Shown here: positions 1 through 64,000 of the stretch, in pieces | How the letters are laid out: each line of letters starts with the position of its first letter | How positions within the stretch are numbered: the stretch's first letter is position 1 | Virus record (IMG/VR): IMGVR_UViG_3300010398_001198 | Span: 32,001-96,000 of that record | Direction: 5' to 3' (one strand) | DNA from: a virus | DNA length: 64,000 nt | Notes under the pieces: model-generated | Told to the model about the DNA's origin: nothing | Database searches by the model: none | Seen by the model: the letters and a program-made list of their open reading frames with translations, nothing else | Made by a program: the position numbers and the translations under genes

Positions 1-35
1 TCGGATATCGCTTATACCTCGAAGGACGGCCTCTG

Positions 36-2807
36 ATGCCTCTGCCAGCGAATCAAGTCCATCCATCCATGCAAACAGCGGCAGAGCCGTTCTTTCCAAA
101 CGGAACACTTCACGCTGGGGTGTACACATTGGTCTTCCGCGTGCGCCGCATCCGCGATGGACGCTTATTGCGCGAACACCGCCTCATCAACATGCCCGTC
201 CGGATCACCGTCTCCACCGAGGTGCGCACAGCGGTGTACTATACGAAACAAGGGCCAGTCGCGGATACGCCACTCGGTGGAGGCGTTGGCATGACGTATT
301 TTGCGATCACGGGCCATACCGGTATTGCGGGGGTACGGAACAATGGCCGTACCCTGGCGGCGACGGTCGGTCTAGAGTCGCCCGCGCTCCAGGGCCCACC
401 GCTGCCACCGGGGAGTAGTCTCATTGACGGCGCGGCGGCCATTAAAGACCTGCAGGACATGATCTTCAGTTACTTTTTTCCGCAGGGCTCCCCACCCCTG
501 CCGGGCGTCACGCATGCGCAGGACCTCCAGCTTGAATTTCTCAACCTGACCGCCCCGACCTCGGCCCAGGACCGCACCGGGCGTGTCGGCTGGATTATTC
601 ATCCGCACCGCAACCTCGTCGATATCCAGCAAGAGGCTCCCAAACCGTTTCTCTATACCTACACGCTGCAGTTTCCCGCCCTCGGCTCGACCAACAAGCA
701 GATCCCGGATCGCTTTGTACGCGAGTACACCGATCCGACGAGTGGGCTCGGGCCGGTGCAGCGCCACCTGGCCGATGCCCTCGCTCCCATTCCCGCCACC
801 GCTGCCCTGGGCGGCCTGCGTCTGCCCACAACCCCGGCTGCCCTGACGACCTTCCTGGCGCAGCCTACGGCGTTCTTGGTCGCGGCCACCGCCGAGGTGC
901 AACGGCTCAATACGATCCGGGCAACGGCCCTGAAGATGCTGGACGAGCAGACCGTCAAGGCGATGCGGCCCTTCCTGGCCGGCGTCCAGGGCCTGAGCAC
1001 GGCGGTGCATGACTTTGTAGGCGGGATTGCCGCGACGATCCGCTTTCCCCTCTACGCCAAGCAACAGGTCGGGGCGGCCTTTGGCACCGCCCTCGATCTG
1101 CCGAGTTACTCCGTCGCCACGCTGAAAAAGGCTGCCCAGGACCTCACGCATCTCTTCGATATCGCCTCGGAGGCGCGGGCGGTCAGTGGACTCAACGCGG
1201 GCGAGACGCTGAGCAGTGGTGTCAATGACCTGCTCACGCTACGCCTGAATGACGAGCCCCCGGTCACCCTGGCCCTCGGGACGCTGACGAGCGGCCCCGC
1301 CATCGCCGCCGCGATCCAGGACCAGATCCGTGCGCTGGCGCCGACCGTCCCAGGCAACGCCAGCGCCTACCGCGACTTCACCGCGACCTTTGCGGATGGC
1401 CAGTACCGGCTGGTGTCGGGGACCCAGCATAGTGATGCGGCCCACGTTGCCGTGGTGGTGAGTCCGGATCCCGACCTGACCCCCGGCGATGCCAGCGGAG
1501 TGCTCGGTCTGGGCCTCGCCCACGGCGGCCAGGAACAGGCCGGCAGTGCCGCCGCCAATGACGCGATCGCCCTATTGCGGGGGGTGGAAGACGCCTGTAC
1601 GCATCTGCTGGCGTTCCCGGACTATTTTGCCGACCAGTTGGACGCCCAGGATGCGCGCCTGGCGGCCCTGCTCCCCCCAGGCTCCAGTCGTCCGCAGATC
1701 AGCGGCGACCAGCACATGCAGGAGACCATCATTACGCCGGGCGACAGCCTGCAAGGCATCGCGGCCCGGGTGGGCGTCGACTGGCAGAGCCTGGCGCTGG
1801 TGAACCGCCTCACCTATCCCTATCTCCTCGAGGAGCCGACCACCCTCCTGCGCGGACGCGTCAGTAGCGCGACGCACTGGAGCCTCAGTGATACGAGCCA
1901 GACGTGGCCGGTGAATGCCTACGAGGGACAACGTGTCGATATTGTGGGGGGGATTGGGGCGGGCCAAAGTCGGCGCATTCTCCAGAACACGGCCACGGCG
2001 CTGGTGGTCGATCCGGCCTGGGAGGTGGTACCGGAAGATATCTCGCATTATGCCATTCGCAGTGCGGAGAATCCGGTGGTGCTGACCGGGACCGTGAGCA
2101 GCGCCACGGCCCGCACCGTGACCAATGGGGCGCTCGCCCTCGTGCCGGATAGTCAGCGCGGCCTGACGCTGGTCCTCACCAGTGGGGCGACCGCAGGGGA
2201 GCGGCGGCGCATTATGGCGCATGACCAGACGACCTACACACTGGACCACGACTGGGACGTGATCCCGCCCGGCGGCACGCTCTACCTGCTCTTGGGACCA
2301 GGCCAGGCCACCCGTCGCCAACTGGTCGTGGGTGACCGCCTGAAAGTGCCGCAGCCCAGCGCCCAGGCCGTGCTGCCCCTGCGCAGTCGTCTGGCCGATG
2401 TGAGCGCCATCACCGGACGCCAGGTCAGCCTCGAAGAGCAACTCTTTGGGCGGGATCTGCTCCTCCAGGACGGGGCGCTGGTCTATGATCCGGCACGGGG
2501 GGATGCGGTGAGCATCGCGGGGCTGGACAACTTACGCGCAGCGCTCATCCACTATGTGAACCTCCCCATCGGGGAACTGGAATACCAGCCCGGCATCGGC
2601 TCATACCTTCAGGAAGAGTTAGGCTTGGTCGCGACTCTGCCCTTGGAAATTCAGGTCCTGAGTTCGCTGGAACGGACGATCCGGCAAGATCCTCGGATCG
2701 CGGCGATGGCCGGCGCTCGCATGCACACGCAGGGTGGTGTCACGCAGATTGCCTTTGGGGCCACGGCGATTACGGGGGCTTCGATAGAACGCGTGGTGGT
2801 GCGCTAA
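36..2807 (+). CDS. Baseplate fusion protein: tail-tube-initiator-like N-domain + LysM + C-terminal gp25/gpW-like wedge domain
   Basis: 923-aa ORF. LysM-like TIITPGDSLQGIAARVGVDWQSLALVNRL...LVVGDRLKVP; C-terminal GRDLLL...GLDNLRAALIHYVNLPIGELEYQPGIGS...TIRQDPRI is typical of gp25/DUF2634. Stop overlaps the baseplate J start (TAATG). Confidence 0.75.
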   Translation: MPLPANQVHPSMQTAAEPFFPNGTLHAGVYTLVFRVRRIRDGRLLREHRLINMPVRITVSTEVRTAVYYTKQGPVADTPLGGGVGMTYFAITGHTGIAGVRNNGRTLAATVGLESPALQGPPLPPGSSLIDGAAAIKDLQDMIFSYFFPQGSPPLPGVTHAQDLQLEFLNLTAPTSAQDRTGRVGWIIHPHRNLVDIQQEAPKPFLYTYTLQFPALGSTNKQIPDRFVREYTDPTSGLGPVQRHLADALAPIPATAALGGLRLPTTPAALTTFLAQPTAFLVAATAEVQRLNTIRATALKMLDEQTVKAMRPFLAGVQGLSTAVHDFVGGIAATIRFPLYAKQQVGAAFGTALDLPSYSVATLKKAAQDLTHLFDIASEARAVSGLNAGETLSSGVNDLLTLRLNDEPPVTLALGTLTSGPAIAAAIQDQIRALAPTVPGNASAYRDFTATFADGQYRLVSGTQHSDAAHVAVVVSPDPDLTPGDASGVLGLGLAHGGQEQAGSAAANDAIALLRGVEDACTHLLAFPDYFADQLDAQDARLAALLPPGSSRPQISGDQHMQETIITPGDSLQGIAARVGVDWQSLALVNRLTYPYLLEEPTTLLRGRVSSATHWSLSDTSQTWPVNAYEGQRVDIVGGIGAGQSRRILQNTATALVVDPAWEVVPEDISHYAIRSAENPVVLTGTVSSATARTVTNGALALVPDSQRGLTLVLTSGATAGERRRIMAHDQTTYTLDHDWDVIPPGGTLYLLLGPGQATRRQLVVGDRLKVPQPSAQAVLPLRSRLADVSAITGRQVSLEEQLFGRDLLLQDGALVYDPARGDAVSIAGLDNLRAALIHYVNLPIGELEYQPGIGSYLQEELGLVATLPLEIQVLSSLERTIRQDPRIAAMAGARMHTQGGVTQIAFGATAITGASIERVVVR

Positions 2808-4315
2808 TGCCCTTAACTATCCTTCCGAAGGACCACATATTATCGAATGAAGTCAGCTATGTGCTCGCGGGCAATATCGTCAATGACATTAACAACATCT
2901 CCGTCTTGCGCCAGTTCCTGGAAGCGGATGCGGCGAGCCTGGCTGATCTCTACTACGCCCTTTATACGACGGTGCAAGGATGGTTCATCAATGCTGCTGA
3001 AGGGATTGATCTCGATATCCGCGGGCGGGATATGGGCCTGGCGCGGGATGTCGGTCAGGCCGCCTCGGACCTGGTGACCTATACGCCCCTTGCGACCTGG
3101 GTGGATGACATCCCATTGCCTGCCCCACTTGTGGTGCAGGCCACCCTCGCCGATGGCACCCAGGTCCTCTATCGCTCCCTGGGGGATCTCGTCCTCACGC
3201 CCTCGGGACGCAGCATCAGTGGCCAGGCCCCGGCCACCAGCCTGACCGGGGGGACCAATGACCATCTCACCCTCAACCTGGATAGTGATGGCGCGCAAAC
3301 CATCTTCCTGGGCACGCAGACCACCGCGACCGGCATTGCGGCCGCGATCCAGGCCGCCGTCCGCGCCTTGACGGCGGTGTATCCTAGCAACCAGCAGGCC
3401 TACACCGGCTTTCGCTGCGATTATGGCGTGACTACGGCGGGCGCCTACACCCTGAGGTCAGGCAGTGCGGGCTCATCGACAGCCGTCGTGGTCACGGTGG
3501 CGGCGAGTCTCGACGCCTCGCATGTCCTCAAACTCGGCCTTACCCAAGGGGGGATCGAGACAGTGGGGCAGGACGAGCTCGCCGTCCCTGTGGTCTGTGA
3601 TCAGATTGGGGTCATTGGCAATGTGGGCGCCGGCCAGATCAACACGCAGGTAAGTGCCGTTACGGGTATTGACCATATCGCCAATCCCCTCATGGTTGCG
3701 AATGGCCGCGAACCGGCGAGTGATGACGCCTACCGGCAGGATCTGCGCTCGTATCTCCTGGCGCTGGGCCGCGGGACCCAGGATAGTGTCGAGCGGGCCG
3801 TGGCGCATACCGTCAGCGCCGATGGGCAGATGCACGTCATGTCCAGCCAGGTGGTCTATGGCGCAGGGACGATCCAGGCCTATATCTGCGATGGCCGCAG
3901 TCTCACGGTGGGCGCGCAAACGGATGTGATTCAGGACGTGCAGGATGAGTTGGACGGACTCGGGCAGGAAGTCGGCGGCTGGGTGCCGAGCGGCAACGCG
4001 GCGGGCGTGGTTTCCGCCAATATTCTCACCGTCAACGTCAATGTGACCGTCACGGTCGGCCCTACGCCGGACCTGGTCAGAGCCCAAGCGGCCATCGCCA
4101 CCGTAATCTACCAGACGCTCTACCAGTGGGGTGTGGGCCAGAGTCTGTCCTATGCCCAACTGACTACCAGAATTGATGCGGCGGTGGCGGAAGTGTTTGA
4201 TGTGGTGTTTACGCTGCCCGTGGCATGGACGACCGCGCCGCCGCTCGCCATCGGCGGGGCCATCGGGCAAAAAGTGATGCCGGGGGCCATCGCCGTGCAG
4301 GTCGTGCGGGCGTAA
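2807..4315 (+). CDS. Baseplate J/gp6-like wedge protein with an inserted domain
   Basis: AEGIDLDIRGRDMGLAR...A; GNVGAGQIN...GIDHIANP...NGREPASDDAYRQ...RGTQDSVERAV motifs; position after the gp25-like domain. Confidence 0.9.
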   Translation: MPLTILPKDHILSNEVSYVLAGNIVNDINNISVLRQFLEADAASLADLYYALYTTVQGWFINAAEGIDLDIRGRDMGLARDVGQAASDLVTYTPLATWVDDIPLPAPLVVQATLADGTQVLYRSLGDLVLTPSGRSISGQAPATSLTGGTNDHLTLNLDSDGAQTIFLGTQTTATGIAAAIQAAVRALTAVYPSNQQAYTGFRCDYGVTTAGAYTLRSGSAGSSTAVVVTVAASLDASHVLKLGLTQGGIETVGQDELAVPVVCDQIGVIGNVGAGQINTQVSAVTGIDHIANPLMVANGREPASDDAYRQDLRSYLLALGRGTQDSVERAVAHTVSADGQMHVMSSQVVYGAGTIQAYICDGRSLTVGAQTDVIQDVQDELDGLGQEVGGWVPSGNAAGVVSANILTVNVNVTVTVGPTPDLVRAQAAIATVIYQTLYQWGVGQSLSYAQLTTRIDAAVAEVFDVVFTLPVAWTTAPPLAIGGAIGQKVMPGAIAVQVVRA

Positions 4316-4336
4316 CCGCCGGGGAAGGAAAGACCC

Positions 4337-4486
4337 ATGGGACTGATCCTTGCCGTTGTGCTCATCGTGTTGCTGTTCGGGGGGCTCCCAGCCTGGAACT
4401 ACCACTCATTTGGCTATTACCCCTCGGGCGTCATAGCGATTGTGCTGGTGATGCTGGTCCTGCTCATGCTCATGGGACGGCTCTAG
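4337..4486 (+). CDS. DUF3309-like small two-TM membrane protein (not in ORF track)
   Basis: MGLILAVVLIVLLFGGLPAWNYHSFGYYPSGVIAIVLVMLVLLMLMGRL (49 aa); RBS GAAGGA upstream; matches the DUF3309 pattern hydrophobic-LPxW..GY.PSG-hydrophobic-GRL. Confidence 0.75.
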   Translation: MGLILAVVLIVLLFGGLPAWNYHSFGYYPSGVIAIVLVMLVLLMLMGRL

Positions 4487-4487
4487 T

Positions 4488-6734
4488 ATGGCCGACACCC
4501 TTGCCATCTCGACCGGCGATATTCTCTCCCGGATGCTCAGGAGGCTTCCGCCGAGTCTCTGGGACACCGATCCGAGCGCCGACACGCTCCAGCGCGATCT
4601 CTTTGCCGCCATCGCGTCCCAAACTGCCGTGTGGTTGGAACAACGCGACATTGCCCGCACCATGACCTTGATGTTACAGGCCGAAGGCATTGATCTTGAC
4701 GTTTTACTTCAAGATTACGGCTTAAAAAGATATTTGCAGCTCCCGGACCCCTATGCCCGCCAGGTCGGGATGCACATCTTGTGGACCCCGCAGGGCACGG
4801 GGTATAGCGTCGCCCGGCTGGCCGATCTCCTCTTGTACAACCAGCCGCATGTCACCATGCGTACGGGCCGCAACGAGCAGCACGTCTTTGTGGCGTCGGC
4901 GCAGTCCGTCACGACTCCCTACGGCTACTGGGGCCTGGTGAGCGACGAGGGCCTGTGGTACGCCGTCACCGTGGACGGAGAAGTCCCGGTGTGCAGCCTG
5001 GCACCGCCCTGTGGGGTGGATCTCTCTCCAGGCCCGCACACGCTCAGGTGGTTCACGGTCCTCGACGAGAATGCGGCGCCCTGGTACGTCACCGTTGCCG
5101 CTGATACCCTCACCGTCTCCCAGACGCCGCCGCAGGGCTACGGCACGGCGGACCCCTTCTATGTGCTGGATGGTCACGGCAACCGCTGGGGGCTCAGTGT
5201 GGACAGCCGCAGTGAAGCCCTGGTGACGACCGTGTCTCCCGGCCTGACGACCTTTGGCTACTGGCGCGTGCGCGACCGGGCCGGCACCGTGTACGACCTG
5301 TGGATCGAGGGCGAAGTCCCCACCATCGCCACCGCACCACCCGGCGGGAGTACCGACCAGACACCGGGCGGCTCGCCCCTCGACTGGCTGAGTGTGGCCG
5401 ATGAGACCGGCACCTCGTGGTTTCTGACCCTCCAGGACGACACCCTCTTCCCACAGCGGACGTCCCCAGGCGGCACCGGCACGACCGCCGATCCCCAATT
5501 CCTTGATGCTGGCAGCCGCCTCTGGAGCCTCAGCGTGGACAGTCGCGCCGAAGCCGTGGTGAGTACGCTGCTGCGCGCGGTGACCTCGGATTACCTCGTG
5601 CTCGATCCTGGCCATGCGTATCAGGCCCTGCGGCTTGTGGACAGCAGCGGCGTGCCCTGGTGGCTCTCGATCAGTGGCGGGGCGCAGCGGCTCACCGCGA
5701 CGCAACCAGTGGGCGCCGCCGACGTGACACCGTCGGGTGGTCCCTATCGCTGGCTGCGCGTGTACGACCTGGCCGCGATGCTGTGGTACGCGTACCCGAA
5801 TACCAGTGGCACGCTCGTGGTTTCGACCACCAATCCTGGGGGTCTGGGGACGGCGCAACCGCAAACCCTAGGGGATAGCGCGGGTGTCCTCTGGCACTAC
5901 GGCGTGAGTGGCGGGGCGTTTGCCGTGAGCAGCACGCCCCCCGTCGATTATGGGGGCATGGCGACGGCGGTCTGTCTCAATGATCCGACGGGTGCCCGCT
6001 GGTTCTGGCGCGTGCACGAGGGCGCCTTGCAATGGTCAGCACAACTTTGGCCCGATACCATGGATCAAAGTCCGTGGGGCGAGCTCGGCTGGCTGCAACT
6101 CCTCAATGATGTCAGTGCGACGGTGTATGTCTCGCCTGGCGTGGCCGGCATGCCGCTGGTGACGCTCGCCCCGCCAGCCAACTCCCCCTGGGGCTGGAGT
6201 CAGCCCGTCACGCTGCGCGATGTGGAGGGGACCGCCTGGCACCTGACAGTCAGCACGCGCCCCCAGACCGTGGAGTACTGGCGGCTGCACGATGCCACCG
6301 GAACCGTGGTCTATCTCTCCATCGATGCGGAGGTACCGCTCCTGGCCGCGACGCCACCGGGCGGGGGCACGGACCAGACGCCGGGCGGGCAACCCCTCGA
6401 CTGGCTCACGATCTATGATGAAGGCGGTGGGGTCTGGTATAGCGCGGTGGAGGGGGATACGCTGACCATGACGCACACGCTGCCCCCAGGGACGGGGACG
6501 CAGGTGCCCGTGAGCCTCTGGGGCACAACAGGCATTTTCTGGCAGATCCAGGGTAGTAGCCTGACGGAGGCACTCGTCACCGTCGCCCTGCCCAGTCCCA
6601 ATGTGGTCGGCGTCGTCCAGGATGCCGCTCCAACACTGCCACTGCCGATACCGACGCTGCCACTGCGCGATGCCGTGGATGCGATTAGCCACATTCAAGC
6701 CGCTGGCTCGCTCGTGACGGTGCGGGTCAGTTAG
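4488..6734 (+). CDS. Baseplate wedge gpI/gp7-like protein with a large internal repeat region
   Basis: N-terminal AEGIDLDVLLQDYGLKR...DPYAR and C-terminal IQAAGSLVTV flank about five Trp/Gly/Pro-rich ~105-aa repeats; follows baseplate J. Confidence 0.7.
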   Translation: MADTLAISTGDILSRMLRRLPPSLWDTDPSADTLQRDLFAAIASQTAVWLEQRDIARTMTLMLQAEGIDLDVLLQDYGLKRYLQLPDPYARQVGMHILWTPQGTGYSVARLADLLLYNQPHVTMRTGRNEQHVFVASAQSVTTPYGYWGLVSDEGLWYAVTVDGEVPVCSLAPPCGVDLSPGPHTLRWFTVLDENAAPWYVTVAADTLTVSQTPPQGYGTADPFYVLDGHGNRWGLSVDSRSEALVTTVSPGLTTFGYWRVRDRAGTVYDLWIEGEVPTIATAPPGGSTDQTPGGSPLDWLSVADETGTSWFLTLQDDTLFPQRTSPGGTGTTADPQFLDAGSRLWSLSVDSRAEAVVSTLLRAVTSDYLVLDPGHAYQALRLVDSSGVPWWLSISGGAQRLTATQPVGAADVTPSGGPYRWLRVYDLAAMLWYAYPNTSGTLVVSTTNPGGLGTAQPQTLGDSAGVLWHYGVSGGAFAVSSTPPVDYGGMATAVCLNDPTGARWFWRVHEGALQWSAQLWPDTMDQSPWGELGWLQLLNDVSATVYVSPGVAGMPLVTLAPPANSPWGWSQPVTLRDVEGTAWHLTVSTRPQTVEYWRLHDATGTVVYLSIDAEVPLLAATPPGGGTDQTPGGQPLDWLTIYDEGGGVWYSAVEGDTLTMTHTLPPGTGTQVPVSLWGTTGIFWQIQGSSLTEALVTVALPSPNVVGVVQDAAPTLPLPIPTLPLRDAVDAISHIQAAGSLVTVRVS

Positions 6735-6743
6735 GAGGATAGA

Positions 6744-7796
6744 ATGCCGCACATGCTCGCGCAGCAACATCAGGGCATTTACGACTGTATCCGGGCCGGC
6801 ACGGCCCGGACACATACCACGATCAGTGCAGCGCTCACGGCGATTGGCAGTACCCCAACGATGCTGGTGCTGACCTTTGCCGGGGATGGTATCTGGAGTA
6901 TCGGCGCCAACCTGACGATTCCCACGACCATTACCCTGATGATCCCGCCGGGGGTGACGGTGAACGTGGCGGCGGGGATCACGCTGACCATCAATGGCGC
7001 GTTCCTGAGCTACAATACCGGCTGGAAAACCGGGACCGGCACCGTGGCCCAGACCCTGATTACCTCCCATCTCTCCAGCGGGGTGACGGCCAATACGTTT
7101 CTCGCCCAGCCGGGCGCCGCGACCGGGATAGGGGTGGTCGTGGAGAATGGTCCCGCCTCGACGGCGGCCCGCGTGCGCCTCTTCACCGATCAAGGCGGTG
7201 GACAGTCGGGCCTCCAGATCAGCACCAATGATGCGGCGGCCAATATCCAGGGCTGGCAGATCATCGTGGGGGGCGGCGGCTCGCTCGCCTTTGCCCGGCC
7301 AGGTGGGAATTCGATGATGCTCCTCAGCAATACCGGCTTAGGCATTGGCCTGGGGCAAGTCCCCGGCGGCTTGCTGCAACTGCTCAGCGATAGCGCCTAC
7401 AAGCCCGGGGCTGGGGGGCTCTGGAGTATTCCCTCCTCGCGGGCGCTCAAAGACATCACCGGGGACTATACGGAAGGTCTGGTCCTGCTGCGGCGCTTGC
7501 CCCAGGCGGTCCGCTTTCGCTATAACGGGAAGGGCGGCACCGAGGTGGATGGCCCTGCGGACGTGGGCTTTGTGGCGGAGGACCTCCAGGCCGTCGCGCC
7601 GCAACTGGTACGCGAGGTGGTCAATCCGCACGCCGAGGAGGAACCGGACCTGCCCACCATGCTGGCCACCAATCTGGGCGAGATCCTCTACGTGCTCATC
7701 AACGCCGTGCTCGAACTCGACCGCCGTGGGGGTGGGACTGCCGAAGAGGCCCAGGCTGCACCAGTGCCGCCGCAGCGGCGCCGGAGGACCGCCTGA
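6744..7796 (+). CDS. Tail fibre/spike with C-terminal intramolecular chaperone (peptidase S74)
   Basis: SSRALKDIT...VRFRYNG...GFVAEDLQAVAPQLV...LINAVLEL matches the S74 pattern; strong RBS AGGAGG. Confidence 0.8.
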   Translation: MPHMLAQQHQGIYDCIRAGTARTHTTISAALTAIGSTPTMLVLTFAGDGIWSIGANLTIPTTITLMIPPGVTVNVAAGITLTINGAFLSYNTGWKTGTGTVAQTLITSHLSSGVTANTFLAQPGAATGIGVVVENGPASTAARVRLFTDQGGGQSGLQISTNDAAANIQGWQIIVGGGGSLAFARPGGNSMMLLSNTGLGIGLGQVPGGLLQLLSDSAYKPGAGGLWSIPSSRALKDITGDYTEGLVLLRRLPQAVRFRYNGKGGTEVDGPADVGFVAEDLQAVAPQLVREVVNPHAEEEPDLPTMLATNLGEILYVLINAVLELDRRGGGTAEEAQAAPVPPQRRRRTA

Positions 7797-8053
7797 TGCC
7801 GCAGATCCTCTTGCCGCTGGAAATCAGCCTGCGCATGACCATCGCCATCCTGGAGCGCGACCTGGCGCAGACCCAGGCACGCTTGCTCCAGGTGACCGCC
7901 GAGCACCAGCATCAGGCCAATGTTGCGGCCCTGCTCGCCCAGGCCGGGGTGGCGCTGCCTGTGCCGCTGAGTGCCTGCACGTTTGATGCCGAGCAGGGCG
8001 TCCTGCGCTTTGAGGCAGAGGAGCCGGAGCTCCCGGCCCTCCCAGAGGCCTGA
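7796..8053 (+). CDS. Small coiled-coil protein, possible fibre assembly chaperone
   Basis: 85 aa, coupled to the fibre stop codon (TGATG). Confidence 0.55.
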   Translation: MPQILLPLEISLRMTIAILERDLAQTQARLLQVTAEHQHQANVAALLAQAGVALPVPLSACTFDAEQGVLRFEAEEPELPALPEA

Positions 8054-8075
8054 GGCATAAAACATCAGCAGCTTA

Positions 8076-8105
8076 TTGACACCCTCACAGTCTCTCCTAT
8101 ATCAT
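8076..8105 (+). promoter_or_regulatory. Sigma70-type promoter
   Basis: TTGACA (8076-8081), N18, TATCAT (8100-8105). Confidence 0.6.
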
Positions 8106-8112
8106 AGGAGAT

Positions 8113-8158
8113 GCGTGTGGAAGTCGGCCGTAAGGCTCGGCATCCACACGCTTTTTTT
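8113..8158 (+). terminator. Intrinsic terminator-like hairpin directly after the promoter (sRNA or attenuator)
   Basis: GCGTGTGGA...TCCACACGC 9-bp stem with inner GCC-GTAA-GGC, followed by T7. Confidence 0.7.
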
Positions 8159-8310
8159 CTGTGTGAGTCTTGCTCACCTGTCGGTCGACTTCTGGACGCA
8201 CGTTGCAATCAGCGCATGGTCCCATGACGGCCCGCGCTGGTTGACTTCCACGCGCCCCCCTTCCGGTTGCGTAGGCTGGAAGGGGGATATACCCGCCTGG
8301 AGGACAGCAC

Positions 8311-8685
8311 GTGCTGCGTTTCTTCCTCTCTGCACTCCTCCTTGGTCTGCTTCCCACGCTGGTGGATGCCCAGTGTCCGGACCTCACCACGCCGCAAAGC
8401 CCCTTTGCCAAAGAGCCGCTGCTGGTCTCCTCGACCCCGGTGGCCCTGACCGCCTCGATCTATAAGCCGGCGGGCATCATTCCCACCATGGCGGTGGTGA
8501 GTGTGGAGGGCGGCGCCATTCGCTATGAGGTCGTCGGAGCGCCGACGGCCACGACCGGTCACCCGATTGCTGGGACGCCCCCGCAAACCTTTCCCATCTG
8601 TGGCCTGGACTCGATTGCCGCCTTTCAAGCCGTGCGCCAGAGCCAGGACGCGCAACTCTTCATTACCTACTACCGTGCGAAATAG
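8311..8685 (+). CDS. Secreted hypothetical protein (signal peptide)
   Basis: GTG start after GGAGG; MLRFFLSALLLGLLPTLVDA|QC. Confidence 0.75.
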   Translation: MLRFFLSALLLGLLPTLVDAQCPDLTTPQSPFAKEPLLVSSTPVALTASIYKPAGIIPTMAVVSVEGGAIRYEVVGAPTATTGHPIAGTPPQTFPICGLDSIAAFQAVRQSQDAQLFITYYRAK

Positions 8686-8695
8686 GAGCCGTCGC

Positions 8696-11600
8696 ATGCC
8701 GCGCCGCCTCATCTGGCTGTTGAGTCTGCTGCTCGTGCTCCAGCCCGTGGGCCTCGTCGCGCAGGTTCTGCCTCCGCTTGCGCCGGCAGGGGGCGGCAGT
8801 ACCCCGACCTTTCCCGGCTCCCTGTGTACCGATATGGTGGCCATCGGCCAGGACACCGCCGGGCTGATGGTGTGTTCTCCTGTCTTGCCACCCATGGCGC
8901 CAGGGCTGGTGCCGAGTGGAGGGGATGTCAGCGCCAGCGGCCAGGTCCTCCAGACGCACCTGAGTAGCCCCTTGCCTGTCCCCCAGGGCGGGATGGGGCT
9001 CACCACCGGCACATCCGGCGGCATGCCCTACTTCAGTAGTGCCACCACACTGGCCTCGACGCCGACCTTTGCCCTCAATGCGCCCATCCTGGGCGGGGGT
9101 GCAGGCCAATCGCCCGTGCCGGGCACGCTCTCGGGGACGACCCGCGAACTCGCCAGTGTCACCGGTGCACATGTTCCCAACCGCCAGCTGACCTTTGACG
9201 CCAACGGCAACGTGATTGCCAGCCCCTATGACGTCATAGGCGGGGTCCAGGTCCTCAGCGTGTTCGGACGCATCGGGGCGGTCACGGCGCAAAGTGGTGA
9301 CTACACGGCGGCGCAAGTGACACATGCGGCCTCCCTCACCGCCGCCAATGTGTTTACGGATCCTGGGGGCCAGACCATGCCCCTGCTGGCCCTGACCGGC
9401 TCCAGTAGCGGTACGCTCTATGTACGGGCGCCGGCCGCGGCAGGCGTCTCCCTGGTGGTGCTCCCGGCGGGGGTGAGTGATTTCTCGTCGACCGGCGGCC
9501 CGAGTCAGGTCGTGCAGCAGACCACCACGGCAGGGGCGTTCACGGTGAGTCGCCTGAGCCTGGCTGATCTCGCCGATGGGGGGAATGCCTGCACCAGTGC
9601 CAGCCTGTGCCCAGGCTATCAAGCCGCGCTGGGGTTTCCGCCGGAAAACGTCAGCAACAAAACCTCGGACCCGGCGCTCGGGGGCAGTGATTTCCTCTAT
9701 CCCACCCAGGCCGCGGTCAAAGGCTACGTGGATGCCGGGCTGGCGGGGAAGCAAGCCCTCCTGGGCTTTGCGCCGGAAGACCGCGCCAACAAAGCCTCCA
9801 GCGCCGTGCTGGGGACGAGTGACACCCTGTATCCGACCCAGAATGCCGTCAAGGCCTATGTCGATACGGGCCTGGCCGGCAAGCAGGCGAGCCTGGGCTT
9901 CACGCCGGAAAACGTCACCAACAAAGCCACCGCGACCGCCTTAGGGACCAGCAACACGCTCTATCCCACGCAGAACGCGGTCAAGGTCTACGTCGATACT
10001 GGGCTGTCGAGCAAGCAAGACACTCTGGGCTTTACGCCGGAAACCACTGCCAACAAGGCCACCGGGACCACCCTGGGGACGAGTGATACCTTTTACCCCT
10101 CCCAAAATGCCGTCAAGGTCTACGTGGATGCGGCCATTGCGACGGTCCAGGGCAGTATTACCTGGGGGCCGGGCCTCACCTTCAGCGGTGGCGTGGCCAG
10201 TGTCGCCTCGACGGAAACGGGCTTTCTGACGGGCGCCAGCAGTGCCCTCGCGTGCGGGGCCTCGGCGCAGGGCAAGATGCAGGTCCTCGACACTGGCGCG
10301 CTCCAGTACTGCGATGGGGCCACGACGGCCCTGCTCCACAGTGGCTTCCTCACGCAGAGTGGTCTCACCTGGAATGTCACCCCGAGTGCCTGTACGGGCG
10401 ATACCAATGGCGGCAAGCTGACCATTGTGGGCACGGAAATCCGCTGCGCCTCGGACATCGGCGGCACGGGCGGGGCGGGGGGCGTCACCAGCGTGTTCGG
10501 GCGCACCGGCGCGGTGGTGGCCACCGCCGGAGATTATCTGGTCAGCCAGATTACCAACGCTGTCGATGTCACGGCGGCCAACGTCTTTCCGCACGCCAGC
10601 GGCCAGTCGATGCGGCAACTGCTCCTGCCTGGGGCGACCTCGGGAACGCTGACGGTCAAAGCGGCGGCGGTGGCCGGCAGCAGTACGTTGACCTTGCCGG
10701 CGGGGGCGACGGATTTCAGCAGTACAGGCGGTGCGGGGCAAGTGGTGCGCCAGAACGCGGCGGGGGGCGCGCTCACGGTCGCGGCCCTGGCCTTTAGCGA
10801 CCTCACGGGGACCGGCGCGGTGTGTACCACCGCCGGCGTCTGCACGGGCTACCAGGCGACCATCACGTGGGGTGCCGGGCTCAGCGTCACGGGCGCGACC
10901 GCCAGTGTGGCCTCGACCGAAGCAGGCTTCCTCACCACGGGCAGCACGGACCTCACTGCGGGGGCCGGACAAGCCGGGAAGATGCAGGTGATCGCCGATG
11001 GGCGCCTGCAATACACCGATGGCGCCGCGACTCCGCTCCTGCGCCAGGGCTATCTCCTCACCCCCCTGGGCGGCCCGGGCGTGCTCCAGGCGAGTACGGG
11101 GGGCACGAGTCTGGCGGCCTTTGCGGGGAGTGCCTGTAACGATCCTGCGGCGTTTATGACCGGCCTGACGCCCACCGGCGATGCCATCTGCGGCCTCCCT
11201 GCAGCGCTGGTCTTCAGCAGTCGAGCCCTGCTGGCGACGGCGAGCGCGACCTTTCCCAGTGCCGTCAATCTCGGTGCCCTGGCCGGCGGCATCGTCAAAA
11301 CCACCGTCAGCGGGGGTCTGGCGAGCGTGAGTACCGTGATCGCGCCGACGAGCGCCCTGGTGGGGGTGGACGATCCGCAGATCCTCACCCAGAAAGGGGT
11401 GGCGCCGCGTGCCGCCCCATTTGCCGGCGTCTCCCCCGTGGTTGGGAATCTGAGTACCACGGATCTCCTCGTCGTGAGCGGGCTCACCGGGTCCACGCTG
11501 ATCGGCAATCCGCAAGGCGCCACCAGTGCCGGCGGGCTGGTGCGACTCCAGGTGACCTCCGCCACGCCACAACCCCTGACCTGGGATACCCTGTGGAGTA

Positions 11601-12829
11601 GCGAGGGAGGCTCCCCCCTGCCCACGACCACGACCGGCGGCAGCACCTATGACATGTTCTGGTTCCAGTACAACGCCACCTCCGGCAAGCTCGATCTCGT
11701 CTACAACTCGCAACTCATGCAGTGGACCCTCCCCACGGGTGTCACGCCGGGGACCTATACCTGTCCGGGCTCCGTGACGATTGATAGCCGGGGCCGGGTG
11801 ACGGCCATCGCCAACGGCACATGCGGCGGGGGCACGGGAGGCACCCCAGCGGGAGGTGTCGGCGATGTCCAGATCAACGGCGGCGGGGTCCTGGCCGCTG
11901 ATCCCGGCGATTTCGCCTATGACGTGGGCACGAAAACGTTGATCGCCCCGCACCTCCTTGGCTCGCGTCGGCGGACCTATGCCACCTTCCGCGATCTCCA
12001 GGGCCAGGCCACGTATGTGCTCGCCCCGGCCATGCAGAGTAAGGTGCACGTGCAGTCCCTGCCGGATGAGGACGGGGAATACTGCGTTAAGGGGGGGAGC
12101 TGCTTTGCCAGCGGCGGGGTCACGGTCTCCGGTACCCCGACGGCTGGACAAACGGCGGAATTTACCGCGGCGAGCGTGATCCAGGGCGTGAGTACCACGG
12201 GCAGTGGCAGCTATGTCAAGGCCGGGAGCCCGACCCTGACGACCCCCACCATTGCGGCCCTAGCGAATCTCACCAGCAATGGGGTGCTCACGACGAGTGG
12301 GGGCACGGGCACGCTCGTGGTGGATACGGGGGGCACAACCGGCACGGGGGCCTGGGTGAAGGGGACGAATCCGACTCTGACCGGGCCGACGATTGCCGCG
12401 CTGGCGAACCTGACGACCAATGGCATTCTCACCACGACGGGGGGGACGGGTACGCTCGTGGTCGATACGACCACCCGCACCGTCGAGACCGGCGTGCAGT
12501 CCCTCACGTCGAGTACCACCTATACCTGTGTGCGTAATGGCCCGAGTACCCAACCAGTCATGAATGAATGCACCATGACCTACACCGGGGCTGCCGGGGC
12601 CACGGTGACCATCGGCACCTCGGGGACACTCCAGGACGGCGATCGCTTTCTGGTGCGTCTGCGCTGCACGGTGGGGGCGCAGACCATCGCCTACGGCGCC
12701 AATATTATCAATAGCCTGCAAATCATTGGGCCGACGAGCTGCCCGCTCGACGGTGCCCGCGAAATTGTCATAGGACTTCTCTATTCTGCGGCACTCGCCA
12801 AGGCCCAGGTCATTGGGAGTACGAACTAA
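8696..12829 (+). CDS. Long tail-fibre/adhesin-like repeat protein with signal peptide
   Basis: Start MPRRLIWLLSLLLVLQPVGLVA|QV at 8696 (RBS AGGAG); SVFGRTGAV repeats, 4x GFTPEN..NK...LYPTQNAVK.YVD repeats, fibre-tip-like C-terminal domains. Confidence 0.8.
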   Translation: MPRRLIWLLSLLLVLQPVGLVAQVLPPLAPAGGGSTPTFPGSLCTDMVAIGQDTAGLMVCSPVLPPMAPGLVPSGGDVSASGQVLQTHLSSPLPVPQGGMGLTTGTSGGMPYFSSATTLASTPTFALNAPILGGGAGQSPVPGTLSGTTRELASVTGAHVPNRQLTFDANGNVIASPYDVIGGVQVLSVFGRIGAVTAQSGDYTAAQVTHAASLTAANVFTDPGGQTMPLLALTGSSSGTLYVRAPAAAGVSLVVLPAGVSDFSSTGGPSQVVQQTTTAGAFTVSRLSLADLADGGNACTSASLCPGYQAALGFPPENVSNKTSDPALGGSDFLYPTQAAVKGYVDAGLAGKQALLGFAPEDRANKASSAVLGTSDTLYPTQNAVKAYVDTGLAGKQASLGFTPENVTNKATATALGTSNTLYPTQNAVKVYVDTGLSSKQDTLGFTPETTANKATGTTLGTSDTFYPSQNAVKVYVDAAIATVQGSITWGPGLTFSGGVASVASTETGFLTGASSALACGASAQGKMQVLDTGALQYCDGATTALLHSGFLTQSGLTWNVTPSACTGDTNGGKLTIVGTEIRCASDIGGTGGAGGVTSVFGRTGAVVATAGDYLVSQITNAVDVTAANVFPHASGQSMRQLLLPGATSGTLTVKAAAVAGSSTLTLPAGATDFSSTGGAGQVVRQNAAGGALTVAALAFSDLTGTGAVCTTAGVCTGYQATITWGAGLSVTGATASVASTEAGFLTTGSTDLTAGAGQAGKMQVIADGRLQYTDGAATPLLRQGYLLTPLGGPGVLQASTGGTSLAAFAGSACNDPAAFMTGLTPTGDAICGLPAALVFSSRALLATASATFPSAVNLGALAGGIVKTTVSGGLASVSTVIAPTSALVGVDDPQILTQKGVAPRAAPFAGVSPVVGNLSTTDLLVVSGLTGSTLIGNPQGATSAGGLVRLQVTSATPQPLTWDTLWSSEGGSPLPTTTTGGSTYDMFWFQYNATSGKLDLVYNSQLMQWTLPTGVTPGTYTCPGSVTIDSRGRVTAIANGTCGGGTGGTPAGGVGDVQINGGGVLAADPGDFAYDVGTKTLIAPHLLGSRRRTYATFRDLQGQATYVLAPAMQSKVHVQSLPDEDGEYCVKGGSCFASGGVTVSGTPTAGQTAEFTAASVIQGVSTTGSGSYVKAGSPTLTTPTIAALANLTSNGVLTTSGGTGTLVVDTGGTTGTGAWVKGTNPTLTGPTIAALANLTTNGILTTTGGTGTLVVDTTTRTVETGVQSLTSSTTYTCVRNGPSTQPVMNECTMTYTGAAGATVTIGTSGTLQDGDRFLVRLRCTVGAQTIAYGANIINSLQIIGPTSCPLDGAREIVIGLLYSAALAKAQVIGSTN
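9625..10140 (+). repeat. Four tandem ~38-codon repeats inside the fibre gene
   Basis: LGFPPENVSNK..YPTQAAVKGYVD / LGFAPEDRANK..YPTQNAVKAYVD / LGFTPENVTNK.. / LGFTPETTANK..YPSQNAVKVYVD. Confidence 0.9.
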
Positions 12830-13422
12830 TGTCTCTCATTGTTCTCTTCCTCCTGCTGCTGCCAGGCCTCGTCGCGGCACAAGGCTTGACTGATGTCCAG
12901 TACACCCTCTTGCATGACGACATCACGATTACGCATGCGAGCGAGTTCCAAGCCTCGGTCGCTGCCGCCGATTATCAACCGATAGCCGATGCGTACAATC
13001 TCCTGGCCACTGGCCCCTTCTGGGTATGGAGGACAAGTTTAACCCCGAAGGAGATCTATGAGGCGACGGCGGACGGCGGCGGCACCTGGTCGTGGAGCAC
13101 CTATAAGGCGCAGACCCAGCAGGAACGCGACGCATGGCGCGATATGATGGCCCCCAACTTGCTCAATCCCAGTCTCAAACAGACGCGAGATGGCTGGCTC
13201 GCCATCTTCGGGGGACAAGGGGCTAGTCAGGTCCAGGTCAATTATCTCCTTGCCCTGTCCAGGCGCCAGGCCCGGCGGGGGGAAGCCCTGCTGGCCACGA
13301 CCACGAGCGGGAATGGCTCAACAGCGACCCCTGCCACCTTGACGTATGAGGGTCTGATCACCTGGATTGACGTCAACCACGCGGTCAGCGGCGCGCCGCT
13401 TCCTGGAGGGCCACGTCCATGA
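12829..13422 (+). CDS. Secreted hypothetical protein (signal peptide)
   Basis: MSLIVLFLLLLPGLVAA|QG; translationally coupled on both sides. Confidence 0.8.
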   Translation: MSLIVLFLLLLPGLVAAQGLTDVQYTLLHDDITITHASEFQASVAAADYQPIADAYNLLATGPFWVWRTSLTPKEIYEATADGGGTWSWSTYKAQTQQERDAWRDMMAPNLLNPSLKQTRDGWLAIFGGQGASQVQVNYLLALSRRQARRGEALLATTTSGNGSTATPATLTYEGLITWIDVNHAVSGAPLPGGPRP

Positions 13423-14000
13423 TCAGGCGGCTTGTCATCCTGCTGCTCTGTGCGCTGCTCCTGTGGACCTCGGGTGTCGGGGCCGCCACGTCCTTGCAGT
13501 ACACCCTGCCGGGGACCGGGATTACCTTTGGCGACTCCGGGCAGAATGTCCTGATGGTGTTTAGCAACAAAGCCACGGGCACCGGCACCGTCAGCGCCCA
13601 GTATGACAAGAATGCGTTGGCGACGGCCACCGGGGCCATGCCCTCCCTGTGGGCACTCCATTGTCAGATCTCGTTCACCGGCACCAATGTCGTCGGAGCC
13701 ACGGCGGAATTGTACATTGCCCATGCGGACGCCGCCGGCACCACTCAGGATGGCGCGGTTGGGCAGAGTAGTACCACCATCACCAGCGATCAGCGCCGCG
13801 TGCTGACGCCCGTGGGCGTGCTCTCGACGTACCAAACGGCCACCAATACGACCATGTACGCGAGTTTCCGCAACATTTATATTCCCGGCAGATACTTCAG
13901 TTTGGCCTGGTGGAATGCCACTGGGCTCACCAGTGAAACGAGCACGACCAAGCATAAGTGCACGATGTACCCCATGCCCATTCAAGGCCAAGGAACCTAG
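13419..14000 (+). CDS. Secreted beta-rich hypothetical protein (signal peptide)
   Basis: MIRRLVILLLCALLLWTSGVGA|AT; ATGA overlap with the previous gene. Confidence 0.8.
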   Translation: MIRRLVILLLCALLLWTSGVGAATSLQYTLPGTGITFGDSGQNVLMVFSNKATGTGTVSAQYDKNALATATGAMPSLWALHCQISFTGTNVVGATAELYIAHADAAGTTQDGAVGQSSTTITSDQRRVLTPVGVLSTYQTATNTTMYASFRNIYIPGRYFSLAWWNATGLTSETSTTKHKCTMYPMPIQGQGT

Positions 14001-14004
14001 CCCT

Positions 14005-14898
14005 ATGCGCCAGCTTCTGAAGCTCCTCCTCTTCCTCTGTGCTCTGCTCCTCGTGGCGGTCTGTGTGCTGGCACAGCAGAACCCCCAGGTCGTCCTGAGT
14101 GATCCGCTCCTGCGCGGGGCGGTGTCCTGGTGGCGTCCGCTCCTCGGCTTCACGGGGGGGGATCGCCTCTTTGACCTCTTGCCGGCCCAAAACCACCTCA
14201 CCCTCACCAACATGAGCCTGGGAAGCACGTCCGGCTGGAGTCCCACGACGCGGCCCGGGGGCGTGGCGCAGATCAACTGCGACGGGACGGATGACTATCT
14301 CAGCATCCCCAACAACAGCTCGTTCAATCTGAGCGCGGGGTCCCTGGTCGTGTGGGCCATGCGGACCAGCACGGCGGCGGAGATGATCATTGTCTCCATG
14401 AGTGATGGGGGCCTGTGCTGTAACAATTTGCTCGCGCTCGAGTGGAAAAACAATACTAGTGACACCCTACGGATCTTGATCACCAGCGGCGGGGTCGATC
14501 AACTCGTGGTCTCGACCACCTCGACCACGATTGCGCCGGCCAACGTCTGGCATCACCTCGCCTTCACCGTGGACAGCAGCGGCAATGCCCTCTATGTCGA
14601 TGGCGTGCAGGCCGCGATGACGTATGGGACGGGCACCGCAAGCACCACGGCGTTTTTCTCGACCATCTATAGTGCGGCCACCACGTTTGATGTCTGCCGC
14701 ATGAATACCACGGATGCCCCCGCCTATCTGACCGGCGCGATTGCCCAGCTCACGCTCTACAACCGGGCACTCACGGCGGGGGAGGTGATGGCCCACTATC
14801 AGCGCTCCCAGGGCCTGCCGCCCATGGGGCTGCGGGCGGATGAGCTCGTGGCCAGTACCACGTTTCCCACTGGGACCTTGTTGCCTTTTTTCCCCTAA
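14005..14898 (+). CDS. Secreted LamG/concanavalin-A-like lectin domain protein
   Basis: MRQLLKLLLFLCALLLVAVCVLA|QQ; FDGTDDY-like CDGTDDYL, WHHLAFT, LYVDG, LYNRALTAGEV motifs. Confidence 0.85.
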   Translation: MRQLLKLLLFLCALLLVAVCVLAQQNPQVVLSDPLLRGAVSWWRPLLGFTGGDRLFDLLPAQNHLTLTNMSLGSTSGWSPTTRPGGVAQINCDGTDDYLSIPNNSSFNLSAGSLVVWAMRTSTAAEMIIVSMSDGGLCCNNLLALEWKNNTSDTLRILITSGGVDQLVVSTTSTTIAPANVWHHLAFTVDSSGNALYVDGVQAAMTYGTGTASTTAFFSTIYSAATTFDVCRMNTTDAPAYLTGAIAQLTLYNRALTAGEVMAHYQRSQGLPPMGLRADELVASTTFPTGTLLPFFP

Positions 14899-14909
14899 GG
14901 AGATCGCTC

Positions 14910-16406
14910 ATGCGACGACTACCTCTCCTCCTCACTCCCCTGCTCCTCTGGTGTGCCCTCGCCTCGGCGCAGGGGCCACAATCGGTCCCCGGCGTCAACT
15001 CACTCCCTAACGATACTAGTACAGGTACTATTATCAACCGCTTGGCCAAAATCGTTCCGGGTGGCGCTGGGGGCCAGGGCAAGCTCATTCTACCTGCGCC
15101 CACGGATACGCAGATCAAGCTCTATGTGGTCATCGCGGGGGCGGGCACCACCGGGAATGCCCTCTATGTCGAAATCGGCGATGCGGCCTGCGAGATGGAT
15201 AACGCCGTGACGAGCAAGGCCGGCACCTATATCGTCCACGGCACCACGCCAGATGGCGCGGGCAAATACGGTCGCTGCCATCAGGTGGACACCAACCCCT
15301 CCCCTGGGATGGTCATGGGGTCACTGCTCACGGACAATACCGTAGTCGGCGGTCTCGCCCGTATCAGCGCCCAGAACCAGGCGTTTATTCCCGGCTCTGG
15401 GACTGGCACAGGTTCAGTGACGAGCGTCGATGTGACGATGGCGCCGGAGTTCACCAAGACCGGTGGCCCGATCACGGCGGCAGGCACCATCGCCTTCACC
15501 AAAGCGACCCAAACCGCGAACCTGGTCTATGCGGGTCCGGCCTCTGGCGGGGCCACTGCGCCCACCTTTCGTGCCCTGGTGGTGGCCGACCTCCCGGCAG
15601 GCACCGCCTCTGGCAGTTGCGGCGGGGATCTGGGCAGCACGTTTCCGAACTGTACCGTCCTCAAGGCGAGTAGCACGTTTGCCCTGGCGGGGGAGAATGC
15701 CCCGACCGCCCTGGTAGCCGATGTCAATGATTATGTCCTCCCCAGCACCTTTGCAGCCCTCCTCAACGGTGGTGCTGCTGACCGCAACATTACCGGCTTT
15801 GCGGCCCCAGCCCAGGGTGGCGATACCAAGGCGATCTGCAATGTCGGCACGACCAATGCCTTAGTCTTGAAGAACCAGAGTACCGGCTCGGCGGCGGCCA
15901 ATCGCATCCTGGCCACGGATGACGTGACCCTGCCGCCCGATCTGTGCACGCTGCTCCGATACACGACCACCGCGCCCGCTCGCTGGCGACCCCTGGTGAA
16001 CAAACTGCCGGATTATCTCTCTGCGCGCCCGTTCTCCATGCAAATTGGTGATCCGGACCCGACCAGCCCCACGTTGATCGCGGGCAACGATAGTCCTGGA
16101 GGCTGGACGAATCTCTACCGGCGCCAGGTCCAGATTCTGGCCATCGCGTGTATGGGCGATGCGGGGGCCACGACGATTAACCCGATCCTGCGCGGCGGTA
16201 CGGCCACAAGTCTCCTGACGACGCCGTGTACGTGCGGTAACGCGGTTTTTGCCGGGTGCTCCCTGAACGGCCTGCCCCTCGTCAACCCGGCCACTGCCGC
16301 AGGGGCTACGTGTACTACTACACCTTGTAGTATCGACCTGAACATTAACACGGTCGATAACGTCACGCGCCAGGTGACGATTAATGTGGACGCCATTATT
16401 AAATAA
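14910..16406 (+). CDS. Secreted fibre-like protein (signal peptide)
   Basis: MRRLPLLLTPLLLWCALASA|QG; GTGSVTSVD and ANLVYAGPASGGATAPTFRALVVADLP fibre-shaft motifs. Confidence 0.75.
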   Translation: MRRLPLLLTPLLLWCALASAQGPQSVPGVNSLPNDTSTGTIINRLAKIVPGGAGGQGKLILPAPTDTQIKLYVVIAGAGTTGNALYVEIGDAACEMDNAVTSKAGTYIVHGTTPDGAGKYGRCHQVDTNPSPGMVMGSLLTDNTVVGGLARISAQNQAFIPGSGTGTGSVTSVDVTMAPEFTKTGGPITAAGTIAFTKATQTANLVYAGPASGGATAPTFRALVVADLPAGTASGSCGGDLGSTFPNCTVLKASSTFALAGENAPTALVADVNDYVLPSTFAALLNGGAADRNITGFAAPAQGGDTKAICNVGTTNALVLKNQSTGSAAANRILATDDVTLPPDLCTLLRYTTTAPARWRPLVNKLPDYLSARPFSMQIGDPDPTSPTLIAGNDSPGGWTNLYRRQVQILAIACMGDAGATTINPILRGGTATSLLTTPCTCGNAVFAGCSLNGLPLVNPATAAGATCTTTPCSIDLNINTVDNVTRQVTINVDAIIK

Positions 16407-16428
16407 GGGAACAAAAAAGAGGTGCATT

Positions 16429-18429
16429 ATGTGGTCTCTCCTCCTCCTGCTCGCGCTCCTGCTCCTGCCATTTCCTAGTACTGCTAAGACTATATGGGTG
16501 GCCACGTCGGGCGGCAACGATGGGAATTCCTGTACGGCGGCCCAGACCAACACCACGCCCAAAGCCACCATCACGGCGGGCATCGGCTGCCTCGTGGGCG
16601 GCGACACGCTCATTGTGAAAAGCGGCACGTATGCCGAGGCGATCAAAGACACGATCCCGGCAGGCAGTGCGGGGGCGCCCACGACTGTCAAAAGCGAGGT
16701 GCAATACGGCGCCGTGATCAAGCCCAGTTGCTCGGGCTCTGGCCCGCCCTCGGGGTGTGACGTGGTGCTCTATGGCCAGTGTACCATCGTGGCCATTGAA
16801 AAGAGCCACATTGTGTTTGATGGCTTTACCGTAGACGCGGCCAATGCCAATACCGACTGCCGCATCATGATCGACATGGGGGGCTACCATCCCTCGACCG
16901 ACATCGTGGTCCAGAACAACGATGTCGTAGGCCATTGCCCGGATAAAAACTCTGGCTCCAACTGCCTCGGCATGAGTACACACACCGACACGAGTAACGT
17001 CACCGTACGGGGCAATAAAGTCCATGACATTGGGTGGGGCGCACTGCAAAACTGTAACAGCGGTCCCCCCCCCTGTAACAATTTCAACGCCTACTGCACC
17101 TACCTCACCTTTCATGACTCGATCATCGAAAACAACGAGTTCTACAATTGCAGCGGCTATGCCGTTCAGATGTGGTCGTCGGGCTCGCCCACCGATCCCA
17201 CGGGGCCAGACCGCAGTATCATCCGGGGCAATTATGCCCATGATGTCGGCCTCTCCTGTTTCCTCGTGGCGTCGGGGGATGGCCAGCAGGTCTACAACAA
17301 CATCGCGGTCAACTGTGGCAAGTTTTTTGACAGCAGCACCGGCAATACGGTGACCATTCACAGTAGTGCCCGGGGCCTCAACCTCGGCAATTCTGGGCTC
17401 AGCACGACCAACCTCAAGGCGCACTACAATACCGTGGTCGGGAGCACGGGCTATTGTGTCTCCTCCGGGATTGATGCCGGGGGCATTGTCCGCGACACGA
17501 TCTGCTACCAGAACGGGACGAACGGCATCAACACGGTGAGTGGCGTGGCGCCCGTCGCGGATCATAACCTGTTTGGCACCAATCCGCTGTTTACCAACCT
17601 CGGGGATACCCCCTATCAGTTGAGCACCGGCAGTCCCGCCCTCGATACCGGCATCTGTGTGAGCGGGATTGCGAGCGACAAACTCGGTGCGGTCCGCCCC
17701 CAACCCACCGGCGGATCGTGTGATATTGGCGCCTACGAAGGCACCGGAGGGACCGCCCCCACCCCCCCTAGTCTGCTCGCCTGGTGGAAGCTCAATGACG
17801 GCACCGGCACCAGCGCGAGCGATAGCACCGGCAACGGGCACACCGCCACCTGGACGACCGGCCTCACCTGGCAGCCAGGGAAGGTCGGCAGCAAAAGTCT
17901 GGGCTGTGATGGCGTGAATGCCACGACGGTCACCGGCGGGCTCCCGACCACCGCGCCGTACAGCTATGTGTTCTGGATTCAAGGCACGACCACGCCGCCG
18001 ACCTCGGGCAATAATCAGATTGTCGTCCACAATGGCGACACCTCGGATTCCTTTGGCTTTGCCTGGGGCTCGCCGACGACCGGTTTTGACCAGGCAGCGT
18101 ACACGCAAGACGCCAGTGGGAATTACATCGCCGTGCGCCTCACCACGCCCTTACAGGCAGGCCAGTGGTATCACGTCGGCGTGACGTTCGACAACACCAC
18201 CCTGCGCATCTACCTGAATGGCGTCCAGCAAAGCACCGCCGCCGTGACGACCATGAAGGGCGCGACCGGGGACTTCCACTTCTGCGGCACCCCGGCGGGC
18301 ACCAGCACGTATTTCGCCGGCCAGCTCGACGAGGTGAAGGTCTGGAACTACGCCCTCACGGCGGCGCAGGTGCTCCAGGAGTACCGCAGCACCGTGGCGA
18401 GTGTGCGGCACCGCAGTGTGCACCCCTGA
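16429..18429 (+). CDS. Secreted right-handed parallel beta-helix (pectin-lyase-like) + LamG protein
   Basis: MWSLLLLLALLLLPFPSTA|KTIWVATSGGNDGN; repeated ..I.NN...N beta-helix strands; SPALDTG...CDIGAYE; C-terminal LamG (WYHVGVTFD, IYLNG, LDEVKVWNYALT). Confidence 0.85.
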   Translation: MWSLLLLLALLLLPFPSTAKTIWVATSGGNDGNSCTAAQTNTTPKATITAGIGCLVGGDTLIVKSGTYAEAIKDTIPAGSAGAPTTVKSEVQYGAVIKPSCSGSGPPSGCDVVLYGQCTIVAIEKSHIVFDGFTVDAANANTDCRIMIDMGGYHPSTDIVVQNNDVVGHCPDKNSGSNCLGMSTHTDTSNVTVRGNKVHDIGWGALQNCNSGPPPCNNFNAYCTYLTFHDSIIENNEFYNCSGYAVQMWSSGSPTDPTGPDRSIIRGNYAHDVGLSCFLVASGDGQQVYNNIAVNCGKFFDSSTGNTVTIHSSARGLNLGNSGLSTTNLKAHYNTVVGSTGYCVSSGIDAGGIVRDTICYQNGTNGINTVSGVAPVADHNLFGTNPLFTNLGDTPYQLSTGSPALDTGICVSGIASDKLGAVRPQPTGGSCDIGAYEGTGGTAPTPPSLLAWWKLNDGTGTSASDSTGNGHTATWTTGLTWQPGKVGSKSLGCDGVNATTVTGGLPTTAPYSYVFWIQGTTTPPTSGNNQIVVHNGDTSDSFGFAWGSPTTGFDQAAYTQDASGNYIAVRLTTPLQAGQWYHVGVTFDNTTLRIYLNGVQQSTAAVTTMKGATGDFHFCGTPAGTSTYFAGQLDEVKVWNYALTAAQVLQEYRSTVASVRHRSVHP

Positions 18430-18581
18430 TGTGGGACACTTTTCGCCATATGGCCGTTTTTGCCTTCTCCTGGCGTCATAGAGACACGCAAGGCTTTGGG
18501 AGGGAGTAGGAGACCCTCTCCCCCCGTTCGTGGCACCACGGCGATATGCTCCACGTCATTTGCCCATTTCTGCATCCCCCC

Positions 18582-19676
18582 TCAACTGCCATTCGTGACA
18601 CCTCCGCCCTCCTGTGCTTCTTCCCGCTGCCACAAATCCGGCTGGTTGCGGATCTCCCCGGTCGTGGGATCGACATCCGTAACGGGGCCAGGCTGCCCGC
18701 CGCCCTGGCGCTCGCCATAGAGCTCCTCTTGGGCCTGCTGTGCCGAGCGCGCGAGCACGGCCTTGAGGTCCGCCGCGACGGTCGTGCTACTCCAGTCCAG
18801 GCCCGCCCGGGTGGCAATCTCGACCACCTGCCCCGCCTGGATGAGGCGGTCCAGTGGGAGGGCAGGGACGTCATTGACCCGTAGCGGTTCCCCAAAGACC
18901 GCCAGCAGCGCCCGTGCCTGCGTCGTCGCCCGCATGCCACGGAGCCACTGTTGCAGAGGGGCGAGCACCACCTGACGCTCCTCGTCGGGCCGCTCCTCGG
19001 TCTCGCCCGGATCGCCCACCTCGGCAAAGATTTCGGAGACCCCGGGCAGCGCTTTCACCGCCGAGGACTTGGCGCGTTTGAAGGCGATCTGCAGCACCGT
19101 CGATTCGACATCCGCGAGGTCGTCATTGTCGAGGCGGTAGCGCGTATACGCCTGGCGTCCTTGGGGCGTAAAGGTGCGGGATTTGAGCGTGCTCTTGTCC
19201 ACGCCCGCCGGCACCTGATTGGCGTTCACCCAGCGATAGGCGTACTTGCTTTCGCGGGTCGAGCAGGAGCCAAAGCCGACCACCCGCCGCCCGCCAAAAT
19301 AGCGCAGGGGCAGCATGATGCGGACCTGGTAATGGCCGTCCTCACGGCATTCCTCGAGGTGCGGGGCGTCAAAGTCGGCTTCATAGACCGCCAGCAGATT
19401 ATGGATTCCATCCTGATTCAGGGCGGGCTTCTGGCCTTTGGCGAGCATGGCCGTGATCTCGGTCTTGCTCTGGATACGGTGATACCCGCCACTCTCGAAG
19501 CTGTACATATGCCGGCTGGGGTCCATCTGTTCCTCCACATACTGGACGAGGAGCCGGCGAAATTCCCCCATCCAGGTCATGCGTTGCTGAATGTCGGCAA
19601 TACTGGGCAGGCGGGGCGAGACGGTCAGATCGAGCGTGCCTTCGGTGGGCACGGGCACAAGCGTATTCGTCGCCAT
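18582..19676 (-). CDS. Putative phage single-strand annealing/recombination protein (Rad52/Erf-like fold)
   Basis: KPALNQDG...GSCSTRESKY...TVLQIAFKRAKSSAV...SEIF pattern with an acidic, disordered tail; family assignment is tentative. Confidence 0.5.
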   Translation of the reverse strand: MATNTLVPVPTEGTLDLTVSPRLPSIADIQQRMTWMGEFRRLLVQYVEEQMDPSRHMYSFESGGYHRIQSKTEITAMLAKGQKPALNQDGIHNLLAVYEADFDAPHLEECREDGHYQVRIMLPLRYFGGRRVVGFGSCSTRESKYAYRWVNANQVPAGVDKSTLKSRTFTPQGRQAYTRYRLDNDDLADVESTVLQIAFKRAKSSAVKALPGVSEIFAEVGDPGETEERPDEERQVVLAPLQQWLRGMRATTQARALLAVFGEPLRVNDVPALPLDRLIQAGQVVEIATRAGLDWSSTTVAADLKAVLARSAQQAQEELYGERQGGGQPGPVTDVDPTTGEIRNQPDLWQREEAQEGGGVTNGS

Positions 19677-19683
19677 GGGCTCT

Positions 19684-19800
19684 CCTTCGGAGAGAGGGTT
19701 AAGGGTGAAGATTTAAGGGTTACGGGTCCGAGACTGCTATGCATGTGCACCATCTTCGGCACTTTCCCCCACTTAAAACTTCACCCTTACAACGTAAAAC
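19684..19800 (-). promoter_or_regulatory. Heptad-array element, copy A
   Basis: Minus strand: GTTTTAC GTTGTAA GGGTGAA GTTTTAA, 46-nt core (GGGGGAAAG..GAAGATGGTGCACATGCATAGCAGTCTCGGA), CCCGTAA CCCTTAA ATCTTCA CCCTTAA, then GAAGGAG-ATG. Confidence 0.85.
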
Positions 19801-19808
19801 TGCCTGTG

Positions 19809-20075
19809 TTACACTGTTGCTTCTTCCAGCACATCTCGTTCCTGCGACAGCGCTGCCGGGAGGGTGGTAGCTCCGGCAGCGTCTGTCCGTGGTGCGTCAA
19901 GGCACATATGCTTCGTCCCCAGCACGGGACTGCGTGGGGGCCGCTGCGTCTGGTAGTGCCATTTCCCTGACACCGGGTGCTTGCGCCAGACCCGCAGCAG
20001 CACCAGCATGCCACAGTGCGGACAGGGGCCAAACGTGGGCTGGGGGGACGTGTAGCCGGCGAGAAAGGTGGGCAT
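19809..20075 (-). CDS. Small hypothetical protein with CxxC
   Basis: MPTFLAG...CPHCG; in the minus-strand operon. Confidence 0.5.
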   Translation of the reverse strand: MPTFLAGYTSPQPTFGPCPHCGMLVLLRVWRKHPVSGKWHYQTQRPPRSPVLGTKHMCLDAPRTDAAGATTLPAALSQERDVLEEATV

Positions 20076-20077
20076 GG

Positions 20078-20605
20078 TTAGTCTTCTGCCTCCAGAACCA
20101 ATGATAACTGGCACGGCTGCTGGGCATAGCGCTGCCAGGCACGCTGCACCGCCCCAGAGCCAGGGAACAGATCAACGAACTCATCCCCCGCCTGCATATT
20201 CAGCACGGCAAAGAGCCAGGAACAAAAGGCGAACGGTTTCACGCCAGCCAATCCCCGCTGGAGCGTAATATTTGCCGCAACCCAATCACGCACGGTGGGC
20301 TGGTGGCGTGTACGCGGACGGCCGCCCCAGACGAGGACAGGTTCCCACGTATAGGCTGGGTTCACGTGCGGCTTGAATATGGCAAAGGGTTTGACCCAGG
20401 ACATCACGCGCACCTCAGGAGGACACAGCGGTAGCAATATGCGCAGCGAGGGCGAGGAACAGGAGAGTGCCCAGCCGTCAAATGCCCCTTGGGTCAACTC
20501 GGCTAGGAGCACGCCATGATCGACTTCCGCACAGCGCGGATCAGCCTGGTAATGCCGCCGGGCTTGCCCTAGATACGGGGGATCGGCATAGGCAAAGCGC
20601 ATCAC
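20078..20605 (-). CDS. Small DNA amino-methyltransferase (N6A/N4C)
   Basis: ADPPY catalytic motif near the N-terminus and DLFPGSG SAM-binding motif near the C-terminus. Confidence 0.85.
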   Translation of the reverse strand: MMRFAYADPPYLGQARRHYQADPRCAEVDHGVLLAELTQGAFDGWALSCSSPSLRILLPLCPPEVRVMSWVKPFAIFKPHVNPAYTWEPVLVWGGRPRTRHQPTVRDWVAANITLQRGLAGVKPFAFCSWLFAVLNMQAGDEFVDLFPGSGAVQRAWQRYAQQPCQLSLVLEAED

Positions 20606-20779
20606 TCAGCATTCCTCCCGCGGGCGCTGCGCGTCCCACTGCTCTAACGTCTCCCGCCACAGCCGGACCTCAGCCGCATAGAGGCCGATCAGCCGCGACA
20701 CCCGGCGGGTTTCCCAAGCGAGCCAGCAGACGGCGCCCGCAATGATGATCAGTCCGAGCAGGGTGAGCATGGCTAGCAT
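20606..20779 (-). CDS. Small membrane protein
   Basis: MLAMLTLLGLIIIAGAVCWLAW; RBS GGAGGAGG. Confidence 0.55.
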   Translation of the reverse strand: MLAMLTLLGLIIIAGAVCWLAWETRRVSRLIGLYAAEVRLWRETLEQWDAQRPREEC

Positions 20780-21315
20780 CCCTCCTCCACGGCGCACGTC
20801 CAGCGCAGATGCCATCCTCCGGTGGCGCGTGGGATGGTGGCGGTGATCAGGGGGCAGATGGTTGTTTCCCAAGTGTCCCGGTGCAACCAGCTTGCAGCAT
20901 TCACGTCATAGAGGAGGGCCTTGCCCATCGGGGAGGTGGCGACACCGACCCAGTGGGTGTAGCGATAGGCGGCGCCGATAGGGACACGCGGCTCCAGCCA
21001 CGGGCCTTCCCATTGTACGAAGGCGAGGCCATAGCGCGGCCACTGTGTCCCGGTTTTGGTCGCGGGCCGTCGCGCCAGGCTGAGGGCCGTCCACATCGTC
21101 GAGGGATTCACCCAGGGGCGCTGGGGAAAGTCGGGAAAGAGCCGGCGCACGCGGGCCACGGGGACGCCGAGGACCGCCGCCAGGGCACACGGGCCACAAC
21201 TGGCCTTCCAGGCGAGATGCGCTTCTTCCACATCCGGGGGACAGTACAAGACGGTGCTCTCCGGAAAGACGCCAGGGGTCCAGGGATCATGCGGAAACAA
21301 CAGCAATTGCTGCAT
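20773..21315 (-). CDS. Papain-like (C39-like) cysteine peptidase domain protein
   Basis: SCGPCALAA ... THWVGV ... LYDVN, a Cys-His-Asp arrangement. Confidence 0.55.
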   Translation of the reverse strand: MQQLLLFPHDPWTPGVFPESTVLYCPPDVEEAHLAWKASCGPCALAAVLGVPVARVRRLFPDFPQRPWVNPSTMWTALSLARRPATKTGTQWPRYGLAFVQWEGPWLEPRVPIGAAYRYTHWVGVATSPMGKALLYDVNAASWLHRDTWETTICPLITATIPRATGGWHLRWTCAVEEGC

Positions 21316-21519
21316 CTAGTCGTCCTTCTCTCGCCGCAACCGATCAATCACCTCGCCCAGCACGTCATGCTCCCACGATAGCGCCGGGGCCTTGAGCCAC
21401 AGGGTCTCTTCCAGGTGCTCTGCCAGCTCGGCATCGGTCAGCGTCTCCAGCCAGGCGGCGGTCGCATAGGAGGCCGTGAGGCGCATCGTGAAGTCTTCCA
21501 GGCTGTACTGCACGATCAT
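21316..21519 (-). CDS. Hypothetical protein
   Basis: MIVQYSLEDF...; coupled operon gene. Confidence 0.5.
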   Translation of the reverse strand: MIVQYSLEDFTMRLTASYATAAWLETLTDAELAEHLEETLWLKAPALSWEHDVLGEVIDRLRREKDD

Positions 21520-21764
21520 GGGGCGTCCTCCTCCCGCACAGCCACGGCAAGAGGGACGAGGCGGAGTCCATAGAGGTCCCCCCCACGGACGATCCGGAGA
21601 CGCCGGCCCTGATCCTGCATCAGCTTCACGGCTTTCCGACTTTGGGGACATTGGCGACTCAGCGATGACCGGGCGTAGATGGTCCATATCTCACCATCAG
21701 GCGTCTGCACCTGCATGCCTATGTCGAGCTCATACAGGGCTTTGATCTTGCGATAGGTTGCCAT
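21516..21764 (-). CDS. Hypothetical protein
   Basis: 82 aa, coupled operon gene. Confidence 0.55.
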   Translation of the reverse strand: MATYRKIKALYELDIGMQVQTPDGEIWTIYARSSLSRQCPQSRKAVKLMQDQGRRLRIVRGGDLYGLRLVPLAVAVREEDAP

Positions 21765-21983
21765 CTAGGCCTCCTCCCCCATGCGGTCCACCCACACCTG
21801 CCGATAGCTTTTCAGCTCGCGCCAGCTCGTCTGCCCCCACGGCTGGGCCTCCCAGGCGATCCCGGACCGATGCCGGCGCATGCGCTGCAGCCGCCCCGTC
21901 ACCCACTGGCCCTGGTCGTGATAGATACCGAGCACGGGGGTGCCGGCCCGGATCAGGCGGTTGAAATCACGGACATCGCTCAT
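21765..21983 (-). CDS. Hypothetical protein
   Basis: 72 aa, coupled operon gene. Confidence 0.55.
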   Translation of the reverse strand: MSDVRDFNRLIRAGTPVLGIYHDQGQWVTGRLQRMRRHRSGIAWEAQPWGQTSWRELKSYRQVWVDRMGEEA

Positions 21984-22223
21984 CTAGGCTACCTCCTGGC
22001 GGTACTCTCTGACATAATCCATCAAGTGTGCCGGCAGCGGCACATGGTAAAACGTCTCCCGCAGCGCGGCCTGCTCGGTGGCGTACTCCCACTCGGCCAG
22101 GGTGATGCGGTCCTGGAGCAGCCGCCAGTAGCGCCCCTCCTGCTGCGGGGGGAGGGTGTCGCGCAGCAGGGTGGCGAGCTCGGTGAGGGCCGCGGTAAAG
22201 CGCGGGTGGTCGGTGTCGGTCAT
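21984..22223 (-). CDS. Helicase loader/inhibitor (G39P-like), short paralog
   Basis: Aligns end to end with the N-terminus of the upstream gene (PRF..L.ELA...YW.L....L.EWEYA..QA..RETF..VPLPA.LM). Confidence 0.6.
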   Translation of the reverse strand: MTDTDHPRFTAALTELATLLRDTLPPQQEGRYWRLLQDRITLAEWEYATEQAALRETFYHVPLPAHLMDYVREYRQEVA

Positions 22224-22789
22224 GCGCCCTCCTCCTTCCCGCCAATGAGCTTGCGCAGCGGGGTCAGTCCCCGTGGGCGGCGTCCCTCTGGGGCAAAGTC
22301 TTCCGTCAGGGGCAACCAGCGCCGTGGATCAGGCGGATTGATGTGGCCCAAGGCCACCTGCACATCCCGTGGCTGTTTCCTGATCCACTCCCGGTACTCC
22401 TCCTGCTTCTGGCGGTCCTCCTCCTCTTGCTGCGCCTGGGCCTCTTGCCACTCCGGGGAGGCCCGCAGCGCCTTGAGGGCCGCGTCTGCCTCCGCCTGCC
22501 GGGTCTGCTCCTGCGCCCGTTCAACGAGACGGGCTTCCCGCTCCTGGCGCTGGCGCAGTTCCTGGACAAAGTGCATGAGGACGGCGGGCAATGGGACCTT
22601 GTGAAAGGTCTCACGCCACATCGCTTGCGCCGCCGCGTATTCCCACTCGGGCAGACTCACCTCGTTGCGAAAGAGCGCCCAGTAGAGCCGCTGGCGCTCC
22701 TTCTCCAACTGGTCGCTGAAAAAGACGGCCAGCTCATTGAGGACCTCGAAGAAGCGGGGGGCGTCGTCCTGCGTCATCGGGTTGTTCAT
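22220..22789 (-). CDS. Helicase loader/inhibitor (G39P-like) with coiled-coil tail
   Basis: Immediately after the replication initiator; helical N-domain duplicated in the next gene. Confidence 0.55.
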   Translation of the reverse strand: MNNPMTQDDAPRFFEVLNELAVFFSDQLEKERQRLYWALFRNEVSLPEWEYAAAQAMWRETFHKVPLPAVLMHFVQELRQRQEREARLVERAQEQTRQAEADAALKALRASPEWQEAQAQQEEEDRQKQEEYREWIRKQPRDVQVALGHINPPDPRRWLPLTEDFAPEGRRPRGLTPLRKLIGGKEEGA

Positions 22790-23798
22790 GCAGCACCTCC
22801 TGTAACACTTCTGCCCCATTGCGCATGGAGCGATACGATTTCAGCGTGAGTCCATGCCGCGCCGCCGCCTCCTCGTCACTCTCGCGTTGCGAGCGGGCAC
22901 CTCCAGAGCCACGTTCCCGTGCCTTTTCTTCCTCTTCCAGCACCATCTGACACCAGCGATCCTGCCAGTCTAAGGGCTGGCTCTTGTACGTGATCACCTT
23001 AAACCGCTTGGTCAACAGTTCGAGATCGACATGGGGTGCGTCTCGTGCAGCTTGTGCCAGTCTCTCAGGCGTGGGTGCAAAGTCCTTCGGTGGCTTGTAG
23101 CGTCCTGCCGTGCCAGTAACCTGGGCTGCTATTGTCTCGTACGCGGGCGGGGGCGTATCCCCCTCCCCAAGATCTCTGGAAGTAATCTCTGAAGTAATCT
23201 CTGGTATTGTTGAGGTATTTTTACCTGACGATGAGGTATTTTTACCTGACGATGAGGTAAAAGTGCTATCACGATCAGGTATTTTTACCTCATCGGAAAT
23301 ATCAATAGCTTGTGAGGAATTTGAGTCTATATAGTCCTCGTCTTTTTCATTTTCAGGATCAGGCACTTTTACCTCATCAGCTCTTGCAAGGAGTTGCGCA
23401 GTTACCGCCTCGGGATGAAACAGAAAGTAGCGTGTATGATCGAAGCGGTAGCGTGTCGTAGGATTCTTGTGAACCGTCACAAATCCTTTCTCGATGAGCA
23501 GATCGAGGGCAACGCGAATCGTTTTGCGTCCATAGAGCCCGAGGAGTCCTTCTTCGATGGCGCTTTCATTCTGGAATTGCAATAGGGAGGTGTCCTGCTT
23601 GCCTTCTTCACCATGGAGGCGAGCGATTCGATTCGCGTGCATGGCTTGCTCACGATTCGCCAGTTTGTGGTTGTGCCAGTGCCCGAAAAAGGAGAGAAGC
23701 GCGGCGGCACAATGGTTGCCATCGCAGAGCACCAACTGTGACCTCCTGATGAGAATGAGGGGCTCTTTCTCGGGATAAGAAATACATGATGCTCTCAT
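22734..23798 (-). CDS. Phage replication initiator (lambda O/replisome organizer-like)
   Basis: N-terminal wHTH-like region (AAALLSFF...GRKTIRVALDLLIEKGFV), internal low-complexity KNTSSS/ITSEITS segment that coincides with DNA iterons, C-terminal DWQDRW motif. Confidence 0.75.
   Translation of the reverse strand: MRASCISYPEKEPLILIRRSQLVLCDGNHCAAALLSFFGHWHNHKLANREQAMHANRIARLHGEEGKQDTSLLQFQNESAIEEGLLGLYGRKTIRVALDLLIEKGFVTVHKNPTTRYRFDHTRYFLFHPEAVTAQLLARADEVKVPDPENEKDEDYIDSNSSQAIDISDEVKIPDRDSTFTSSSGKNTSSSGKNTSTIPEITSEITSRDLGEGDTPPPAYETIAAQVTGTAGRYKPPKDFAPTPERLAQAARDAPHVDLELLTKRFKVITYKSQPLDWQDRWCQMVLEEEEKARERGSGGARSQRESDEEAAARHGLTLKSYRSMRNGAEVLQEVLHEQPDDAGRRPPLLRGPQ
23211..23380. repeat. Iterons (probable replication origin) inside the initiator gene
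   Basis: TGAGGTATTTTTACCTGACGA x2 (23211, 23232), variants at 23253, 23276 and 23359; core AGGTA-TTTT-TACCT is palindromic. Confidence 0.8.
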
Positions 23799-23862
23799 GG
23801 CTACACCCTCATTCTCAGTGTGACGGATGTCACATCTTCTTTACGACAAAGAGCAATACCTC

Positions 23863-24540
23863 TTAGTGGGTGTGTTGACACTCTCTGCCCATGGCTCGAT
23901 AGGCAGCCTCTTGTGCCGCCTGCTTCATGCGATCAATATCAAAGGAGTACGCAAATCCATGTTCTGTGGTCCATTCCAGCTTGAAGAAATCCACCTGCTC
24001 CAGCCTATAGAGACAGCCAAGAATTGTTGGTGTTTCTTCAACGGTATATGCCCGTAAGATTGCAAAGGATATCCAGCCATAACAGCGCAATGGCTCAATG
24101 GTCCAGGCATTTGCATGCTCGAACAGCGCTAATGCTGTAAAGGCTAGAGATGGCGTGTCCATGCGAGGGAGCGCATGAATACTTAGGATATGCAGCCAGG
24201 TTAAGGACACAGGGCATGTATAGACAAAGCCACCATCATCTGGTGCTGTTCTCTCCTCTTGGGCTTCTGGTAATTGGTGCGTATGTTTCTCGCCCCAAAA
24301 TCGCCAATCTCCCTTACTTACGAGATATGCTCGAAACTCCTCGACCCCCTTCGTATTCTTCCGGCTATTACACGAGTTGCACGCAGGTACGAGGTTGGCT
24401 AACTCATCGCCACCCCCGTTGTTGCGTGCGTCTTGATGCTCAATCGTGAAGTCGTCAAAGGGATTCATCTGCTTGCCACAGTACCAACAGTGTCCATTGG
24501 TCTTCGCCCAGACCTGCGGGCGATATTGCTTGTAACTCAT
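23863..24540 (-). CDS. HNH endonuclease with an extra C-terminal domain
   Basis: CWYCG...TIEHQDARNNGGGDELANLVPACNSCNSRK; probable start MSYKQY at 24540; AT-rich. Confidence 0.85.
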   Translation of the reverse strand: MSYKQYRPQVWAKTNGHCWYCGKQMNPFDDFTIEHQDARNNGGGDELANLVPACNSCNSRKNTKGVEEFRAYLVSKGDWRFWGEKHTHQLPEAQEERTAPDDGGFVYTCPVSLTWLHILSIHALPRMDTPSLAFTALALFEHANAWTIEPLRCYGWISFAILRAYTVEETPTILGCLYRLEQVDFFKLEWTTEHGFAYSFDIDRMKQAAQEAAYRAMGRECQHTH

Positions 24541-24678
24541 GCTCTGCCCTCTCTGCGTGCAAAACTGCCTACGATTGAGTAGGCTTATGTGACATTGCAA
24601 GACGTTCAATGAGAATAAGCAATGTCTAAATGCATGAGAGGATTGTAGCATTTTCAAATGTAACCTGCAACAAATCTC

Positions 24679-24707
24679 TTGCAATAAAGCATATCTTCCG
24701 GCATACT
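24679..24707 (+). promoter_or_regulatory. Sigma70-type promoter in an AT-rich divergent region
   Basis: TTGCAA-N17-CATACT upstream of the XRE gene. Confidence 0.55.
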
Positions 24708-24729
24708 CTCTTCTAGGAGGCCATGCATT

Positions 24730-24975
24730 ATGACGTTGGGTGAACGCATACGAGCCCGTCGAAAACGTCTCGGATTGAGTCAGGGCAAGCTGGCGCGTCG
24801 GGCAGACATTGATCAGGGGCAACTCTCCCGCATTGAGTCGGGTGAGACGACCAATCCTGGCATTCAGCCCTTGACCGCGATTGCGCGTGCCCTCGACTGT
24901 TCGCTGGACTACCTTGTGGACCGCTATGATGAGGACCATGTTGACCCCTCATGTGCGATGGCTGCCTCTACCTAA
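24730..24975 (+). CDS. XRE-family HTH regulator (Cro-like)
   Basis: MTLGERIRARRKRLGLSQGKLARRADIDQGQLSRIESG...LDCSLDYLV; RBS AGGAGG. Confidence 0.9.
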   Translation: MTLGERIRARRKRLGLSQGKLARRADIDQGQLSRIESGETTNPGIQPLTAIARALDCSLDYLVDRYDEDHVDPSCAMAAST

Positions 24976-24988
24976 CCCTGGACCCCCC

Positions 24989-25677
24989 ATGCGCACCCTG
25001 CTCCTCGCCACCGTCCTCCTCCTCGCCCTCCTGGTACTGCTGCTGCGCCTCCAGGAGTTGCACTGGGGCGATGTGGTCGAGGCGCTGTGGCTGCTCGTGC
25101 GGCGCTGGCGCTAACCCTGGAGGTGCCTATGCCCCCTATGCCTCGTCTCCGCATTCCCCGTCCCCGGCAGTGGCGGCGCTGTTTCGCCTGTCATCGCACG
25201 TTTCGTATTCCGACGCCGTTGCGCATGCTCTGCCCGGTCTGTTGCTGGCGACAGAAGCTCTATGATGAGGTCCGCCATGCCTGAGACCCTCGTACCAGCT
25301 GTCCGCGTCTGTCCCCACTGCCAGCAGCCCCTCGTCTGTCGCCTGGCCGATGAAGGTGCCGGGGTCTGTATCGGGGCGGTGCAGGGGTACTACACCGATG
25401 CTGGTATCCTGCTCCACCTGTGCGCGACCCATGCGGGGCTGTGGGACACGCATACGCCCACCCTTCCCTTGGGAGAGCACCGATGACCAATATGTTCGTC
25501 CGCTTCCCTCGTGATGGCGTCTGGCAGAGCGTGGAGATCGACACCCTCACCGATGCCGAACTCGTGACCTTTTTTTGCCAGCAGGACCCCGACACGGTTC
25601 GAAGGTGGGCCATCGACCTGGCCATCTGGATTCGGGACCATGTGCAGGTGATCCCTGATGAGCCTGCTGATGCCTGA
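24989..25677 (+). CDS. Four small coupled hypothetical genes (24989-25114, 25129-25284, 25277-25486, 25483-25677)
   Basis: Overlapping start/stop codons; one membrane peptide and two CxxC-containing peptides. Confidence 0.5.
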
Positions 25678-25688
25678 GGAGACTCCCT

Positions 25689-26066
25689 ATGGCCCATCGT
25701 CTGCCTCCCCTTTATCCGCCGACTTGGAAAGAGTTCTCGCGCTACATTCGTTATGGGCGGGCGAAGGGGCAATGTGAGTGCCCAGGTGGTCCCGGCTACT
25801 GTGGCTTGCACTGCACCCATCCTGGCCCCCGGCGCTGTGTCGAACGCGACCAACAACCCGCGATCTGGGCCAATGGCGTTGTCGTGCTGACCGTCGCGCA
25901 CTGTTGCCAGTGTGAGCCCTTGTGTGTGATTCCAGAACATTGTATTGCGTGCTGCAATAGATGTCATTTGAGAATTGATATGCTCTTGCATCAACATCAT
26001 GCTGCTGAAACAAGACGTCTTTCTAAAGAAATGCTTGGTCAAATCCCTTTGCGTTTTATGACATAA
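25689..26066 (+). CDS. HNH-like Zn-binding phage protein with a replaced 3' end
   Basis: CEC...VLTVAH...CCNRCHL; the last ~45 codons are AT-rich. Confidence 0.75.
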   Translation: MAHRLPPLYPPTWKEFSRYIRYGRAKGQCECPGGPGYCGLHCTHPGPRRCVERDQQPAIWANGVVVLTVAHCCQCEPLCVIPEHCIACCNRCHLRIDMLLHQHHAAETRRLSKEMLGQIPLRFMT

Positions 26067-26101
26067 TCTGTTAGAATATGGCATCAATAGAGGAGAGATA
26101 G

Positions 26102-26764
26102 ATGCCATATCCATGTGTCCATTGCGGAAGAATGAAGGCTCGTACAAGCAAGAGTAGATGTTCAGCGTGCAATGAATACAAGCGGCGCACTGGGCAGGAG
26201 CGGCCTTTTGGGCTGGAAACGGGCTGGAAAGCTGCGGCCCGGCATGCTGAAGAAACCCCTGGATGGAAAGGGGATGACGCTCATCCCAATACCAAACGTG
26301 CTCGGGCTCGTCGCCGCTATCCCCTTGGTCCATGTGTTGTTTGTGGCGCACCAGGCGTTGACCGCCATCACAAGGATGAGGATACCGGGAATAATGCCCC
26401 AGAGAATATCGCCATTCTCTGCCGTCTCTGTCATATGAAGATCGATGGTCGCTTGGAGGCAATTCATCAGATAGATCGTCATCGACCGAAGAAACTTTGT
26501 CTAAATTGTGGACGTCCTTCCAAGCCCCTGCGAAAGGGGCGTTGCCATGCCTGCCATGAATATTTGACGCGCCGAGGGAGAGAGCGTCCCTATCATGGCG
26601 ATGGTCGCCACGAAAAAACGCAGCCTCTCCATGAAGCCCCGTGCGTGCGTTGTGGGCGTCGTGCTGACATTGTGGGCGCTCCAGTCCGTGGCTATTGTAA
26701 GAGCTGCTATCGCTATATCTGGGAGCAGGAGCGTGAGATTTCATCCGTGCCTCTACCTTCGTAA
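26102..26764 (+). CDS. Free-standing HNH homing endonuclease with Zn-finger repeats
   Basis: CVVCG..VDRHHKDEDTGNNAPENIAILCRLCH; several CxxC pairs; own RBS and AT-rich leader. Confidence 0.85.
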   Translation: MPYPCVHCGRMKARTSKSRCSACNEYKRRTGQERPFGLETGWKAAARHAEETPGWKGDDAHPNTKRARARRRYPLGPCVVCGAPGVDRHHKDEDTGNNAPENIAILCRLCHMKIDGRLEAIHQIDRHRPKKLCLNCGRPSKPLRKGRCHACHEYLTRRGRERPYHGDGRHEKTQPLHEAPCVRCGRRADIVGAPVRGYCKSCYRYIWEQEREISSVPLPS

Positions 26765-26906
26765 TAGGTGCCATTTACTCACCGATTTGCCCTTGCATCT
26801 GCGCCATGCGGCGGAGTCGCGTCGGCTCCTGAAAGAGCACCTCGGCCAGATGCCCCTGTTTGCCGACCTGAACAGCCCCTTTGCCCGGAGAGTGCGCCAT
26901 GGCTGA
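26760..26906 (+). pseudogene. Displaced original 3' end of the 25689 gene
   Basis: NRCHLLTDLPLHLRHAAESRRLLKEHLGQMPL matches NRCHLRIDMLLHQHHAAETRRLSKEMLGQIPL at 22 of 32 residues. Confidence 0.85.
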
Positions 26907-26981
26907 CGGCGACGATCTCCCTGATAGTGAGTACGAATCTATCTATGGTCGCGAGGCCCTCCTGGACCGCCCCAACGGCCA

Positions 26982-27236
26982 CTAAGCTACCCGCCACTGG
27001 TGCTGCTGTGCCGCCATCCGCGCTTGCGGCGAGCCCCGCGCCTCGTCCGCCTTGCGCACGTCGGCCCAAAACGCCGGGGTGGCGAGTGGGATGCCGAGCT
27101 TGATATGCCCGGCCAGATTCTCGGAGCGCCCGCATGTGCACGACCAGGTGATGGATCTATCGGCAAAACCCTCCTGGGGCAGCGTCAGGAGGACGTACTG
27201 CGTCACGCGCCACGTACAGATATGGGGCTGGGGCAT
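26982..27236 (-). CDS. Hypothetical protein
   Basis: MPQPHICTWR...CTCG; RBS GGAGAGGAG. Confidence 0.5.
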   Translation of the reverse strand: MPQPHICTWRVTQYVLLTLPQEGFADRSITWSCTCGRSENLAGHIKLGIPLATPAFWADVRKADEARGSPQARMAAQQHQWRVA

Positions 27237-27246
27237 GGCTCCTCTC

Positions 27247-27504
27247 CTAACGTCTGCGTAGCTTCCCATGGCACCCGACACACAACGTCACCAGGGCACG
27301 CATCGGCGCTTCCCACGGACCACCAGGGACATACCACTTATGATGCACTTGCAACTCCTTCTCCTTTGCCCCACACTCCTGACACGTCCACCGATCCCGC
27401 TGCATGACCTCCAGCCGCCGCTTTTGCCACCGCGGGTCACGCAGGAGTTGCTGGTAGCGCGTCGGGCGCGGGCGCTTCGGACGGCGCAGGGCGGTGCGGC
27501 TCAT
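27247..27504 (-). CDS. Small HNH endonuclease
   Basis: DPRWQKRRLEVMQRDRWTCQECG...LQVHH...LVTLCVGCH. Confidence 0.85.
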   Translation of the reverse strand: MSRTALRRPKRPRPTRYQQLLRDPRWQKRRLEVMQRDRWTCQECGAKEKELQVHHKWYVPGGPWEAPMRALVTLCVGCHGKLRRR

Positions 27505-27560
27505 AGCGCCTCTCCTTCTCCACTCCCAATAGGCTGGGATGCCCTATGAAAACAGGGGCT

Positions 27561-27599
27561 GAATTAGGGGGGGGTGGTGGCCCCACCCCCCCTTAATTC
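27561..27599. terminator. Strong inverted repeat (terminator or leader hairpin)
   Basis: GAATTAGGGGGGGGTGG / CCACCCCCCCTTAATTC, 17-bp arms with one mismatch. Confidence 0.55.
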
Positions 27600-27622
27600 C
27601 TTACGGACCTTTCTGCCCCTTC

Positions 27623-28663
27623 CTAGAGAATTTGTGGGAACTTTTGTCCCACTCTGCCATGCCAGACCAACTTCCCGGCATCGCGGAGTTTGATGCCAGG
27701 TTCTGTCACCGCGAGGTTCCAGGCATTAATAATCATCGGCGCCTTGGCTTCATCGCGCAGGATGTACCGCACCCGCCGTGGGCCTTTTGGCTGGAGAATA
27801 CGATTCCGTAAGATCAGAATCGGATCTCCTGGCTCTAAGTTTTCTCCTGTGGCCAGACTCCAAAAAAAGTGATCTGCTCGCCCTTTGCGCTGTTGGGAAT
27901 CTGCCCCATCCCACGCTGGTGAAACCTCCCGAGGTCTGCCTCGCCTGGGCGGCTTGGGGTCTGCCGGCAGTGGCCCGACGCGACAGAGGTAATGGAGGGC
28001 AGTTGTCAGCCCGGGCGCTGCCAATCCCTGACATTTTTTCCCAAAGGGGATCGACTGCAGAATAGACGCATGCTGCGGCAATGTATCCGTGAGTTCATTA
28101 TCGGTGATATCAGGATGGGCATTCATCATTTGTCCGGTTTCATAGCGATAGACCCAGCGCAAGGCGGCAGCGATATTCGTGGCGTTCTTGACACCCTGAA
28201 TCCCCAGAATATCTCCGGCGGTGCGCTTGGCCCCCTGGCCCATCGTCTTAAACCGCTCGAAGTCAATGCCGTGGACAACGAGGGTCCAGATCGTCTGTTG
28301 TAAATCAATCACGGCCTGAAGCCGGTGCTGGCCTTCGACAAGCCGTCCCTCATGGTCGAAAATGATCGTTTCTCCGTTAATTTGCCACCGACTTTTCTCA
28401 ATGGCCCGTTTGAGCCGTCGCAGTTGGGATAACCGTATACTGCGATTGGTGTTTTTCCGCTGTAAGAGGGTCATGGCCACTTCTGGGGTGATCTCCGCCA
28501 AATAAACGCTGATACCCAGGAGACTTAGCGGCAATGTGCGGATCGTACAGGAGAAAAGTGCCGCATCGAGCGTGATTATGTCCTCAGCATGGAGCACACT
28601 TAGTGGCGGGCTCTCATGGGTGAAGAGGTTGCGTTCCTGCTTCTGAGACGCTTCGCTCTGCAT
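27623..28663 (-). CDS. ParB/Srx-like (DGQHR-type) domain protein
   Basis: EITPEVAMTLL..NTNRSIR...W..NGETI.FD..G.LVEGQHRLQAV. Confidence 0.75.
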   Translation of the reverse strand: MQSEASQKQERNLFTHESPPLSVLHAEDIITLDAALFSCTIRTLPLSLLGISVYLAEITPEVAMTLLQRKNTNRSIRLSQLRRLKRAIEKSRWQINGETIIFDHEGRLVEGQHRLQAVIDLQQTIWTLVVHGIDFERFKTMGQGAKRTAGDILGIQGVKNATNIAAALRWVYRYETGQMMNAHPDITDNELTDTLPQHASILQSIPFGKKCQGLAAPGLTTALHYLCRVGPLPADPKPPRRGRPREVSPAWDGADSQQRKGRADHFFWSLATGENLEPGDPILILRNRILQPKGPRRVRYILRDEAKAPMIINAWNLAVTEPGIKLRDAGKLVWHGRVGQKFPQIL

Positions 28664-28717
28664 GGGAGAAGCTCCTTTCGTGATCCCGGATGGTGCTTAC
28701 ATCACCATCCGGGGGGC

Positions 28718-28930
28718 TTACTGGTCATTCCCTTCCCAGGGATTGACCGCATCGGGGAAGACTTCGCAGCCCACCCCAAAATAGACCGCCTCATAGCTGA
28801 ACTCGTCGATGGCATCGAGGAGGTCATACACGAGACTTTTAAAGATGCGCGCCTGTCGCGTCTCGCGGGTCTCGCCATACGTGTTATAGAGAGCAGAGGG
28901 TGGAGGCCGTGGCTGCTGTGATTTCCTCAT
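28718..28930 (-). CDS. Hypothetical protein
   Basis: 70 aa, coupled to the HAD gene. Confidence 0.5.
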   Translation of the reverse strand: MRKSQQPRPPPSALYNTYGETRETRQARIFKSLVYDLLDAIDEFSYEAVYFGVGCEVFPDAVNPWEGNDQ

Positions 28931-29415
28931 GCGCGTCCTCCTGCCCCCTCTGGTGGTCGCTCATGGGGCGGCGCGCTGTTCCGCGTCCAGGGTCGAAACG
29001 CCCGCAATGCCTCCACGTCCACCTCGTTCCAGTTGCCGCGAAACGTGATCGCCCGGTCATCAATGGTCAGGAATGCCGGGGGCTTGTGTTCGGGAAACGT
29101 CAACGCCCAGCGCTCCGTGCCGTCCGGGCTCTCAGCAAACACCGCGTCCACCGTATCCAGACAGCCGTCCGCCATGACGTACCCGGCCATCTTCCCCCAT
29201 TCCAGAGCCCAGCGCTGCATAGCCCGCCGTCCGATCAGTGCCCCGGAGCGCGAGGAGTGCACCGCCAGGGTGAAGTGCGGATGGGCCTCCTCCAGAAAGC
29301 GCCAGAGGCCGTCTGTGGGGGGATCAGGGCAGACGTCGATGCCCTGCCAGCCACTGGCATAGGAATGGATCACGCCGTCATAGTCTAAAATGAGCACGGG
29401 CCGATGGGCTGGCAT
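28927..29415 (-). CDS. HAD-superfamily phosphatase/nucleotidase
   Basis: VLILDYDGVIHSY (DxD motif) ... KPPAFLTIDDRA. Confidence 0.8.
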   Translation of the reverse strand: MPAHRPVLILDYDGVIHSYASGWQGIDVCPDPPTDGLWRFLEEAHPHFTLAVHSSRSGALIGRRAMQRWALEWGKMAGYVMADGCLDTVDAVFAESPDGTERWALTFPEHKPPAFLTIDDRAITFRGNWNEVDVEALRAFRPWTRNSAPPHERPPEGAGGRA

Positions 29416-29418
29416 AGC

Positions 29419-29751
29419 TCACACCCCCTGCTCTTCCAGCGGCTCTGGGCTGCCCTCTGGCCACGCCTCCAGACGATAGGTGCCGCGATCTGCACAGCCT
29501 GTCCCCGCTGCTGCATGTGGTGCAGTGACGAGGGGCTCCTGGGGCTCCTCACGTGCCGCCTCGTCCCAGGCATCCATCGCTAGATCGAGGGCCTCCCGCA
29601 GGACCGTCAGCACGCGTGGCTGCTCGTCCAGACGCAGGGCTTGCATCCGGGCATAGAGCGTTGCCGAGATGGGGAGATCGAGCCGGTGCCTGGCGTCACC
29701 CGGTCCTACGGCCAGGCGGCGCTGTTCGCGGAAGTAATACTGATAGATCAT
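29419..29751 (-). CDS. Hypothetical protein
   Basis: 110 aa with RBS AGGAG. Confidence 0.55.
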   Translation of the reverse strand: MIYQYYFREQRRLAVGPGDARHRLDLPISATLYARMQALRLDEQPRVLTVLREALDLAMDAWDEAAREEPQEPLVTAPHAAAGTGCADRGTYRLEAWPEGSPEPLEEQGV

Positions 29752-29761
29752 GGGATTGCTC

Positions 29762-29923
29762 CTATCTCAGCCCAAGAATGATTACCCAGAACAACAACAC
29801 CCACCCGAGGAAGGCCAGCCCGCTGCCCACGGCGACCAGCACGAGGAACAGCCGCCGGTCACGGGTGCACGTCGCATGCTCGCGCGGATACCAGCGGTCG
29901 TCATCGTTGTGGGCTTCGACCAT
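29762..29923 (-). CDS. Small single-TM protein (not in ORF track)
   Basis: MVEAHNDDDRWYPREHATCTRDRRLFLVLVAVGSGLAFLGWVLLFWVIILGLR; RBS AGGAGG right after heptad element D. Confidence 0.65.
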   Translation of the reverse strand: MVEAHNDDDRWYPREHATCTRDRRLFLVLVAVGSGLAFLGWVLLFWVIILGLR

Positions 29924-29947
29924 GGCGACCTCCTGTGGAGGAGAGGG

Positions 29948-30020
29948 TTAAGGTTTAAGGGGGGAAATGGCCACATGCTCTTCCTCTCTTGCTTAAAACT
30001 TAAATCTTAAAACTTAAATC
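29948..30020 (-). promoter_or_regulatory. Heptad-array element, copy D (short core)
   Basis: Minus strand: GATTTAA GTTTTAA GATTTAA GTTTTAA, 31 nt, CCCTTAA ACCTTAA, then RBS-ATG. Confidence 0.8.
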
Positions 30021-30559
30021 TCCCCTGTCGTGTCGGGGAACATATCAGGACGATCGATATACCAGCAGAGCGCCGTCGCCGCGGCGAGCCAGCCCTGATA
30101 GGTGCCGACGTAATGGCCCGCGTGTGCCAGCAAGGCGTGCATGGCCCGTTGGTTGGCATCGGCACGACGACCCTGGGCTTTGAGCTCTAACCACATGCCG
30201 TGGTAGCCCCGGCGAGCCAGCGGCCAATGCAAATCTGGACACCCTGGACGCACGCCCATCGCCTTCAGGCGACCCGCGCCGGCCTTGCTCCGGTATTTGC
30301 CGTTCGGGATGTGGTAGAGGAGCCGGAGCAGAGGCACCTCACGCACCGCCACCTCATCGACCCAGCGCAGGAGGGCGATCTGCTCCTCTTCTTCCCACTG
30401 CCGCCGCCTGCGCATCGTGTGCCACTTGGTGGCTGGGAGATCGAGGCTCGGCACGGGCATCGCAGGAGCAGTGGGCGGTGTAGGGCGGGCGGCTCTGCCG
30501 TTAGTAATGACATAGCCCCGGGCCGTGAGCAGGTCTTCCATCGTCGTGATCAGGGCCAT
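30014..30559 (-). CDS. VRR-NUC domain nuclease
   Basis: EEEQIALLRW...HIPNG...LKAMGVRPGCPDL...WLELKA..Q. Confidence 0.9.
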   Translation of the reverse strand: MALITTMEDLLTARGYVITNGRAARPTPPTAPAMPVPSLDLPATKWHTMRRRRQWEEEEQIALLRWVDEVAVREVPLLRLLYHIPNGKYRSKAGAGRLKAMGVRPGCPDLHWPLARRGYHGMWLELKAQGRRADANQRAMHALLAHAGHYVGTYQGWLAAATALCWYIDRPDMFPDTTGEI

Positions 30560-30762
30560 ACGCCGTCCTCCTCTAGAGCCTCATTGGCCAGCCATTGGCG
30601 CAGGGCCTGCCGCTCCATCGCGGTCAGCACCAGCATGAGAAAGGCCACATGCGTCTCCGTTTCCATGGCGTCCCAGGCTCGCTGGAGCGTCTGCTTGGGC
30701 GTGGGGTGCTGCCGGGGCCTGACGCGGGCGGCCCGGCGCGGACGGGGCAGCGGCGCGGTCAT
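30550..30762 (-). CDS. Hypothetical protein
   Basis: MTAPLPRPRR...; coupled to its neighbours. Confidence 0.5.
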   Translation of the reverse strand: MTAPLPRPRRAARVRPRQHPTPKQTLQRAWDAMETETHVAFLMLVLTAMERQALRQWLANEALEEDGVWP

Positions 30763-31043
30763 GGCGTCTTCTCCCCTGGTGAGCGCCGTCTGACCCGCAG
30801 GGCGCGTGTCCAGCGATGACAACAGCACAGACAGCGACGCGGCTCAGGCACGCCGTCAAAGTGCACCAAATCAAAGGGGTGGACCTGCAGGGCCTGCGCC
30901 CAGCGCTCCAGCTCGGCCAGCGTCACCCCTTGTTCCTGGCGCTCGATGCGCTCCAGGCGCCGCTGACTGGTCTCTAACGTCGCGGCCAGCGCCTCACGCG
31001 ACTGCTGCCGGCGCACGCACTCGTCAAACAACAACATCTCCAT
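30759..31043 (-). CDS. XRE HTH regulator (Cro-like)
   Basis: SREALAATLETSQRRLERIERQEQGVTLAELERWAQALQV. Confidence 0.8.
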   Translation of the reverse strand: MEMLLFDECVRRQQSREALAATLETSQRRLERIERQEQGVTLAELERWAQALQVHPFDLVHFDGVPEPRRCLCCCHRWTRALRVRRRSPGEKTP

Positions 31044-31105
31044 AGGCTCGTTCCTGAGAGGGGGGCATGTACGTTGAAAAAGCGCTATAATTGCGAATAG
31101 GTGGT

Positions 31106-31133
31106 ATTATAAAGCGATTAGAGGACAGCGCAA
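31106..31133 (-). promoter_or_regulatory. Sigma70-type promoter for the cro-like leftward operon
   Basis: TTGCGC-N16-TATAAT on the minus strand; repeated AGCGC motifs nearby. Confidence 0.6.
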
Positions 31134-31251
31134 GCGCAAAAAAATAGCACTATGCGCCTAGGGGTTTTTCCACAAAGCCAGACACTTCGCCTATTGTTTT
31201 TTTCGCTACAGTCCACTATTCTGTGCCAGATTCTGGTACGATAGATAAGCA

Positions 31252-31347
31252 GTTTTAAGCGTTAAGTTTTAAGTTTTAAGGGGGAGGAGATAGTGTAGGA
31301 TGGTGCGCATCTGCACCAGTCTCCGACCCTTAACCCTTAACCCTTAA
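31252..31347 (+). promoter_or_regulatory. Heptad-array element, copy B
   Basis: GTTTTAA GCGTTAA GTTTTAA GTTTTAA, 47-nt core (GGGGGAGG..AGGATGGTGCGCATCTGCACCAGTCTCCGA), CCCTTAA x3. Confidence 0.9.
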
Positions 31348-31377
31348 ATCTACGTGGTAGAAGGAGATCAGGAAGAC

Positions 31378-31860
31378 ATGGGACGCAGCCCGAAAATGCC
31401 GCTCGGTTCCTCGGAAGCGTTTGTGCTCCGGGCGTTGGAAGTCCGGGCCGCCGCTGCCACCCGCCTGCGGGTGGCGAAGGAGATCTCTGGGATCATGGAT
31501 AGGGACCTGGGACACCAGGCGGGGCTGCAACAGCGGCATACCAGTTCGATCCTGGCCGGGGAGAAGTGGCCCTCGTTGCGGGCGCTCCTCTACCTGGCGT
31601 TCAGCCTGGAGGTGCCCCTGTCGCAGCTCCTCGTTCCATCGCCCAGCAGCGTCGAGGAGGACGATCTTGCTGCGCATCTCCAGGCCATCCCCGACCTGCG
31701 CGCGCTCGTCTCTCGCGTGGCCCGGTGGCCCGCCGCGGACGTGGCCGCGCTGCGCCAACTTGCCACCCTCCTGGAGCACCGCCGCACCGTGCTGCCGGGT
31801 TTTGTCGCGATGCTGGAAGCGACCGCCGTGCTTGCCCCGCCGGCACCCTCTCCCGTCTAA
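31378..31860 (+). CDS. XRE HTH repressor (cI-like, no peptidase domain)
   Basis: LGHQAGLQQRHTSSILAGEKWPSLRALLYLAFSLEVPLSQLL; divergent from the cro-like gene. Confidence 0.75.
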   Translation: MGRSPKMPLGSSEAFVLRALEVRAAAATRLRVAKEISGIMDRDLGHQAGLQQRHTSSILAGEKWPSLRALLYLAFSLEVPLSQLLVPSPSSVEEDDLAAHLQAIPDLRALVSRVARWPAADVAALRQLATLLEHRRTVLPGFVAMLEATAVLAPPAPSPV

Positions 31861-31996
31861 CCCGGTACCAAATTCTTCCTTGTGTTTTCCTGATGGATGG
31901 GATAGGGTTTTCCCCTATGCCTATCTAAGGGAATGACCTGAGTTGCCCACACCAGGCAGTTGGGGCCGCTGGCTCCGAGCCAGGAGGAGTGGTCCT

Positions 31997-32191
31997 ATGG
32001 CCGATGGGTGTTTGCGTCCTGATCTGGTTCTGGCCGATGTCCACCTGACGCGCCGTCCCCTGCCCCCCATCGCCCGTGATGAACTCCATGTCCTCCTCGA
32101 CGTGTTGCCGGACAGCATGATGATGGCCCTGCATGCCACGCTGCGGGCCTTGCTCCAGCCGCCCAGGTATCCTGATCCCCCGGCCACCTGA
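31997..32191 (+). CDS. Hypothetical protein
   Basis: MADGCLRPDL...; RBS GGAGGAG. Confidence 0.45.
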   Translation: MADGCLRPDLVLADVHLTRRPLPPIARDELHVLLDVLPDSMMMALHATLRALLQPPRYPDPPAT

Positions 32192-32316
32192 CCGTGCCTG
32201 CGGGCTCCCGTGTCGGAGCAGCACCTGTACCATGTCCGTCCAGGTATTACGCGCACCGATATTCCTGGTGCCCACTATTAGTTTTGCTGATAGGGGCTAT
32301 TGCTTTTACTGATACG

Positions 32317-33420
32317 TCACCGCCGTAATCCTGGGCGTCTGCGCTCGCGGGGTTCGGGTTCTTTCGGTTTCTCTGGTGCCGGCGCGGGTGTCACGGGCCG
32401 CAAGAGTGCCCCCCGCGCTTGCCCCTGATACGTCCCGACCACCAGGATCGCCCCATCATTGCTGATCCCCACACTCCGCTGGAACGTCCAGCCGTCCGCC
32501 CCCGTGGTGAGTGGTAACAGCGGCACGGCCTGCCCCTGCTCACACCTGATCGCCTGGGTGATATTGCCGGTGGCGGCAAAGCGCCCACTCTGCCCGACCG
32601 CCTCATCCGCATCGTTCAAGGCCCCCAGGCTGGTGAATTGATCCCCGGTGACGGGCTCACAGAGGATCACGGTCCCGTCGTACGCGCGCACAAAGCCACG
32701 ACTCCCGCTGAGCGCCAGCACTTCACCTGCCACACTCCCAGCCGTGTTGATGGCGAAGCCGAGACTGCCCCGACTGGGGGTGGTGACGGGATGGACGTCC
32801 GTCTCCCCGCCACTGAGCGGCCAGACGACGGCATGGGTGTCCCCGCCTGGCGTGGCGTCCCAGCCGACGATGGTGCCCGCCTCGTTGATGCCGAGGCCAA
32901 AGCTCGGCCCCTGCGCCAGGAGCGGGAGGATGGTCCAGCCGCTGCCGTCCGAGCGCAGGGCCACAATCTGGGTGACGTCGGGATTATCGCCAAAGCCCGC
33001 AAAGAGCCCCTGCGTGTTCACCCCACTGGCGGCGGAAAAGAGGATGTCGCCATCCGTCGTGCCCAGGTCTTGAAACGCCCCATCCTCATTGAGGCCAAAC
33101 GCGTGCGTGCGGGTGCCGAACGGTCCCAGGTGAAACTGCCCCGCCACGAGCTGCCCCGCCGTGCCCTGGCCGAACGCGGTGGTAACCTCGGCCGGGAGCG
33201 TGAGGATGGTCTGCACGCCATCCTCGGTGAGGAGGATCAGGGCCGTATGGGGGGTCGGCTGCTGCACCTCGACCTGCACCAGAGCGCGGTGTTGGGCACG
33301 GTCGAGGGCCACGGGGGTGACGCCAGGATCGAGGGCGAGCAAGGTATACTGCGCGGGGAAGGCGTGGGCGCCGCTGACGAGCCCACACAGAAGCAGACTG
33401 ATAAGGAGCACTGGTCGCAT
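32317..33420 (-). CDS. Secreted HAF-repeat beta-propeller protein
   Basis: Signal peptide MRPVLLISLLLCGLVSGAHA; THAF..., A.GIN..G.IVG, THAVVW repeats. Confidence 0.8.
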   Translation of the reverse strand: MRPVLLISLLLCGLVSGAHAFPAQYTLLALDPGVTPVALDRAQHRALVQVEVQQPTPHTALILLTEDGVQTILTLPAEVTTAFGQGTAGQLVAGQFHLGPFGTRTHAFGLNEDGAFQDLGTTDGDILFSAASGVNTQGLFAGFGDNPDVTQIVALRSDGSGWTILPLLAQGPSFGLGINEAGTIVGWDATPGGDTHAVVWPLSGGETDVHPVTTPSRGSLGFAINTAGSVAGEVLALSGSRGFVRAYDGTVILCEPVTGDQFTSLGALNDADEAVGQSGRFAATGNITQAIRCEQGQAVPLLPLTTGADGWTFQRSVGISNDGAILVVGTYQGQARGALLRPVTPAPAPEKPKEPEPRERRRPGLRR

Positions 33421-33690
33421 GCGAATCCCTCCAGGGCCATCTAGGGCCCACCCACGTTTCCGTTGCGATTCCTGGACGTGCGTCTCGTAAGCAGGCCTCA
33501 CGGGCCACATAGGGCCCCACCGGGAGGCGGCGACGTCTGGGGAGAGTGTACGGGCTTTTGCAAGGGGCTGCGAGGGGCGAGTGCCAGGGGCTGGCCGTCG
33601 GGCTTCGAGGGCTACCGCGACCAGCCCGGCATCACGAGGCAGGGCCTCTTGATCGGCACAGTGTAGCACAGATGCCGGCGCGTGGACCAC

Positions 33691-33960
33691 TCAGGGGGCG
33701 CGCCCATAGACGAGTTCGTGCAGGCTGATCTCCAAGGCTTCGGCAATCGCCACGATGGTGGCGAGGGTGAGGCGGGGATGGCGGCCGGATTCGACCACCG
33801 CAATCGTATGCTGGGAGAGTTCGGCGACTTCGGCCAGGCGCGTCTGGGTCCACCCCTTTTCCACACGCCGCCCCGCCACCCGGCGACCTATCGGCCCTAA
33901 GTTCAGTGGGCGCACCCCAATCCCTTTGGTGAGAGACACTGCTCCTATAAGTATCAACAT
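33691..33960 (-). CDS. XRE HTH regulator divergent from the tra operon (start uncertain)
   Basis: RRVEKGWTQTRLAEVAELSQHTIAVVESG...TIVAIAEALEISLHELV. Confidence 0.85.
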   Translation of the reverse strand: MLILIGAVSLTKGIGVRPLNLGPIGRRVAGRRVEKGWTQTRLAEVAELSQHTIAVVESGRHPRLTLATIVAIAEALEISLHELVYGRAP

Positions 33961-34033
33961 AGTATCCCTTGCACGTCAAGCGATTCTGCATCCTTGATGG
34001 CGTGACGAACCTCCCCAATGCACGCCCGGTCAC

Positions 34034-34072
34034 AAAAAAAAGATTGTACATGATGCCCCGTTGCTCTACAAT
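34034..34072 (+). promoter_or_regulatory. Sigma70-type promoter of the tra operon with an upstream A-tract
   Basis: A8, then TTGTAC (34044-34049)-N17-TACAAT (34067-34072). Confidence 0.7.
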
Positions 34073-34126
34073 GAATGATTATGGTACTCTAATGAGCGAA
34101 CGATACTAACCAAGAGGAGATGCAGC

Positions 34127-34597
34127 ATGAACCGTTGGTGGACTGGCGTGGCGGTTGCCTGCCTCATCGTCGGCGTGGGCCTGGCGCCCATGGCCTGGGC
34201 GAATACGGTGGCGACCACCGGCCAGGCGGTCCAGATTGGTGGGATTGATGATGCGGCTGCGACCGGGTGGAGTTATATGACGGGCATGCCCCTGAAACTC
34301 CTGTCGGGAGGTGCCATTGCGACCGGACTGCTCCGTCTCGCGGGGGGCTATCCCGGCCAGGCCGTCCTGGCGGGGGGGGCTGGAGTCGGTGGCGCGTTTC
34401 TCTCGCGCACCGTGGACAGTGCCTACACCGCTGCGGCAGCGGCGACCGGGCTCCTGCAGGGGTTGCCAAGTGCCCTGCAGGCGTTTCTCGACGGGTTTAC
34501 GGGCGTGCGTCTGGTGCATGACCCGGTGTTCTGGCTGGCGCTGGCCCTCGTGTTGTTGTGCCTCCATGGCCTGCGGCAGCATCGTCTGGGCCTCTAA
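34127..34597 (+). CDS. Putative conjugative pilin (TraA/VirB2-like)
   Basis: Signal peptide plus Gly/Ala-rich hydrophobic segments; first gene of the operon, upstream of traL. Confidence 0.55.
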   Translation: MNRWWTGVAVACLIVGVGLAPMAWANTVATTGQAVQIGGIDDAAATGWSYMTGMPLKLLSGGAIATGLLRLAGGYPGQAVLAGGAGVGGAFLSRTVDSAYTAAAAATGLLQGLPSALQAFLDGFTGVRLVHDPVFWLALALVLLCLHGLRQHRLGL

Positions 34598-34745
34598 CCG
34601 TGTGCTGGCCCTCTGGTGGACGCAGGGGGCCAGCGAAAGGGCGTCATGGTGCTCTATGGTGAACTCACGTTGGTAGCGCTGGTGCTCGGTGGGCTCTGGC
34701 TGGCGAGCCTGCGCCACCGGCAGCGCGACCCGAGGAAAGACACGC

Positions 34746-35021
34746 ATGTGGAAACGCTGTCCTCAAGTGCTCGATGAACCCATTACCGTCTACGGCGTGG
34801 ACCTGGATGATGTGCGCAATGTCGGCATGGTCTCGGTGGGCCTCCTGATGCTCCTGCCCCCGACGATCTGGTTGCTCGGCACGCTCGTGGGCGGGTATGC
34901 CAATTACCGAGGCAAGCGTGGCAAGCCTCCGGGCGCGGTGCTGCACTGGCTGCATGAGATGCAACTGCTCCCGCTCCCGGGTCTGTTGCCACCGCGTCCG
35001 ATGACCTATAGCCCGTGGTAA
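34746..35021 (+). CDS. traL: TraL (VirB3-like)
   Basis: PQVLDEPITVYG.DLDD...TM...KRGKPPGAVLHWLH. Confidence 0.75.
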   Translation: MWKRCPQVLDEPITVYGVDLDDVRNVGMVSVGLLMLLPPTIWLLGTLVGGYANYRGKRGKPPGAVLHWLHEMQLLPLPGLLPPRPMTYSPW

Positions 35022-35023
35022 GC

Positions 35024-35611
35024 ATGATGCCCTCCTGGATGGACAAATACATCACGACCGAGACTATGCAGACCGGCTTGCTGACGGCGCTCGTCTTGAG
35101 CTTACTCCTCGCCCTTGGGGGCTGGACCGTGGTCGCCTGGCAGATCCTGCGTGGCCCGCTCGCCTACCTCGTGCCCCCAGGTGGCCCGGGCCTCGTGCGC
35201 CCCGGGGTCCTCGACGATGGGACGGCGCTCGATCTCGCTGAGCGGGTGCTCAAGGCGCGCTTTACCTTTACGCCGGCCTCCTATAAGGCCGAGCAAGAGG
35301 CGGTCAAACGCTGTCTGGGTGGCGGGGCCGCCGCGGCCCTCACCGCGACCATGGAGCAGGAGCACAAACTAGTCAAGCAGTATGAGGTGTTGAGTCAACT
35401 CCATGTCGAGCACGCGGAGATTCGGGCCCGGAAACACGGCAAGGTCCTCGTGCATCTCGAGGGCGTGCGCACCCTCACGATCAAGGCCCTCACGTACCGC
35501 GAAGAGTCGATCCATTCGGACATGGTGCTCACGCCGTTCTTTGGCACCGGCGAATGCCGGAGCATCCTCATTGAGCAATGGCTGACGACCCCAGACTTGA
35601 AGACAGACTAG
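35024..35611 (+). CDS. TraE-like inner membrane protein
   Basis: Single N-terminal TM plus periplasmic domain; position between traL and traK. Confidence 0.6.
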   Translation: MMPSWMDKYITTETMQTGLLTALVLSLLLALGGWTVVAWQILRGPLAYLVPPGGPGLVRPGVLDDGTALDLAERVLKARFTFTPASYKAEQEAVKRCLGGGAAAALTATMEQEHKLVKQYEVLSQLHVEHAEIRARKHGKVLVHLEGVRTLTIKALTYREESIHSDMVLTPFFGTGECRSILIEQWLTTPDLKTD

Positions 35612-35618
35612 GAGGGCT

Positions 35619-36335
35619 ATGAGGACGCTTCTATTGGTGACGCTCCTACTCCTGCCGACCCTCAGTGGGGCCGCCCGGCTCGTGGCCGTCGATCAACCGG
35701 TCAGCGTGCGGCTCGAAGTCGCCCAGCCGACGGCCCTGGTCTTTCCGGAGCCCGTGACCTCGCTGACCACAGGGCTCACCAAGGAGCGCATCAGCGCGGA
35801 CTTTGACGGCCCCTACGTCTTTGTCATGGCGAAGGATGCCGAGGTGAGTGGGCGGCTCTTTGTGGTCGGGGCCAGTGGGAAACTGTATCCCCCCGTCACG
35901 TTCAAGGTGACAACGCCCGCCGATGATACCGTGACGCTCACCACCGCCCCGCAGAGCGGGCGGGGTCCGCTCCCCGCATTTGGGGTGCCCTCCTTGCTCC
36001 GGGCGCTGCGGCTTCAGAGCCCTGTGCCCGGCCAGGAGATTGTCGAGGCCCCCGCCCCGACGCTGCCTGATAGTCGGGTCATCCTGGTACACACCAGCGC
36101 CGTGCAGGTGCAGGGAACCATTGGCGCCATCTATCTCGTGCGCAATACCCAGGCCACGGCCCTGCCGCTCGATCTCCGGATCGGGCGTCTCGAGCCAGCG
36201 CTGCCGGACACGCTCGATCTGGGCACGTGGGTCTGGCCGCCCCGGCTGACGATTCGGATGGTCGCGGCAGACACGGAACTGCTTGCGCCGGGCGCGGCTA
36301 CGCGCATCTATGTCGTGCTGGAAAGGAGACCGTAA
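35619..36335 (+). CDS. TraK-like (VirB9-like) core complex protein
   Basis: Signal peptide; PTALVFPEPV; C-terminal ELLAPGAATRIYVV; position. Confidence 0.65.
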   Translation: MRTLLLVTLLLLPTLSGAARLVAVDQPVSVRLEVAQPTALVFPEPVTSLTTGLTKERISADFDGPYVFVMAKDAEVSGRLFVVGASGKLYPPVTFKVTTPADDTVTLTTAPQSGRGPLPAFGVPSLLRALRLQSPVPGQEIVEAPAPTLPDSRVILVHTSAVQVQGTIGAIYLVRNTQATALPLDLRIGRLEPALPDTLDLGTWVWPPRLTIRMVAADTELLAPGAATRIYVVLERRP

Positions 36336-37535
36336 GTGGCGCTCAATTGGCAGGTGGCGCTGCGCACGCAACTGCGCACCCATGTCCTCCGCACCGTCGT
36401 CCTTGGTGGCGTAACGGTGGGCATCCTCTGGTGGGGGCTGTCGCCGCCGTCCCGTGTCACCCCGCCCGCCGTGGCGAAAGTCCAGCCGCTGCCAAGTGCC
36501 GGGGTGCAGCGGGCACCGATGGCGGAGGGCTTCCTGACCCTCCAGAACGATCTGCGCGAGCTCAAAGGATCGGTGGCGGAGGAGAAACAGACGAACCGGG
36601 CCTTGCGCGAGGAACTGCGGACGGCGGCGCAAGACCGGAAGGTCGCGGATGAGGCACACAAGCAGGAACTGCTGCAACTGACCCGGCAGATGCAGGAAAC
36701 GGAGCGCAAGATGGCGGCCGCCGCCGCGACCAAGCCGGCGCCAGCACTCCCAGCACCACGGCCCCAGCCTGCACCTCTTGTCACGCTCGCCAAGCCTGCG
36801 GTCGAGGATCTCAAGATCACGATCCTGCGCTCCAAAGAGGGGGCGAGCTTTCCCACGAAGACCGCCCGTCCCGCGCGGACTGACGCCCCCTATCTGCCCG
36901 CCGGCTCGCTTGCGGGTGCCCGGCTGATCACCGGCGCCATGGCCTCGACGCGGGAGGCTGGTGCCATTCCCGTCTTGCTGGCGCTCACGACGCCGTTTGT
37001 GCCGCCGTGGCAACTCCAAGGGCCTGGGGCCAATCCGCTCCCCACCGCCATGCCGATCCAGGGCTGCTTTGTGCTGGGACGCGCCGTCGGGGACCTGGCC
37101 AACTCGCGCACGATCATCAAAGGCGAACTCCTCTCCTGCGTCTTACCGGATGGCACCGCGTTTGAGGCGCCGCTCAAAGCGTATGTGATTGGGCTCGATC
37201 ATTCCTATGGCCTGGTCTGTGAGGTGACCAAACATGAAAGCGCCGCGATCCTCAAGGCGTTTCTGACCGGGCTCCTGCAAGAAGCCTCGGCGGCCTTTGG
37301 GGTGGCACGCAGCAAGCTCGTGGTGACCTCCGGCAGTGGCCCGCAGCCCTTTTCAGGCGCCCAGACCTCGCTGCAAAAGATCAGCGATTTTTACTTGCAA
37401 CAGGCCCAGTTCCTGTTGCCGACGTGTTGGGTGCAGGCCAATACCCCGGCGCGCCTTGTCGTCGAAGAAGGCGTGCCCCTGGAAGGCGTACCGACCCAGC
37501 ATGTGTACTTTGCACGTCGTTTAGGCATGCCGTAG
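36336..37535 (+). CDS. traB: TraB (VirB10/TrbI-like)
   Basis: TM, coiled coil, Pro-rich linker, YLPAGS..A.LITG...GCFVLG.A.GDL...R..I....LSCV. Confidence 0.9.
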   Translation: MALNWQVALRTQLRTHVLRTVVLGGVTVGILWWGLSPPSRVTPPAVAKVQPLPSAGVQRAPMAEGFLTLQNDLRELKGSVAEEKQTNRALREELRTAAQDRKVADEAHKQELLQLTRQMQETERKMAAAAATKPAPALPAPRPQPAPLVTLAKPAVEDLKITILRSKEGASFPTKTARPARTDAPYLPAGSLAGARLITGAMASTREAGAIPVLLALTTPFVPPWQLQGPGANPLPTAMPIQGCFVLGRAVGDLANSRTIIKGELLSCVLPDGTAFEAPLKAYVIGLDHSYGLVCEVTKHESAAILKAFLTGLLQEASAAFGVARSKLVVTSGSGPQPFSGAQTSLQKISDFYLQQAQFLLPTCWVQANTPARLVVEEGVPLEGVPTQHVYFARRLGMP

Positions 37536-37544
37536 AAGGAGAGC

Positions 37545-38072
37545 GTGATGCCACCTGATGAGTATTGTTGGCAGTACATGAGTGCCCTGCTGGGCGTGCT
37601 GGTGCTGCTCCTCATCGCCTGCCTCTTTGGCGCCTGTACTGCGGCGCAGCAAGGTCCGCCGATTCCTGACGTTCTGCCCCTCACGGCACCGGAGCCCGTG
37701 CCCGCCCCGGCTCTGCCTCTACCTCTGCCTGCCGCTGTCCCTGGCCCGGCTGTTGCGCCGCAGCAGTTCCGGGCCTGGGTCCCGCCGCAGACGACGGCAG
37801 CCGGTGACCGCATCGAGGGCCATTGGGCCGTGATTTCCCTGACCCCGCCTCCCGCAGAGACCTTGGAGCCTGCCAAGACGATCCCGCGTACGCCGCGCCA
37901 GGTCATCCCGGCGAAGGTGAGCACGGCACCGATTGCCCGGCCACAACCGGCGGATATGCCCACCCCCGTCCTGCCGGGACAGGCGCCACTGTTTGGCACG
38001 CCGCCGATGCTGGCCGTGCCCAGTGCTCCCACGCTGGCACCGCCCGTCCTGCTGCCTGGAGGGACGCCGTAA
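37545..38072 (+). CDS. traV: TraV-like lipoprotein
   Basis: Lipobox-like LFGAC; FRAWVPPQTTAAGDRIEGHW motif; Pro-rich. Confidence 0.7.
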   Translation: MMPPDEYCWQYMSALLGVLVLLLIACLFGACTAAQQGPPIPDVLPLTAPEPVPAPALPLPLPAAVPGPAVAPQQFRAWVPPQTTAAGDRIEGHWAVISLTPPPAETLEPAKTIPRTPRQVIPAKVSTAPIARPQPADMPTPVLPGQAPLFGTPPMLAVPSAPTLAPPVLLPGGTP

Positions 38073-40630
38073 TGGCACCGCCGTCGTTTGCCACCCTGTT
38101 GCCCCACTCGGTCCTTCTGGATCACGAGCAAGGGATTGTCCTGCTCATGACCTCGCCCAGTCGCTGGCAGGCCCCGCGGCTGGCCCTGGGGTGTGCGTGG
38201 GCCGTCGAGCCGCGCAATATCGAAGTGCTCGATGAGAGCGTCTGCACAGACATTGCGCGCATGCACGAAAGTCTCCTCAAGAGCTTGCCGCAGGGAGCTG
38301 CCCTGCAAACGATCATGACCATTCTGCCTGCCACGGAGGCGCCGGCCTGGACGGCCTTGCGGCCAACGACGACCGATGCTCCCGCGCAGGCTTTGCTGCT
38401 CCAGGAGCAACAGATGGCCCTGGCGGACGGGTTGCCGCACCGCGACGGCACCACATTGGGGCGGTTGCGCACGGTGCAGACCCTGGTGACCGTGCGTGTC
38501 CCCCTGCAGGGACTCCTACCCACGGTGACGCGCCTGGTGCGGAGTGTGCTCGCCTTGCCGCAGCACCATCGGCGTTCCTTAGGGCAGCGCCTGGCTGCGG
38601 AGTTGGAGGAGACGTTGGCGCATCTCGGGTCCTTGCGGCACGGCATTACGGAAACGTTGCGCAGCGTCGGGCATCGCGTCGAGGCGCTCGACGGGACAGC
38701 GCTGGGGCAGGCCCTGGCGCGTGCACTCGATCCCTCTGCATCCGGTGTGCCGGCGATTGACGCGACCAGTCCCCTCGGGGAGCAGGTCCTGCAACGGCCC
38801 CTCACCCAAGTCCCCGGTGGCTTTGGCTATGTCGATGCCACTGGCACGCTGACCGAGGTGGCGCAGATGCTCTCCCTGCATCATGCCCCGCCGCAGACCT
38901 ATCCGGGCATCCTGTGTGCGCCCCGGGCGCCCGCCAGTACGAAACCGTTGGCCCTCTGGCAGGCCTGGGCGGGGCCGCTGACGCTGGTGGTCAATGTGGC
39001 CGCCGTCGATAGCCAGGCCGAGAAAAGCCGCTTGCAATGGAAGGCCCGCCTGGCAAGCTGGCACGGCAAAGAGCAGGAGAGCGACAGCAGCGATGCGGAG
39101 AACGTGACCCTGAAAAAAGAACTCCAGACGCTCTTGCAGACGCTCTTTGTGACCGGTGGGCAGATCTATTGGGGCCGCGTGCATGTGGTGCTCTGGGGCG
39201 AGCCACGCGCCGTCAAGCGTGGCCTCGACGAGGTCCAACGGTTGGGGCGGAGCCTGGACCTGGAATTTGCCCCGGAGCCTGGCGCCCTGGGGTCCACCCT
39301 CTGGTTGCAGACGCTGCCCCTCGGCTTTGACCCGGCCTATCCCGCAGAGAAGATCCTGCAACGTGCCCGGCGTATTCCGGGGGACATTCTCTCGGACCTG
39401 CTGACCCTCTACGGCGGCTGTCGCGGCACGGCCACGCCCGGGCTGCTCTATCTCAATCAGCGCGGCGAGACCGCCACCTGGCACCCCTTTGACTCGGCGA
39501 CGAACCCGCACCTCATTATTACCGGGACGTCCGGCGCGGGCAAAACCTTTACCGTGGCGCACCTGGTCAATCAGTTAATGCCCCTCGGGGCGACGATGGT
39601 CCTTGTGGATCCGCTCACCAATTACCGGCAGCTCTGTGAGCTCTGGCAGGGGGACTATGTGGCCTTGGGCTTTGAGCGCCCGCCCTGCATCAATCCCTTT
39701 GCGGGGCCGCTCGACAGCCAGCATGTCTCCTTTCTCACGGCCATCCTGGCGCAGATGGCCGGGGGCGGCGGCGATCGGCTGACCTGGGAAGAGTTTAATG
39801 TGCTGGGGAACGCCGTGGGCTATTTTGCGCAGCACTGGGACACGCAGCGCGGCGAGCCCACGCTGGGCGTGTTTCATCAGGAAGTGTTGCAGGAGGGGAT
39901 CTTTGAAGAGAAAGATCGGCGCTCGCGCATGCTGGGGCGCCAACTGGCCCGCAAGCTCGGGCTCTTTGTCGGCAACGGCCCCTATGTCCCCTTTCTCAAT
40001 GGTCCCAACACGTTTCGCGTTCGCCCAGGCTTGACGCTCCTGGAGTTGAATCAATTGGAGAAAGCGAAGGACCTGCAAGCCATTCTGTTCTTTGCGCAGG
40101 TGCACTTTTACACGACCTTTTTCCGCGACCCGCAGCACTTCTATACCCCCAAATACATCCTGTTTGACGAGGTGTGGGCGTTTGACAAGTTTCCGCAAAC
40201 GGCGGATGAGGTCGATAAGATCGTCCGCACCTACCGCAACTTTCATACCTGTGCCGGCTTTCTCTCGCAGGATGTCAAAACATGGGATACCCCGATGGGG
40301 CAGGTGATTCGGTCGATTGCCGGGCTGCGGCTCTTTCTCCAGCAAGCCGGGGGCGAGCTCCCGAAACTCAAGGACCTCTTTGACTTGACCGACGCCGAGA
40401 TGCAGGTCTTTCGGCAGGTGAAACGGCATGCTGACTGGTCGAGTGGCTACCTCCAGGTGGACGGCGGCCACGGCGGCGTCCTCCGCCTGATTCCGGATCT
40501 GTATACCAAACTCCTCATGGCGCAAGACAGTGCGCTGGCCCAGCGGCGCCGGGCACTCCTCGCGGAGACCGGTGGCGATCTGGCCCGCACGATGCGCACC
40601 TTGCTCCAGGAGGCGCGGGCGCATGCGTGA
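38072..40630 (+). CDS. traC: TraC/VirB4 ATPase
   Basis: Walker A GTSGAGKT, Walker B ILFDEVW, RTYRN..CAGFLSQ; start at 38072 coupled to traV. Confidence 0.92.
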   Translation: MAPPSFATLLPHSVLLDHEQGIVLLMTSPSRWQAPRLALGCAWAVEPRNIEVLDESVCTDIARMHESLLKSLPQGAALQTIMTILPATEAPAWTALRPTTTDAPAQALLLQEQQMALADGLPHRDGTTLGRLRTVQTLVTVRVPLQGLLPTVTRLVRSVLALPQHHRRSLGQRLAAELEETLAHLGSLRHGITETLRSVGHRVEALDGTALGQALARALDPSASGVPAIDATSPLGEQVLQRPLTQVPGGFGYVDATGTLTEVAQMLSLHHAPPQTYPGILCAPRAPASTKPLALWQAWAGPLTLVVNVAAVDSQAEKSRLQWKARLASWHGKEQESDSSDAENVTLKKELQTLLQTLFVTGGQIYWGRVHVVLWGEPRAVKRGLDEVQRLGRSLDLEFAPEPGALGSTLWLQTLPLGFDPAYPAEKILQRARRIPGDILSDLLTLYGGCRGTATPGLLYLNQRGETATWHPFDSATNPHLIITGTSGAGKTFTVAHLVNQLMPLGATMVLVDPLTNYRQLCELWQGDYVALGFERPPCINPFAGPLDSQHVSFLTAILAQMAGGGGDRLTWEEFNVLGNAVGYFAQHWDTQRGEPTLGVFHQEVLQEGIFEEKDRRSRMLGRQLARKLGLFVGNGPYVPFLNGPNTFRVRPGLTLLELNQLEKAKDLQAILFFAQVHFYTTFFRDPQHFYTPKYILFDEVWAFDKFPQTADEVDKIVRTYRNFHTCAGFLSQDVKTWDTPMGQVIRSIAGLRLFLQQAGGELPKLKDLFDLTDAEMQVFRQVKRHADWSSGYLQVDGGHGGVLRLIPDLYTKLLMAQDSALAQRRRALLAETGGDLARTMRTLLQEARAHA

Positions 40631-41093
40631 TCCCAAGCCCGTGCTCCTCCTGCTGTGCCTGCAAGGGTTGGGCCTCATGCTCCTCGCCGGCTGGTGGGCA
40701 ATGCAGCCGGCAGACGAGCGGGTCGGGCGCCTCGTCACCCTGGCGGTGCAGGAACAGGCACCGCTGCCGCCGCCACGGGATCTCCTGGGGCAAGCCCAGT
40801 GGCTGCGCCTGCATCGGCAGCAAACGGGGCAGGGCCTGCTCGGGCTCCTCGCCGTGGGCTTCGTCATCGGGATCGGGGAAGGGCTGGCGACCCGCGCAAC
40901 GGACCGCCTGGCGGGCTTTCGGCTTCAGCGCTGGACGTGTGGCGTGGTGGGCGTGGCGCTGGTGCCGGGACTGGTGGCGGCCTATCTCGTCCTGCCCTGG
41001 CCCCTGCCACTGCGGCTGGTGGGCGGCGCGGGCTGTGGTCTGCTGGCCGTCATGGGCTGGTGTCTGTGTGCAGGGAAACCGTATATTGCCTAA
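40623..41093 (+). CDS. Conjugation-associated membrane protein (DUF4400-like)
   Basis: Four hydrophobic segments; VIGIGEGL..R pattern. Confidence 0.55.
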   Translation: MRDPKPVLLLLCLQGLGLMLLAGWWAMQPADERVGRLVTLAVQEQAPLPPPRDLLGQAQWLRLHRQQTGQGLLGLLAVGFVIGIGEGLATRATDRLAGFRLQRWTCGVVGVALVPGLVAAYLVLPWPLPLRLVGGAGCGLLAVMGWCLCAGKPYIA

Positions 41094-41097
41094 ATGA

Positions 41098-41126
41098 TTG
41101 AATTTACTATGAATTATGGGTATAAT
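41098..41126 (+). promoter_or_regulatory. Strong internal sigma70 promoter ahead of the HNH gene
   Basis: TTGAAT-N17-TATAAT. Confidence 0.75.
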
Positions 41127-41207
41127 AAGGCAAGAAATGCAACGCCTTGCGACGATGTGTGGTGCATCGCCACAAGGCTCCACCCTTATATCTGGTTAGG
41201 AGATATC

Positions 41208-42389
41208 ATGGGTAGTATCCAAATCATTGCCTCTCGTTGTGCCCTCTGTCAAGACGATCCACGCTCCTTTCGTTCATATGCTTCTGTCATTGATATCAGT
41301 GGACAGACCTTTCATCGGCTGACGGTCGAGCATTTTGTCGGTATCGGACGTGCGCGACTAGCCTTCTGGTGTTGCCGGTGCGCCTGTGGTCAGGGGGCTA
41401 TTGTGAGCGGCAACGCGCTGCGCCATGATTCCACGAAATCCTGTGGTTGCCTTGTCCATGAGACGGTCAATGCCGGGCAGTTTCAGCCGACGCATGGGAT
41501 GACCAACACACCACTCTTTCGGACGTGGTGCAACATGCTGACCCGCTGTCTGAATGCCCATTCTCCTGATTATGAGCGCTACGGCGCTCGCGGTATCACC
41601 GTGTGCCCTCAGTGGCAGGCCTCGTTTGAAACGTTTCTGGCAGATGTCGGAGAGCGTCCAGCAGGGATGACCCTGGATCGTATTGACGTCAATCGTCCCT
41701 ATGAGCCGGGCAATGTGCTCTGGAGTTCTCCACGGGAGCAAAGCAATAACAAACGGAACAATCATTTCTTGACCTTTCAAGGACGATGCCTTTCGTTGGC
41801 GCAATGGGCGATAGAGCGTGACATTCCCTATGCAGCCTTATGTAGTCGCGTGAGGGCGGGCTGGGCTGTCGAGAAAATCTTGACGACACCTGTTCGGATA
41901 CGCCAACGCTCGCTTCCCTCTGCCGAGTCAGCACAACCAAGAAAGGGCTGGGGCAAATACAGCCATGGCATGAGTAAGACGCGCCTGCATCGGATTTGGC
42001 GGGGGATTCTCAATCGGTGTCTCAATACGCGCACGCCAGCCTTTCCCGACTATGGCGGGAGAGGCATCATGATCTGTGAGCGGTGGCGGCAATCCTTTCT
42101 GGCTTTTTATGAGGACGTGGGCGATGCGCCAGATGGCATGAGCTTGGAGCGTCTTGATAACGCTGGCCATTATGAGCCTGGCAATGTGCGGTGGGCTTCC
42201 CCGTTAGAACAAGCCAACAACAAACGGAACACGCGCCTGCTTCGCTATGCGGGAAAAGCACAATCTGTCGCTGCGTGGGCGCGTGAACAAGGATTACCAC
42301 TGGCGACTGTTTGGGGCCGCTTGCGATTGGGGTGGTCTGTCGCGGATACCTTATCAATCCCTGCCAAACGACAGCAAGGAGTGCTCTGA
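41208..42389 (+). CDS. Double-domain HNH homing endonuclease
   Basis: CRCACG...TKSCGC; two copies of HGM..T.L..W..M..RC.N.....Y..YG.RGI..C..W..SF..F..DVG..P.GM.L.R.D....YEPGNV.W....EQ.NNKRN. Confidence 0.9.
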   Translation: MGSIQIIASRCALCQDDPRSFRSYASVIDISGQTFHRLTVEHFVGIGRARLAFWCCRCACGQGAIVSGNALRHDSTKSCGCLVHETVNAGQFQPTHGMTNTPLFRTWCNMLTRCLNAHSPDYERYGARGITVCPQWQASFETFLADVGERPAGMTLDRIDVNRPYEPGNVLWSSPREQSNNKRNNHFLTFQGRCLSLAQWAIERDIPYAALCSRVRAGWAVEKILTTPVRIRQRSLPSAESAQPRKGWGKYSHGMSKTRLHRIWRGILNRCLNTRTPAFPDYGGRGIMICERWRQSFLAFYEDVGDAPDGMSLERLDNAGHYEPGNVRWASPLEQANNKRNTRLLRYAGKAQSVAAWAREQGLPLATVWGRLRLGWSVADTLSIPAKRQQGVL

Positions 42390-43660
42390 TGATTACAGCT
42401 CTTGTGCGACGTCTCCTTTTCCCGAGCATATTTTGTATGCTCCTCCCGTCTCTGGTCTCTGCTGATCTATGGGATGATGCTCGAAAGGCGACAAGAGCAG
42501 ATATCGCTTTTCAAGATGCCGCAGGAAATACCATCCGAGGGACCGTGAATTTCCAGAGCGGTCAAAGCCAAGCCAATGTCACATTATTTCGGGGCAATGC
42601 GCAAGTGGGTGGTCCCTGTGGCAGCTTCAATCTCGGCGCTTCCCTGAAAGACGCGTTTGAGACCATCCCCGATCTTCTCCAAACAGCAGGCGAGGCAGTC
42701 TTACAGGAATTGCCACTATTAGTATTATGTTATTCTGCACCTAGCGTCTGTGATATTTTCAAGCATTACTCCTCGCTCATCTCGGCGCTGGTGCAGGCGC
42801 GCTATGCCTCCTGCCAGCAGATCCAGACGGCGATGAGTTACGGTGGCATGCGGTTGCGGGGGGGCGCGGTCAGTCAGTGCTTGGAGGAACAGGCGAACAC
42901 GGGCGCGACCCTCAACCAGGCGATGGCGACCTGCAACGGGCGCGTCGATGCGCTGCGCCGGCCTGATGGGACCACTGGCATTGAAGCGAATCTCATCAAA
43001 GACACCCTGGCTGCAGCCGGCGCCAGTACGGAATCCCAGACCCTGGCCCATAGCCTCCTGGGGGAAGTGACGTTGCGCGCCGGCGGCAACCAGCTCACGG
43101 CGCAGTCCGAACGGCCTCAGGCCGCGCTCCTGGCCCAGTATGCGGAACGGCGGGTGGCGGCCGAGCAGCGCTTGCGGGATGCGGTGCAAGAGTACCGCGA
43201 CACCGGCACGCTCTCGCCGGCCACGCAGCAGGGGCTCTCCGTGCCTGGCCAACCGCTGCCACGCGTCGTCCTGGATGCCCTGGTGACGCTGGACAGTGAT
43301 CCGGTGCGTCGGGATGTGTACGTGGGCAAGCTGGCGACTGGGGTCGCCCTGACGCAACTCGTCTGGGACTGCCACCAGCTCAGTGATGAACTCCAGGCGG
43401 CGATTCAGGCCAACAACCATCTCACGGATGAGGCGCGGCGACTGCTCGAAGCCAAGCATACCGCGCTGCGGCAGAACCTGGCGGAAGTTTTGCAGAAGGT
43501 CGAAGTGATGGAAAAACAATATCAGCCGGCGATTGACACCCTCCTGCGGGAGTACACCGCCGTGCAGCAACAGGCCACCAGTGTGGGGTTGCGGGCACCC
43601 GCCGTGACGGTGCCGAGTATGCCCTACCGGACCCAGACACCCATGGGCTACGGACGCTAG
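42389..43660 (+). CDS. TraH/PFL_4711-like conjugal transfer protein
   Basis: Signal peptide; GPCGSFNLGASLK motif; helical/coiled-coil C-terminus; upstream of the traG-like gene. Confidence 0.6.
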   Translation: MITALVRRLLFPSIFCMLLPSLVSADLWDDARKATRADIAFQDAAGNTIRGTVNFQSGQSQANVTLFRGNAQVGGPCGSFNLGASLKDAFETIPDLLQTAGEAVLQELPLLVLCYSAPSVCDIFKHYSSLISALVQARYASCQQIQTAMSYGGMRLRGGAVSQCLEEQANTGATLNQAMATCNGRVDALRRPDGTTGIEANLIKDTLAAAGASTESQTLAHSLLGEVTLRAGGNQLTAQSERPQAALLAQYAERRVAAEQRLRDAVQEYRDTGTLSPATQQGLSVPGQPLPRVVLDALVTLDSDPVRRDVYVGKLATGVALTQLVWDCHQLSDELQAAIQANNHLTDEARRLLEAKHTALRQNLAEVLQKVEVMEKQYQPAIDTLLREYTAVQQQATSVGLRAPAVTVPSMPYRTQTPMGYGR

Positions 43661-43713
43661 GAGGGGTTATCGACTTCCTCTTTCTCTCATTACCCGAAGC
43701 CCTCTACGGCTAC

Positions 43714-45147
43714 ATGGGATTATCAATCCAGGCCCTCATCCGGGGCTCCGCCTTGCGCCAGCTGCCCCGCGTGATTGTGCTGGGCTGGTCTCTGGCCCTC
43801 CTCGCACGCGTCATGTTTCGTGGGGGCAGTCTGCGCCCGCTGGTGACCTACTTTGTCAGCAGCCTCCTCATCGGGATCCTCTTCTGGCCCGAAGCGGTCA
43901 TCTTTGGCCGGCGCACCGCCTTTGTCACGGATGCGACCCGCGTGACCTCCTATGTGGCCAGTCAGGACCCCGGCGCCGAGGTGGTGACCGCGGCGGATAC
44001 GCAGCAGGTGCCGCCCTTCCTGCAACCGCCGAGTCTGATTGCGCCGGGCTTTGGCATCCTCCTGCGCGCCTGGACGAACTTCTCGCTGGCCATCGCCCGT
44101 GCCATCAACAGCGAGACGCATCAACCCTTCCACAGTCTCCTGCCCATGCAGTGGCTGCTCGGGGTGTCGCTCACGACGGACATCACCAACGGCATTGCCG
44201 ACTGGGTGCACAACTGCTACCTGCCGGTGCAGACGATGACGTTGGAAGCGCAGCAGGGGCGGACGGTGGATGACCTGCTCCCCTGGGGCGACACGCCCTT
44301 ACGCCAGGGCTTAGCGACCCGCAGTGTCATTCCCGGCGCGCAGACGGGCATCACCTTCATGCAGAGCACGGCGGCCAGTCGTGAGGTGGCCTGTGATGTC
44401 TACCTCGACGCGCTCGAAAGTGACACACAAGCGTGGCTGTTCCAACTGCGGACGCCGCGCAATACGCCGCTGCTCCAGGTCTTTCAAGAGGACCTCGGCA
44501 TGGAGCCCCAGACACAGGCGCGCTTTATCCTGTACCGGGAAATGCTGCGGGCCTCGCAGGGAGGTGGCGTGCCGGCGCCGAGCCTGACCGGGACGTATGC
44601 CGCGCTGCGCGGCCTCGCGGTGGGCGGGCAAGCCGTGAGCGGGGCTGCGACGGGCTGGCTCTCCGGCATTGGGGCGCTGATTGGCACAGCCACAGGCACG
44701 GTGCGCGGGCTTGGCACCGAGTTCCAGGCGGTCATGAGTGGGCTGTCCTGGCTTATCCGGGCGGCGATTCTCCTGGTGTGGTTTGCGCCCTATGTGGTGG
44801 GGATCGTCACCATGGTGCACATCGCGCTCTTCCCCATCGTGCTCCTCTGGGTCTTCCTCAGCCCCGGCTCGCAACTCGTCATCCTGGCGCAGTACTTTGT
44901 CGCGCTGCTCTTTACCTCGTCGATTCCCCTCTGGTGGGCACTCGTGGACCAGGTGACGAAACTGGCGGCCAGCGCGGTGCCCAGTGCGGGCAGTGGGTAT
45001 GATGCCGCCATCCTGGGCTTCCTGACCTCTGGGCTGTGGGTAGCGACCCTGACGGCTGTGGGTATTCTGCTCATCCCGGTCATCACGTGGAGCATCTATT
45101 TTAAGACGTTTCGCTATATCAATGGACTGGCGCGTGTCGGCGCCTAG
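43714..45147 (+). CDS. TraG-N/VirB6-like polytopic membrane protein
   Basis: Several TM segments; VHNCYLP...CDVY motifs. The only good RBS (GGAGG at 43660) suggests the start may be ~15 codons earlier at a non-ATG codon. Confidence 0.65.
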   Translation: MGLSIQALIRGSALRQLPRVIVLGWSLALLARVMFRGGSLRPLVTYFVSSLLIGILFWPEAVIFGRRTAFVTDATRVTSYVASQDPGAEVVTAADTQQVPPFLQPPSLIAPGFGILLRAWTNFSLAIARAINSETHQPFHSLLPMQWLLGVSLTTDITNGIADWVHNCYLPVQTMTLEAQQGRTVDDLLPWGDTPLRQGLATRSVIPGAQTGITFMQSTAASREVACDVYLDALESDTQAWLFQLRTPRNTPLLQVFQEDLGMEPQTQARFILYREMLRASQGGGVPAPSLTGTYAALRGLAVGGQAVSGAATGWLSGIGALIGTATGTVRGLGTEFQAVMSGLSWLIRAAILLVWFAPYVVGIVTMVHIALFPIVLLWVFLSPGSQLVILAQYFVALLFTSSIPLWWALVDQVTKLAASAVPSAGSGYDAAILGFLTSGLWVATLTAVGILLIPVITWSIYFKTFRYINGLARVGA

Positions 45148-45155
45148 GACAGGGA

Positions 45156-45276
45156 GTTTTAAGTTGGAAGTTTTAAGTTTTAAGGGGGAAAGGTTCAGAA
45201 GATGGTACGCGACTACATCAGTCTCCGACCGTAACCCTTCAAACTTCACCCTTAACCCTCTTCTCCGAAGGAGAAG
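45156..45276 (+). promoter_or_regulatory. Heptad-array element, copy C
   Basis: GTTTTAA GTTGGAA GTTTTAA GTTTTAA, 44-nt core (GGGGGAAAG..GAAGATGGTACGCGACTACATCAGTCTCCG), ACCGTAA CCCTTCA AACTTCA CCCTTAA, CCCTCTTCTCCGAAGGAGA-GCCCATG; closely matches copy A. Confidence 0.9.
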
Positions 45277-45279
45277 CCC

Positions 45280-45642
45280 ATGTCTGCTCCACTGCTCGTG
45301 ATCAGTCGGCCCATCTACTACCCCCGCCATACCCTGGAGCCCTTGCCGGGGACACCCTGGCTGCGGCCGGCCTCGCTCCTGCGTCGGGCGCTCCCCCTGC
45401 TGCTCAGTGCGGTGGCGCTCCTTGGGGTGACGGCGGCGGCGAAACAGGCCCCGGCGCTGCTGGCCGTTACGGTCATTGTCGGCATCGTGGGCGTGGTGAT
45501 CATTGGTGGAGGCCTGGCGACGATCAACCAGGTGCAGGTGTGTCCACACTGTCTGGGCGGCATGGGCCTCGGGGCCAGCCGCTGTGGGCAGTGTGGGTTC
45601 CGCGCGTCAGCGAACCCCACACGAAGGAAGGTTGATGAGTAA
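45280..45642 (+). CDS. Membrane protein with a C-terminal zinc ribbon
   Basis: Two TM segments, CPHC...CGQCG. Confidence 0.7.
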   Translation: MSAPLLVISRPIYYPRHTLEPLPGTPWLRPASLLRRALPLLLSAVALLGVTAAAKQAPALLAVTVIVGIVGVVIIGGGLATINQVQVCPHCLGGMGLGASRCGQCGFRASANPTRRKVDE

Positions 45643-45865
45643 ACGGCTCTCGATCCATGAGGATGTCTACGACCGTCTGACGCAGCTCGCAGCCCGCTAT
45701 AACTGTTCGGTCACGCGACTGCTCGTCGAACTGGCGGACCTCGGGGAACTCCTGAGCGAGGCCAGTCGCCTGGAATTTCACCTGCCCGAGCAGACCGGGG
45801 GCACCATGCGGGTCTGGCTCCCCGGCACCGGACTCCTCTGGCCGCATCTCGAGCCCCTGCCATGA
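45635..45865 (+). CDS. Ribbon-helix-helix (CopG/Arc-like) DNA-binding protein
   Basis: MSKRLSIHEDVYDRLTQLAARYNCSVTRLLVEL. Confidence 0.65.
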   Translation: MSKRLSIHEDVYDRLTQLAARYNCSVTRLLVELADLGELLSEASRLEFHLPEQTGGTMRVWLPGTGLLWPHLEPLP

Positions 45866-47121
45866 GAATGCTGCTGGTAGGGCTGCTGCTCAGCCTCGCG
45901 ATGCGGGTGCAGGCCGGGGAGGTGACGCTGGCCTTTGAGTATGAGCTCGACTTGCAATCCTCGGTCTCGTTTACCTTGCATGTGGTGGGCGCCCATGGGG
46001 GGCAGGCTGCCGCCCAGGATCTGCCGGTGGCGCTGTTGCCTCGGTGTCCGACGACGGCCACGTTTACCCCGCTCGTCGAGACCGTCTGTGTGCAGCTCTG
46101 CCTGGAGCCGGATGACTATAGTCTCACGGCGCAGGCGCATCGGGGCGTCGAAGCGAGCCCGTTCTCCAACATCCTGGACGTGGACCTGCGCGTGACCACG
46201 CCCTGTACCCTGCCGCTGCCTCCACCCCCGCCGGACAAGAAGCGCCATGCCTTTCCCATTCCGCCGCCCCCTCTTCCCATCCCCGTCGCGACGGATACGG
46301 TACTGGCCGATCTCCCCAATCCAGGATGCGTGACGTGGAAGATCACGGGTGCCTGCTTCTGCAATCCGTTCACCCCCTGCGTGTCGGTCTCCTATTATGA
46401 GCCGGCCTATCTCGTCGAGGTGGTGAAGCAGCCCGGCACCACGCTGCTCACACTGGGGCAACCGCTGCTCGCGGCGGCGCTGAAGGCCGCCGGACTCAGT
46501 CTGTGGGGTGGGGGTGGCGCAGCCAATGCGACCGGCGACGGGCAGACGAATAAACATTATGCCGAGGCGCACGTGTGGCAATTTCCGCAGCTCCTCGGCG
46601 GCCCCTGCACGGGCTGTGCGCCGAGTGGGACGTTCACGCTGCACTACGCCAGCGAGCTCGATCTGCCCACCTGGCGCACCGCCACGGCGGCTCCCACGCC
46701 GCTCGACCTGGTGCAGCAGATTGGTGTCTGGGCGCGGCTCTATCCGCGTGGCGGCACGGTCATCCATTCCAGCGAAGTCATCGCCAGTGCGGTCACGGCG
46801 ATCCGGGCCATGGACATTACCCGGCAGCCCATTGGCACCCCGCCCAACGTCGATGTCCATCGCATTCTGCAACCGATCCCGGACGATCATACCTGTGCCC
46901 AGATGGCGCTGCCCAAGCGTCTGCCCTGCATGACGCCGGGCACACCTCCGCCCCTGTGGGAAACCGGGACGACCTCGAAACAGGGAAACTATTTACTGGT
47001 CTTTTGGCGTCAACGTACGTGCTGCGTCGAACCTGCACGCGCCACCTGCGGCATCACCGTGCCGGGTGTGGGTGGCCAAGGAGCCAATCTATGTCTGTTA
47101 CCACCCTTGCCTACGCCGTAG
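45862..47121 (+). CDS. traU: TraU/PFL_4710-like protein with an N-terminal FN3-like domain
   Basis: CVTWKITGAC...VSYYEP..LVEVV...HYASELD..WR...GVWARLYPRGG...SAVTAIRA; Cys-rich. Confidence 0.85.
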   Translation: MRMLLVGLLLSLAMRVQAGEVTLAFEYELDLQSSVSFTLHVVGAHGGQAAAQDLPVALLPRCPTTATFTPLVETVCVQLCLEPDDYSLTAQAHRGVEASPFSNILDVDLRVTTPCTLPLPPPPPDKKRHAFPIPPPPLPIPVATDTVLADLPNPGCVTWKITGACFCNPFTPCVSVSYYEPAYLVEVVKQPGTTLLTLGQPLLAAALKAAGLSLWGGGGAANATGDGQTNKHYAEAHVWQFPQLLGGPCTGCAPSGTFTLHYASELDLPTWRTATAAPTPLDLVQQIGVWARLYPRGGTVIHSSEVIASAVTAIRAMDITRQPIGTPPNVDVHRILQPIPDDHTCAQMALPKRLPCMTPGTPPPLWETGTTSKQGNYLLVFWRQRTCCVEPARATCGITVPGVGGQGANLCLLPPLPTP

Positions 47122-47441
47122 GGTTCAGTCTGCTGCTGTGGGGCATCCCCAGCCAGGCCCAGGATGTCCGCTTTCACGACTGCGGACCGGCCATGCTGTT
47201 TCTGGGGGACTGTGCGCCGCCGCCTGACAGCAGTGCACCGCCTGTCCCGGTGGCACCACCCTCGCCGCTCTTTACTCCAGAGACGGTGGCGCGGGATACC
47301 CCGCCCGTCATGCTCGACTTGCTCAATGAGCCCACGCCGGACCGTGCCCGTGCCTTTCTGGCTTGGCAACAGACACGCCTTGCCCGTATCAAGGAGGTGA
47401 CCGCGCTGCTCCAACGTCTGGCAAAGGAGCGGCAACCATGA
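47091..47441 (+). CDS. Secreted protein resembling the TraF N-terminal helical region
   Basis: Signal peptide; LLNEPTPDRARAFLAWQQ. Confidence 0.5.
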   Translation: MSVTTLAYAVGFSLLLWGIPSQAQDVRFHDCGPAMLFLGDCAPPPDSSAPPVPVAPPSPLFTPETVARDTPPVMLDLLNEPTPDRARAFLAWQQTRLARIKEVTALLQRLAKERQP

Positions 47442-47794
47442 AGGAGACCATCCTGTTACCCGTCCGTCCGCAGGGCCGTGGCACCTCGACGCAGACGCGC
47501 TGGGCACGCTGGCAGGACTCCGCCACCAATCAGCGCTTCTTGTCGCTGAAGGCTCGCGAGCAAGGGTACACCGTGGTCTATGTGCCCCGGCAGTGTGAAG
47601 AGGTGTTCCTCGAGTTCGTCGGGCTGATGACGGTCTACAGCCATCTCGCCCCGCGGCGGGCCTGTCCCGAGGATGTCACGCTGGCCTGGCAGCGCTGGTG
47701 TACGCTGCTGCGCCGCCTGACGGCCTATTTTACCCGACGGCGTGCCGGTCAGTCTGGCACCTGTCCCCTTATGGAGGAGGAATCACATGCGTAA
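47438..47794 (+). CDS. Hypothetical protein
   Basis: ATGA-coupled operon gene. Confidence 0.55.
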   Translation: MKETILLPVRPQGRGTSTQTRWARWQDSATNQRFLSLKAREQGYTVVYVPRQCEEVFLEFVGLMTVYSHLAPRRACPEDVTLAWQRWCTLLRRLTAYFTRRRAGQSGTCPLMEEESHA

Positions 47795-48113
47795 AGCGCT
47801 CTGGTGGGGGCTGCTGTGTGGCATGCTCTGGCTGGCGAGTGTCGGTGGGGCGGCCTGGCTGCTGCACCGTTTTGCCCTCGCGCCACGTCCTGGGGATTTT
47901 GAACGGATCGCCATGTTTCGGATGGGTCTGGATGCCGCCATGGTGGAAGTGGAGTGTCTGGGGTTACGACCCCCCTACCGTGCGTGGCATAAGGATCAGG
48001 ACTATGTCAACCTGTTATTTTTTGCGCAACCGGCGAGTTGTGACACGCTCCAGCATGTGCTGGATATCGCGCATCAACCCTTCTCCCTGCGGGCCCCGGA
48101 ACGGAGATTCTAA
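47787..48113 (+). CDS. Membrane-anchored hypothetical protein
   Basis: MRKALWWGLLCGMLW...; RBS GGAGGAGG. Confidence 0.65.
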   Translation: MRKALWWGLLCGMLWLASVGGAAWLLHRFALAPRPGDFERIAMFRMGLDAAMVEVECLGLRPPYRAWHKDQDYVNLLFFAQPASCDTLQHVLDIAHQPFSLRAPERRF

Positions 48114-48116
48114 GCG

Positions 48117-49967
48117 ATGCCTCTCAGTGCGAAATTCCCTGCCCTTGAGACCACGTTGACTGCGCTCGCGGGTGGGCTGTGTCTGGCGAGTGGCTTCGGG
48201 CCTCCAGTCCTCCTGCCTGCTGCAGTCCAGCCCCTGGCGCTGGCGGCAGCGGGGGCCTGGGGTCTGCGGCGCACGCTCGCCCTCGATCACGCCCTCGCCC
48301 GCTGGTGGCGCTGGCATCATGGCCCCTCATGGCGCGTCACCGTCGATGTCCTGTCCCACGTCGAGGGCTGCCTCCTCGGCAAAGCCTTTCGGCTGGAAGC
48401 CCGCCACACGCAACTCCTTGAGGATATTCTGCGCACCGATGGCGCCCTGCCGCTCGACCGTGGCCCCCGCGGGGGCTATCCCCTGCTGCATGCCGTCGGG
48501 GAGGCAGAGGAAGTAGACCAGGTGCTCTCCGATGCCGAACTGGGGCGCCACACGCTGATCACGGGCACGCCAGGGAGTGGCAAAACCCGCGCCCTCGCCA
48601 TGATTGCCTCGTCGCTCATGCAACGGCCGGGAGCGGTGGTCATGATCGATCCCAAAGGCGACCGCGAGCTCATGCTGCACTGTGCGGCGGAAGCCAAGCG
48701 CCACGGCAAACCCTGGGCCGTGCTTACCCCGGCCTTTCCGCAGCTCTCGGCCACCATGAACGTCCTGGATACCTGTCGTACCCCCGCCGAAGTGGCCATG
48801 CGCGTGCATGCCCTGATGCCGAGTGCCGGCGGCCGCAGCAATGAGCCGTTCTTTGAACAGTATGCCCTGGCGTTGATCGAACGCATTGCCGATATCCAGC
48901 AACGCTTGGGGCAGCAGCATGGGCATCCGGTCGGGAATCCCTGGACGCTTGCGGACCTCTATCGCCCTGCAGTGCTCCGGCTGGATCTGCTCATGCTCGT
49001 TGATACCTATCTCGAGGCCATCGGTATCCCCAACACCCCGTTCAAGGGACGGAAGGGGAGCCGCTTCGACCATCGCTTTGCCCATTACCGGGCCACAGGA
49101 TTGCGGGACATGACGATCGATGCGCTCCTGGATGACCTGGAGAAACCGCGGGACCATTTCACCAAAGTAACGGCGACCCTGATTCCTACCTTTAGGGGCG
49201 TGGTGGGGGAACCGCTGGAACGCCTGCTCTCCACGGTGCCGGCCGACCTCACCTGGACGCGCATCGCGGAGGACGGGATGGTGGTGTATGTGGCGCTGGC
49301 TTCGATGCTGTTAGGGGATGATGCCAACCGCATTGGCCGCGTCATCCTGCAAGACCTCATCGGCTTTCTCGGCCAACGGTATGCGTACGCAGATGCGGCA
49401 CAGGCTTCGCCCATTACCGTGCTCGTGGACGAGCTCTATGAGGTGCTCTATCCGCAGTTTACGACCGCCCTGGCCATGTCCCGTGGCGCCCGGTGTCGGT
49501 GGATTCTGGCGCAGCAGTCCCTCGCCCATACGGCGGCGAAACTTGGACGCGATACCGCCCGCGTGCTGCTCGATAACTGTACGACGCGCCTCTATTTCCA
49601 ACTCGCCGACAAGGAGACTGCCGAAGATGTCTCGGAGAGCTTGGGGACCTGTACGATTGACGTGCCGGCGCGGCGGCCTGACGTGACCAATGCCTACGGC
49701 GGGAGTGGCGGATTGGCCGGTGCGGCCCGCAAGGGCTTCAAGGCAGAACGGGTGCCACTCATCCGGCCCGAGTGGCTCTATGCGCTCCCCATTGGGGAGT
49801 ATGTGGGCCGGATTCAAGGGGTGCCCGTCAAAGGGCGCATCCCGTTGCTCACCCTGCCGGATGAGGCAGCACGGACCCAGTTGGGCTTGCACGATCCCTG
49901 GCAGGCCCTCAACCCGGCAGCCCCACGGCTGCTGCCAATGCCAACGACAGAGGAGATCGCACCATGA
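48117..49967 (+). CDS. traD: Type IV coupling protein TraD/VirD4
   Basis: N-terminal TMs, RHTLITGTPGSGKT, MIDPKGD, VLVDE..E, SRGA....LAQQS. Confidence 0.92.
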   Translation: MPLSAKFPALETTLTALAGGLCLASGFGPPVLLPAAVQPLALAAAGAWGLRRTLALDHALARWWRWHHGPSWRVTVDVLSHVEGCLLGKAFRLEARHTQLLEDILRTDGALPLDRGPRGGYPLLHAVGEAEEVDQVLSDAELGRHTLITGTPGSGKTRALAMIASSLMQRPGAVVMIDPKGDRELMLHCAAEAKRHGKPWAVLTPAFPQLSATMNVLDTCRTPAEVAMRVHALMPSAGGRSNEPFFEQYALALIERIADIQQRLGQQHGHPVGNPWTLADLYRPAVLRLDLLMLVDTYLEAIGIPNTPFKGRKGSRFDHRFAHYRATGLRDMTIDALLDDLEKPRDHFTKVTATLIPTFRGVVGEPLERLLSTVPADLTWTRIAEDGMVVYVALASMLLGDDANRIGRVILQDLIGFLGQRYAYADAAQASPITVLVDELYEVLYPQFTTALAMSRGARCRWILAQQSLAHTAAKLGRDTARVLLDNCTTRLYFQLADKETAEDVSESLGTCTIDVPARRPDVTNAYGGSGGLAGAARKGFKAERVPLIRPEWLYALPIGEYVGRIQGVPVKGRIPLLTLPDEAARTQLGLHDPWQALNPAAPRLLPMPTTEEIAP

Positions 49968-50344
49968 GACGACTACTCATCCTGGGCCTGAGTGTGGCCC
50001 TCACGGGCTGTGTCGCCACAGGCACGAAAGTCAGCCAGGACCGGCTGACCCACTTTGCCGAAGGGCAGACGCTCTGTACCGACATGGTGGCCGAGCTCGG
50101 GCCACCGACGCAGGAGACCCTGCGCAGTGACAAGACCCGCCAACTCACCTATAGCTACAGTCAGATGCAGGTGAATCCCCTGTCCTTTATCCCGGTGGCC
50201 GGCGCGTTTATCCGGAGCGGGAGCCAGGAGAACACGGCGGTGCTGATCGAATGTGATGCGCGGGGGGTGCTGGTCACCTACGAGTTGCAGCAGGGGCAGA
50301 GCACGACCGGGACCGGGTTCGTGAGTGGGGGGCGGCAAAAGTAG
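49964..50344 (+). CDS. SmpA/OmlA-like lipoprotein (possible entry exclusion)
   Basis: Lipobox LTGC; ELGPP..T...YSY. Confidence 0.7.
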   Translation: MRRLLILGLSVALTGCVATGTKVSQDRLTHFAEGQTLCTDMVAELGPPTQETLRSDKTRQLTYSYSQMQVNPLSFIPVAGAFIRSGSQENTAVLIECDARGVLVTYELQQGQSTTGTGFVSGGRQK

Positions 50345-50463
50345 CCGCCCGCTGGGTAGTGACGGCGGAGCGAGCGGACGCGGCTTTCGCCCTTGCCTCA
50401 CAGGGGGTTCGAGGGCGGGTGTCGCGGCCTGGCGCAAGTGACAGACCGGAAGCGAGGTGGGGA

Positions 50464-51375
50464 ATGCCGACCTTAGAGGGGCAGTTGGATGCGCTCACGC
50501 GGCGCAACCGGGATGGCTCGCACAAGACGCAGGGGGATCGGCGGCGTATGTTGCATTTGTTTGCGCGGCAACTGCATGAGTTAGGGTATCGGCAGTTGCG
50601 GGCGCAGGATCTGAAGGGGCGGCATCGGAACAAGTTGCTGGCATTGTGGGAGACGCAAGGGATTACGGCGAAGGTGCGAGCGAATCGCATGGCGGTGCTG
50701 AACTGGTGGTATGAGAAGATTGGGAAGCCGGAGCTGATGGCGCGGCGCAATGCGGCGTATGGGATCGCACGGCCAGAGCCGGTCGTCGTCTCGCGGGCGA
50801 AGGTGCTCAGTGCGGCGCAGCTCCTGCAGGTCGAGGATGCGTATGTGCAGATGAGTTTACGGCTGATCCAGGCCTTTGGGCTGCGGCGCAAGGAGAGTCT
50901 GATGCTGTGTCCCCATGCGGCAGATGGGGGCGCAGTCCTGCATATCATGTTCAATTGGGCGAAGAATGGGCGGGCGCGGCAGATACCGATCGTGCAGCCG
51001 GGCCAGCGAGAGGTCTTAGAGGTGGCCAAGGCGCTGGTCCGAGAGCCGGCCGCATCACTCGTGCCGGTGGACCGGACCTTCATCGAGCAAGAGAAGCGGT
51101 TTGATGCATGGGTACACAAGATTGGATTGGGCGGTGCGCATGGGTTGCGGCATGCCTGGGCACAGGCGCGCTATGGGGTCCTCAGTGGGATGGCCTGTCC
51201 CTTGCTGGGGGGACCGTTGTGGTCCGCGATGACCCGTGACGAGCGCCAGCAGGATCGCCAGGCGCGGCAGGAGTTGACACGGGAATTGGGGCATGAGCGC
51301 GTGAGTCAAGTGGCCACCTATATCGGCACGAATCGGCCTGTACGTCCTCGCAGCGTCTCACCATCAAGTGATTAG
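50464..51375 (+). CDS. Tyrosine recombinase (Integrase_1/Phage_int_SAM_2 type)
   Basis: GSHKTQ..R..L; catalytic set FGLRRKE, WAKNGR, HGLRH, LGHER, TYIG all intact. Confidence 0.9.
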   Translation: MPTLEGQLDALTRRNRDGSHKTQGDRRRMLHLFARQLHELGYRQLRAQDLKGRHRNKLLALWETQGITAKVRANRMAVLNWWYEKIGKPELMARRNAAYGIARPEPVVVSRAKVLSAAQLLQVEDAYVQMSLRLIQAFGLRRKESLMLCPHAADGGAVLHIMFNWAKNGRARQIPIVQPGQREVLEVAKALVREPAASLVPVDRTFIEQEKRFDAWVHKIGLGGAHGLRHAWAQARYGVLSGMACPLLGGPLWSAMTRDERQQDRQARQELTRELGHERVSQVATYIGTNRPVRPRSVSPSSD

Positions 51376-51511
51376 AGTCAGTGGGGCATGCATCTGGGTT
51401 CCTCCAGGGCATGGGAGTATCTCCGGACTCCCCCCATGAGACGCGATGCTGTCACCGTAGTAAGCAGCACCAGACGACCGAATCTATAGAAACAGCACAG
51501 TCAAAGAGCGG

Positions 51512-51543
51512 CCTGAGACGAGGTGCTGTTCACCCGTCTCAGG
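51512..51543. repeat. Perfect 9-bp inverted repeat in the non-coding gap
   Basis: CCTGAGACG-N14-CGTCTCAGG. Confidence 0.7.
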
Positions 51544-52145
51544 GTCCATCGGGACTTAGGGTGTCAGCGCAGGGCCGGCACCGTAGAGCTGGGACAGGAG
51601 CGCCTTGAACTGCGGCCAGGAGCCGAGTCCAGGCGGCGGAGGTGCAGGAGGCACCGCCATGGGGGGAGCGGCTGTGGGCGACGGCGAGCGGCGGGGGCTC
51701 CAGGACCGCGGAGCGAGACGCCAGCCAGCGGGCCGGACACAGCGAGAATGGGGCTCACCATAGAACACGGGCGATGTCTCGAACATACGCAACCTCCTTG
51801 GGCTGGTGCGCGGGCGGCAGACGACTGGCTGTGTGGTCATTGCGAGCCGCGCCTGGCGGGTGCATAACCCAACCAGACGCAGCACAGGCAAGACGACCTG
51901 AGCCACGCAACGTCGTATCGCAGCGCATCAGCAGGGAAAAGGGCTGTGACGGGGGTAGAGAGGGTGTCACAGCAGGAGCCCAACGGTGTGGGCAGGCGTA
52001 CCAGGAGTGGTACGGAGGACCGGCCCAAAGAGCCGGGGTGCTAGGCGCATGCCTAACAGATACGCACAGTGTAGCCTGGGCAGGCGAGGGAACGCAAGCA
52101 AAATGTTCCCCCTGGAGACCGGCACGAGGGGGCCGCAGCGGGCGC

Positions 52146-53174
52146 TTACTTGCCGACGATGGCCTGATGGCTCTCTTCCGCGATCTTGATGAGCGCCACG
52201 CGCAAGGCGGCCTCATAGTCCCCGCCGGCGAGCCGCGTCTGTTGATAGGTCAGCAGGAACATGGCGAGGTGGTCGCGATAGCGGTCGGGCAGGTAGGGCA
52301 GGACGGTGCCCTGTTGCAGGGCGGTGACGGCCTGCCGAATGTCCGGTTCTGGAGCAAGGGGGGCATCTGCCTGGACGGGCCAGAGCAGCGTCAGGAGGCA
52401 GAGCCCGGTGAGGACAGGACGTAGAGCGGCGAATCGTACGAGAGTCGTGATCATAGGTGCTTTCCTTGCATGGTGGAAGAGAAGGCCCCGCTAGGGGGCC
52501 TCGTGCAGCGCCTCACGGTCGGCCTGGCGCTGCGTCAGCACGCGGTGCAGGTCGTCCACCGTGGTGGAGGGCATGACCCAGAGCACCTCAGCGGCAACGT
52601 GCAGCTCGATACTGCGGCGGACGGCCTTGGCCACGCGGACGGCCTCGGCGAAGACGGCCTCGAGGGGCGCGTCGGGGTGGGCCTTCAGGAGCAGAAAGGT
52701 CGGGTGCGTCATGGGGTCTCCTTCTTTGGTCGCTGTCTTTGCCATATCCACCCTCCGTGCTCAGACTCAGGTTCGATGGTCGTGACGAGGGCGAGCGCAT
52801 CCTCAAAGAGACGGTCAAAGAACGCCCTGGGTTGTCCCGACGCCCCTGGATAGAGGGCAACATAGCGTTTGGCAATGTCGAGCAATGCCTCAGCGGCCTG
52901 GGCGAGCCGTGCGTCACGGTTGTCTGGGGTCATCGTCGGTCTCCTTTCTGCCCGTGCGGGCGGGCGTGGTCTTGCGCCAGAGCGTCCGCCAGGGCGTCAG
53001 CATGGCATCCGAGGGCAGCAGCGTCACGGTGCCATCGTCGTGTTCCTCGACCAGGTACTCATCATAGCCCTTGCCATAGTCGCGGCGATGGCGCTCGTAG
53101 GGAATGGGGGCGTAGCCGTCGAGATGGCGGCGGGGCCAGCGTCCGTAGGGACTGTTGGGGATCGTGAGGCTCAT
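52146..53174 (-). CDS. Four small coupled hypothetical genes (52146-52454, 52491-52751, 52709-52933, 52914-53174)
   Basis: RBS-preceded, overlapping ORFs on the minus strand. Confidence 0.55.
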
Positions 53175-53186
53175 CGGTTCTCCTTG

Positions 53187-53708
53187 CTAGCTGTTGGCAC
53201 GGAGATACAGCGCAAGACCATCATGCCGGCTGGGGTCGAGCGCCAGAATCTCATCGTAGACATCAATGACCTCACGGGCAAACTGCCGCGCGGCCGTGCG
53301 CAGGCTGGCGATCCCGGAGTGACTACAGAATAGGGCCACGTCGCCGCGGATCTGTCCGGCAAACTCCTCGGCCGTGCCAAAGAGATAGCTGACGTGCGGC
53401 GGCTTCTGGGCCAGCAGGACGGTGAGAAACGCCGTGGCCCAGATGGGGTTGGCCTCGATGCAGTAGACGCGGCGCGCATACTGCCCCAGGTGGAGAGCCA
53501 GGAGCCCCAGGCCTCCACCGATCTCCACCACGGTCTTGCCCTCCACCCGTGGGGCGAGATGGGCCGCGACGAGGGCGGCCGTCTCATCATCGGTGATGGT
53601 CAGGATACCGGCGGACGTGACCTGGTGGCGCTGGGCATAGGCGCGCAGCAGGTCTGAGCCCTCAAACGTGGCATAGAGGGTGTCAAGTAACTGGGCATTC
53701 ATAGGCAT
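53187..53708 (-). CDS. Class I SAM-dependent methyltransferase
   Basis: TVVEIGGGLGLL...VYCIEANP. Confidence 0.75.
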   Translation of the reverse strand: MPMNAQLLDTLYATFEGSDLLRAYAQRHQVTSAGILTITDDETAALVAAHLAPRVEGKTVVEIGGGLGLLALHLGQYARRVYCIEANPIWATAFLTVLLAQKPPHVSYLFGTAEEFAGQIRGDVALFCSHSGIASLRTAARQFAREVIDVYDEILALDPSRHDGLALYLRANS

Positions 53709-53721
53709 TCCTCCTTTCATG

Positions 53722-53976
53722 CTAGACGCGCCACAGCGGCGCCCGCAGCAGCCCATCGGCGTCCAGCCCCCGGGCCTCCTGCGTGCGGTCGAGGGCTGCG
53801 GCGGTGTCGATGGTCAGTTGCCCATTATTAAAGCCGAGCACAGGATATTGGTGCTCGGCTTTGTAGGCATCGTCCGGGGGCATCGCCAGGATGCCGACGA
53901 CCATGATGAGGCGCCGGCCCTCTTTCTCGCCCACATCACGGGTAAACACTTGGCCGGTAATATACGGGGTCATCAA
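53722..53976 (-). CDS. Hypothetical protein
   Basis: 84 aa between the methyltransferase and the resolvase. Confidence 0.55.
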   Translation of the reverse strand: MMTPYITGQVFTRDVGEKEGRRLIMVVGILAMPPDDAYKAEHQYPVLGFNNGQLTIDTAAALDRTQEARGLDADGLLRAPLWRV

Positions 53977-53985
53977 GGCTCCTTG

Positions 53986-54561
53986 CTACGGCCTGGGCGG
54001 TTCTGCCGCCAGCGCCTTATAGATCGTCCTTCGCGAACACCCCAGCGTCTGGGCAATCGCCGTGATCTTCTCTCCCCCGCGTCGGAGCGCCTGCGCCTGC
54101 CGTTGTTTGTCCGGCGACAGCACCGGACGCCGTCCGCCCTTATGCCCCCGTGCCCGCGCCGCTTCAAGCCCGGCAATGACGCGCTCGCGGATCATCTCCC
54201 GTTCGAACTCGGCAAAGGCACCAAGCAGATCGAAGAACAGTTTGCCTGCCGTGCTCTGGAGGTCGAGGGCGGCGCCCAGGCCGTCCAGGATGTGCAGCCC
54301 AATCGCCTCAGTGCGGAAGTGGGCGGCGAGCTCTTGCAGATGGAGCAGGGACCGGGCCAGGCGGTCCAGCTTCCAGACGACGAGCGTATCGCCGCTGCGC
54401 AGCACCTGCAAACACTGCGCCAGCCCCGGACGTGCGGTGCGGGCACCGGAGGCTTTGTCGCCGTAGAGGTAGCGTTCGGGGACGCCAGCGGCCAGCAGGG
54501 CATCCCGTTGGAGGTCATACTTCTGGTCACGCGTCGAGACCCGCCAATAGCCGATAAGCAT
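53986..54561 (-). CDS. Serine resolvase/invertase with C-terminal HTH
   Basis: IGYWRVSTRDQ..DLQRDAL...DKASG..RPGL...GDTLVVWKLDRLARS...FEREMIRER...GGRRP...IAQTLGCSRRTIY. Confidence 0.95.
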   Translation of the reverse strand: MLIGYWRVSTRDQKYDLQRDALLAAGVPERYLYGDKASGARTARPGLAQCLQVLRSGDTLVVWKLDRLARSLLHLQELAAHFRTEAIGLHILDGLGAALDLQSTAGKLFFDLLGAFAEFEREMIRERVIAGLEAARARGHKGGRRPVLSPDKQRQAQALRRGGEKITAIAQTLGCSRRTIYKALAAEPPRP

Positions 54562-54668
54562 ACGATATGCCTCGCCTGCCAGCCTGTGGTATGCTAGCAG
54601 GTGCTCGTGTTGAATCCTGTGTGGTGCGAGCGAGCAACGCTCCCACGCTGCTCGCTCATCCTCATCCT

Positions 54669-54866
54669 CTAGTGTTCGTGCCGTCCTTGGTCGTGATGCT
54701 CCTCGATCTTGTCTAACAGGCCGGGATGCTCCCGCTCAAAGGCCCGGCGCTCCGCCGCATCCTTCTCCTGCTGGGCACAGCGGCAATGTGTGGCACACTG
54801 TTCGCAATCGACACAGACGGGTTCCGCATTACACCGAGGGCATTCTTGCCAGAGTTGTCCACGCAT
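54669..54866 (-). CDS. Small Cys-rich (Zn-finger-like) protein
   Basis: CPRC...CVDCEQCATHCRC. Confidence 0.5.
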   Translation of the reverse strand: MRGQLWQECPRCNAEPVCVDCEQCATHCRCAQQEKDAAERRAFEREHPGLLDKIEEHHDQGRHEH

Positions 54867-54984
54867 AGGGTGCCTTTCCGTGGTTTGAGTTCCTCTCCCA
54901 ATACGCACATATTGCTGCACACATTTGCCTGCCATCCAGGGGTTGTTCCTCCTTTCCCGTCCCCGTGGTCCTCAAACAGGTGTT

Positions 54985-55497
54985 TCATCCCATCCCCTCG
55001 AGTCGCCCCGCCTTGAGGTCCTCCCGCAAGGCCATCCAGAGCTTGCCGAGCAGGTTCTGGCCATCATGGTTCGGTCCCCATCCCCAGGTCGCGTCTCGCC
55101 AGGAGTCCTCGACGATCTCGCGGTCCCCCGTCTCCAGCAGCTTCCGCCGCACGTACTCATGCTGTCGGAGCTTGGCGATCAGGATGGCCCGCATCACGGC
55201 CATCCGTCGCTCGTGCCAGGTCGAGGCGACGAGTCCTGCATGGTCCTGCGCCACGCGAAACGCCGCATGCGCCGAGCGGGCGACCCGGATCTGGCATTGC
55301 AGATCACAGGACGCACAATAGATATGGCAGGCATCATCCACGCCAGGATGGCGGAATTTTTCATAGTGATAGACATGCTCACTGGTATCAAAATCCAGCC
55401 CCCGCCAGTGCAGCCGAAAGGGCGCGAAGTTGGACAAACAGTAGAACTCGTCGGGGTAGAAATACACCCGGCTCTCGGTATCCAGTCGATAGGGCAT
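54985..55497 (-). CDS. NADAR (YbiA/DUF1768) family ADP-ribosyl/N-glycosidase
   Basis: FY..EFYCLSNF...F.TSEH.Y...KF...W...R..VM...L.AKL.QH....LL.TG.R.IVE.S..D..WG.G...G.N.LG..WM..RE. Confidence 0.92.
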   Translation of the reverse strand: MPYRLDTESRVYFYPDEFYCLSNFAPFRLHWRGLDFDTSEHVYHYEKFRHPGVDDACHIYCASCDLQCQIRVARSAHAAFRVAQDHAGLVASTWHERRMAVMRAILIAKLRQHEYVRRKLLETGDREIVEDSWRDATWGWGPNHDGQNLLGKLWMALREDLKAGRLEGMG

Positions 55498-55527
55498 AAG
55501 TCTCCTTTCCTTCTCTGTCAGTCTGTG

Positions 55528-55982
55528 CTAGAGGGCCGCACAGCCGTCCTCGTGCCGCTGGGCCAACTCCTGCACGCGCCGCATCTCGCGGGGCCGGACC
55601 CAGGCTTCCAGGGCCGCCATCAGCTCCAGCGCCCCCTGCACCGTCAGGGTTGTGGTGGGTTGCTGCTCCGCAATGGTCAGGCGCAGCCGCTCCCCCACCG
55701 ATCTCTACAGGGTCCATCCTCGCCTGCTTTCTAGGGGGCCGCGTAGGCAGCCCCGGGTGCGCCTACCACGTCTCCGGACGCGAGGGGAGGGCCGTGGTCG
55801 GATAGGTGATCACGCCGGCATCCAAGAGATGCTGCGTGTAGGCAGCTCCCGCAGCCCGCAGCTGCGCCAGCGCCTCCGCAAACCGCACCCCCGGTGCGGG
55901 CGGGGCCGTCCTGGATCTCGTAGTAGTGTGCGGCAAGCTGCCGGGCAACCGCACACCGCGCCTCGGCTGTGCAACAGGACAT
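55528..55982 (-). pseudogene. Two small genes, each with an apparent +1 frameshift in a G5 run
   Basis: Removing one G at 55888-55892 gives ...ARTGVRFAEALAQLRAAG...; removing one at 55692-55696 gives MDPVEIGGERLRLTIAEQ.... Confidence 0.45.
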
Positions 55983-56023
55983 AGCGTCTCTCCTTCTCGG
56001 GGGCCGCTCGGCAGCCCCGGTTC

Positions 56024-56212
56024 TTAGCTCCCCCAGGTCAGGAGCCAGCTTCCTGGGACATGGTGGGGGTCATCTGCCGCGGCACAGGCCGGGCAGAGCG
56101 CCCCCGTCGCCGCCTGGGGGTCGTCCACGAGATACTGGTCGTCCACAACGGCATCGTCGGTGTGCCTATCGCACCGATCACAGGTCATCGGTCCTATCGC
56201 TCTCAGTTCCAT
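56024..56212 (-). CDS. Small Zn-finger-like protein
   Basis: CDRC...CPAC; RBS AAGGAG. Confidence 0.55.
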   Translation of the reverse strand: MELRAIGPMTCDRCDRHTDDAVVDDQYLVDDPQAATGALCPACAAADDPHHVPGSWLLTWGS

Positions 56213-56286
56213 CGTCGTCTCCTTCTGGGGCCTCAGAGGCCCCTCTGGGGATCATACGTGTGCCGCCGACACCATGTCAGCAGCGC

Positions 56287-56688
56287 TCAGGCACGCTCCA
56301 GCACAAACCGCAGGTCCTCTGCGCTGACACGGGACCAGCCGTCGGTGGCACGATACCCACGCTCCTGGAGGACATAGCCGACGGCAAAGCGCGGGGGCTC
56401 CTGCCGCTCATTGATGCGGATCACCTGCCAATCCGAGCCATCCTCCCAGGCGGCCAGAGCCGCCTGGGGGTCTGTGGTTTCGTACGGCGGACCAAGAGGC
56501 TTGCCATACGTCACATCCTCAATGCATACGAGGTCATATTTCCCGCGAAAGGTTGCCCCACAGGTGCGGCACTCAAACTCCAGATGCGTATAGCACCAGG
56601 GGTGGTCATCCTCCAGGGTTGCCTCACACCGGTGGCTCTGACAGATGGGACAGATGGGGCACAAGATCGTCGGATGGGGTCTTGCCAT
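56287..56688 (-). CDS. Hypothetical CxxC protein flanked by a 51-bp diverged direct repeat
   Basis: MARPHPTILCPICPIC...ECRTCG. Confidence 0.6.
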   Translation of the reverse strand: MARPHPTILCPICPICQSHRCEATLEDDHPWCYTHLEFECRTCGATFRGKYDLVCIEDVTYGKPLGPPYETTDPQAALAAWEDGSDWQVIRINERQEPPRFAVGYVLQERGYRATDGWSRVSAEDLRFVLERA

Positions 56689-56713
56689 ACTGTGGCTCCT
56701 TCCTCTGGGCAGC

Positions 56714-56962
56714 CTACGCCACCCCCTGTGTGTCCACATTGTGCCGCCGACACCACGTCAGCAGCATCGCTTCGTAGGCCCACGCGCCCGAGCGCCGGCC
56801 ATGGTGCCAGCCGCCGCACGCGGTACACTCGTACACCTCCAACGTCAGGGGAATCCCCCCAGGCCAGCCCGCGTCAAGCGCCGCCTGCGCCTCGGCCTCA
56901 GTCTGGTACTGAGCCTTGCGGCCACAACTCACGCGGTGGCGGGGTCGGGAGGGCGTCTGCAT
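56714..56962 (-). CDS. Small Zn-ribbon protein
   Basis: CGRKAQY.TEAEA...VYECTACGGWH. Confidence 0.65.
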   Translation of the reverse strand: MQTPSRPRHRVSCGRKAQYQTEAEAQAALDAGWPGGIPLTLEVYECTACGGWHHGRRSGAWAYEAMLLTWCRRHNVDTQGVA

Positions 56963-56976
56963 CGTCGTGCCCTCCC

Positions 56977-57828
56977 TTATTCGATCTCTTCCACCGTGAG
57001 CATGTCGATGTTCAAGGCCCTTCGCAAGGCCCGTCCCGTCGCCCGCGTGGCCGCGATGCGAATGAAGTGTTGTTTCATGGGGGCTGCCTGGACATTGGCC
57101 GGCGTCGCATCCCCGATATCCGTAAAGCTCCGGCCATCGCCGAACCGCGCAACGCATTGGCACACGGCGACCTCTGGCGTCACTGTGACAATCGTAGTCG
57201 CCAGGTCGACCAGACCGCGCTCATGGGCCAACGCCACGAGACCGTTCACGTACACGTAGTACTTCCCCTGAATAAGCCGCACATACTGCTTGGGTACGTC
57301 GGCGAGCCGGAGCGGCGACGGGTCAGCGGCGGTCTCCTCTTCGGGAGGGCCGTCCTGCGCCGATGGTATCTCCGCGACGGGGGGGGCAGAGACCTCTACC
57401 CCCTGCTCCAGTCGCTCCAATTCCGCTGACAGATCCTTCGGGGGCATCTGCAACTGCTCCGGCGTGAGATGGGAGGCCCGGTGCGCCAGGACCACGGCAA
57501 TCCGGTGCTTGCACAACCCGAGAGGCGCCTGGTGCTGCTGAAAATCCTCACACTCACAGGTTTTCCCTTGAACTTGGTAGCACCCGCTGCCGGTCTCGGA
57601 TGCCACCTCATAGACGCCATCACCCTTGTAGACCACTTTGCTGCGATCGAGGGCGAGTGCCGTGGCCGGTGAGATGCGTGAGGTCAGCGCCTTGTCCGTA
57701 CTGCGGAGGGAGGCCACCGCCGAGGAAAGGCGCACAGCCTTCTTCCAGAGTGCGTCATCAAACGCGACGGTCCCCTGGCCTTCACGGGGAGCTTGGGTCG
57801 TGCCATTCGTCTGTGTTACACTTGCCAT
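56977..57828 (-). CDS. SWIM zinc finger fused to a Rad52/Sak-like annealing domain
   Basis: CECEDF...LCKHRIAV (SWIM); IQGKYYV...GL..LAH...IGDATP.NV....HFIRIAATRA.GRALR.ALNI...EE. Confidence 0.7.
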   Translation of the reverse strand: MASVTQTNGTTQAPREGQGTVAFDDALWKKAVRLSSAVASLRSTDKALTSRISPATALALDRSKVVYKGDGVYEVASETGSGCYQVQGKTCECEDFQQHQAPLGLCKHRIAVVLAHRASHLTPEQLQMPPKDLSAELERLEQGVEVSAPPVAEIPSAQDGPPEEETAADPSPLRLADVPKQYVRLIQGKYYVYVNGLVALAHERGLVDLATTIVTVTPEVAVCQCVARFGDGRSFTDIGDATPANVQAAPMKQHFIRIAATRATGRALRRALNIDMLTVEEIE

Positions 57829-57906
57829 TGCATGACTCCTTCTCGGTCAGTTGGATAATGCATCACCCCCCTGTCAGGGTGACGTCCTAACAGGGGGGCT
57901 CTCTAT

Positions 57907-60445
57907 TTAGGCTCTGCCGTCTGCCCCGCAGACAGCGCAATACTGCTGCTCGTTCCACGCGTGGACGTGCGCCGCCATGGCCCGTACCTCCTCTTGGGCT
58001 TGGCGCAAGACGCTGCTGACGGTATCGAGTTCCGTCAGCGTCCCCTCATACGCCGTGGGGCCACCGTCGCCGTGGAGCGTCGTCATCTCCTGGATGGCCG
58101 CGGTTTCGCGGGCCAGTTGGACGGCCAGGTGACTGCCGCGTAGCGAGGCGATCTCCAGCCACTGGAGGGCCGTGAGTTCGCCCTGGCGAAAGACGCGATA
58201 GCCGTTGTGATCGGTGATCTGTACTCGTATCTGCATCGTCTGTCTCCTCTATGCTATCGTTGTAATCGTATACCCCTGGTCGCGGAGTATCCGCAGCCAC
58301 GCCTCGGGCACCGTCCCCACCACGCGCAGGACCTGCCCCTCCTCGACCCACCGCAGCACCGTCTCGGTCGCGGTCCGCTGCATCGTGATGATCTTCATAC
58401 GCCACCGTCCCGGCGCCCCAGCGCCAGCAGCACGCGCCGCTGTTGCTCCGGGTTGCCGTCGAGTCCAAACGTCTGCCAGGTCCACACCCGCCCGGCTTCG
58501 CCGTAGCGCACAATCGCCTCCGCCACATGCTGGGCGCGTTGCACCGCGGTGCGGATGCGCTGAGGCCCGTAGGCTTTTCTGCCGAACTTCATGCTATACT
58601 TCCTTTCGTTGGTGATGCTTTGCGAGTCATCCGACACACGGTCCGCAGATAGGCCTCACCCTCCTGCGGACCACCTTCTCCATGTTAGTCCTCGTTCTCG
58701 TCCTCTGCGTCCTCCTTCCGTTGCCGTGGGCGCAGCAAGAGCCGCGCCGCGTTCAGTTTCGTGATCCATCCCTGCACCACCTGCCCCGTCGCGACGCCCA
58801 GGCCCCCGGCATACAGCGCCTCGTGCATCGAGGCGACCACGTCGGTGAGCAGCGTCCAGGGGTCCGACGGCACCGTGGGGGACCGACTGAGACAGCAGGC
58901 TGGGCACTCGTCCCAGCCGAGCTGGTGGTACACGTCGCACATATCACAGGGCTCGTCCGCCATCCGCATCTTCTCTGGGCGGCGCGTGGCCGCCTTAGGC
59001 TTTCTTGATCGTCAGAATCTCGACGAGGGGCTCGCCGTCCGAGCCCCAGCCGACAATGCGCCCCGTTCCGAGGTACAGCGGGCGCTCCGCAATCCCATAC
59101 CACCAGCCGGTATACTGCGTGTCCCCGTCCACGATCTCATACACCGACACCCCCGCCTCGCCGGTCTGCTCGCGGTGGTTGCGGCTGCATCCCCCTGCCG
59201 GCGGGGCACCATGCCGGGCAAAGCGAATCACCTCGCCCAGCCGCGCCATCCGACAGGCATGGCACGGATCGCTACAGGGGACGTCGTCTCCCCGGCCCCA
59301 CGGGGCATACACGCTCGTGTGGCCACAGGCATGGCGGTAATATTGGGCCATCGTTCGTCTCCTCTGGGATGGCTTACGCCGCCACCCGCGGTCGTGTGTT
59401 ACTCGCCGCCATTGAGATAATGCACCCGCGCCGCGGCCGCGTCGGGGGAGTCATGATCACTGTCCGCATGCCACTGGCCCTGCGGATCGTAAAAGCCCAC
59501 CGTCCACAGCCGGGGCTCGCTTTTGACGTACACCCAACAGATGCTCATCCTCGTCTCCCTCCCCCTAATGGGTACGTTGAATCAAGTCGGTGATCCGTTC
59601 GAGTGCCTTGATCACCAGGACCACCTCCAGGCCCACGCCCAACGTCATCAGGCCCAGCGTGAGCCCGACGACGGCCAACAGCACGCGATCCGCCATAGGT
59701 TCTCCTCGTGCCCCCGCCTCACCCTGTCTGGCATTGCTAGCCGTGTGCCGGGTGCATGCCTGAGAGTGGGCGGGGTGGTGTGTGCTAGGACCGCAAATAG
59801 GCGAGGTCCTTCTCATACTTCAGGTGATGGGCTTCCTGTTCGGTCAGCCCCAGAAACTCCCCGGGTTCAAAGTGAATCTCATCGGGATAGAAGCTGAACA
59901 ACTCCTTCTCAGTGCCATCCTCCAGGGTAATGTGCACCACCGGCAGCGGCATGAAGCTACTGGCCGGGTTGGTCGTGATACGAGCGCCAACGATTTTCAT
60001 GCGTCTTCCTTCTTTGTCAGTGTGCCTTGGGCCGGAATTGCACCGGCTCGCGTGGATTGTGGGTGCCTCCCTCTGCTGGGACCATCTTGGCCGTCTCCCT
60101 GCCGTACTGTTACGGTGCGCACCGCGTACGGGGCTACCCTCTCGAAGGGCTGCTTGTCGCTTACGGGTCACGGGGGTGGGTTGCAGGTCCAGGCGCCACC
60201 ACGCTGGCGAATCCATGCGTGTCACTGTCCACGCCGCCAGGGCACGAGTCTTAGGATTGTGTCTTGGCCTTCAAACGTCCAACCATAACCCGAACGCCAA
60301 AGCGCTGGCCGCAGCCGCCACACGCGGCGCGGCGCTGGTTCTGGTGAAAGATAATCCTGCCACCACAGACGCACGTATAGATGACCTGAAAGCCATCACC
60401 AAGGTGCACCTGAACATGCCCGGTGTGGGCCGTTGTCGTTGCCAT
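57907..60445 (-). CDS. Array of about nine small hypothetical genes (e.g. 57907-58236, 58395-58637, 58685-58969, 58995-59351, 59785-60000, 60251-60445)
   Basis: Short RBS-preceded ORFs with GC3-rich codons, all on the minus strand. Confidence 0.5.
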
Positions 60446-60642
60446 TGGTATTTCGCCCCTTGCTTTGGGGTTGACCCTCTCAGACTGGAGAGGGCTCATC
60501 AGTGCTCCAGCATTAGGAGCAGATACCAGACTCTCTTGAGCTGTCCCGCCTCGGCTCTGCGTGTCTGGCAAGTCCCCTTGTCAGCCCGCACCGTCCAAGG
60601 GTTGGCGGCGCCACCTGCGTGTGCAGTCGCTATATGCCTACT

Positions 60643-60671
60643 ATTATAAGCCTCTCTTGTATACTTTTCAA
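60643..60671 (-). promoter_or_regulatory. Strong leftward sigma70 promoter
   Basis: TTGAAA-N17-TATAAT on the minus strand. Confidence 0.75.
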
Positions 60672-60679
60672 TATAAAAA

Positions 60680-60695
60680 TACACTATTTAGTGTA
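60680..60695. promoter_or_regulatory. Palindromic operator between divergent promoters
   Basis: TACACTA-TT-TAGTGTA. Confidence 0.65.
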
Positions 60696-60708
60696 AAATA
60701 CTCGCATA

Positions 60709-60737
60709 TTGCAGAAAATTCCTTGATTGGCTATACT
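60709..60737 (+). promoter_or_regulatory. Rightward sigma70 promoter of the XRE gene
   Basis: TTGCAG-N17-TATACT. Confidence 0.7.
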
Positions 60738-60757
60738 TGCGAGAGAAAGGGGGGACT

Positions 60758-61003
60758 ATGATCCATTGTGGACAGCGCTTGCTGCTCGCACGGCGGACCC
60801 GCAAGCTCACGCAGACGGCCCTTGCCAAGCAGGTGGGGCTCAATCTCAATACGATTTCGCGGGCTGAGCGGAGCCCAGTGGCGACGCTGAGCGGTTACTA
60901 TATTGCCCGGCTGGCGCAGACGCTCGATGTGAGCGCCGACTACCTCTTAGGGCTCGACGAGGCGGCCACGCCACAGCTCGCGGCCAGTGTTGCCAGAGAG
61001 TGA
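60758..61003 (+). CDS. XRE HTH repressor
   Basis: GQRLLLARRTRKLTQTALAKQVGLNLNTISRAER...LAQTLDVSADYLLG. Confidence 0.9.
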   Translation: MIHCGQRLLLARRTRKLTQTALAKQVGLNLNTISRAERSPVATLSGYYIARLAQTLDVSADYLLGLDEAATPQLAASVARE

Positions 61004-61120
61004 CGGCAACCGCTTTGCGGCCCCTCGCTCGCCGTGGGACCAGGCCGCTCGCCTTCAGCGCGGAGCGGCCCCTCGTGACCTCCGTCCGTAGATTGAACCT
61101 AGGATGAACCCAGGATGGAC

Positions 61121-61483
61121 CTAGAGCAGGGCCAGTTGGGTATTGACCTGGTAACTGCGCGGCACGTACTCCTGCCGTGTCGCTTCATCCCAGACTGCCC
61201 ACGTATAGAACCACCGGCCACCTTCCCGCTGCGACACCGTATGATATGTGGCGTTGCCGTGGCCATGGCGCGAGGGCGTGGTGCCCACCGGATAGCCCAC
61301 GAGGTGGTAATGCACCGGGCCTGGTGGTGGCGGGTGCTCCTGCCCCATGTAGTTCAGCCGGTCAGTATACGCAGAACACGTACACGGCCCCAGGACGCGG
61401 GTCACGCGCAGGCCCTCGGGGTAGCAGGGATCGGGGCCGTAGTGGGCCGTGCGGACGTCGAGAATATCGCCTTCGCGCAGCAT
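61121..61483 (-). CDS. Hypothetical protein
   Basis: MLREGDILDV...; RBS AAGGAG. Confidence 0.5.
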   Translation of the reverse strand: MLREGDILDVRTAHYGPDPCYPEGLRVTRVLGPCTCSAYTDRLNYMGQEHPPPPGPVHYHLVGYPVGTTPSRHGHGNATYHTVSQREGGRWFYTWAVWDEATRQEYVPRSYQVNTQLALL

Positions 61484-61496
61484 CAGGATCTCCTTC

Positions 61497-61688
61497 TTAC
61501 GCAGGGTGACAGTCGCGGGTAAGCCGGCCAAAGGCGCAACACACCTTACAGAGCACCTGCTGCCCATTGATGACGTAGACTTCCTGCCAACACCCGGGCC
61601 GACAGCCCCAAAACTCCTGGGCCAGGACCGGTCCCAGGCCGAGGGTGAGGGTGAGGGCGAGGGCGATCACGAGGCGTTTCCAGAACAT
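61497..61688 (-). CDS. Secreted six-cysteine peptide
   Basis: MFWKRLVIALALTLTLGLGPVLA|QEFWGCRPGCWQEVYVINGQQVLCKVCCAFGRLTRDCHPA; RBS AAGGAG. Confidence 0.7.
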   Translation of the reverse strand: MFWKRLVIALALTLTLGLGPVLAQEFWGCRPGCWQEVYVINGQQVLCKVCCAFGRLTRDCHPA

Positions 61689-61701
61689 ACGGGGTCTCCT
61701 T

Positions 61702-61935
61702 TCAGCGCGTGTGGGCGTCGTCGGTTGGGACCTGCATGCCGTCGCGGGCCATCTCCCGCAGCAGCAGTTGTATGTCGCGGGCGAGCCGCCGCGCATGCTT
61801 GGGACAGAGGGCGAGCAGCAGGCCTTGGGGGCCAAGGACCTCGACGTGGTGGCCCCAAGACGCACAGGCGCCAGCGGGATAATCAGCCCCGCAGCGCACG
61901 ACGTTGGTAGAGCGATGGACGATGATGGCAGACAT
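61702..61935 (-). CDS. Hypothetical protein
   Basis: 77 aa; RBS AAGGAG. Confidence 0.5.
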   Translation of the reverse strand: MSAIIVHRSTNVVRCGADYPAGACASWGHHVEVLGPQGLLLALCPKHARRLARDIQLLLREMARDGMQVPTDDAHTR

Positions 61936-61947
61936 ACGGGGCTCCTT

Positions 61948-62745
61948 TCAGCGGGTGTGGGGGCCTTTGGCGAAATTGTCATTGCGCCGCTGCCGCAAAC
62001 AATATGCGCATTGCGTATATCCTGGAGGAACATGAGCTGTCAGCGTACACCTGGTGCCCATGGTCATCACCTCGTGCGTACGAGCTGTGACCCGCAAGGT
62101 CACGGTGCCACAATGGGTCATCCAGCCGTAGCGCCACTGATAATGCGGGTATCCGCTCGGTGCCTGCGCAACATCCTGGCCCTCGTCAATCACATAGCTA
62201 CGGAAACTATGGACCATGGTCGAGGGCAAGACGTTGGCATAGACTGATGGTGGATCGACGAGAGCGATCTTGTCTTTCGGGTCAACGCGGACGAGGCGCT
62301 GCCGCAGCAAGAAGTCGAGGGCATAGTGCTTCTGCATCCATATCCCTATGGGTGCTCCTAAGACCAGGAAGCACGGCATAGGGGGCTGCGGACGAGTCGG
62401 TATCGGCAGCGCTTGGGGAGCAGGCGTCTCGGTGGGGACGGCCACAAGCATCTCCGCAAACTGCGGCGTTGCCTCTCGCACGAGGGCGGTGAGCCGCACC
62501 GTATCCATCGGCACTGCGAACCATTCTCCACGAATACGATGGGCCGCCAGTAACGCATGGACCCGTTTTTCAATCTGGCGCAGATAGGCAGGCACATAGA
62601 CGCTTGCCAGGATACCTAAGCGCGAGGGATATCCTGTCTGTAAGGCTTGCAAGCGTTCCTCGACTGTCGTTGACGTGCTGCCAATTTTCACCGCTGTTTC
62701 GCCCTGCACGCCAATGGCATAAATGAAACCACCTTGGATCATCAT
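61948..62745 (-). CDS. T5orf172/GIY-YIG-like domain protein
   Basis: FIYAI....VKIGST....ERL..LQTG.P..L....EK.VH..L...RIRGEWF. Confidence 0.85.
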   Translation of the reverse strand: MMIQGGFIYAIGVQGETAVKIGSTSTTVEERLQALQTGYPSRLGILASVYVPAYLRQIEKRVHALLAAHRIRGEWFAVPMDTVRLTALVREATPQFAEMLVAVPTETPAPQALPIPTRPQPPMPCFLVLGAPIGIWMQKHYALDFLLRQRLVRVDPKDKIALVDPPSVYANVLPSTMVHSFRSYVIDEGQDVAQAPSGYPHYQWRYGWMTHCGTVTLRVTARTHEVMTMGTRCTLTAHVPPGYTQCAYCLRQRRNDNFAKGPHTR

Positions 62746-62775
62746 GTCTCCCTTCGCTTCCCCGGGTCAGAGGGC

Positions 62776-62978
62776 AAGTGTCTAAAGTGTCTAAGAGACT
62801 CTAGGGGCTTATTAGACACTTGAGATTTGCATTATCAATAGGTTAGATACTTTTAGATAGTTGTGCGGGACAATTCCCATATGTGCACCCGAATATATAG
62901 GACAGACGTGCGCGTCTTTCGCATGCGCGCATAAGGCAATTAACCGTGGAAACTGTCTAACTCTGTCTAAGTGTCTAA
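62776..62978. repeat. Convergent TGTCTAA repeat arrays (candidate primase-dependent origin)
   Basis: GTGTCTAA x2 (62776-62794), inverted TTAGACAC/TTAGATA (62812-62860), TGTCTAA x3 (62953-62978). Confidence 0.7.
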
Positions 62979-63008
62979 CCAACTCTCTATGGTTTATCAT
63001 GAACTCTC

Positions 63009-64000
63009 TTAGATACTGGTGTCTTTGAGTGCTACGCCCAGGCGCCACACGTAGTTACTGACGTGCTTGGCATAGCCCCGCTCATCGAGGCGTTTGCCCA
63101 TGGCGGTTAAGGTCATGGCGTATTCTCCGGTGGTGGCACACCAGGATTTATAGGCGTCATACAGTTCGCCGGCCTTGACCCGCGCTTCGTCCAGCCGGAT
63201 GCAGCATTCCTCGAGAAAGCGGCCCAGGCTGTCCATGTCGCTGCGGTACTCGGCGGTGGCCTGGTGCACCACGTCCGGTACTCCTAAGCCGGTCTGGCGC
63301 CACGCGAGACATCCGCGGACCGCCCAGGCCAGGATGCCCGGCAATTCTGCTTGGAGCTTGGCGGGCAGATCTTTGTCTTGCTCATGGTCGGGGATCGTCA
63401 CCGTAAACGGAATCCGGTGCAGCCTGCGCCAGATCGCATGGTCGGCTCCGCGAATGGTTGGTAAATGATTGCACGCCACCATGAGCTTAAAGGTCGGCTT
63501 GAACTCGAAAAACTCCTGATGCAAAAACCGGGCGGTTACCATGTCTTGCCCGGTCAGGCGCTTGAGCAGCTCCTCATCCAGCCGCTTGCCCTCACCAATT
63601 TCGACCGCGGTCACGAGGCGAGCCCCACGCAGCCGGGCGATATCGTTGGGAATGGTATCCTGCCGTTCCTTCGCGAGCAGCGAGGCAGAGGGCGTCGTCA
63701 GGGCATAGCCACCAAAGAGCGCCCGCAGCGTTTCCAGATAGGTGCTCTTGCCATTGGCCCCACTGCCATGCAGGACACACATGCACTGTTCGCTGGTGTC
63801 GCCCGTCAGGGCATAGCCGACAAAGCGCTGCTGAAATTCGATGAGCGTCTGGGCCTGCTGATCCGCCTGGTTGCGATTGTCCATCTCCCCAGCGCCCATG
63901 GTATCGGGATCGATCGGGCCTTGCGATCCTCCCATAATCCGCCAGAGGAAGTGTTCCCACGTGGGGCAGGTGGCGAGGGGATCATAGACAATCTCCAGGC
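63009..64000 (-). CDS. P4-family/D5-like primase-helicase, SF3 helicase part (5'-truncated by the window)
   Basis: YDPLATCPTWEHFL..., LHGSGANGKST, LTGQD.VTARFLHQEFFEF.P.FKL...CNH.P, AIWRR...IPF; the frame is open to the window edge. Confidence 0.93.
   Translation of the reverse strand, partial: LEIVYDPLATCPTWEHFLWRIMGGSQGPIDPDTMGAGEMDNRNQADQQAQTLIEFQQRFVGYALTGDTSEQCMCVLHGSGANGKSTYLETLRALFGGYALTTPSASLLAKERQDTIPNDIARLRGARLVTAVEIGEGKRLDEELLKRLTGQDMVTARFLHQEFFEFKPTFKLMVACNHLPTIRGADHAIWRRLHRIPFTVTIPDHEQDKDLPAKLQAELPGILAWAVRGCLAWRQTGLGVPDVVHQATAEYRSDMDSLGRFLEECCIRLDEARVKAGELYDAYKSWCATTGEYAMTLTAMGKRLDERGYAKHVSNYVWRLGVALKDTSI

Follow-up and report, generated by a model that had tools for sequence, protein, structure and literature searches.

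A tyrosine-recombinase-like protein of the MpsA/Integrase_1 family as candidate relaxase of a type IV secretion system in a tailed-phage genome

The protein encoded at 50464-51375, a member of the MpsA/Integrase_1 (MOB_M) family with the fold of a tyrosine recombinase, probably serves the adjacent type IV secretion system (T4SS) as its conjugative relaxase. Such a role had been proposed in a first-pass annotation of this DNA, and homology (PF12835; MpsA at E 3e-15) together with gene context now argues for it. The window, the whole stretch of DNA that was analysed, comprises 64,000 nucleotides of contig G000 (IMGVR_UViG_3300010398_001198), a tailed-phage record of 122,663 bp with a CheckV completeness of about 77%. 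A relative, G001, is a complete tailed-phage genome of 141,598 bp with a 99-bp terminal repeat; it was the sole find of a viral-contig scan with a TraD alignment as query, and the scan with a single TraD protein as query gave no match. Tailed-phage genomes do not usually contain a T4SS. The module of T4SS, TraD and PF12835 gene recurs as a conserved unit in chromosomal integrative conjugative elements (ICEs) of Candidatus Entotheonella and in two otherwise unrelated tailed-phage genomes. The genes common to all five elements are confined to the T4SS core, the coupling-protein gene and the PF12835 gene, and the last of these lies at the edge of the block common to G000 and G001. The features of the locus, with the evidence for each, are as follows.

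37823..47121, + strand: upstream T4SS core (Pfam/NCBIfam; gene set common with G001 and the Entotheonella ICEs), including the next three entries
37823-40630, + strand: TraC/VirB4
41094-45147, + strand: three conserved proteins of no known family
45862-47121, + strand: TraU-like protein
48117..49967, + strand: type IV coupling protein (TraD/VirD4 type, SXT-TraD-like), 616 aa (Pfam, NCBIfam, homologues, hydropathy)
49964..50344, + strand: small lipoprotein, 126 aa, lipobox LTGC (sequence)
50345..50463, no strand: GC-rich intergenic stretch of 119 bp, candidate oriT or promoter region (sequence, Shine-Dalgarno)
50464..51375, + strand: MpsA-family tyrosine-recombinase-like protein, 303 aa, candidate relaxase (Pfam, alignments, AF2, Foldseek)
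51376..51641, no strand: gap without credible gene and of lower GC, second candidate oriT or recombination site (repeats)

The T4SS is very divergent, with only TraC, TraU, TraD and a weak TraL recognisable and most proteins of the region without a Pfam family. The product of 48117-49967 has the three domains of a type IV coupling protein (TrwB_AAD_bind, 4.3e-18; TraG-D_C, 1.3e-16; T4SS-DNA_transf, 6.6e-15), a Walker A motif (P-loop), and an N-terminal membrane anchor, seen in the hydropathy profile as membrane segments at about residues 14-50. Its best NCBIfam model is SXT_TraD, at 239 bits, under the model cut-off of 366. The 76 homologues of this coupling protein, about 40-66% identical, come exclusively from metagenomes or Tectimicrobiota MAGs. 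The lipoprotein ORF overlaps traD by 4 nt at the TraD stop and is translationally coupled to it; its N-terminus, MRRLLILGLSVALTGC, is a signal peptide with lipobox. The 126-aa protein matches no family in Pfam or NCBIfam. A homologue of 50% identity occupies the equivalent position in G001 (locus L005) and in loci L055 and L067, while in loci L045, L047, L049, L054, L056 and L075 the lipoprotein is missing and the recombinase gene abuts traD.

The longest recombinase ORF runs from GTG 50359 to 51375 (+) and spans 338 aa. The true start is probably ATG 50464, giving 303 aa: a GAGGTG Shine-Dalgarno sequence lies a few bases 5' of this codon, and its methionine is where the Pfam match and all homologues start. 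With this start the intergenic stretch 50345-50463 measures 119 bp. The protein combines a core-binding domain, Phage_int_SAM_2 (PF12834; 5.5e-14, 52.9 bits against a cut-off of 22), with Integrase_1 (PF12835; 1.1e-6, 29.1 bits against a cut-off of 23, and 30.5 bits in the six-frame search), so that both curated gathering cut-offs are exceeded; the same pair of domains is found in 1421 homologous clusters. The protein gave no match to PF00589 (Phage_integrase) at E<=0.01, nor did six-frame searches of G000 and complete G001 with this family, and the PF12835 gene is the sole tyrosine-recombinase-like gene on the latter. In 303-aa numbering the catalytic set is R141, K167, H226, R229, H277 and Y286, and these columns are conserved across an alignment with 17 homologues, MpsA included. 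The first-pass annotation had given the coupling protein, lipoprotein, recombinase and gap in their correct order and position, as ORF and family searches agree; its intact R-K-HxxR-H-Y set is borne out by the alignment, whereas its gene start is probably to be moved to ATG 50464.

With its fused core-binding domain and full catalytic set, the enzyme retains all that is required of a true recombinase. A sequence search of solved structures gave no meaningful match, and the AF2 model (pLDDT 94.9) is predicted by Foldseek to resemble most closely IntI, Tn1549 Int, lambda Int, XerH and Cre. In Cre and XerD some 15-20 further residues past the tyrosine dock onto the neighbouring subunit. Members of the present family end 2-3 residues past the nucleophile tyrosine in 102 of 114 sequences; the window enzyme carries a disordered 17-aa Pro/Arg/Ser tail after it.

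Canonical relaxases were sought with HMMs of seven families, PF07514 (MOBH), PF03432 (MOBP), PF08751 (MOBF), PF03389 (MOBQ), PF01076 (MOBV), PF02486 (MOBT) and PF13814 (MOBC-like). None of the seven matched the whole contig in six-frame searches at E<=1. On complete G001 nothing was found at E<=1 for PF03389, PF01076, PF02486 and PF13814, and nothing at E<=0.01 for PF07514, PF03432 and PF08751. The absence of a canonical relaxase that had been read from the window is thereby upheld, and a canonical relaxase elsewhere on the element, named at the time as the finding that would count against the proposal, came to light neither on G000 (77% complete) nor on G001. MOBH and MOBF are also missing from four Entotheonella/Tectimicrobiota genomes with a T4SS of this kind, where the sole MOBP match lies about 400 kb away. 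A relaxase hidden between traD and the PF12835 gene of the Entotheonella ICEs was considered and rejected, since the genes there code for ArdC, the reverse transcriptase of a group II intron, a homologue of the beta clamp and otherwise proteins without a known family. A search for accessory proteins found no MpsB homologue on the contig and no counterpart there of the small ORFs that adjoin the gene in plasmids, G001 and Salmonella Genomic Island 1 (SGI1).

Linkage of the PF12835 gene to the coupling protein extends beyond the two phage genomes. The survey of Integrase_1 genes beside traD that had been suggested was carried out in part and came out in favour of the linkage. Each of the six genomes examined that have the window's coupling-protein lineage also has PF12835, and the PF12835 gene lies directly downstream of traD in 9 of 13 informative metagenome loci. 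Two of the genomes surveyed (G003, G004) hold a single PF12835 copy in 3.6-4.3 Mb, located 11 and 26 kb downstream of traD. Among 17 Tectimicrobiota genomes the coupling-protein lineage is found in four and PF12835 in five, with both in four (Fisher estimate for co-occurrence, p ~0.002). The orientation of the PF12835 gene relative to traD flips among close relatives, and the gene therefore need not be part of the traD operon. An invertible segment carrying the recombinase gene was tried as an explanation for the two orientations and rejected as unsupported, because in eight loci no flanking repeat was better than those of shuffled sequences. In the Entotheonella ICEs the PF12835 gene is grouped with those for ArdC, a beta-clamp homologue and ParA, and a separate PF00589 integrase is present at the opposite end; the PF12835 gene is not the integrase of these elements. 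More generally, the genes that accompany the T4SS of the chromosomal relatives, those for ArdC, topoisomerase III, ParA and an integrase, are typical of conjugative elements.

A second kind of pairing is found on small plasmids. Among 13 sampled, five have a homologue of 37-42% identity followed directly by a coupling protein of a different lineage, which shares only P-loop-level similarity with that of the window. Plasmids that pair the homologue with an unrelated coupling protein measure 5-15 kb; Vibrio pSIO1, with four genes on 4.9 kb, is an example. Many small plasmids of this kind, typed 'non-mobilizable', have the enzyme in one operon with a coupling protein and are therefore probably mobilisable. 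The homologue adjoins a MOBQ relaxase gene in two of the 13, and in another four it occurs without any coupling protein or relaxase.

An origin of transfer was sought on both sides of the gene by way of repeats, folding and conservation, and none was identified. The 119-bp stretch upstream contains an imperfect 18-nt inverted repeat (50376-50393 / 50412-50429) and its fold does not surpass that of shuffled sequence (z = 0.55). Downstream, at least about 180-265 bp 3' of the recombinase stop are free of credible genes. The gap 51376-51641 contains a perfect 9-bp inverted repeat, CCTGAGACG/CGTCTCAGG, at 51512-51520 / 51535-51543, together with repeated TGAGACG and GCAGCAC words. Two ORFs that follow or overlap it, 51556-51906(-) and 51642-52424(+), combine low GC3 with the lack of any family match; should the weak ORFs of that region not be genes, the gap may reach about 52145. 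Neither non-coding stretch has terminator-like or promoter-like sites, the single terminator-like match of the scan (50541-50554) being within the recombinase gene. An Rfam search of 50200-52200 gave no match, and no sgm-sRNA-like RNA was found there; no k-mers are shared between the window regions upstream and downstream of the recombinase and those of four relatives.

By its shared family with MpsA and MOB_M, the recombinase is very probably the missing DNA-nicking enzyme of the conjugation system, and the T4SS core upstream (37823-47121) is the system that it would serve. By analogy with the family, the two-domain enzyme, made up of a core-binding Phage_int_SAM_2 domain and a catalytic domain, would bind an oriT close to its own gene, and Tyr286 would cut one strand with the assistance of the R-K-H-R-H residues. 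The enzyme would then be recognised by the neighbouring TraD coupling protein, and the DNA would pass into a TraC/TraU-type channel. Tyrosine recombinases become linked to the 3' phosphate, and polarity and strand displacement would therefore differ from those of HUH relaxases.

The gene might alternatively encode an ordinary site-specific recombinase, either an integrase or a Cre-like multimer resolvase of a phage or phage-plasmid, with its place beside the T4SS reflecting a module boundary. The complete two-domain fold, the predicted structural matches to IntI, Tn1549 Int, lambda Int, XerH and Cre, and the intact catalytic set would all suit such an enzyme, as would its position at the edge of the G000/G001 block and the fact that, with no PF00589 integrase on either genome, the element would otherwise be without a tyrosine recombinase; some small plasmids, too, carry a homologue and zero transfer genes, as a resolvase might. 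This explanation is nevertheless unlikely, since the Entotheonella ICEs with the same T4SS keep the PF12835 gene despite their separate PF00589 integrase, and since nothing about a resolvase would account for its repeatedly lying directly beside coupling proteins of two unrelated lineages. Membership in the family of MpsA, which is needed for mobilisation and not for integration (PMC13635750), also speaks against it, as does the lack of repeated or inverted candidate sites flanking the gene.

Two further explanations would leave the recombinase-like protein with no part in nicking. The real relaxase may be encoded elsewhere, in the missing ~23% of the phage genome or among the proteins of unknown family, with the recombinase-like protein as an accessory or an unrelated neighbour. 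The CheckV completeness of 77% leaves room for this, an unrecognised nuclease family could hide among the T4SS-region proteins that have no Pfam family, and in SGI1 a MOBH TraI greatly improves the working of MpsAB (PMC13635750). It is made decidedly improbable by complete G001, which has none of the seven relaxase families, and by the five elements that share only T4SS core genes, coupling protein and PF12835 gene. That the phage T4SS transfers no DNA at all, serving instead in protein secretion or pilus display or having decayed, so that a relaxase would be superfluous and the neighbouring gene there by chance, is highly improbable. The extreme divergence of the system and its unusual occurrence in a tailed phage are what could be expected in that case, but the conserved coupling protein has a TraG-D_C domain, and the chromosomal relatives carry, alongside the same system, the conjugative-element genes for ArdC, topoisomerase III, ParA and an integrase.

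Service as a relaxase of the MpsA type, the preferred reading, need not be the only function of the enzyme. As the only tyrosine-recombinase-like gene on G001, it may have an integrase/resolvase role there as well. That one MpsA-family enzyme is at once the conjugative relaxase of the phage-borne module and the only site-specific recombinase (integrase/dimer resolvase) of the element is quite unlikely as a whole. If it were so, a tailed phage genome could leave either packaged or by conjugation with a single DNA-cleaving enzyme, and the repeated flipping beside traD would be a trace of recombinase activity. More broadly, an element that has a full T4SS and a coupling protein yet 'no relaxase' is as a rule classed as defective, and an MpsA-type relaxase, if shown, would restore a complete transfer apparatus to the locus and extend the MOB_M class to Tectimicrobiota and tailed-phage genomes. 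With its own T4SS and coupling protein and no MOBH helper, the locus is a self-contained system in which the chemistry of recombinase-like relaxases could be studied, including 3'-linked cleavage, strand displacement and piloting.

Several groups of known proteins resemble the window enzyme. Cre, XerC/D, XerH, IntI and lambda Int have the same two-domain fold and catalytic residues, but the window enzyme has no PF00589 match, and in the genome it is partnered by coupling proteins and not by paired recombination sites. TcpM of Clostridium perfringens pCW3, the comparator of the first-pass annotation, is a tyrosine-recombinase-like relaxase of a self-transmissible element without a canonical relaxase; it is only a distant analogue, MpsA being closer (PF12835, E 3e-15). 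Wisniewski and colleagues reportedly found in 2016 that single tyrosine mutants of TcpM kept function. TcpM belongs to a Firmicute FA-type system. It is reported to have no detectable sequence similarity to MpsA or MobK (PMC8152469). MobK of Klebsiella pIGRK is a recombinase-like Mob with tyrosine-dependent, site-specific nicking of its oriT (PMC8152469), and its plasmid, like the PF12835 plasmids above, is small and typed non-mobilisable. It is likened to the window enzyme here by description, having been described as without a core-binding domain and without significant sequence similarity to MpsA (PMC8152469).

A closer comparator among the experimentally implicated proteins is MpsA (S020) of SGI1, picked out in locus L020 by its published residues R162, H247, R250, H251 and Y319 (PMC6414798). 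It too belongs to PF12835 (43.5 bits), and in BLASTP it aligns with the recombinase at E 3e-15 over 176 columns, 29% of them identical, that cover residues 167-323 in the longer ORF of 338 aa and span the whole catalytic domain with all catalytic residues in register (R162, H247, R250 and Y319 matched). Identity is 24-29%, and both proteins have an HxxRH signature and a nucleophile tyrosine near the C-terminus. MpsA works through a TraD of the SXT/IncC type, the type closest to the window's coupling protein, and acts with MpsB and oriT_SGI1 (PMC6414798, PMC9299015, PMC13635750). It is not needed for integration because SGI1 carries its own int and xis (PMC13635750). MpsA is still a 'suspected' relaxase, and SGI1 transfer falls by 4 logs without the MOBH TraI of the helper (PMC13635750). 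SGI1 itself encodes neither a T4SS nor a coupling protein and benefits from that TraI, whereas the window has a self-contained T4SS locus and no MOBH gene. MpsA lacks an N-terminal core-binding domain and needs a separate MpsB, whereas in the window enzyme a PF12834 domain is fused. The oriT, sgm-sRNA, mpsA and mpsB of an SGI1-type mobilisation module do not come together in the window locus; with its fused core-binding domain, no MpsB and no Rfam match, the enzyme is therefore an MpsA-family member without the SGI1 module architecture.

PF12835 was employed in 2023 as an 'INT_DTR_like' relaxase-like signature (PMC10484663), and a 2026 preprint links a MOB_M class to MPF_G ICEs (bioRxiv 10.64898/2026.01.13.699239), with a CONJscan MOB_M profile that separates relaxases from recombinases at a cut-off of 84 (Dataset S2, 10.64898/2026.01.13.699239). 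In those ICEs a recombinase-like protein, which annotation mostly labels an integrase and MOB typing tools overlook, is the cognate relaxase of a complete T4SS, and, just as the Entotheonella elements do, they carry a separate integrase. The catalytic residues and the homology to MpsA, a member with experimental backing, support a place for the window enzyme in MOB_M, and its association with a T4CP and MPF without another relaxase, seen on G000 at 77% completeness, is also seen on complete G001. The MOB_M/MPF_G ICEs come from six well-studied proteobacterial species and almost only from chromosomes, whereas the window has a Tectimicrobiota host lineage, a divergent F/G-like T4SS and a tailed-phage carrier without a PF00589 integrase. 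The class of recombinase-like relaxases is already published; what is new here is a candidate member in Tectimicrobiota and in a tailed-phage genome.

The first-pass annotation had placed a coupling protein, a lipoprotein and a recombinase-fold protein side by side in the window, and all three are confirmed by domain matches or sequence. They close a divergent F/G-like type IV secretion (T4SS) cluster in the middle of the phage record, whose other members include a weak TraL, TraC/VirB4, a TraU-like protein and several proteins belonging to no family. The window spans positions 32001-96000 of its source IMG/VR record (122,663 bp, linear, CheckV completeness 77%), which, judged by its head, tail, terminase and primase genes, is a genuine tailed-phage genome.

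Features of the window and its source record
48117-49967 (+), traD coupling protein
49964-50344 (+), lipoprotein
50464-51375 (+), recombinase-fold protein
53986-54561 (-), small serine resolvase/invertase (Resolvase plus HTH_7)
54985-55497 (-), NADAR-domain protein
56977-57828 (-), 44%-identical homologue of the 419-aa protein of locus L043 (G002)
Contig 119120-122137 (outside the window; L004:16120-19137), large terminase subunit, 1005 aa, with a mid-protein LAGLIDADG_3 domain
Source record, major head protein (phrog_1005 match, 5e-67)
Source record, tail sheath and tail lysin
Source record, baseplate J and fibre proteins
Source record, D5-type primase-helicase

The LAGLIDADG_3 domain within the large terminase suggests an intein or a homing-endonuclease insertion. 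Downstream of the recombinase-like gene, at 2.6-4 kb, are the serine resolvase/invertase and NADAR genes, and a serine recombinase homologue likewise follows the Integrase_1 (PF12835) gene in Entotheonella locus L006.

As first given, the recombinase ORF opens at GTG 50359; its real start is probably ATG 50464, since a GAGGTG ribosome-binding site precedes it, the Pfam match begins there and the N-termini of all homologues coincide with it. The protein is then 303 aa long, with 119 bp separating its gene from the lipoprotein gene. The protein matches Phage_int_SAM_2 (PF12834) and Integrase_1 above cut-offs and gives no match to the general Phage_integrase model (PF00589). Its confident AlphaFold model (pLDDT 94.9) shows the two-domain fold typical of recombinases; the best structural matches are IntI, Tn1549 Int, lambda Int, XerH and Cre. 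Most homologues (102/114) stop 2-3 residues past the nucleophile Tyr, and the clade of the window protein adds a 17-residue Pro/Arg/Ser tail that is disordered in the model. Cre and XerD carry an additional helix behind the Tyr, docking on the neighbouring subunit. Absence of this helix might suit a nicking rather than a strand-exchanging enzyme; the post-Tyr tails of ICE integrases taken as controls are also short (7-11 residues).

The lack of a MOB (HUH or HD) motif in the window, noted in the first-pass annotation, was borne out by six-frame searches (E<=1), in which none of seven families (MOBH, PF07514; MOBP, PF03432; MOBF, PF08751; MOBQ, PF03389; MOBV, PF01076; MOBT, PF02486; MOBC-like, PF13814) was found on the 77% complete, 122,663-bp contig. 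Since the contig is incomplete, a complete relative was sought, and an alignment-based scan found G001 (IMGVR_UViG_3300026067_000001; 141,598 bp, 99-bp terminal repeat, CheckV 100%). This phage carries the same TraC...TraU...TraD-lipoprotein block and a PF12835 gene 45% identical to that of the window, and searches of it likewise found 0/7 relaxase families (E<=0.01 for PF07514, PF03432 and PF08751, E<=1 for the other four). Beyond the T4SS-plus-recombinase block the two genomes have little in common, which makes the unit a module present in two different phages.

About 76 homologues (40-66% identity) match the window coupling protein, every one of them from a metagenome or a Tectimicrobiota MAG, and among species-representative genomes its lineage occurs in four Candidatus Entotheonella/Tectimicrobiota assemblies. 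A survey of Integrase_1 genes beside traD, proposed in the first-pass annotation and run in part, located a PF12835 gene in 6/6 genomes or records having this lineage. Of 13 metagenome loci that encode a close relative of the coupling protein and extend at least 1 kb beyond it, nine have the PF12835 gene immediately behind traD or behind the lipoprotein gene; in four of these the genes share a strand and stand only 22-72 bp apart, and five are convergent. Two complete chromosomes (G003 and G004) have a single PF12835 copy each, on the traD strand, 11 kb and 26 kb downstream of that gene, respectively. Across 17 Tectimicrobiota genomes the coupling protein is found in four, PF12835 in five and both in four (Fisher estimate ~0.002, the four being related and hence not independent).

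Orientation of the PF12835 gene relative to traD differs between loci with 70-78% identical proteins, both flanks being collinear, and the gene is inverted in about half of the relatives. Differing pairs are metagenome loci L049 versus L056 and L045 versus L054, and the window gene (50464-51375) versus that of G001 (L005:12032-12904). Between such loci, DNA identity falls to ~70% in the gene segment, against 80-89% in the flanks, and no flanking inverted repeats accounting for the flip were found in the eight loci searched.

Two lines of evidence bear on relaxase versus recombinase: the Entotheonella elements, which are informative, and a second, independent line from plasmids. A recombinase role for the PF12835 gene, alone or in addition, is possible, because the homologue occurs without any transfer gene in 4/13 sampled plasmids and adjoins a MOBQ gene in 2/13, and because it is the only tyrosine-recombinase-like gene on the phage relatives. 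Against this, a canonical PF00589 integrase lies just outside the T4SS start in each Entotheonella element, followed by the T4SS with topoisomerase III and by traD; ArdC, a beta-clamp homologue, the PF12835 gene and ParA come further along. These elements have their own PF00589 enzyme for integration, yet the PF12835 gene is kept beside typical leading-region genes.

Also against a recombinase role, five of 13 sampled plasmids pair the homologue with a coupling protein of a lineage other than the window's (L024, NZ_CP031990.1; L025, NZ_MN657117.1; L026, NC_006860.1, pSIO1; L028, NZ_CP133550.1; L030, NZ_OP378603.1). Acinetobacter, Psychrobacter and Vibrio carry these 37-42%-identical homologues on plasmids of 5-15 kb, and Pleionea on one of 35 kb; a small ORF precedes the coupling protein gene in 4/5, and in Pleionea the coupling protein gene follows directly. 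A coupling protein is of use only together with a relaxase. All five plasmids are typed 'non-mobilizable' by MOB-suite, and the pairs are probably unrecognised mobilisation modules of a T4CP and a MOB_M (tyrosine-recombinase-like) relaxase. Vibrio pSIO1 has four genes only; the smallest plasmids (pSIO1, pAhaem5227a) hold almost nothing beyond the pair except replication genes. A Cys-rich miniprotein of ~80 aa, common to the Moraxellaceae and Pleionea plasmids, adjoins the pair.

The Entotheonella/Tectimicrobiota genomes contain further insertions and copies. A group II intron reverse transcriptase/maturase with an HNH domain lies between the ArdC and beta-clamp genes of the ICE on the G003 chromosome (L032:15532-17244). 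A third cassette copy (L043, G002:C2:955000-974999) comprises the 419-aa protein of no known family, ArdC, beta-clamp and PF12835, with no T4SS gene within the 20-kb stretch examined (~10 kb on each flank), and resembles a mobilisable island having the relaxase module in common.

At the window gene no oriT was found by inverted repeats, folding, comparison with relatives, promoter/terminator-like sites or Rfam; the non-coding stretches on both sides are candidates.

Kinship with a known mobilisation protein was examined using MpsA of SGI1, its sequence coming from a 3.1-kb Salmonella Kentucky fragment obtained by tblastn against phage records. The fragment contains a 321-aa ORF, then a 99-aa ORF, and R162, H247, R250, H251 and Y319 of the former correspond exactly to the published MpsA numbering (PMC6414798). 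MpsA also belongs to Integrase_1 (43.5 bits) and aligns with the window protein across the entire catalytic domain (E 3e-15); all six catalytic positions are kept in MpsA, the window protein and all relatives (18-sequence alignment). A fused-domain relative of MpsA occurs in an SGI1-like location in Salmonella houtenae, where the SGI1 site, the 3' end of trmE, is occupied by an ~11-kb island. Its 291-aa protein (L021:7953-8828) has very strong PF12834 and PF12835 matches and is directly followed by D5-type primase-helicase genes.

The concept of a recombinase-fold relaxase, put forward in the first-pass annotation, is real and already described. SGI1 mobilisation requires the helper's TraD, and the helper's MOBH TraI merely enhances transfer (PMC6414798; PMC13635750). 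MobK of pIGRK is another recombinase-like Mob, with Tyr- and Mg-dependent oriT nicking, and the class as a whole faces a polarity problem, attachment being 3' (PMC8152469). PF12835 serves as a relaxase-like signature in the island classifier of the Burrus laboratory (PMC10484663). A 2026 preprint named the class MOB_M, found it to be the commonest relaxase in chromosomes of six species and reported 44% of cases with MPF_G ICEs (10.64898/2026.01.13.699239). Homology to MpsA, the lack of hits to seven canonical relaxase families and linkage to the coupling protein together support reading the window protein as a candidate relaxase of this already known MOB_M kind, one unusual in its carrier, a tailed-phage genome, and its phylum, Tectimicrobiota.
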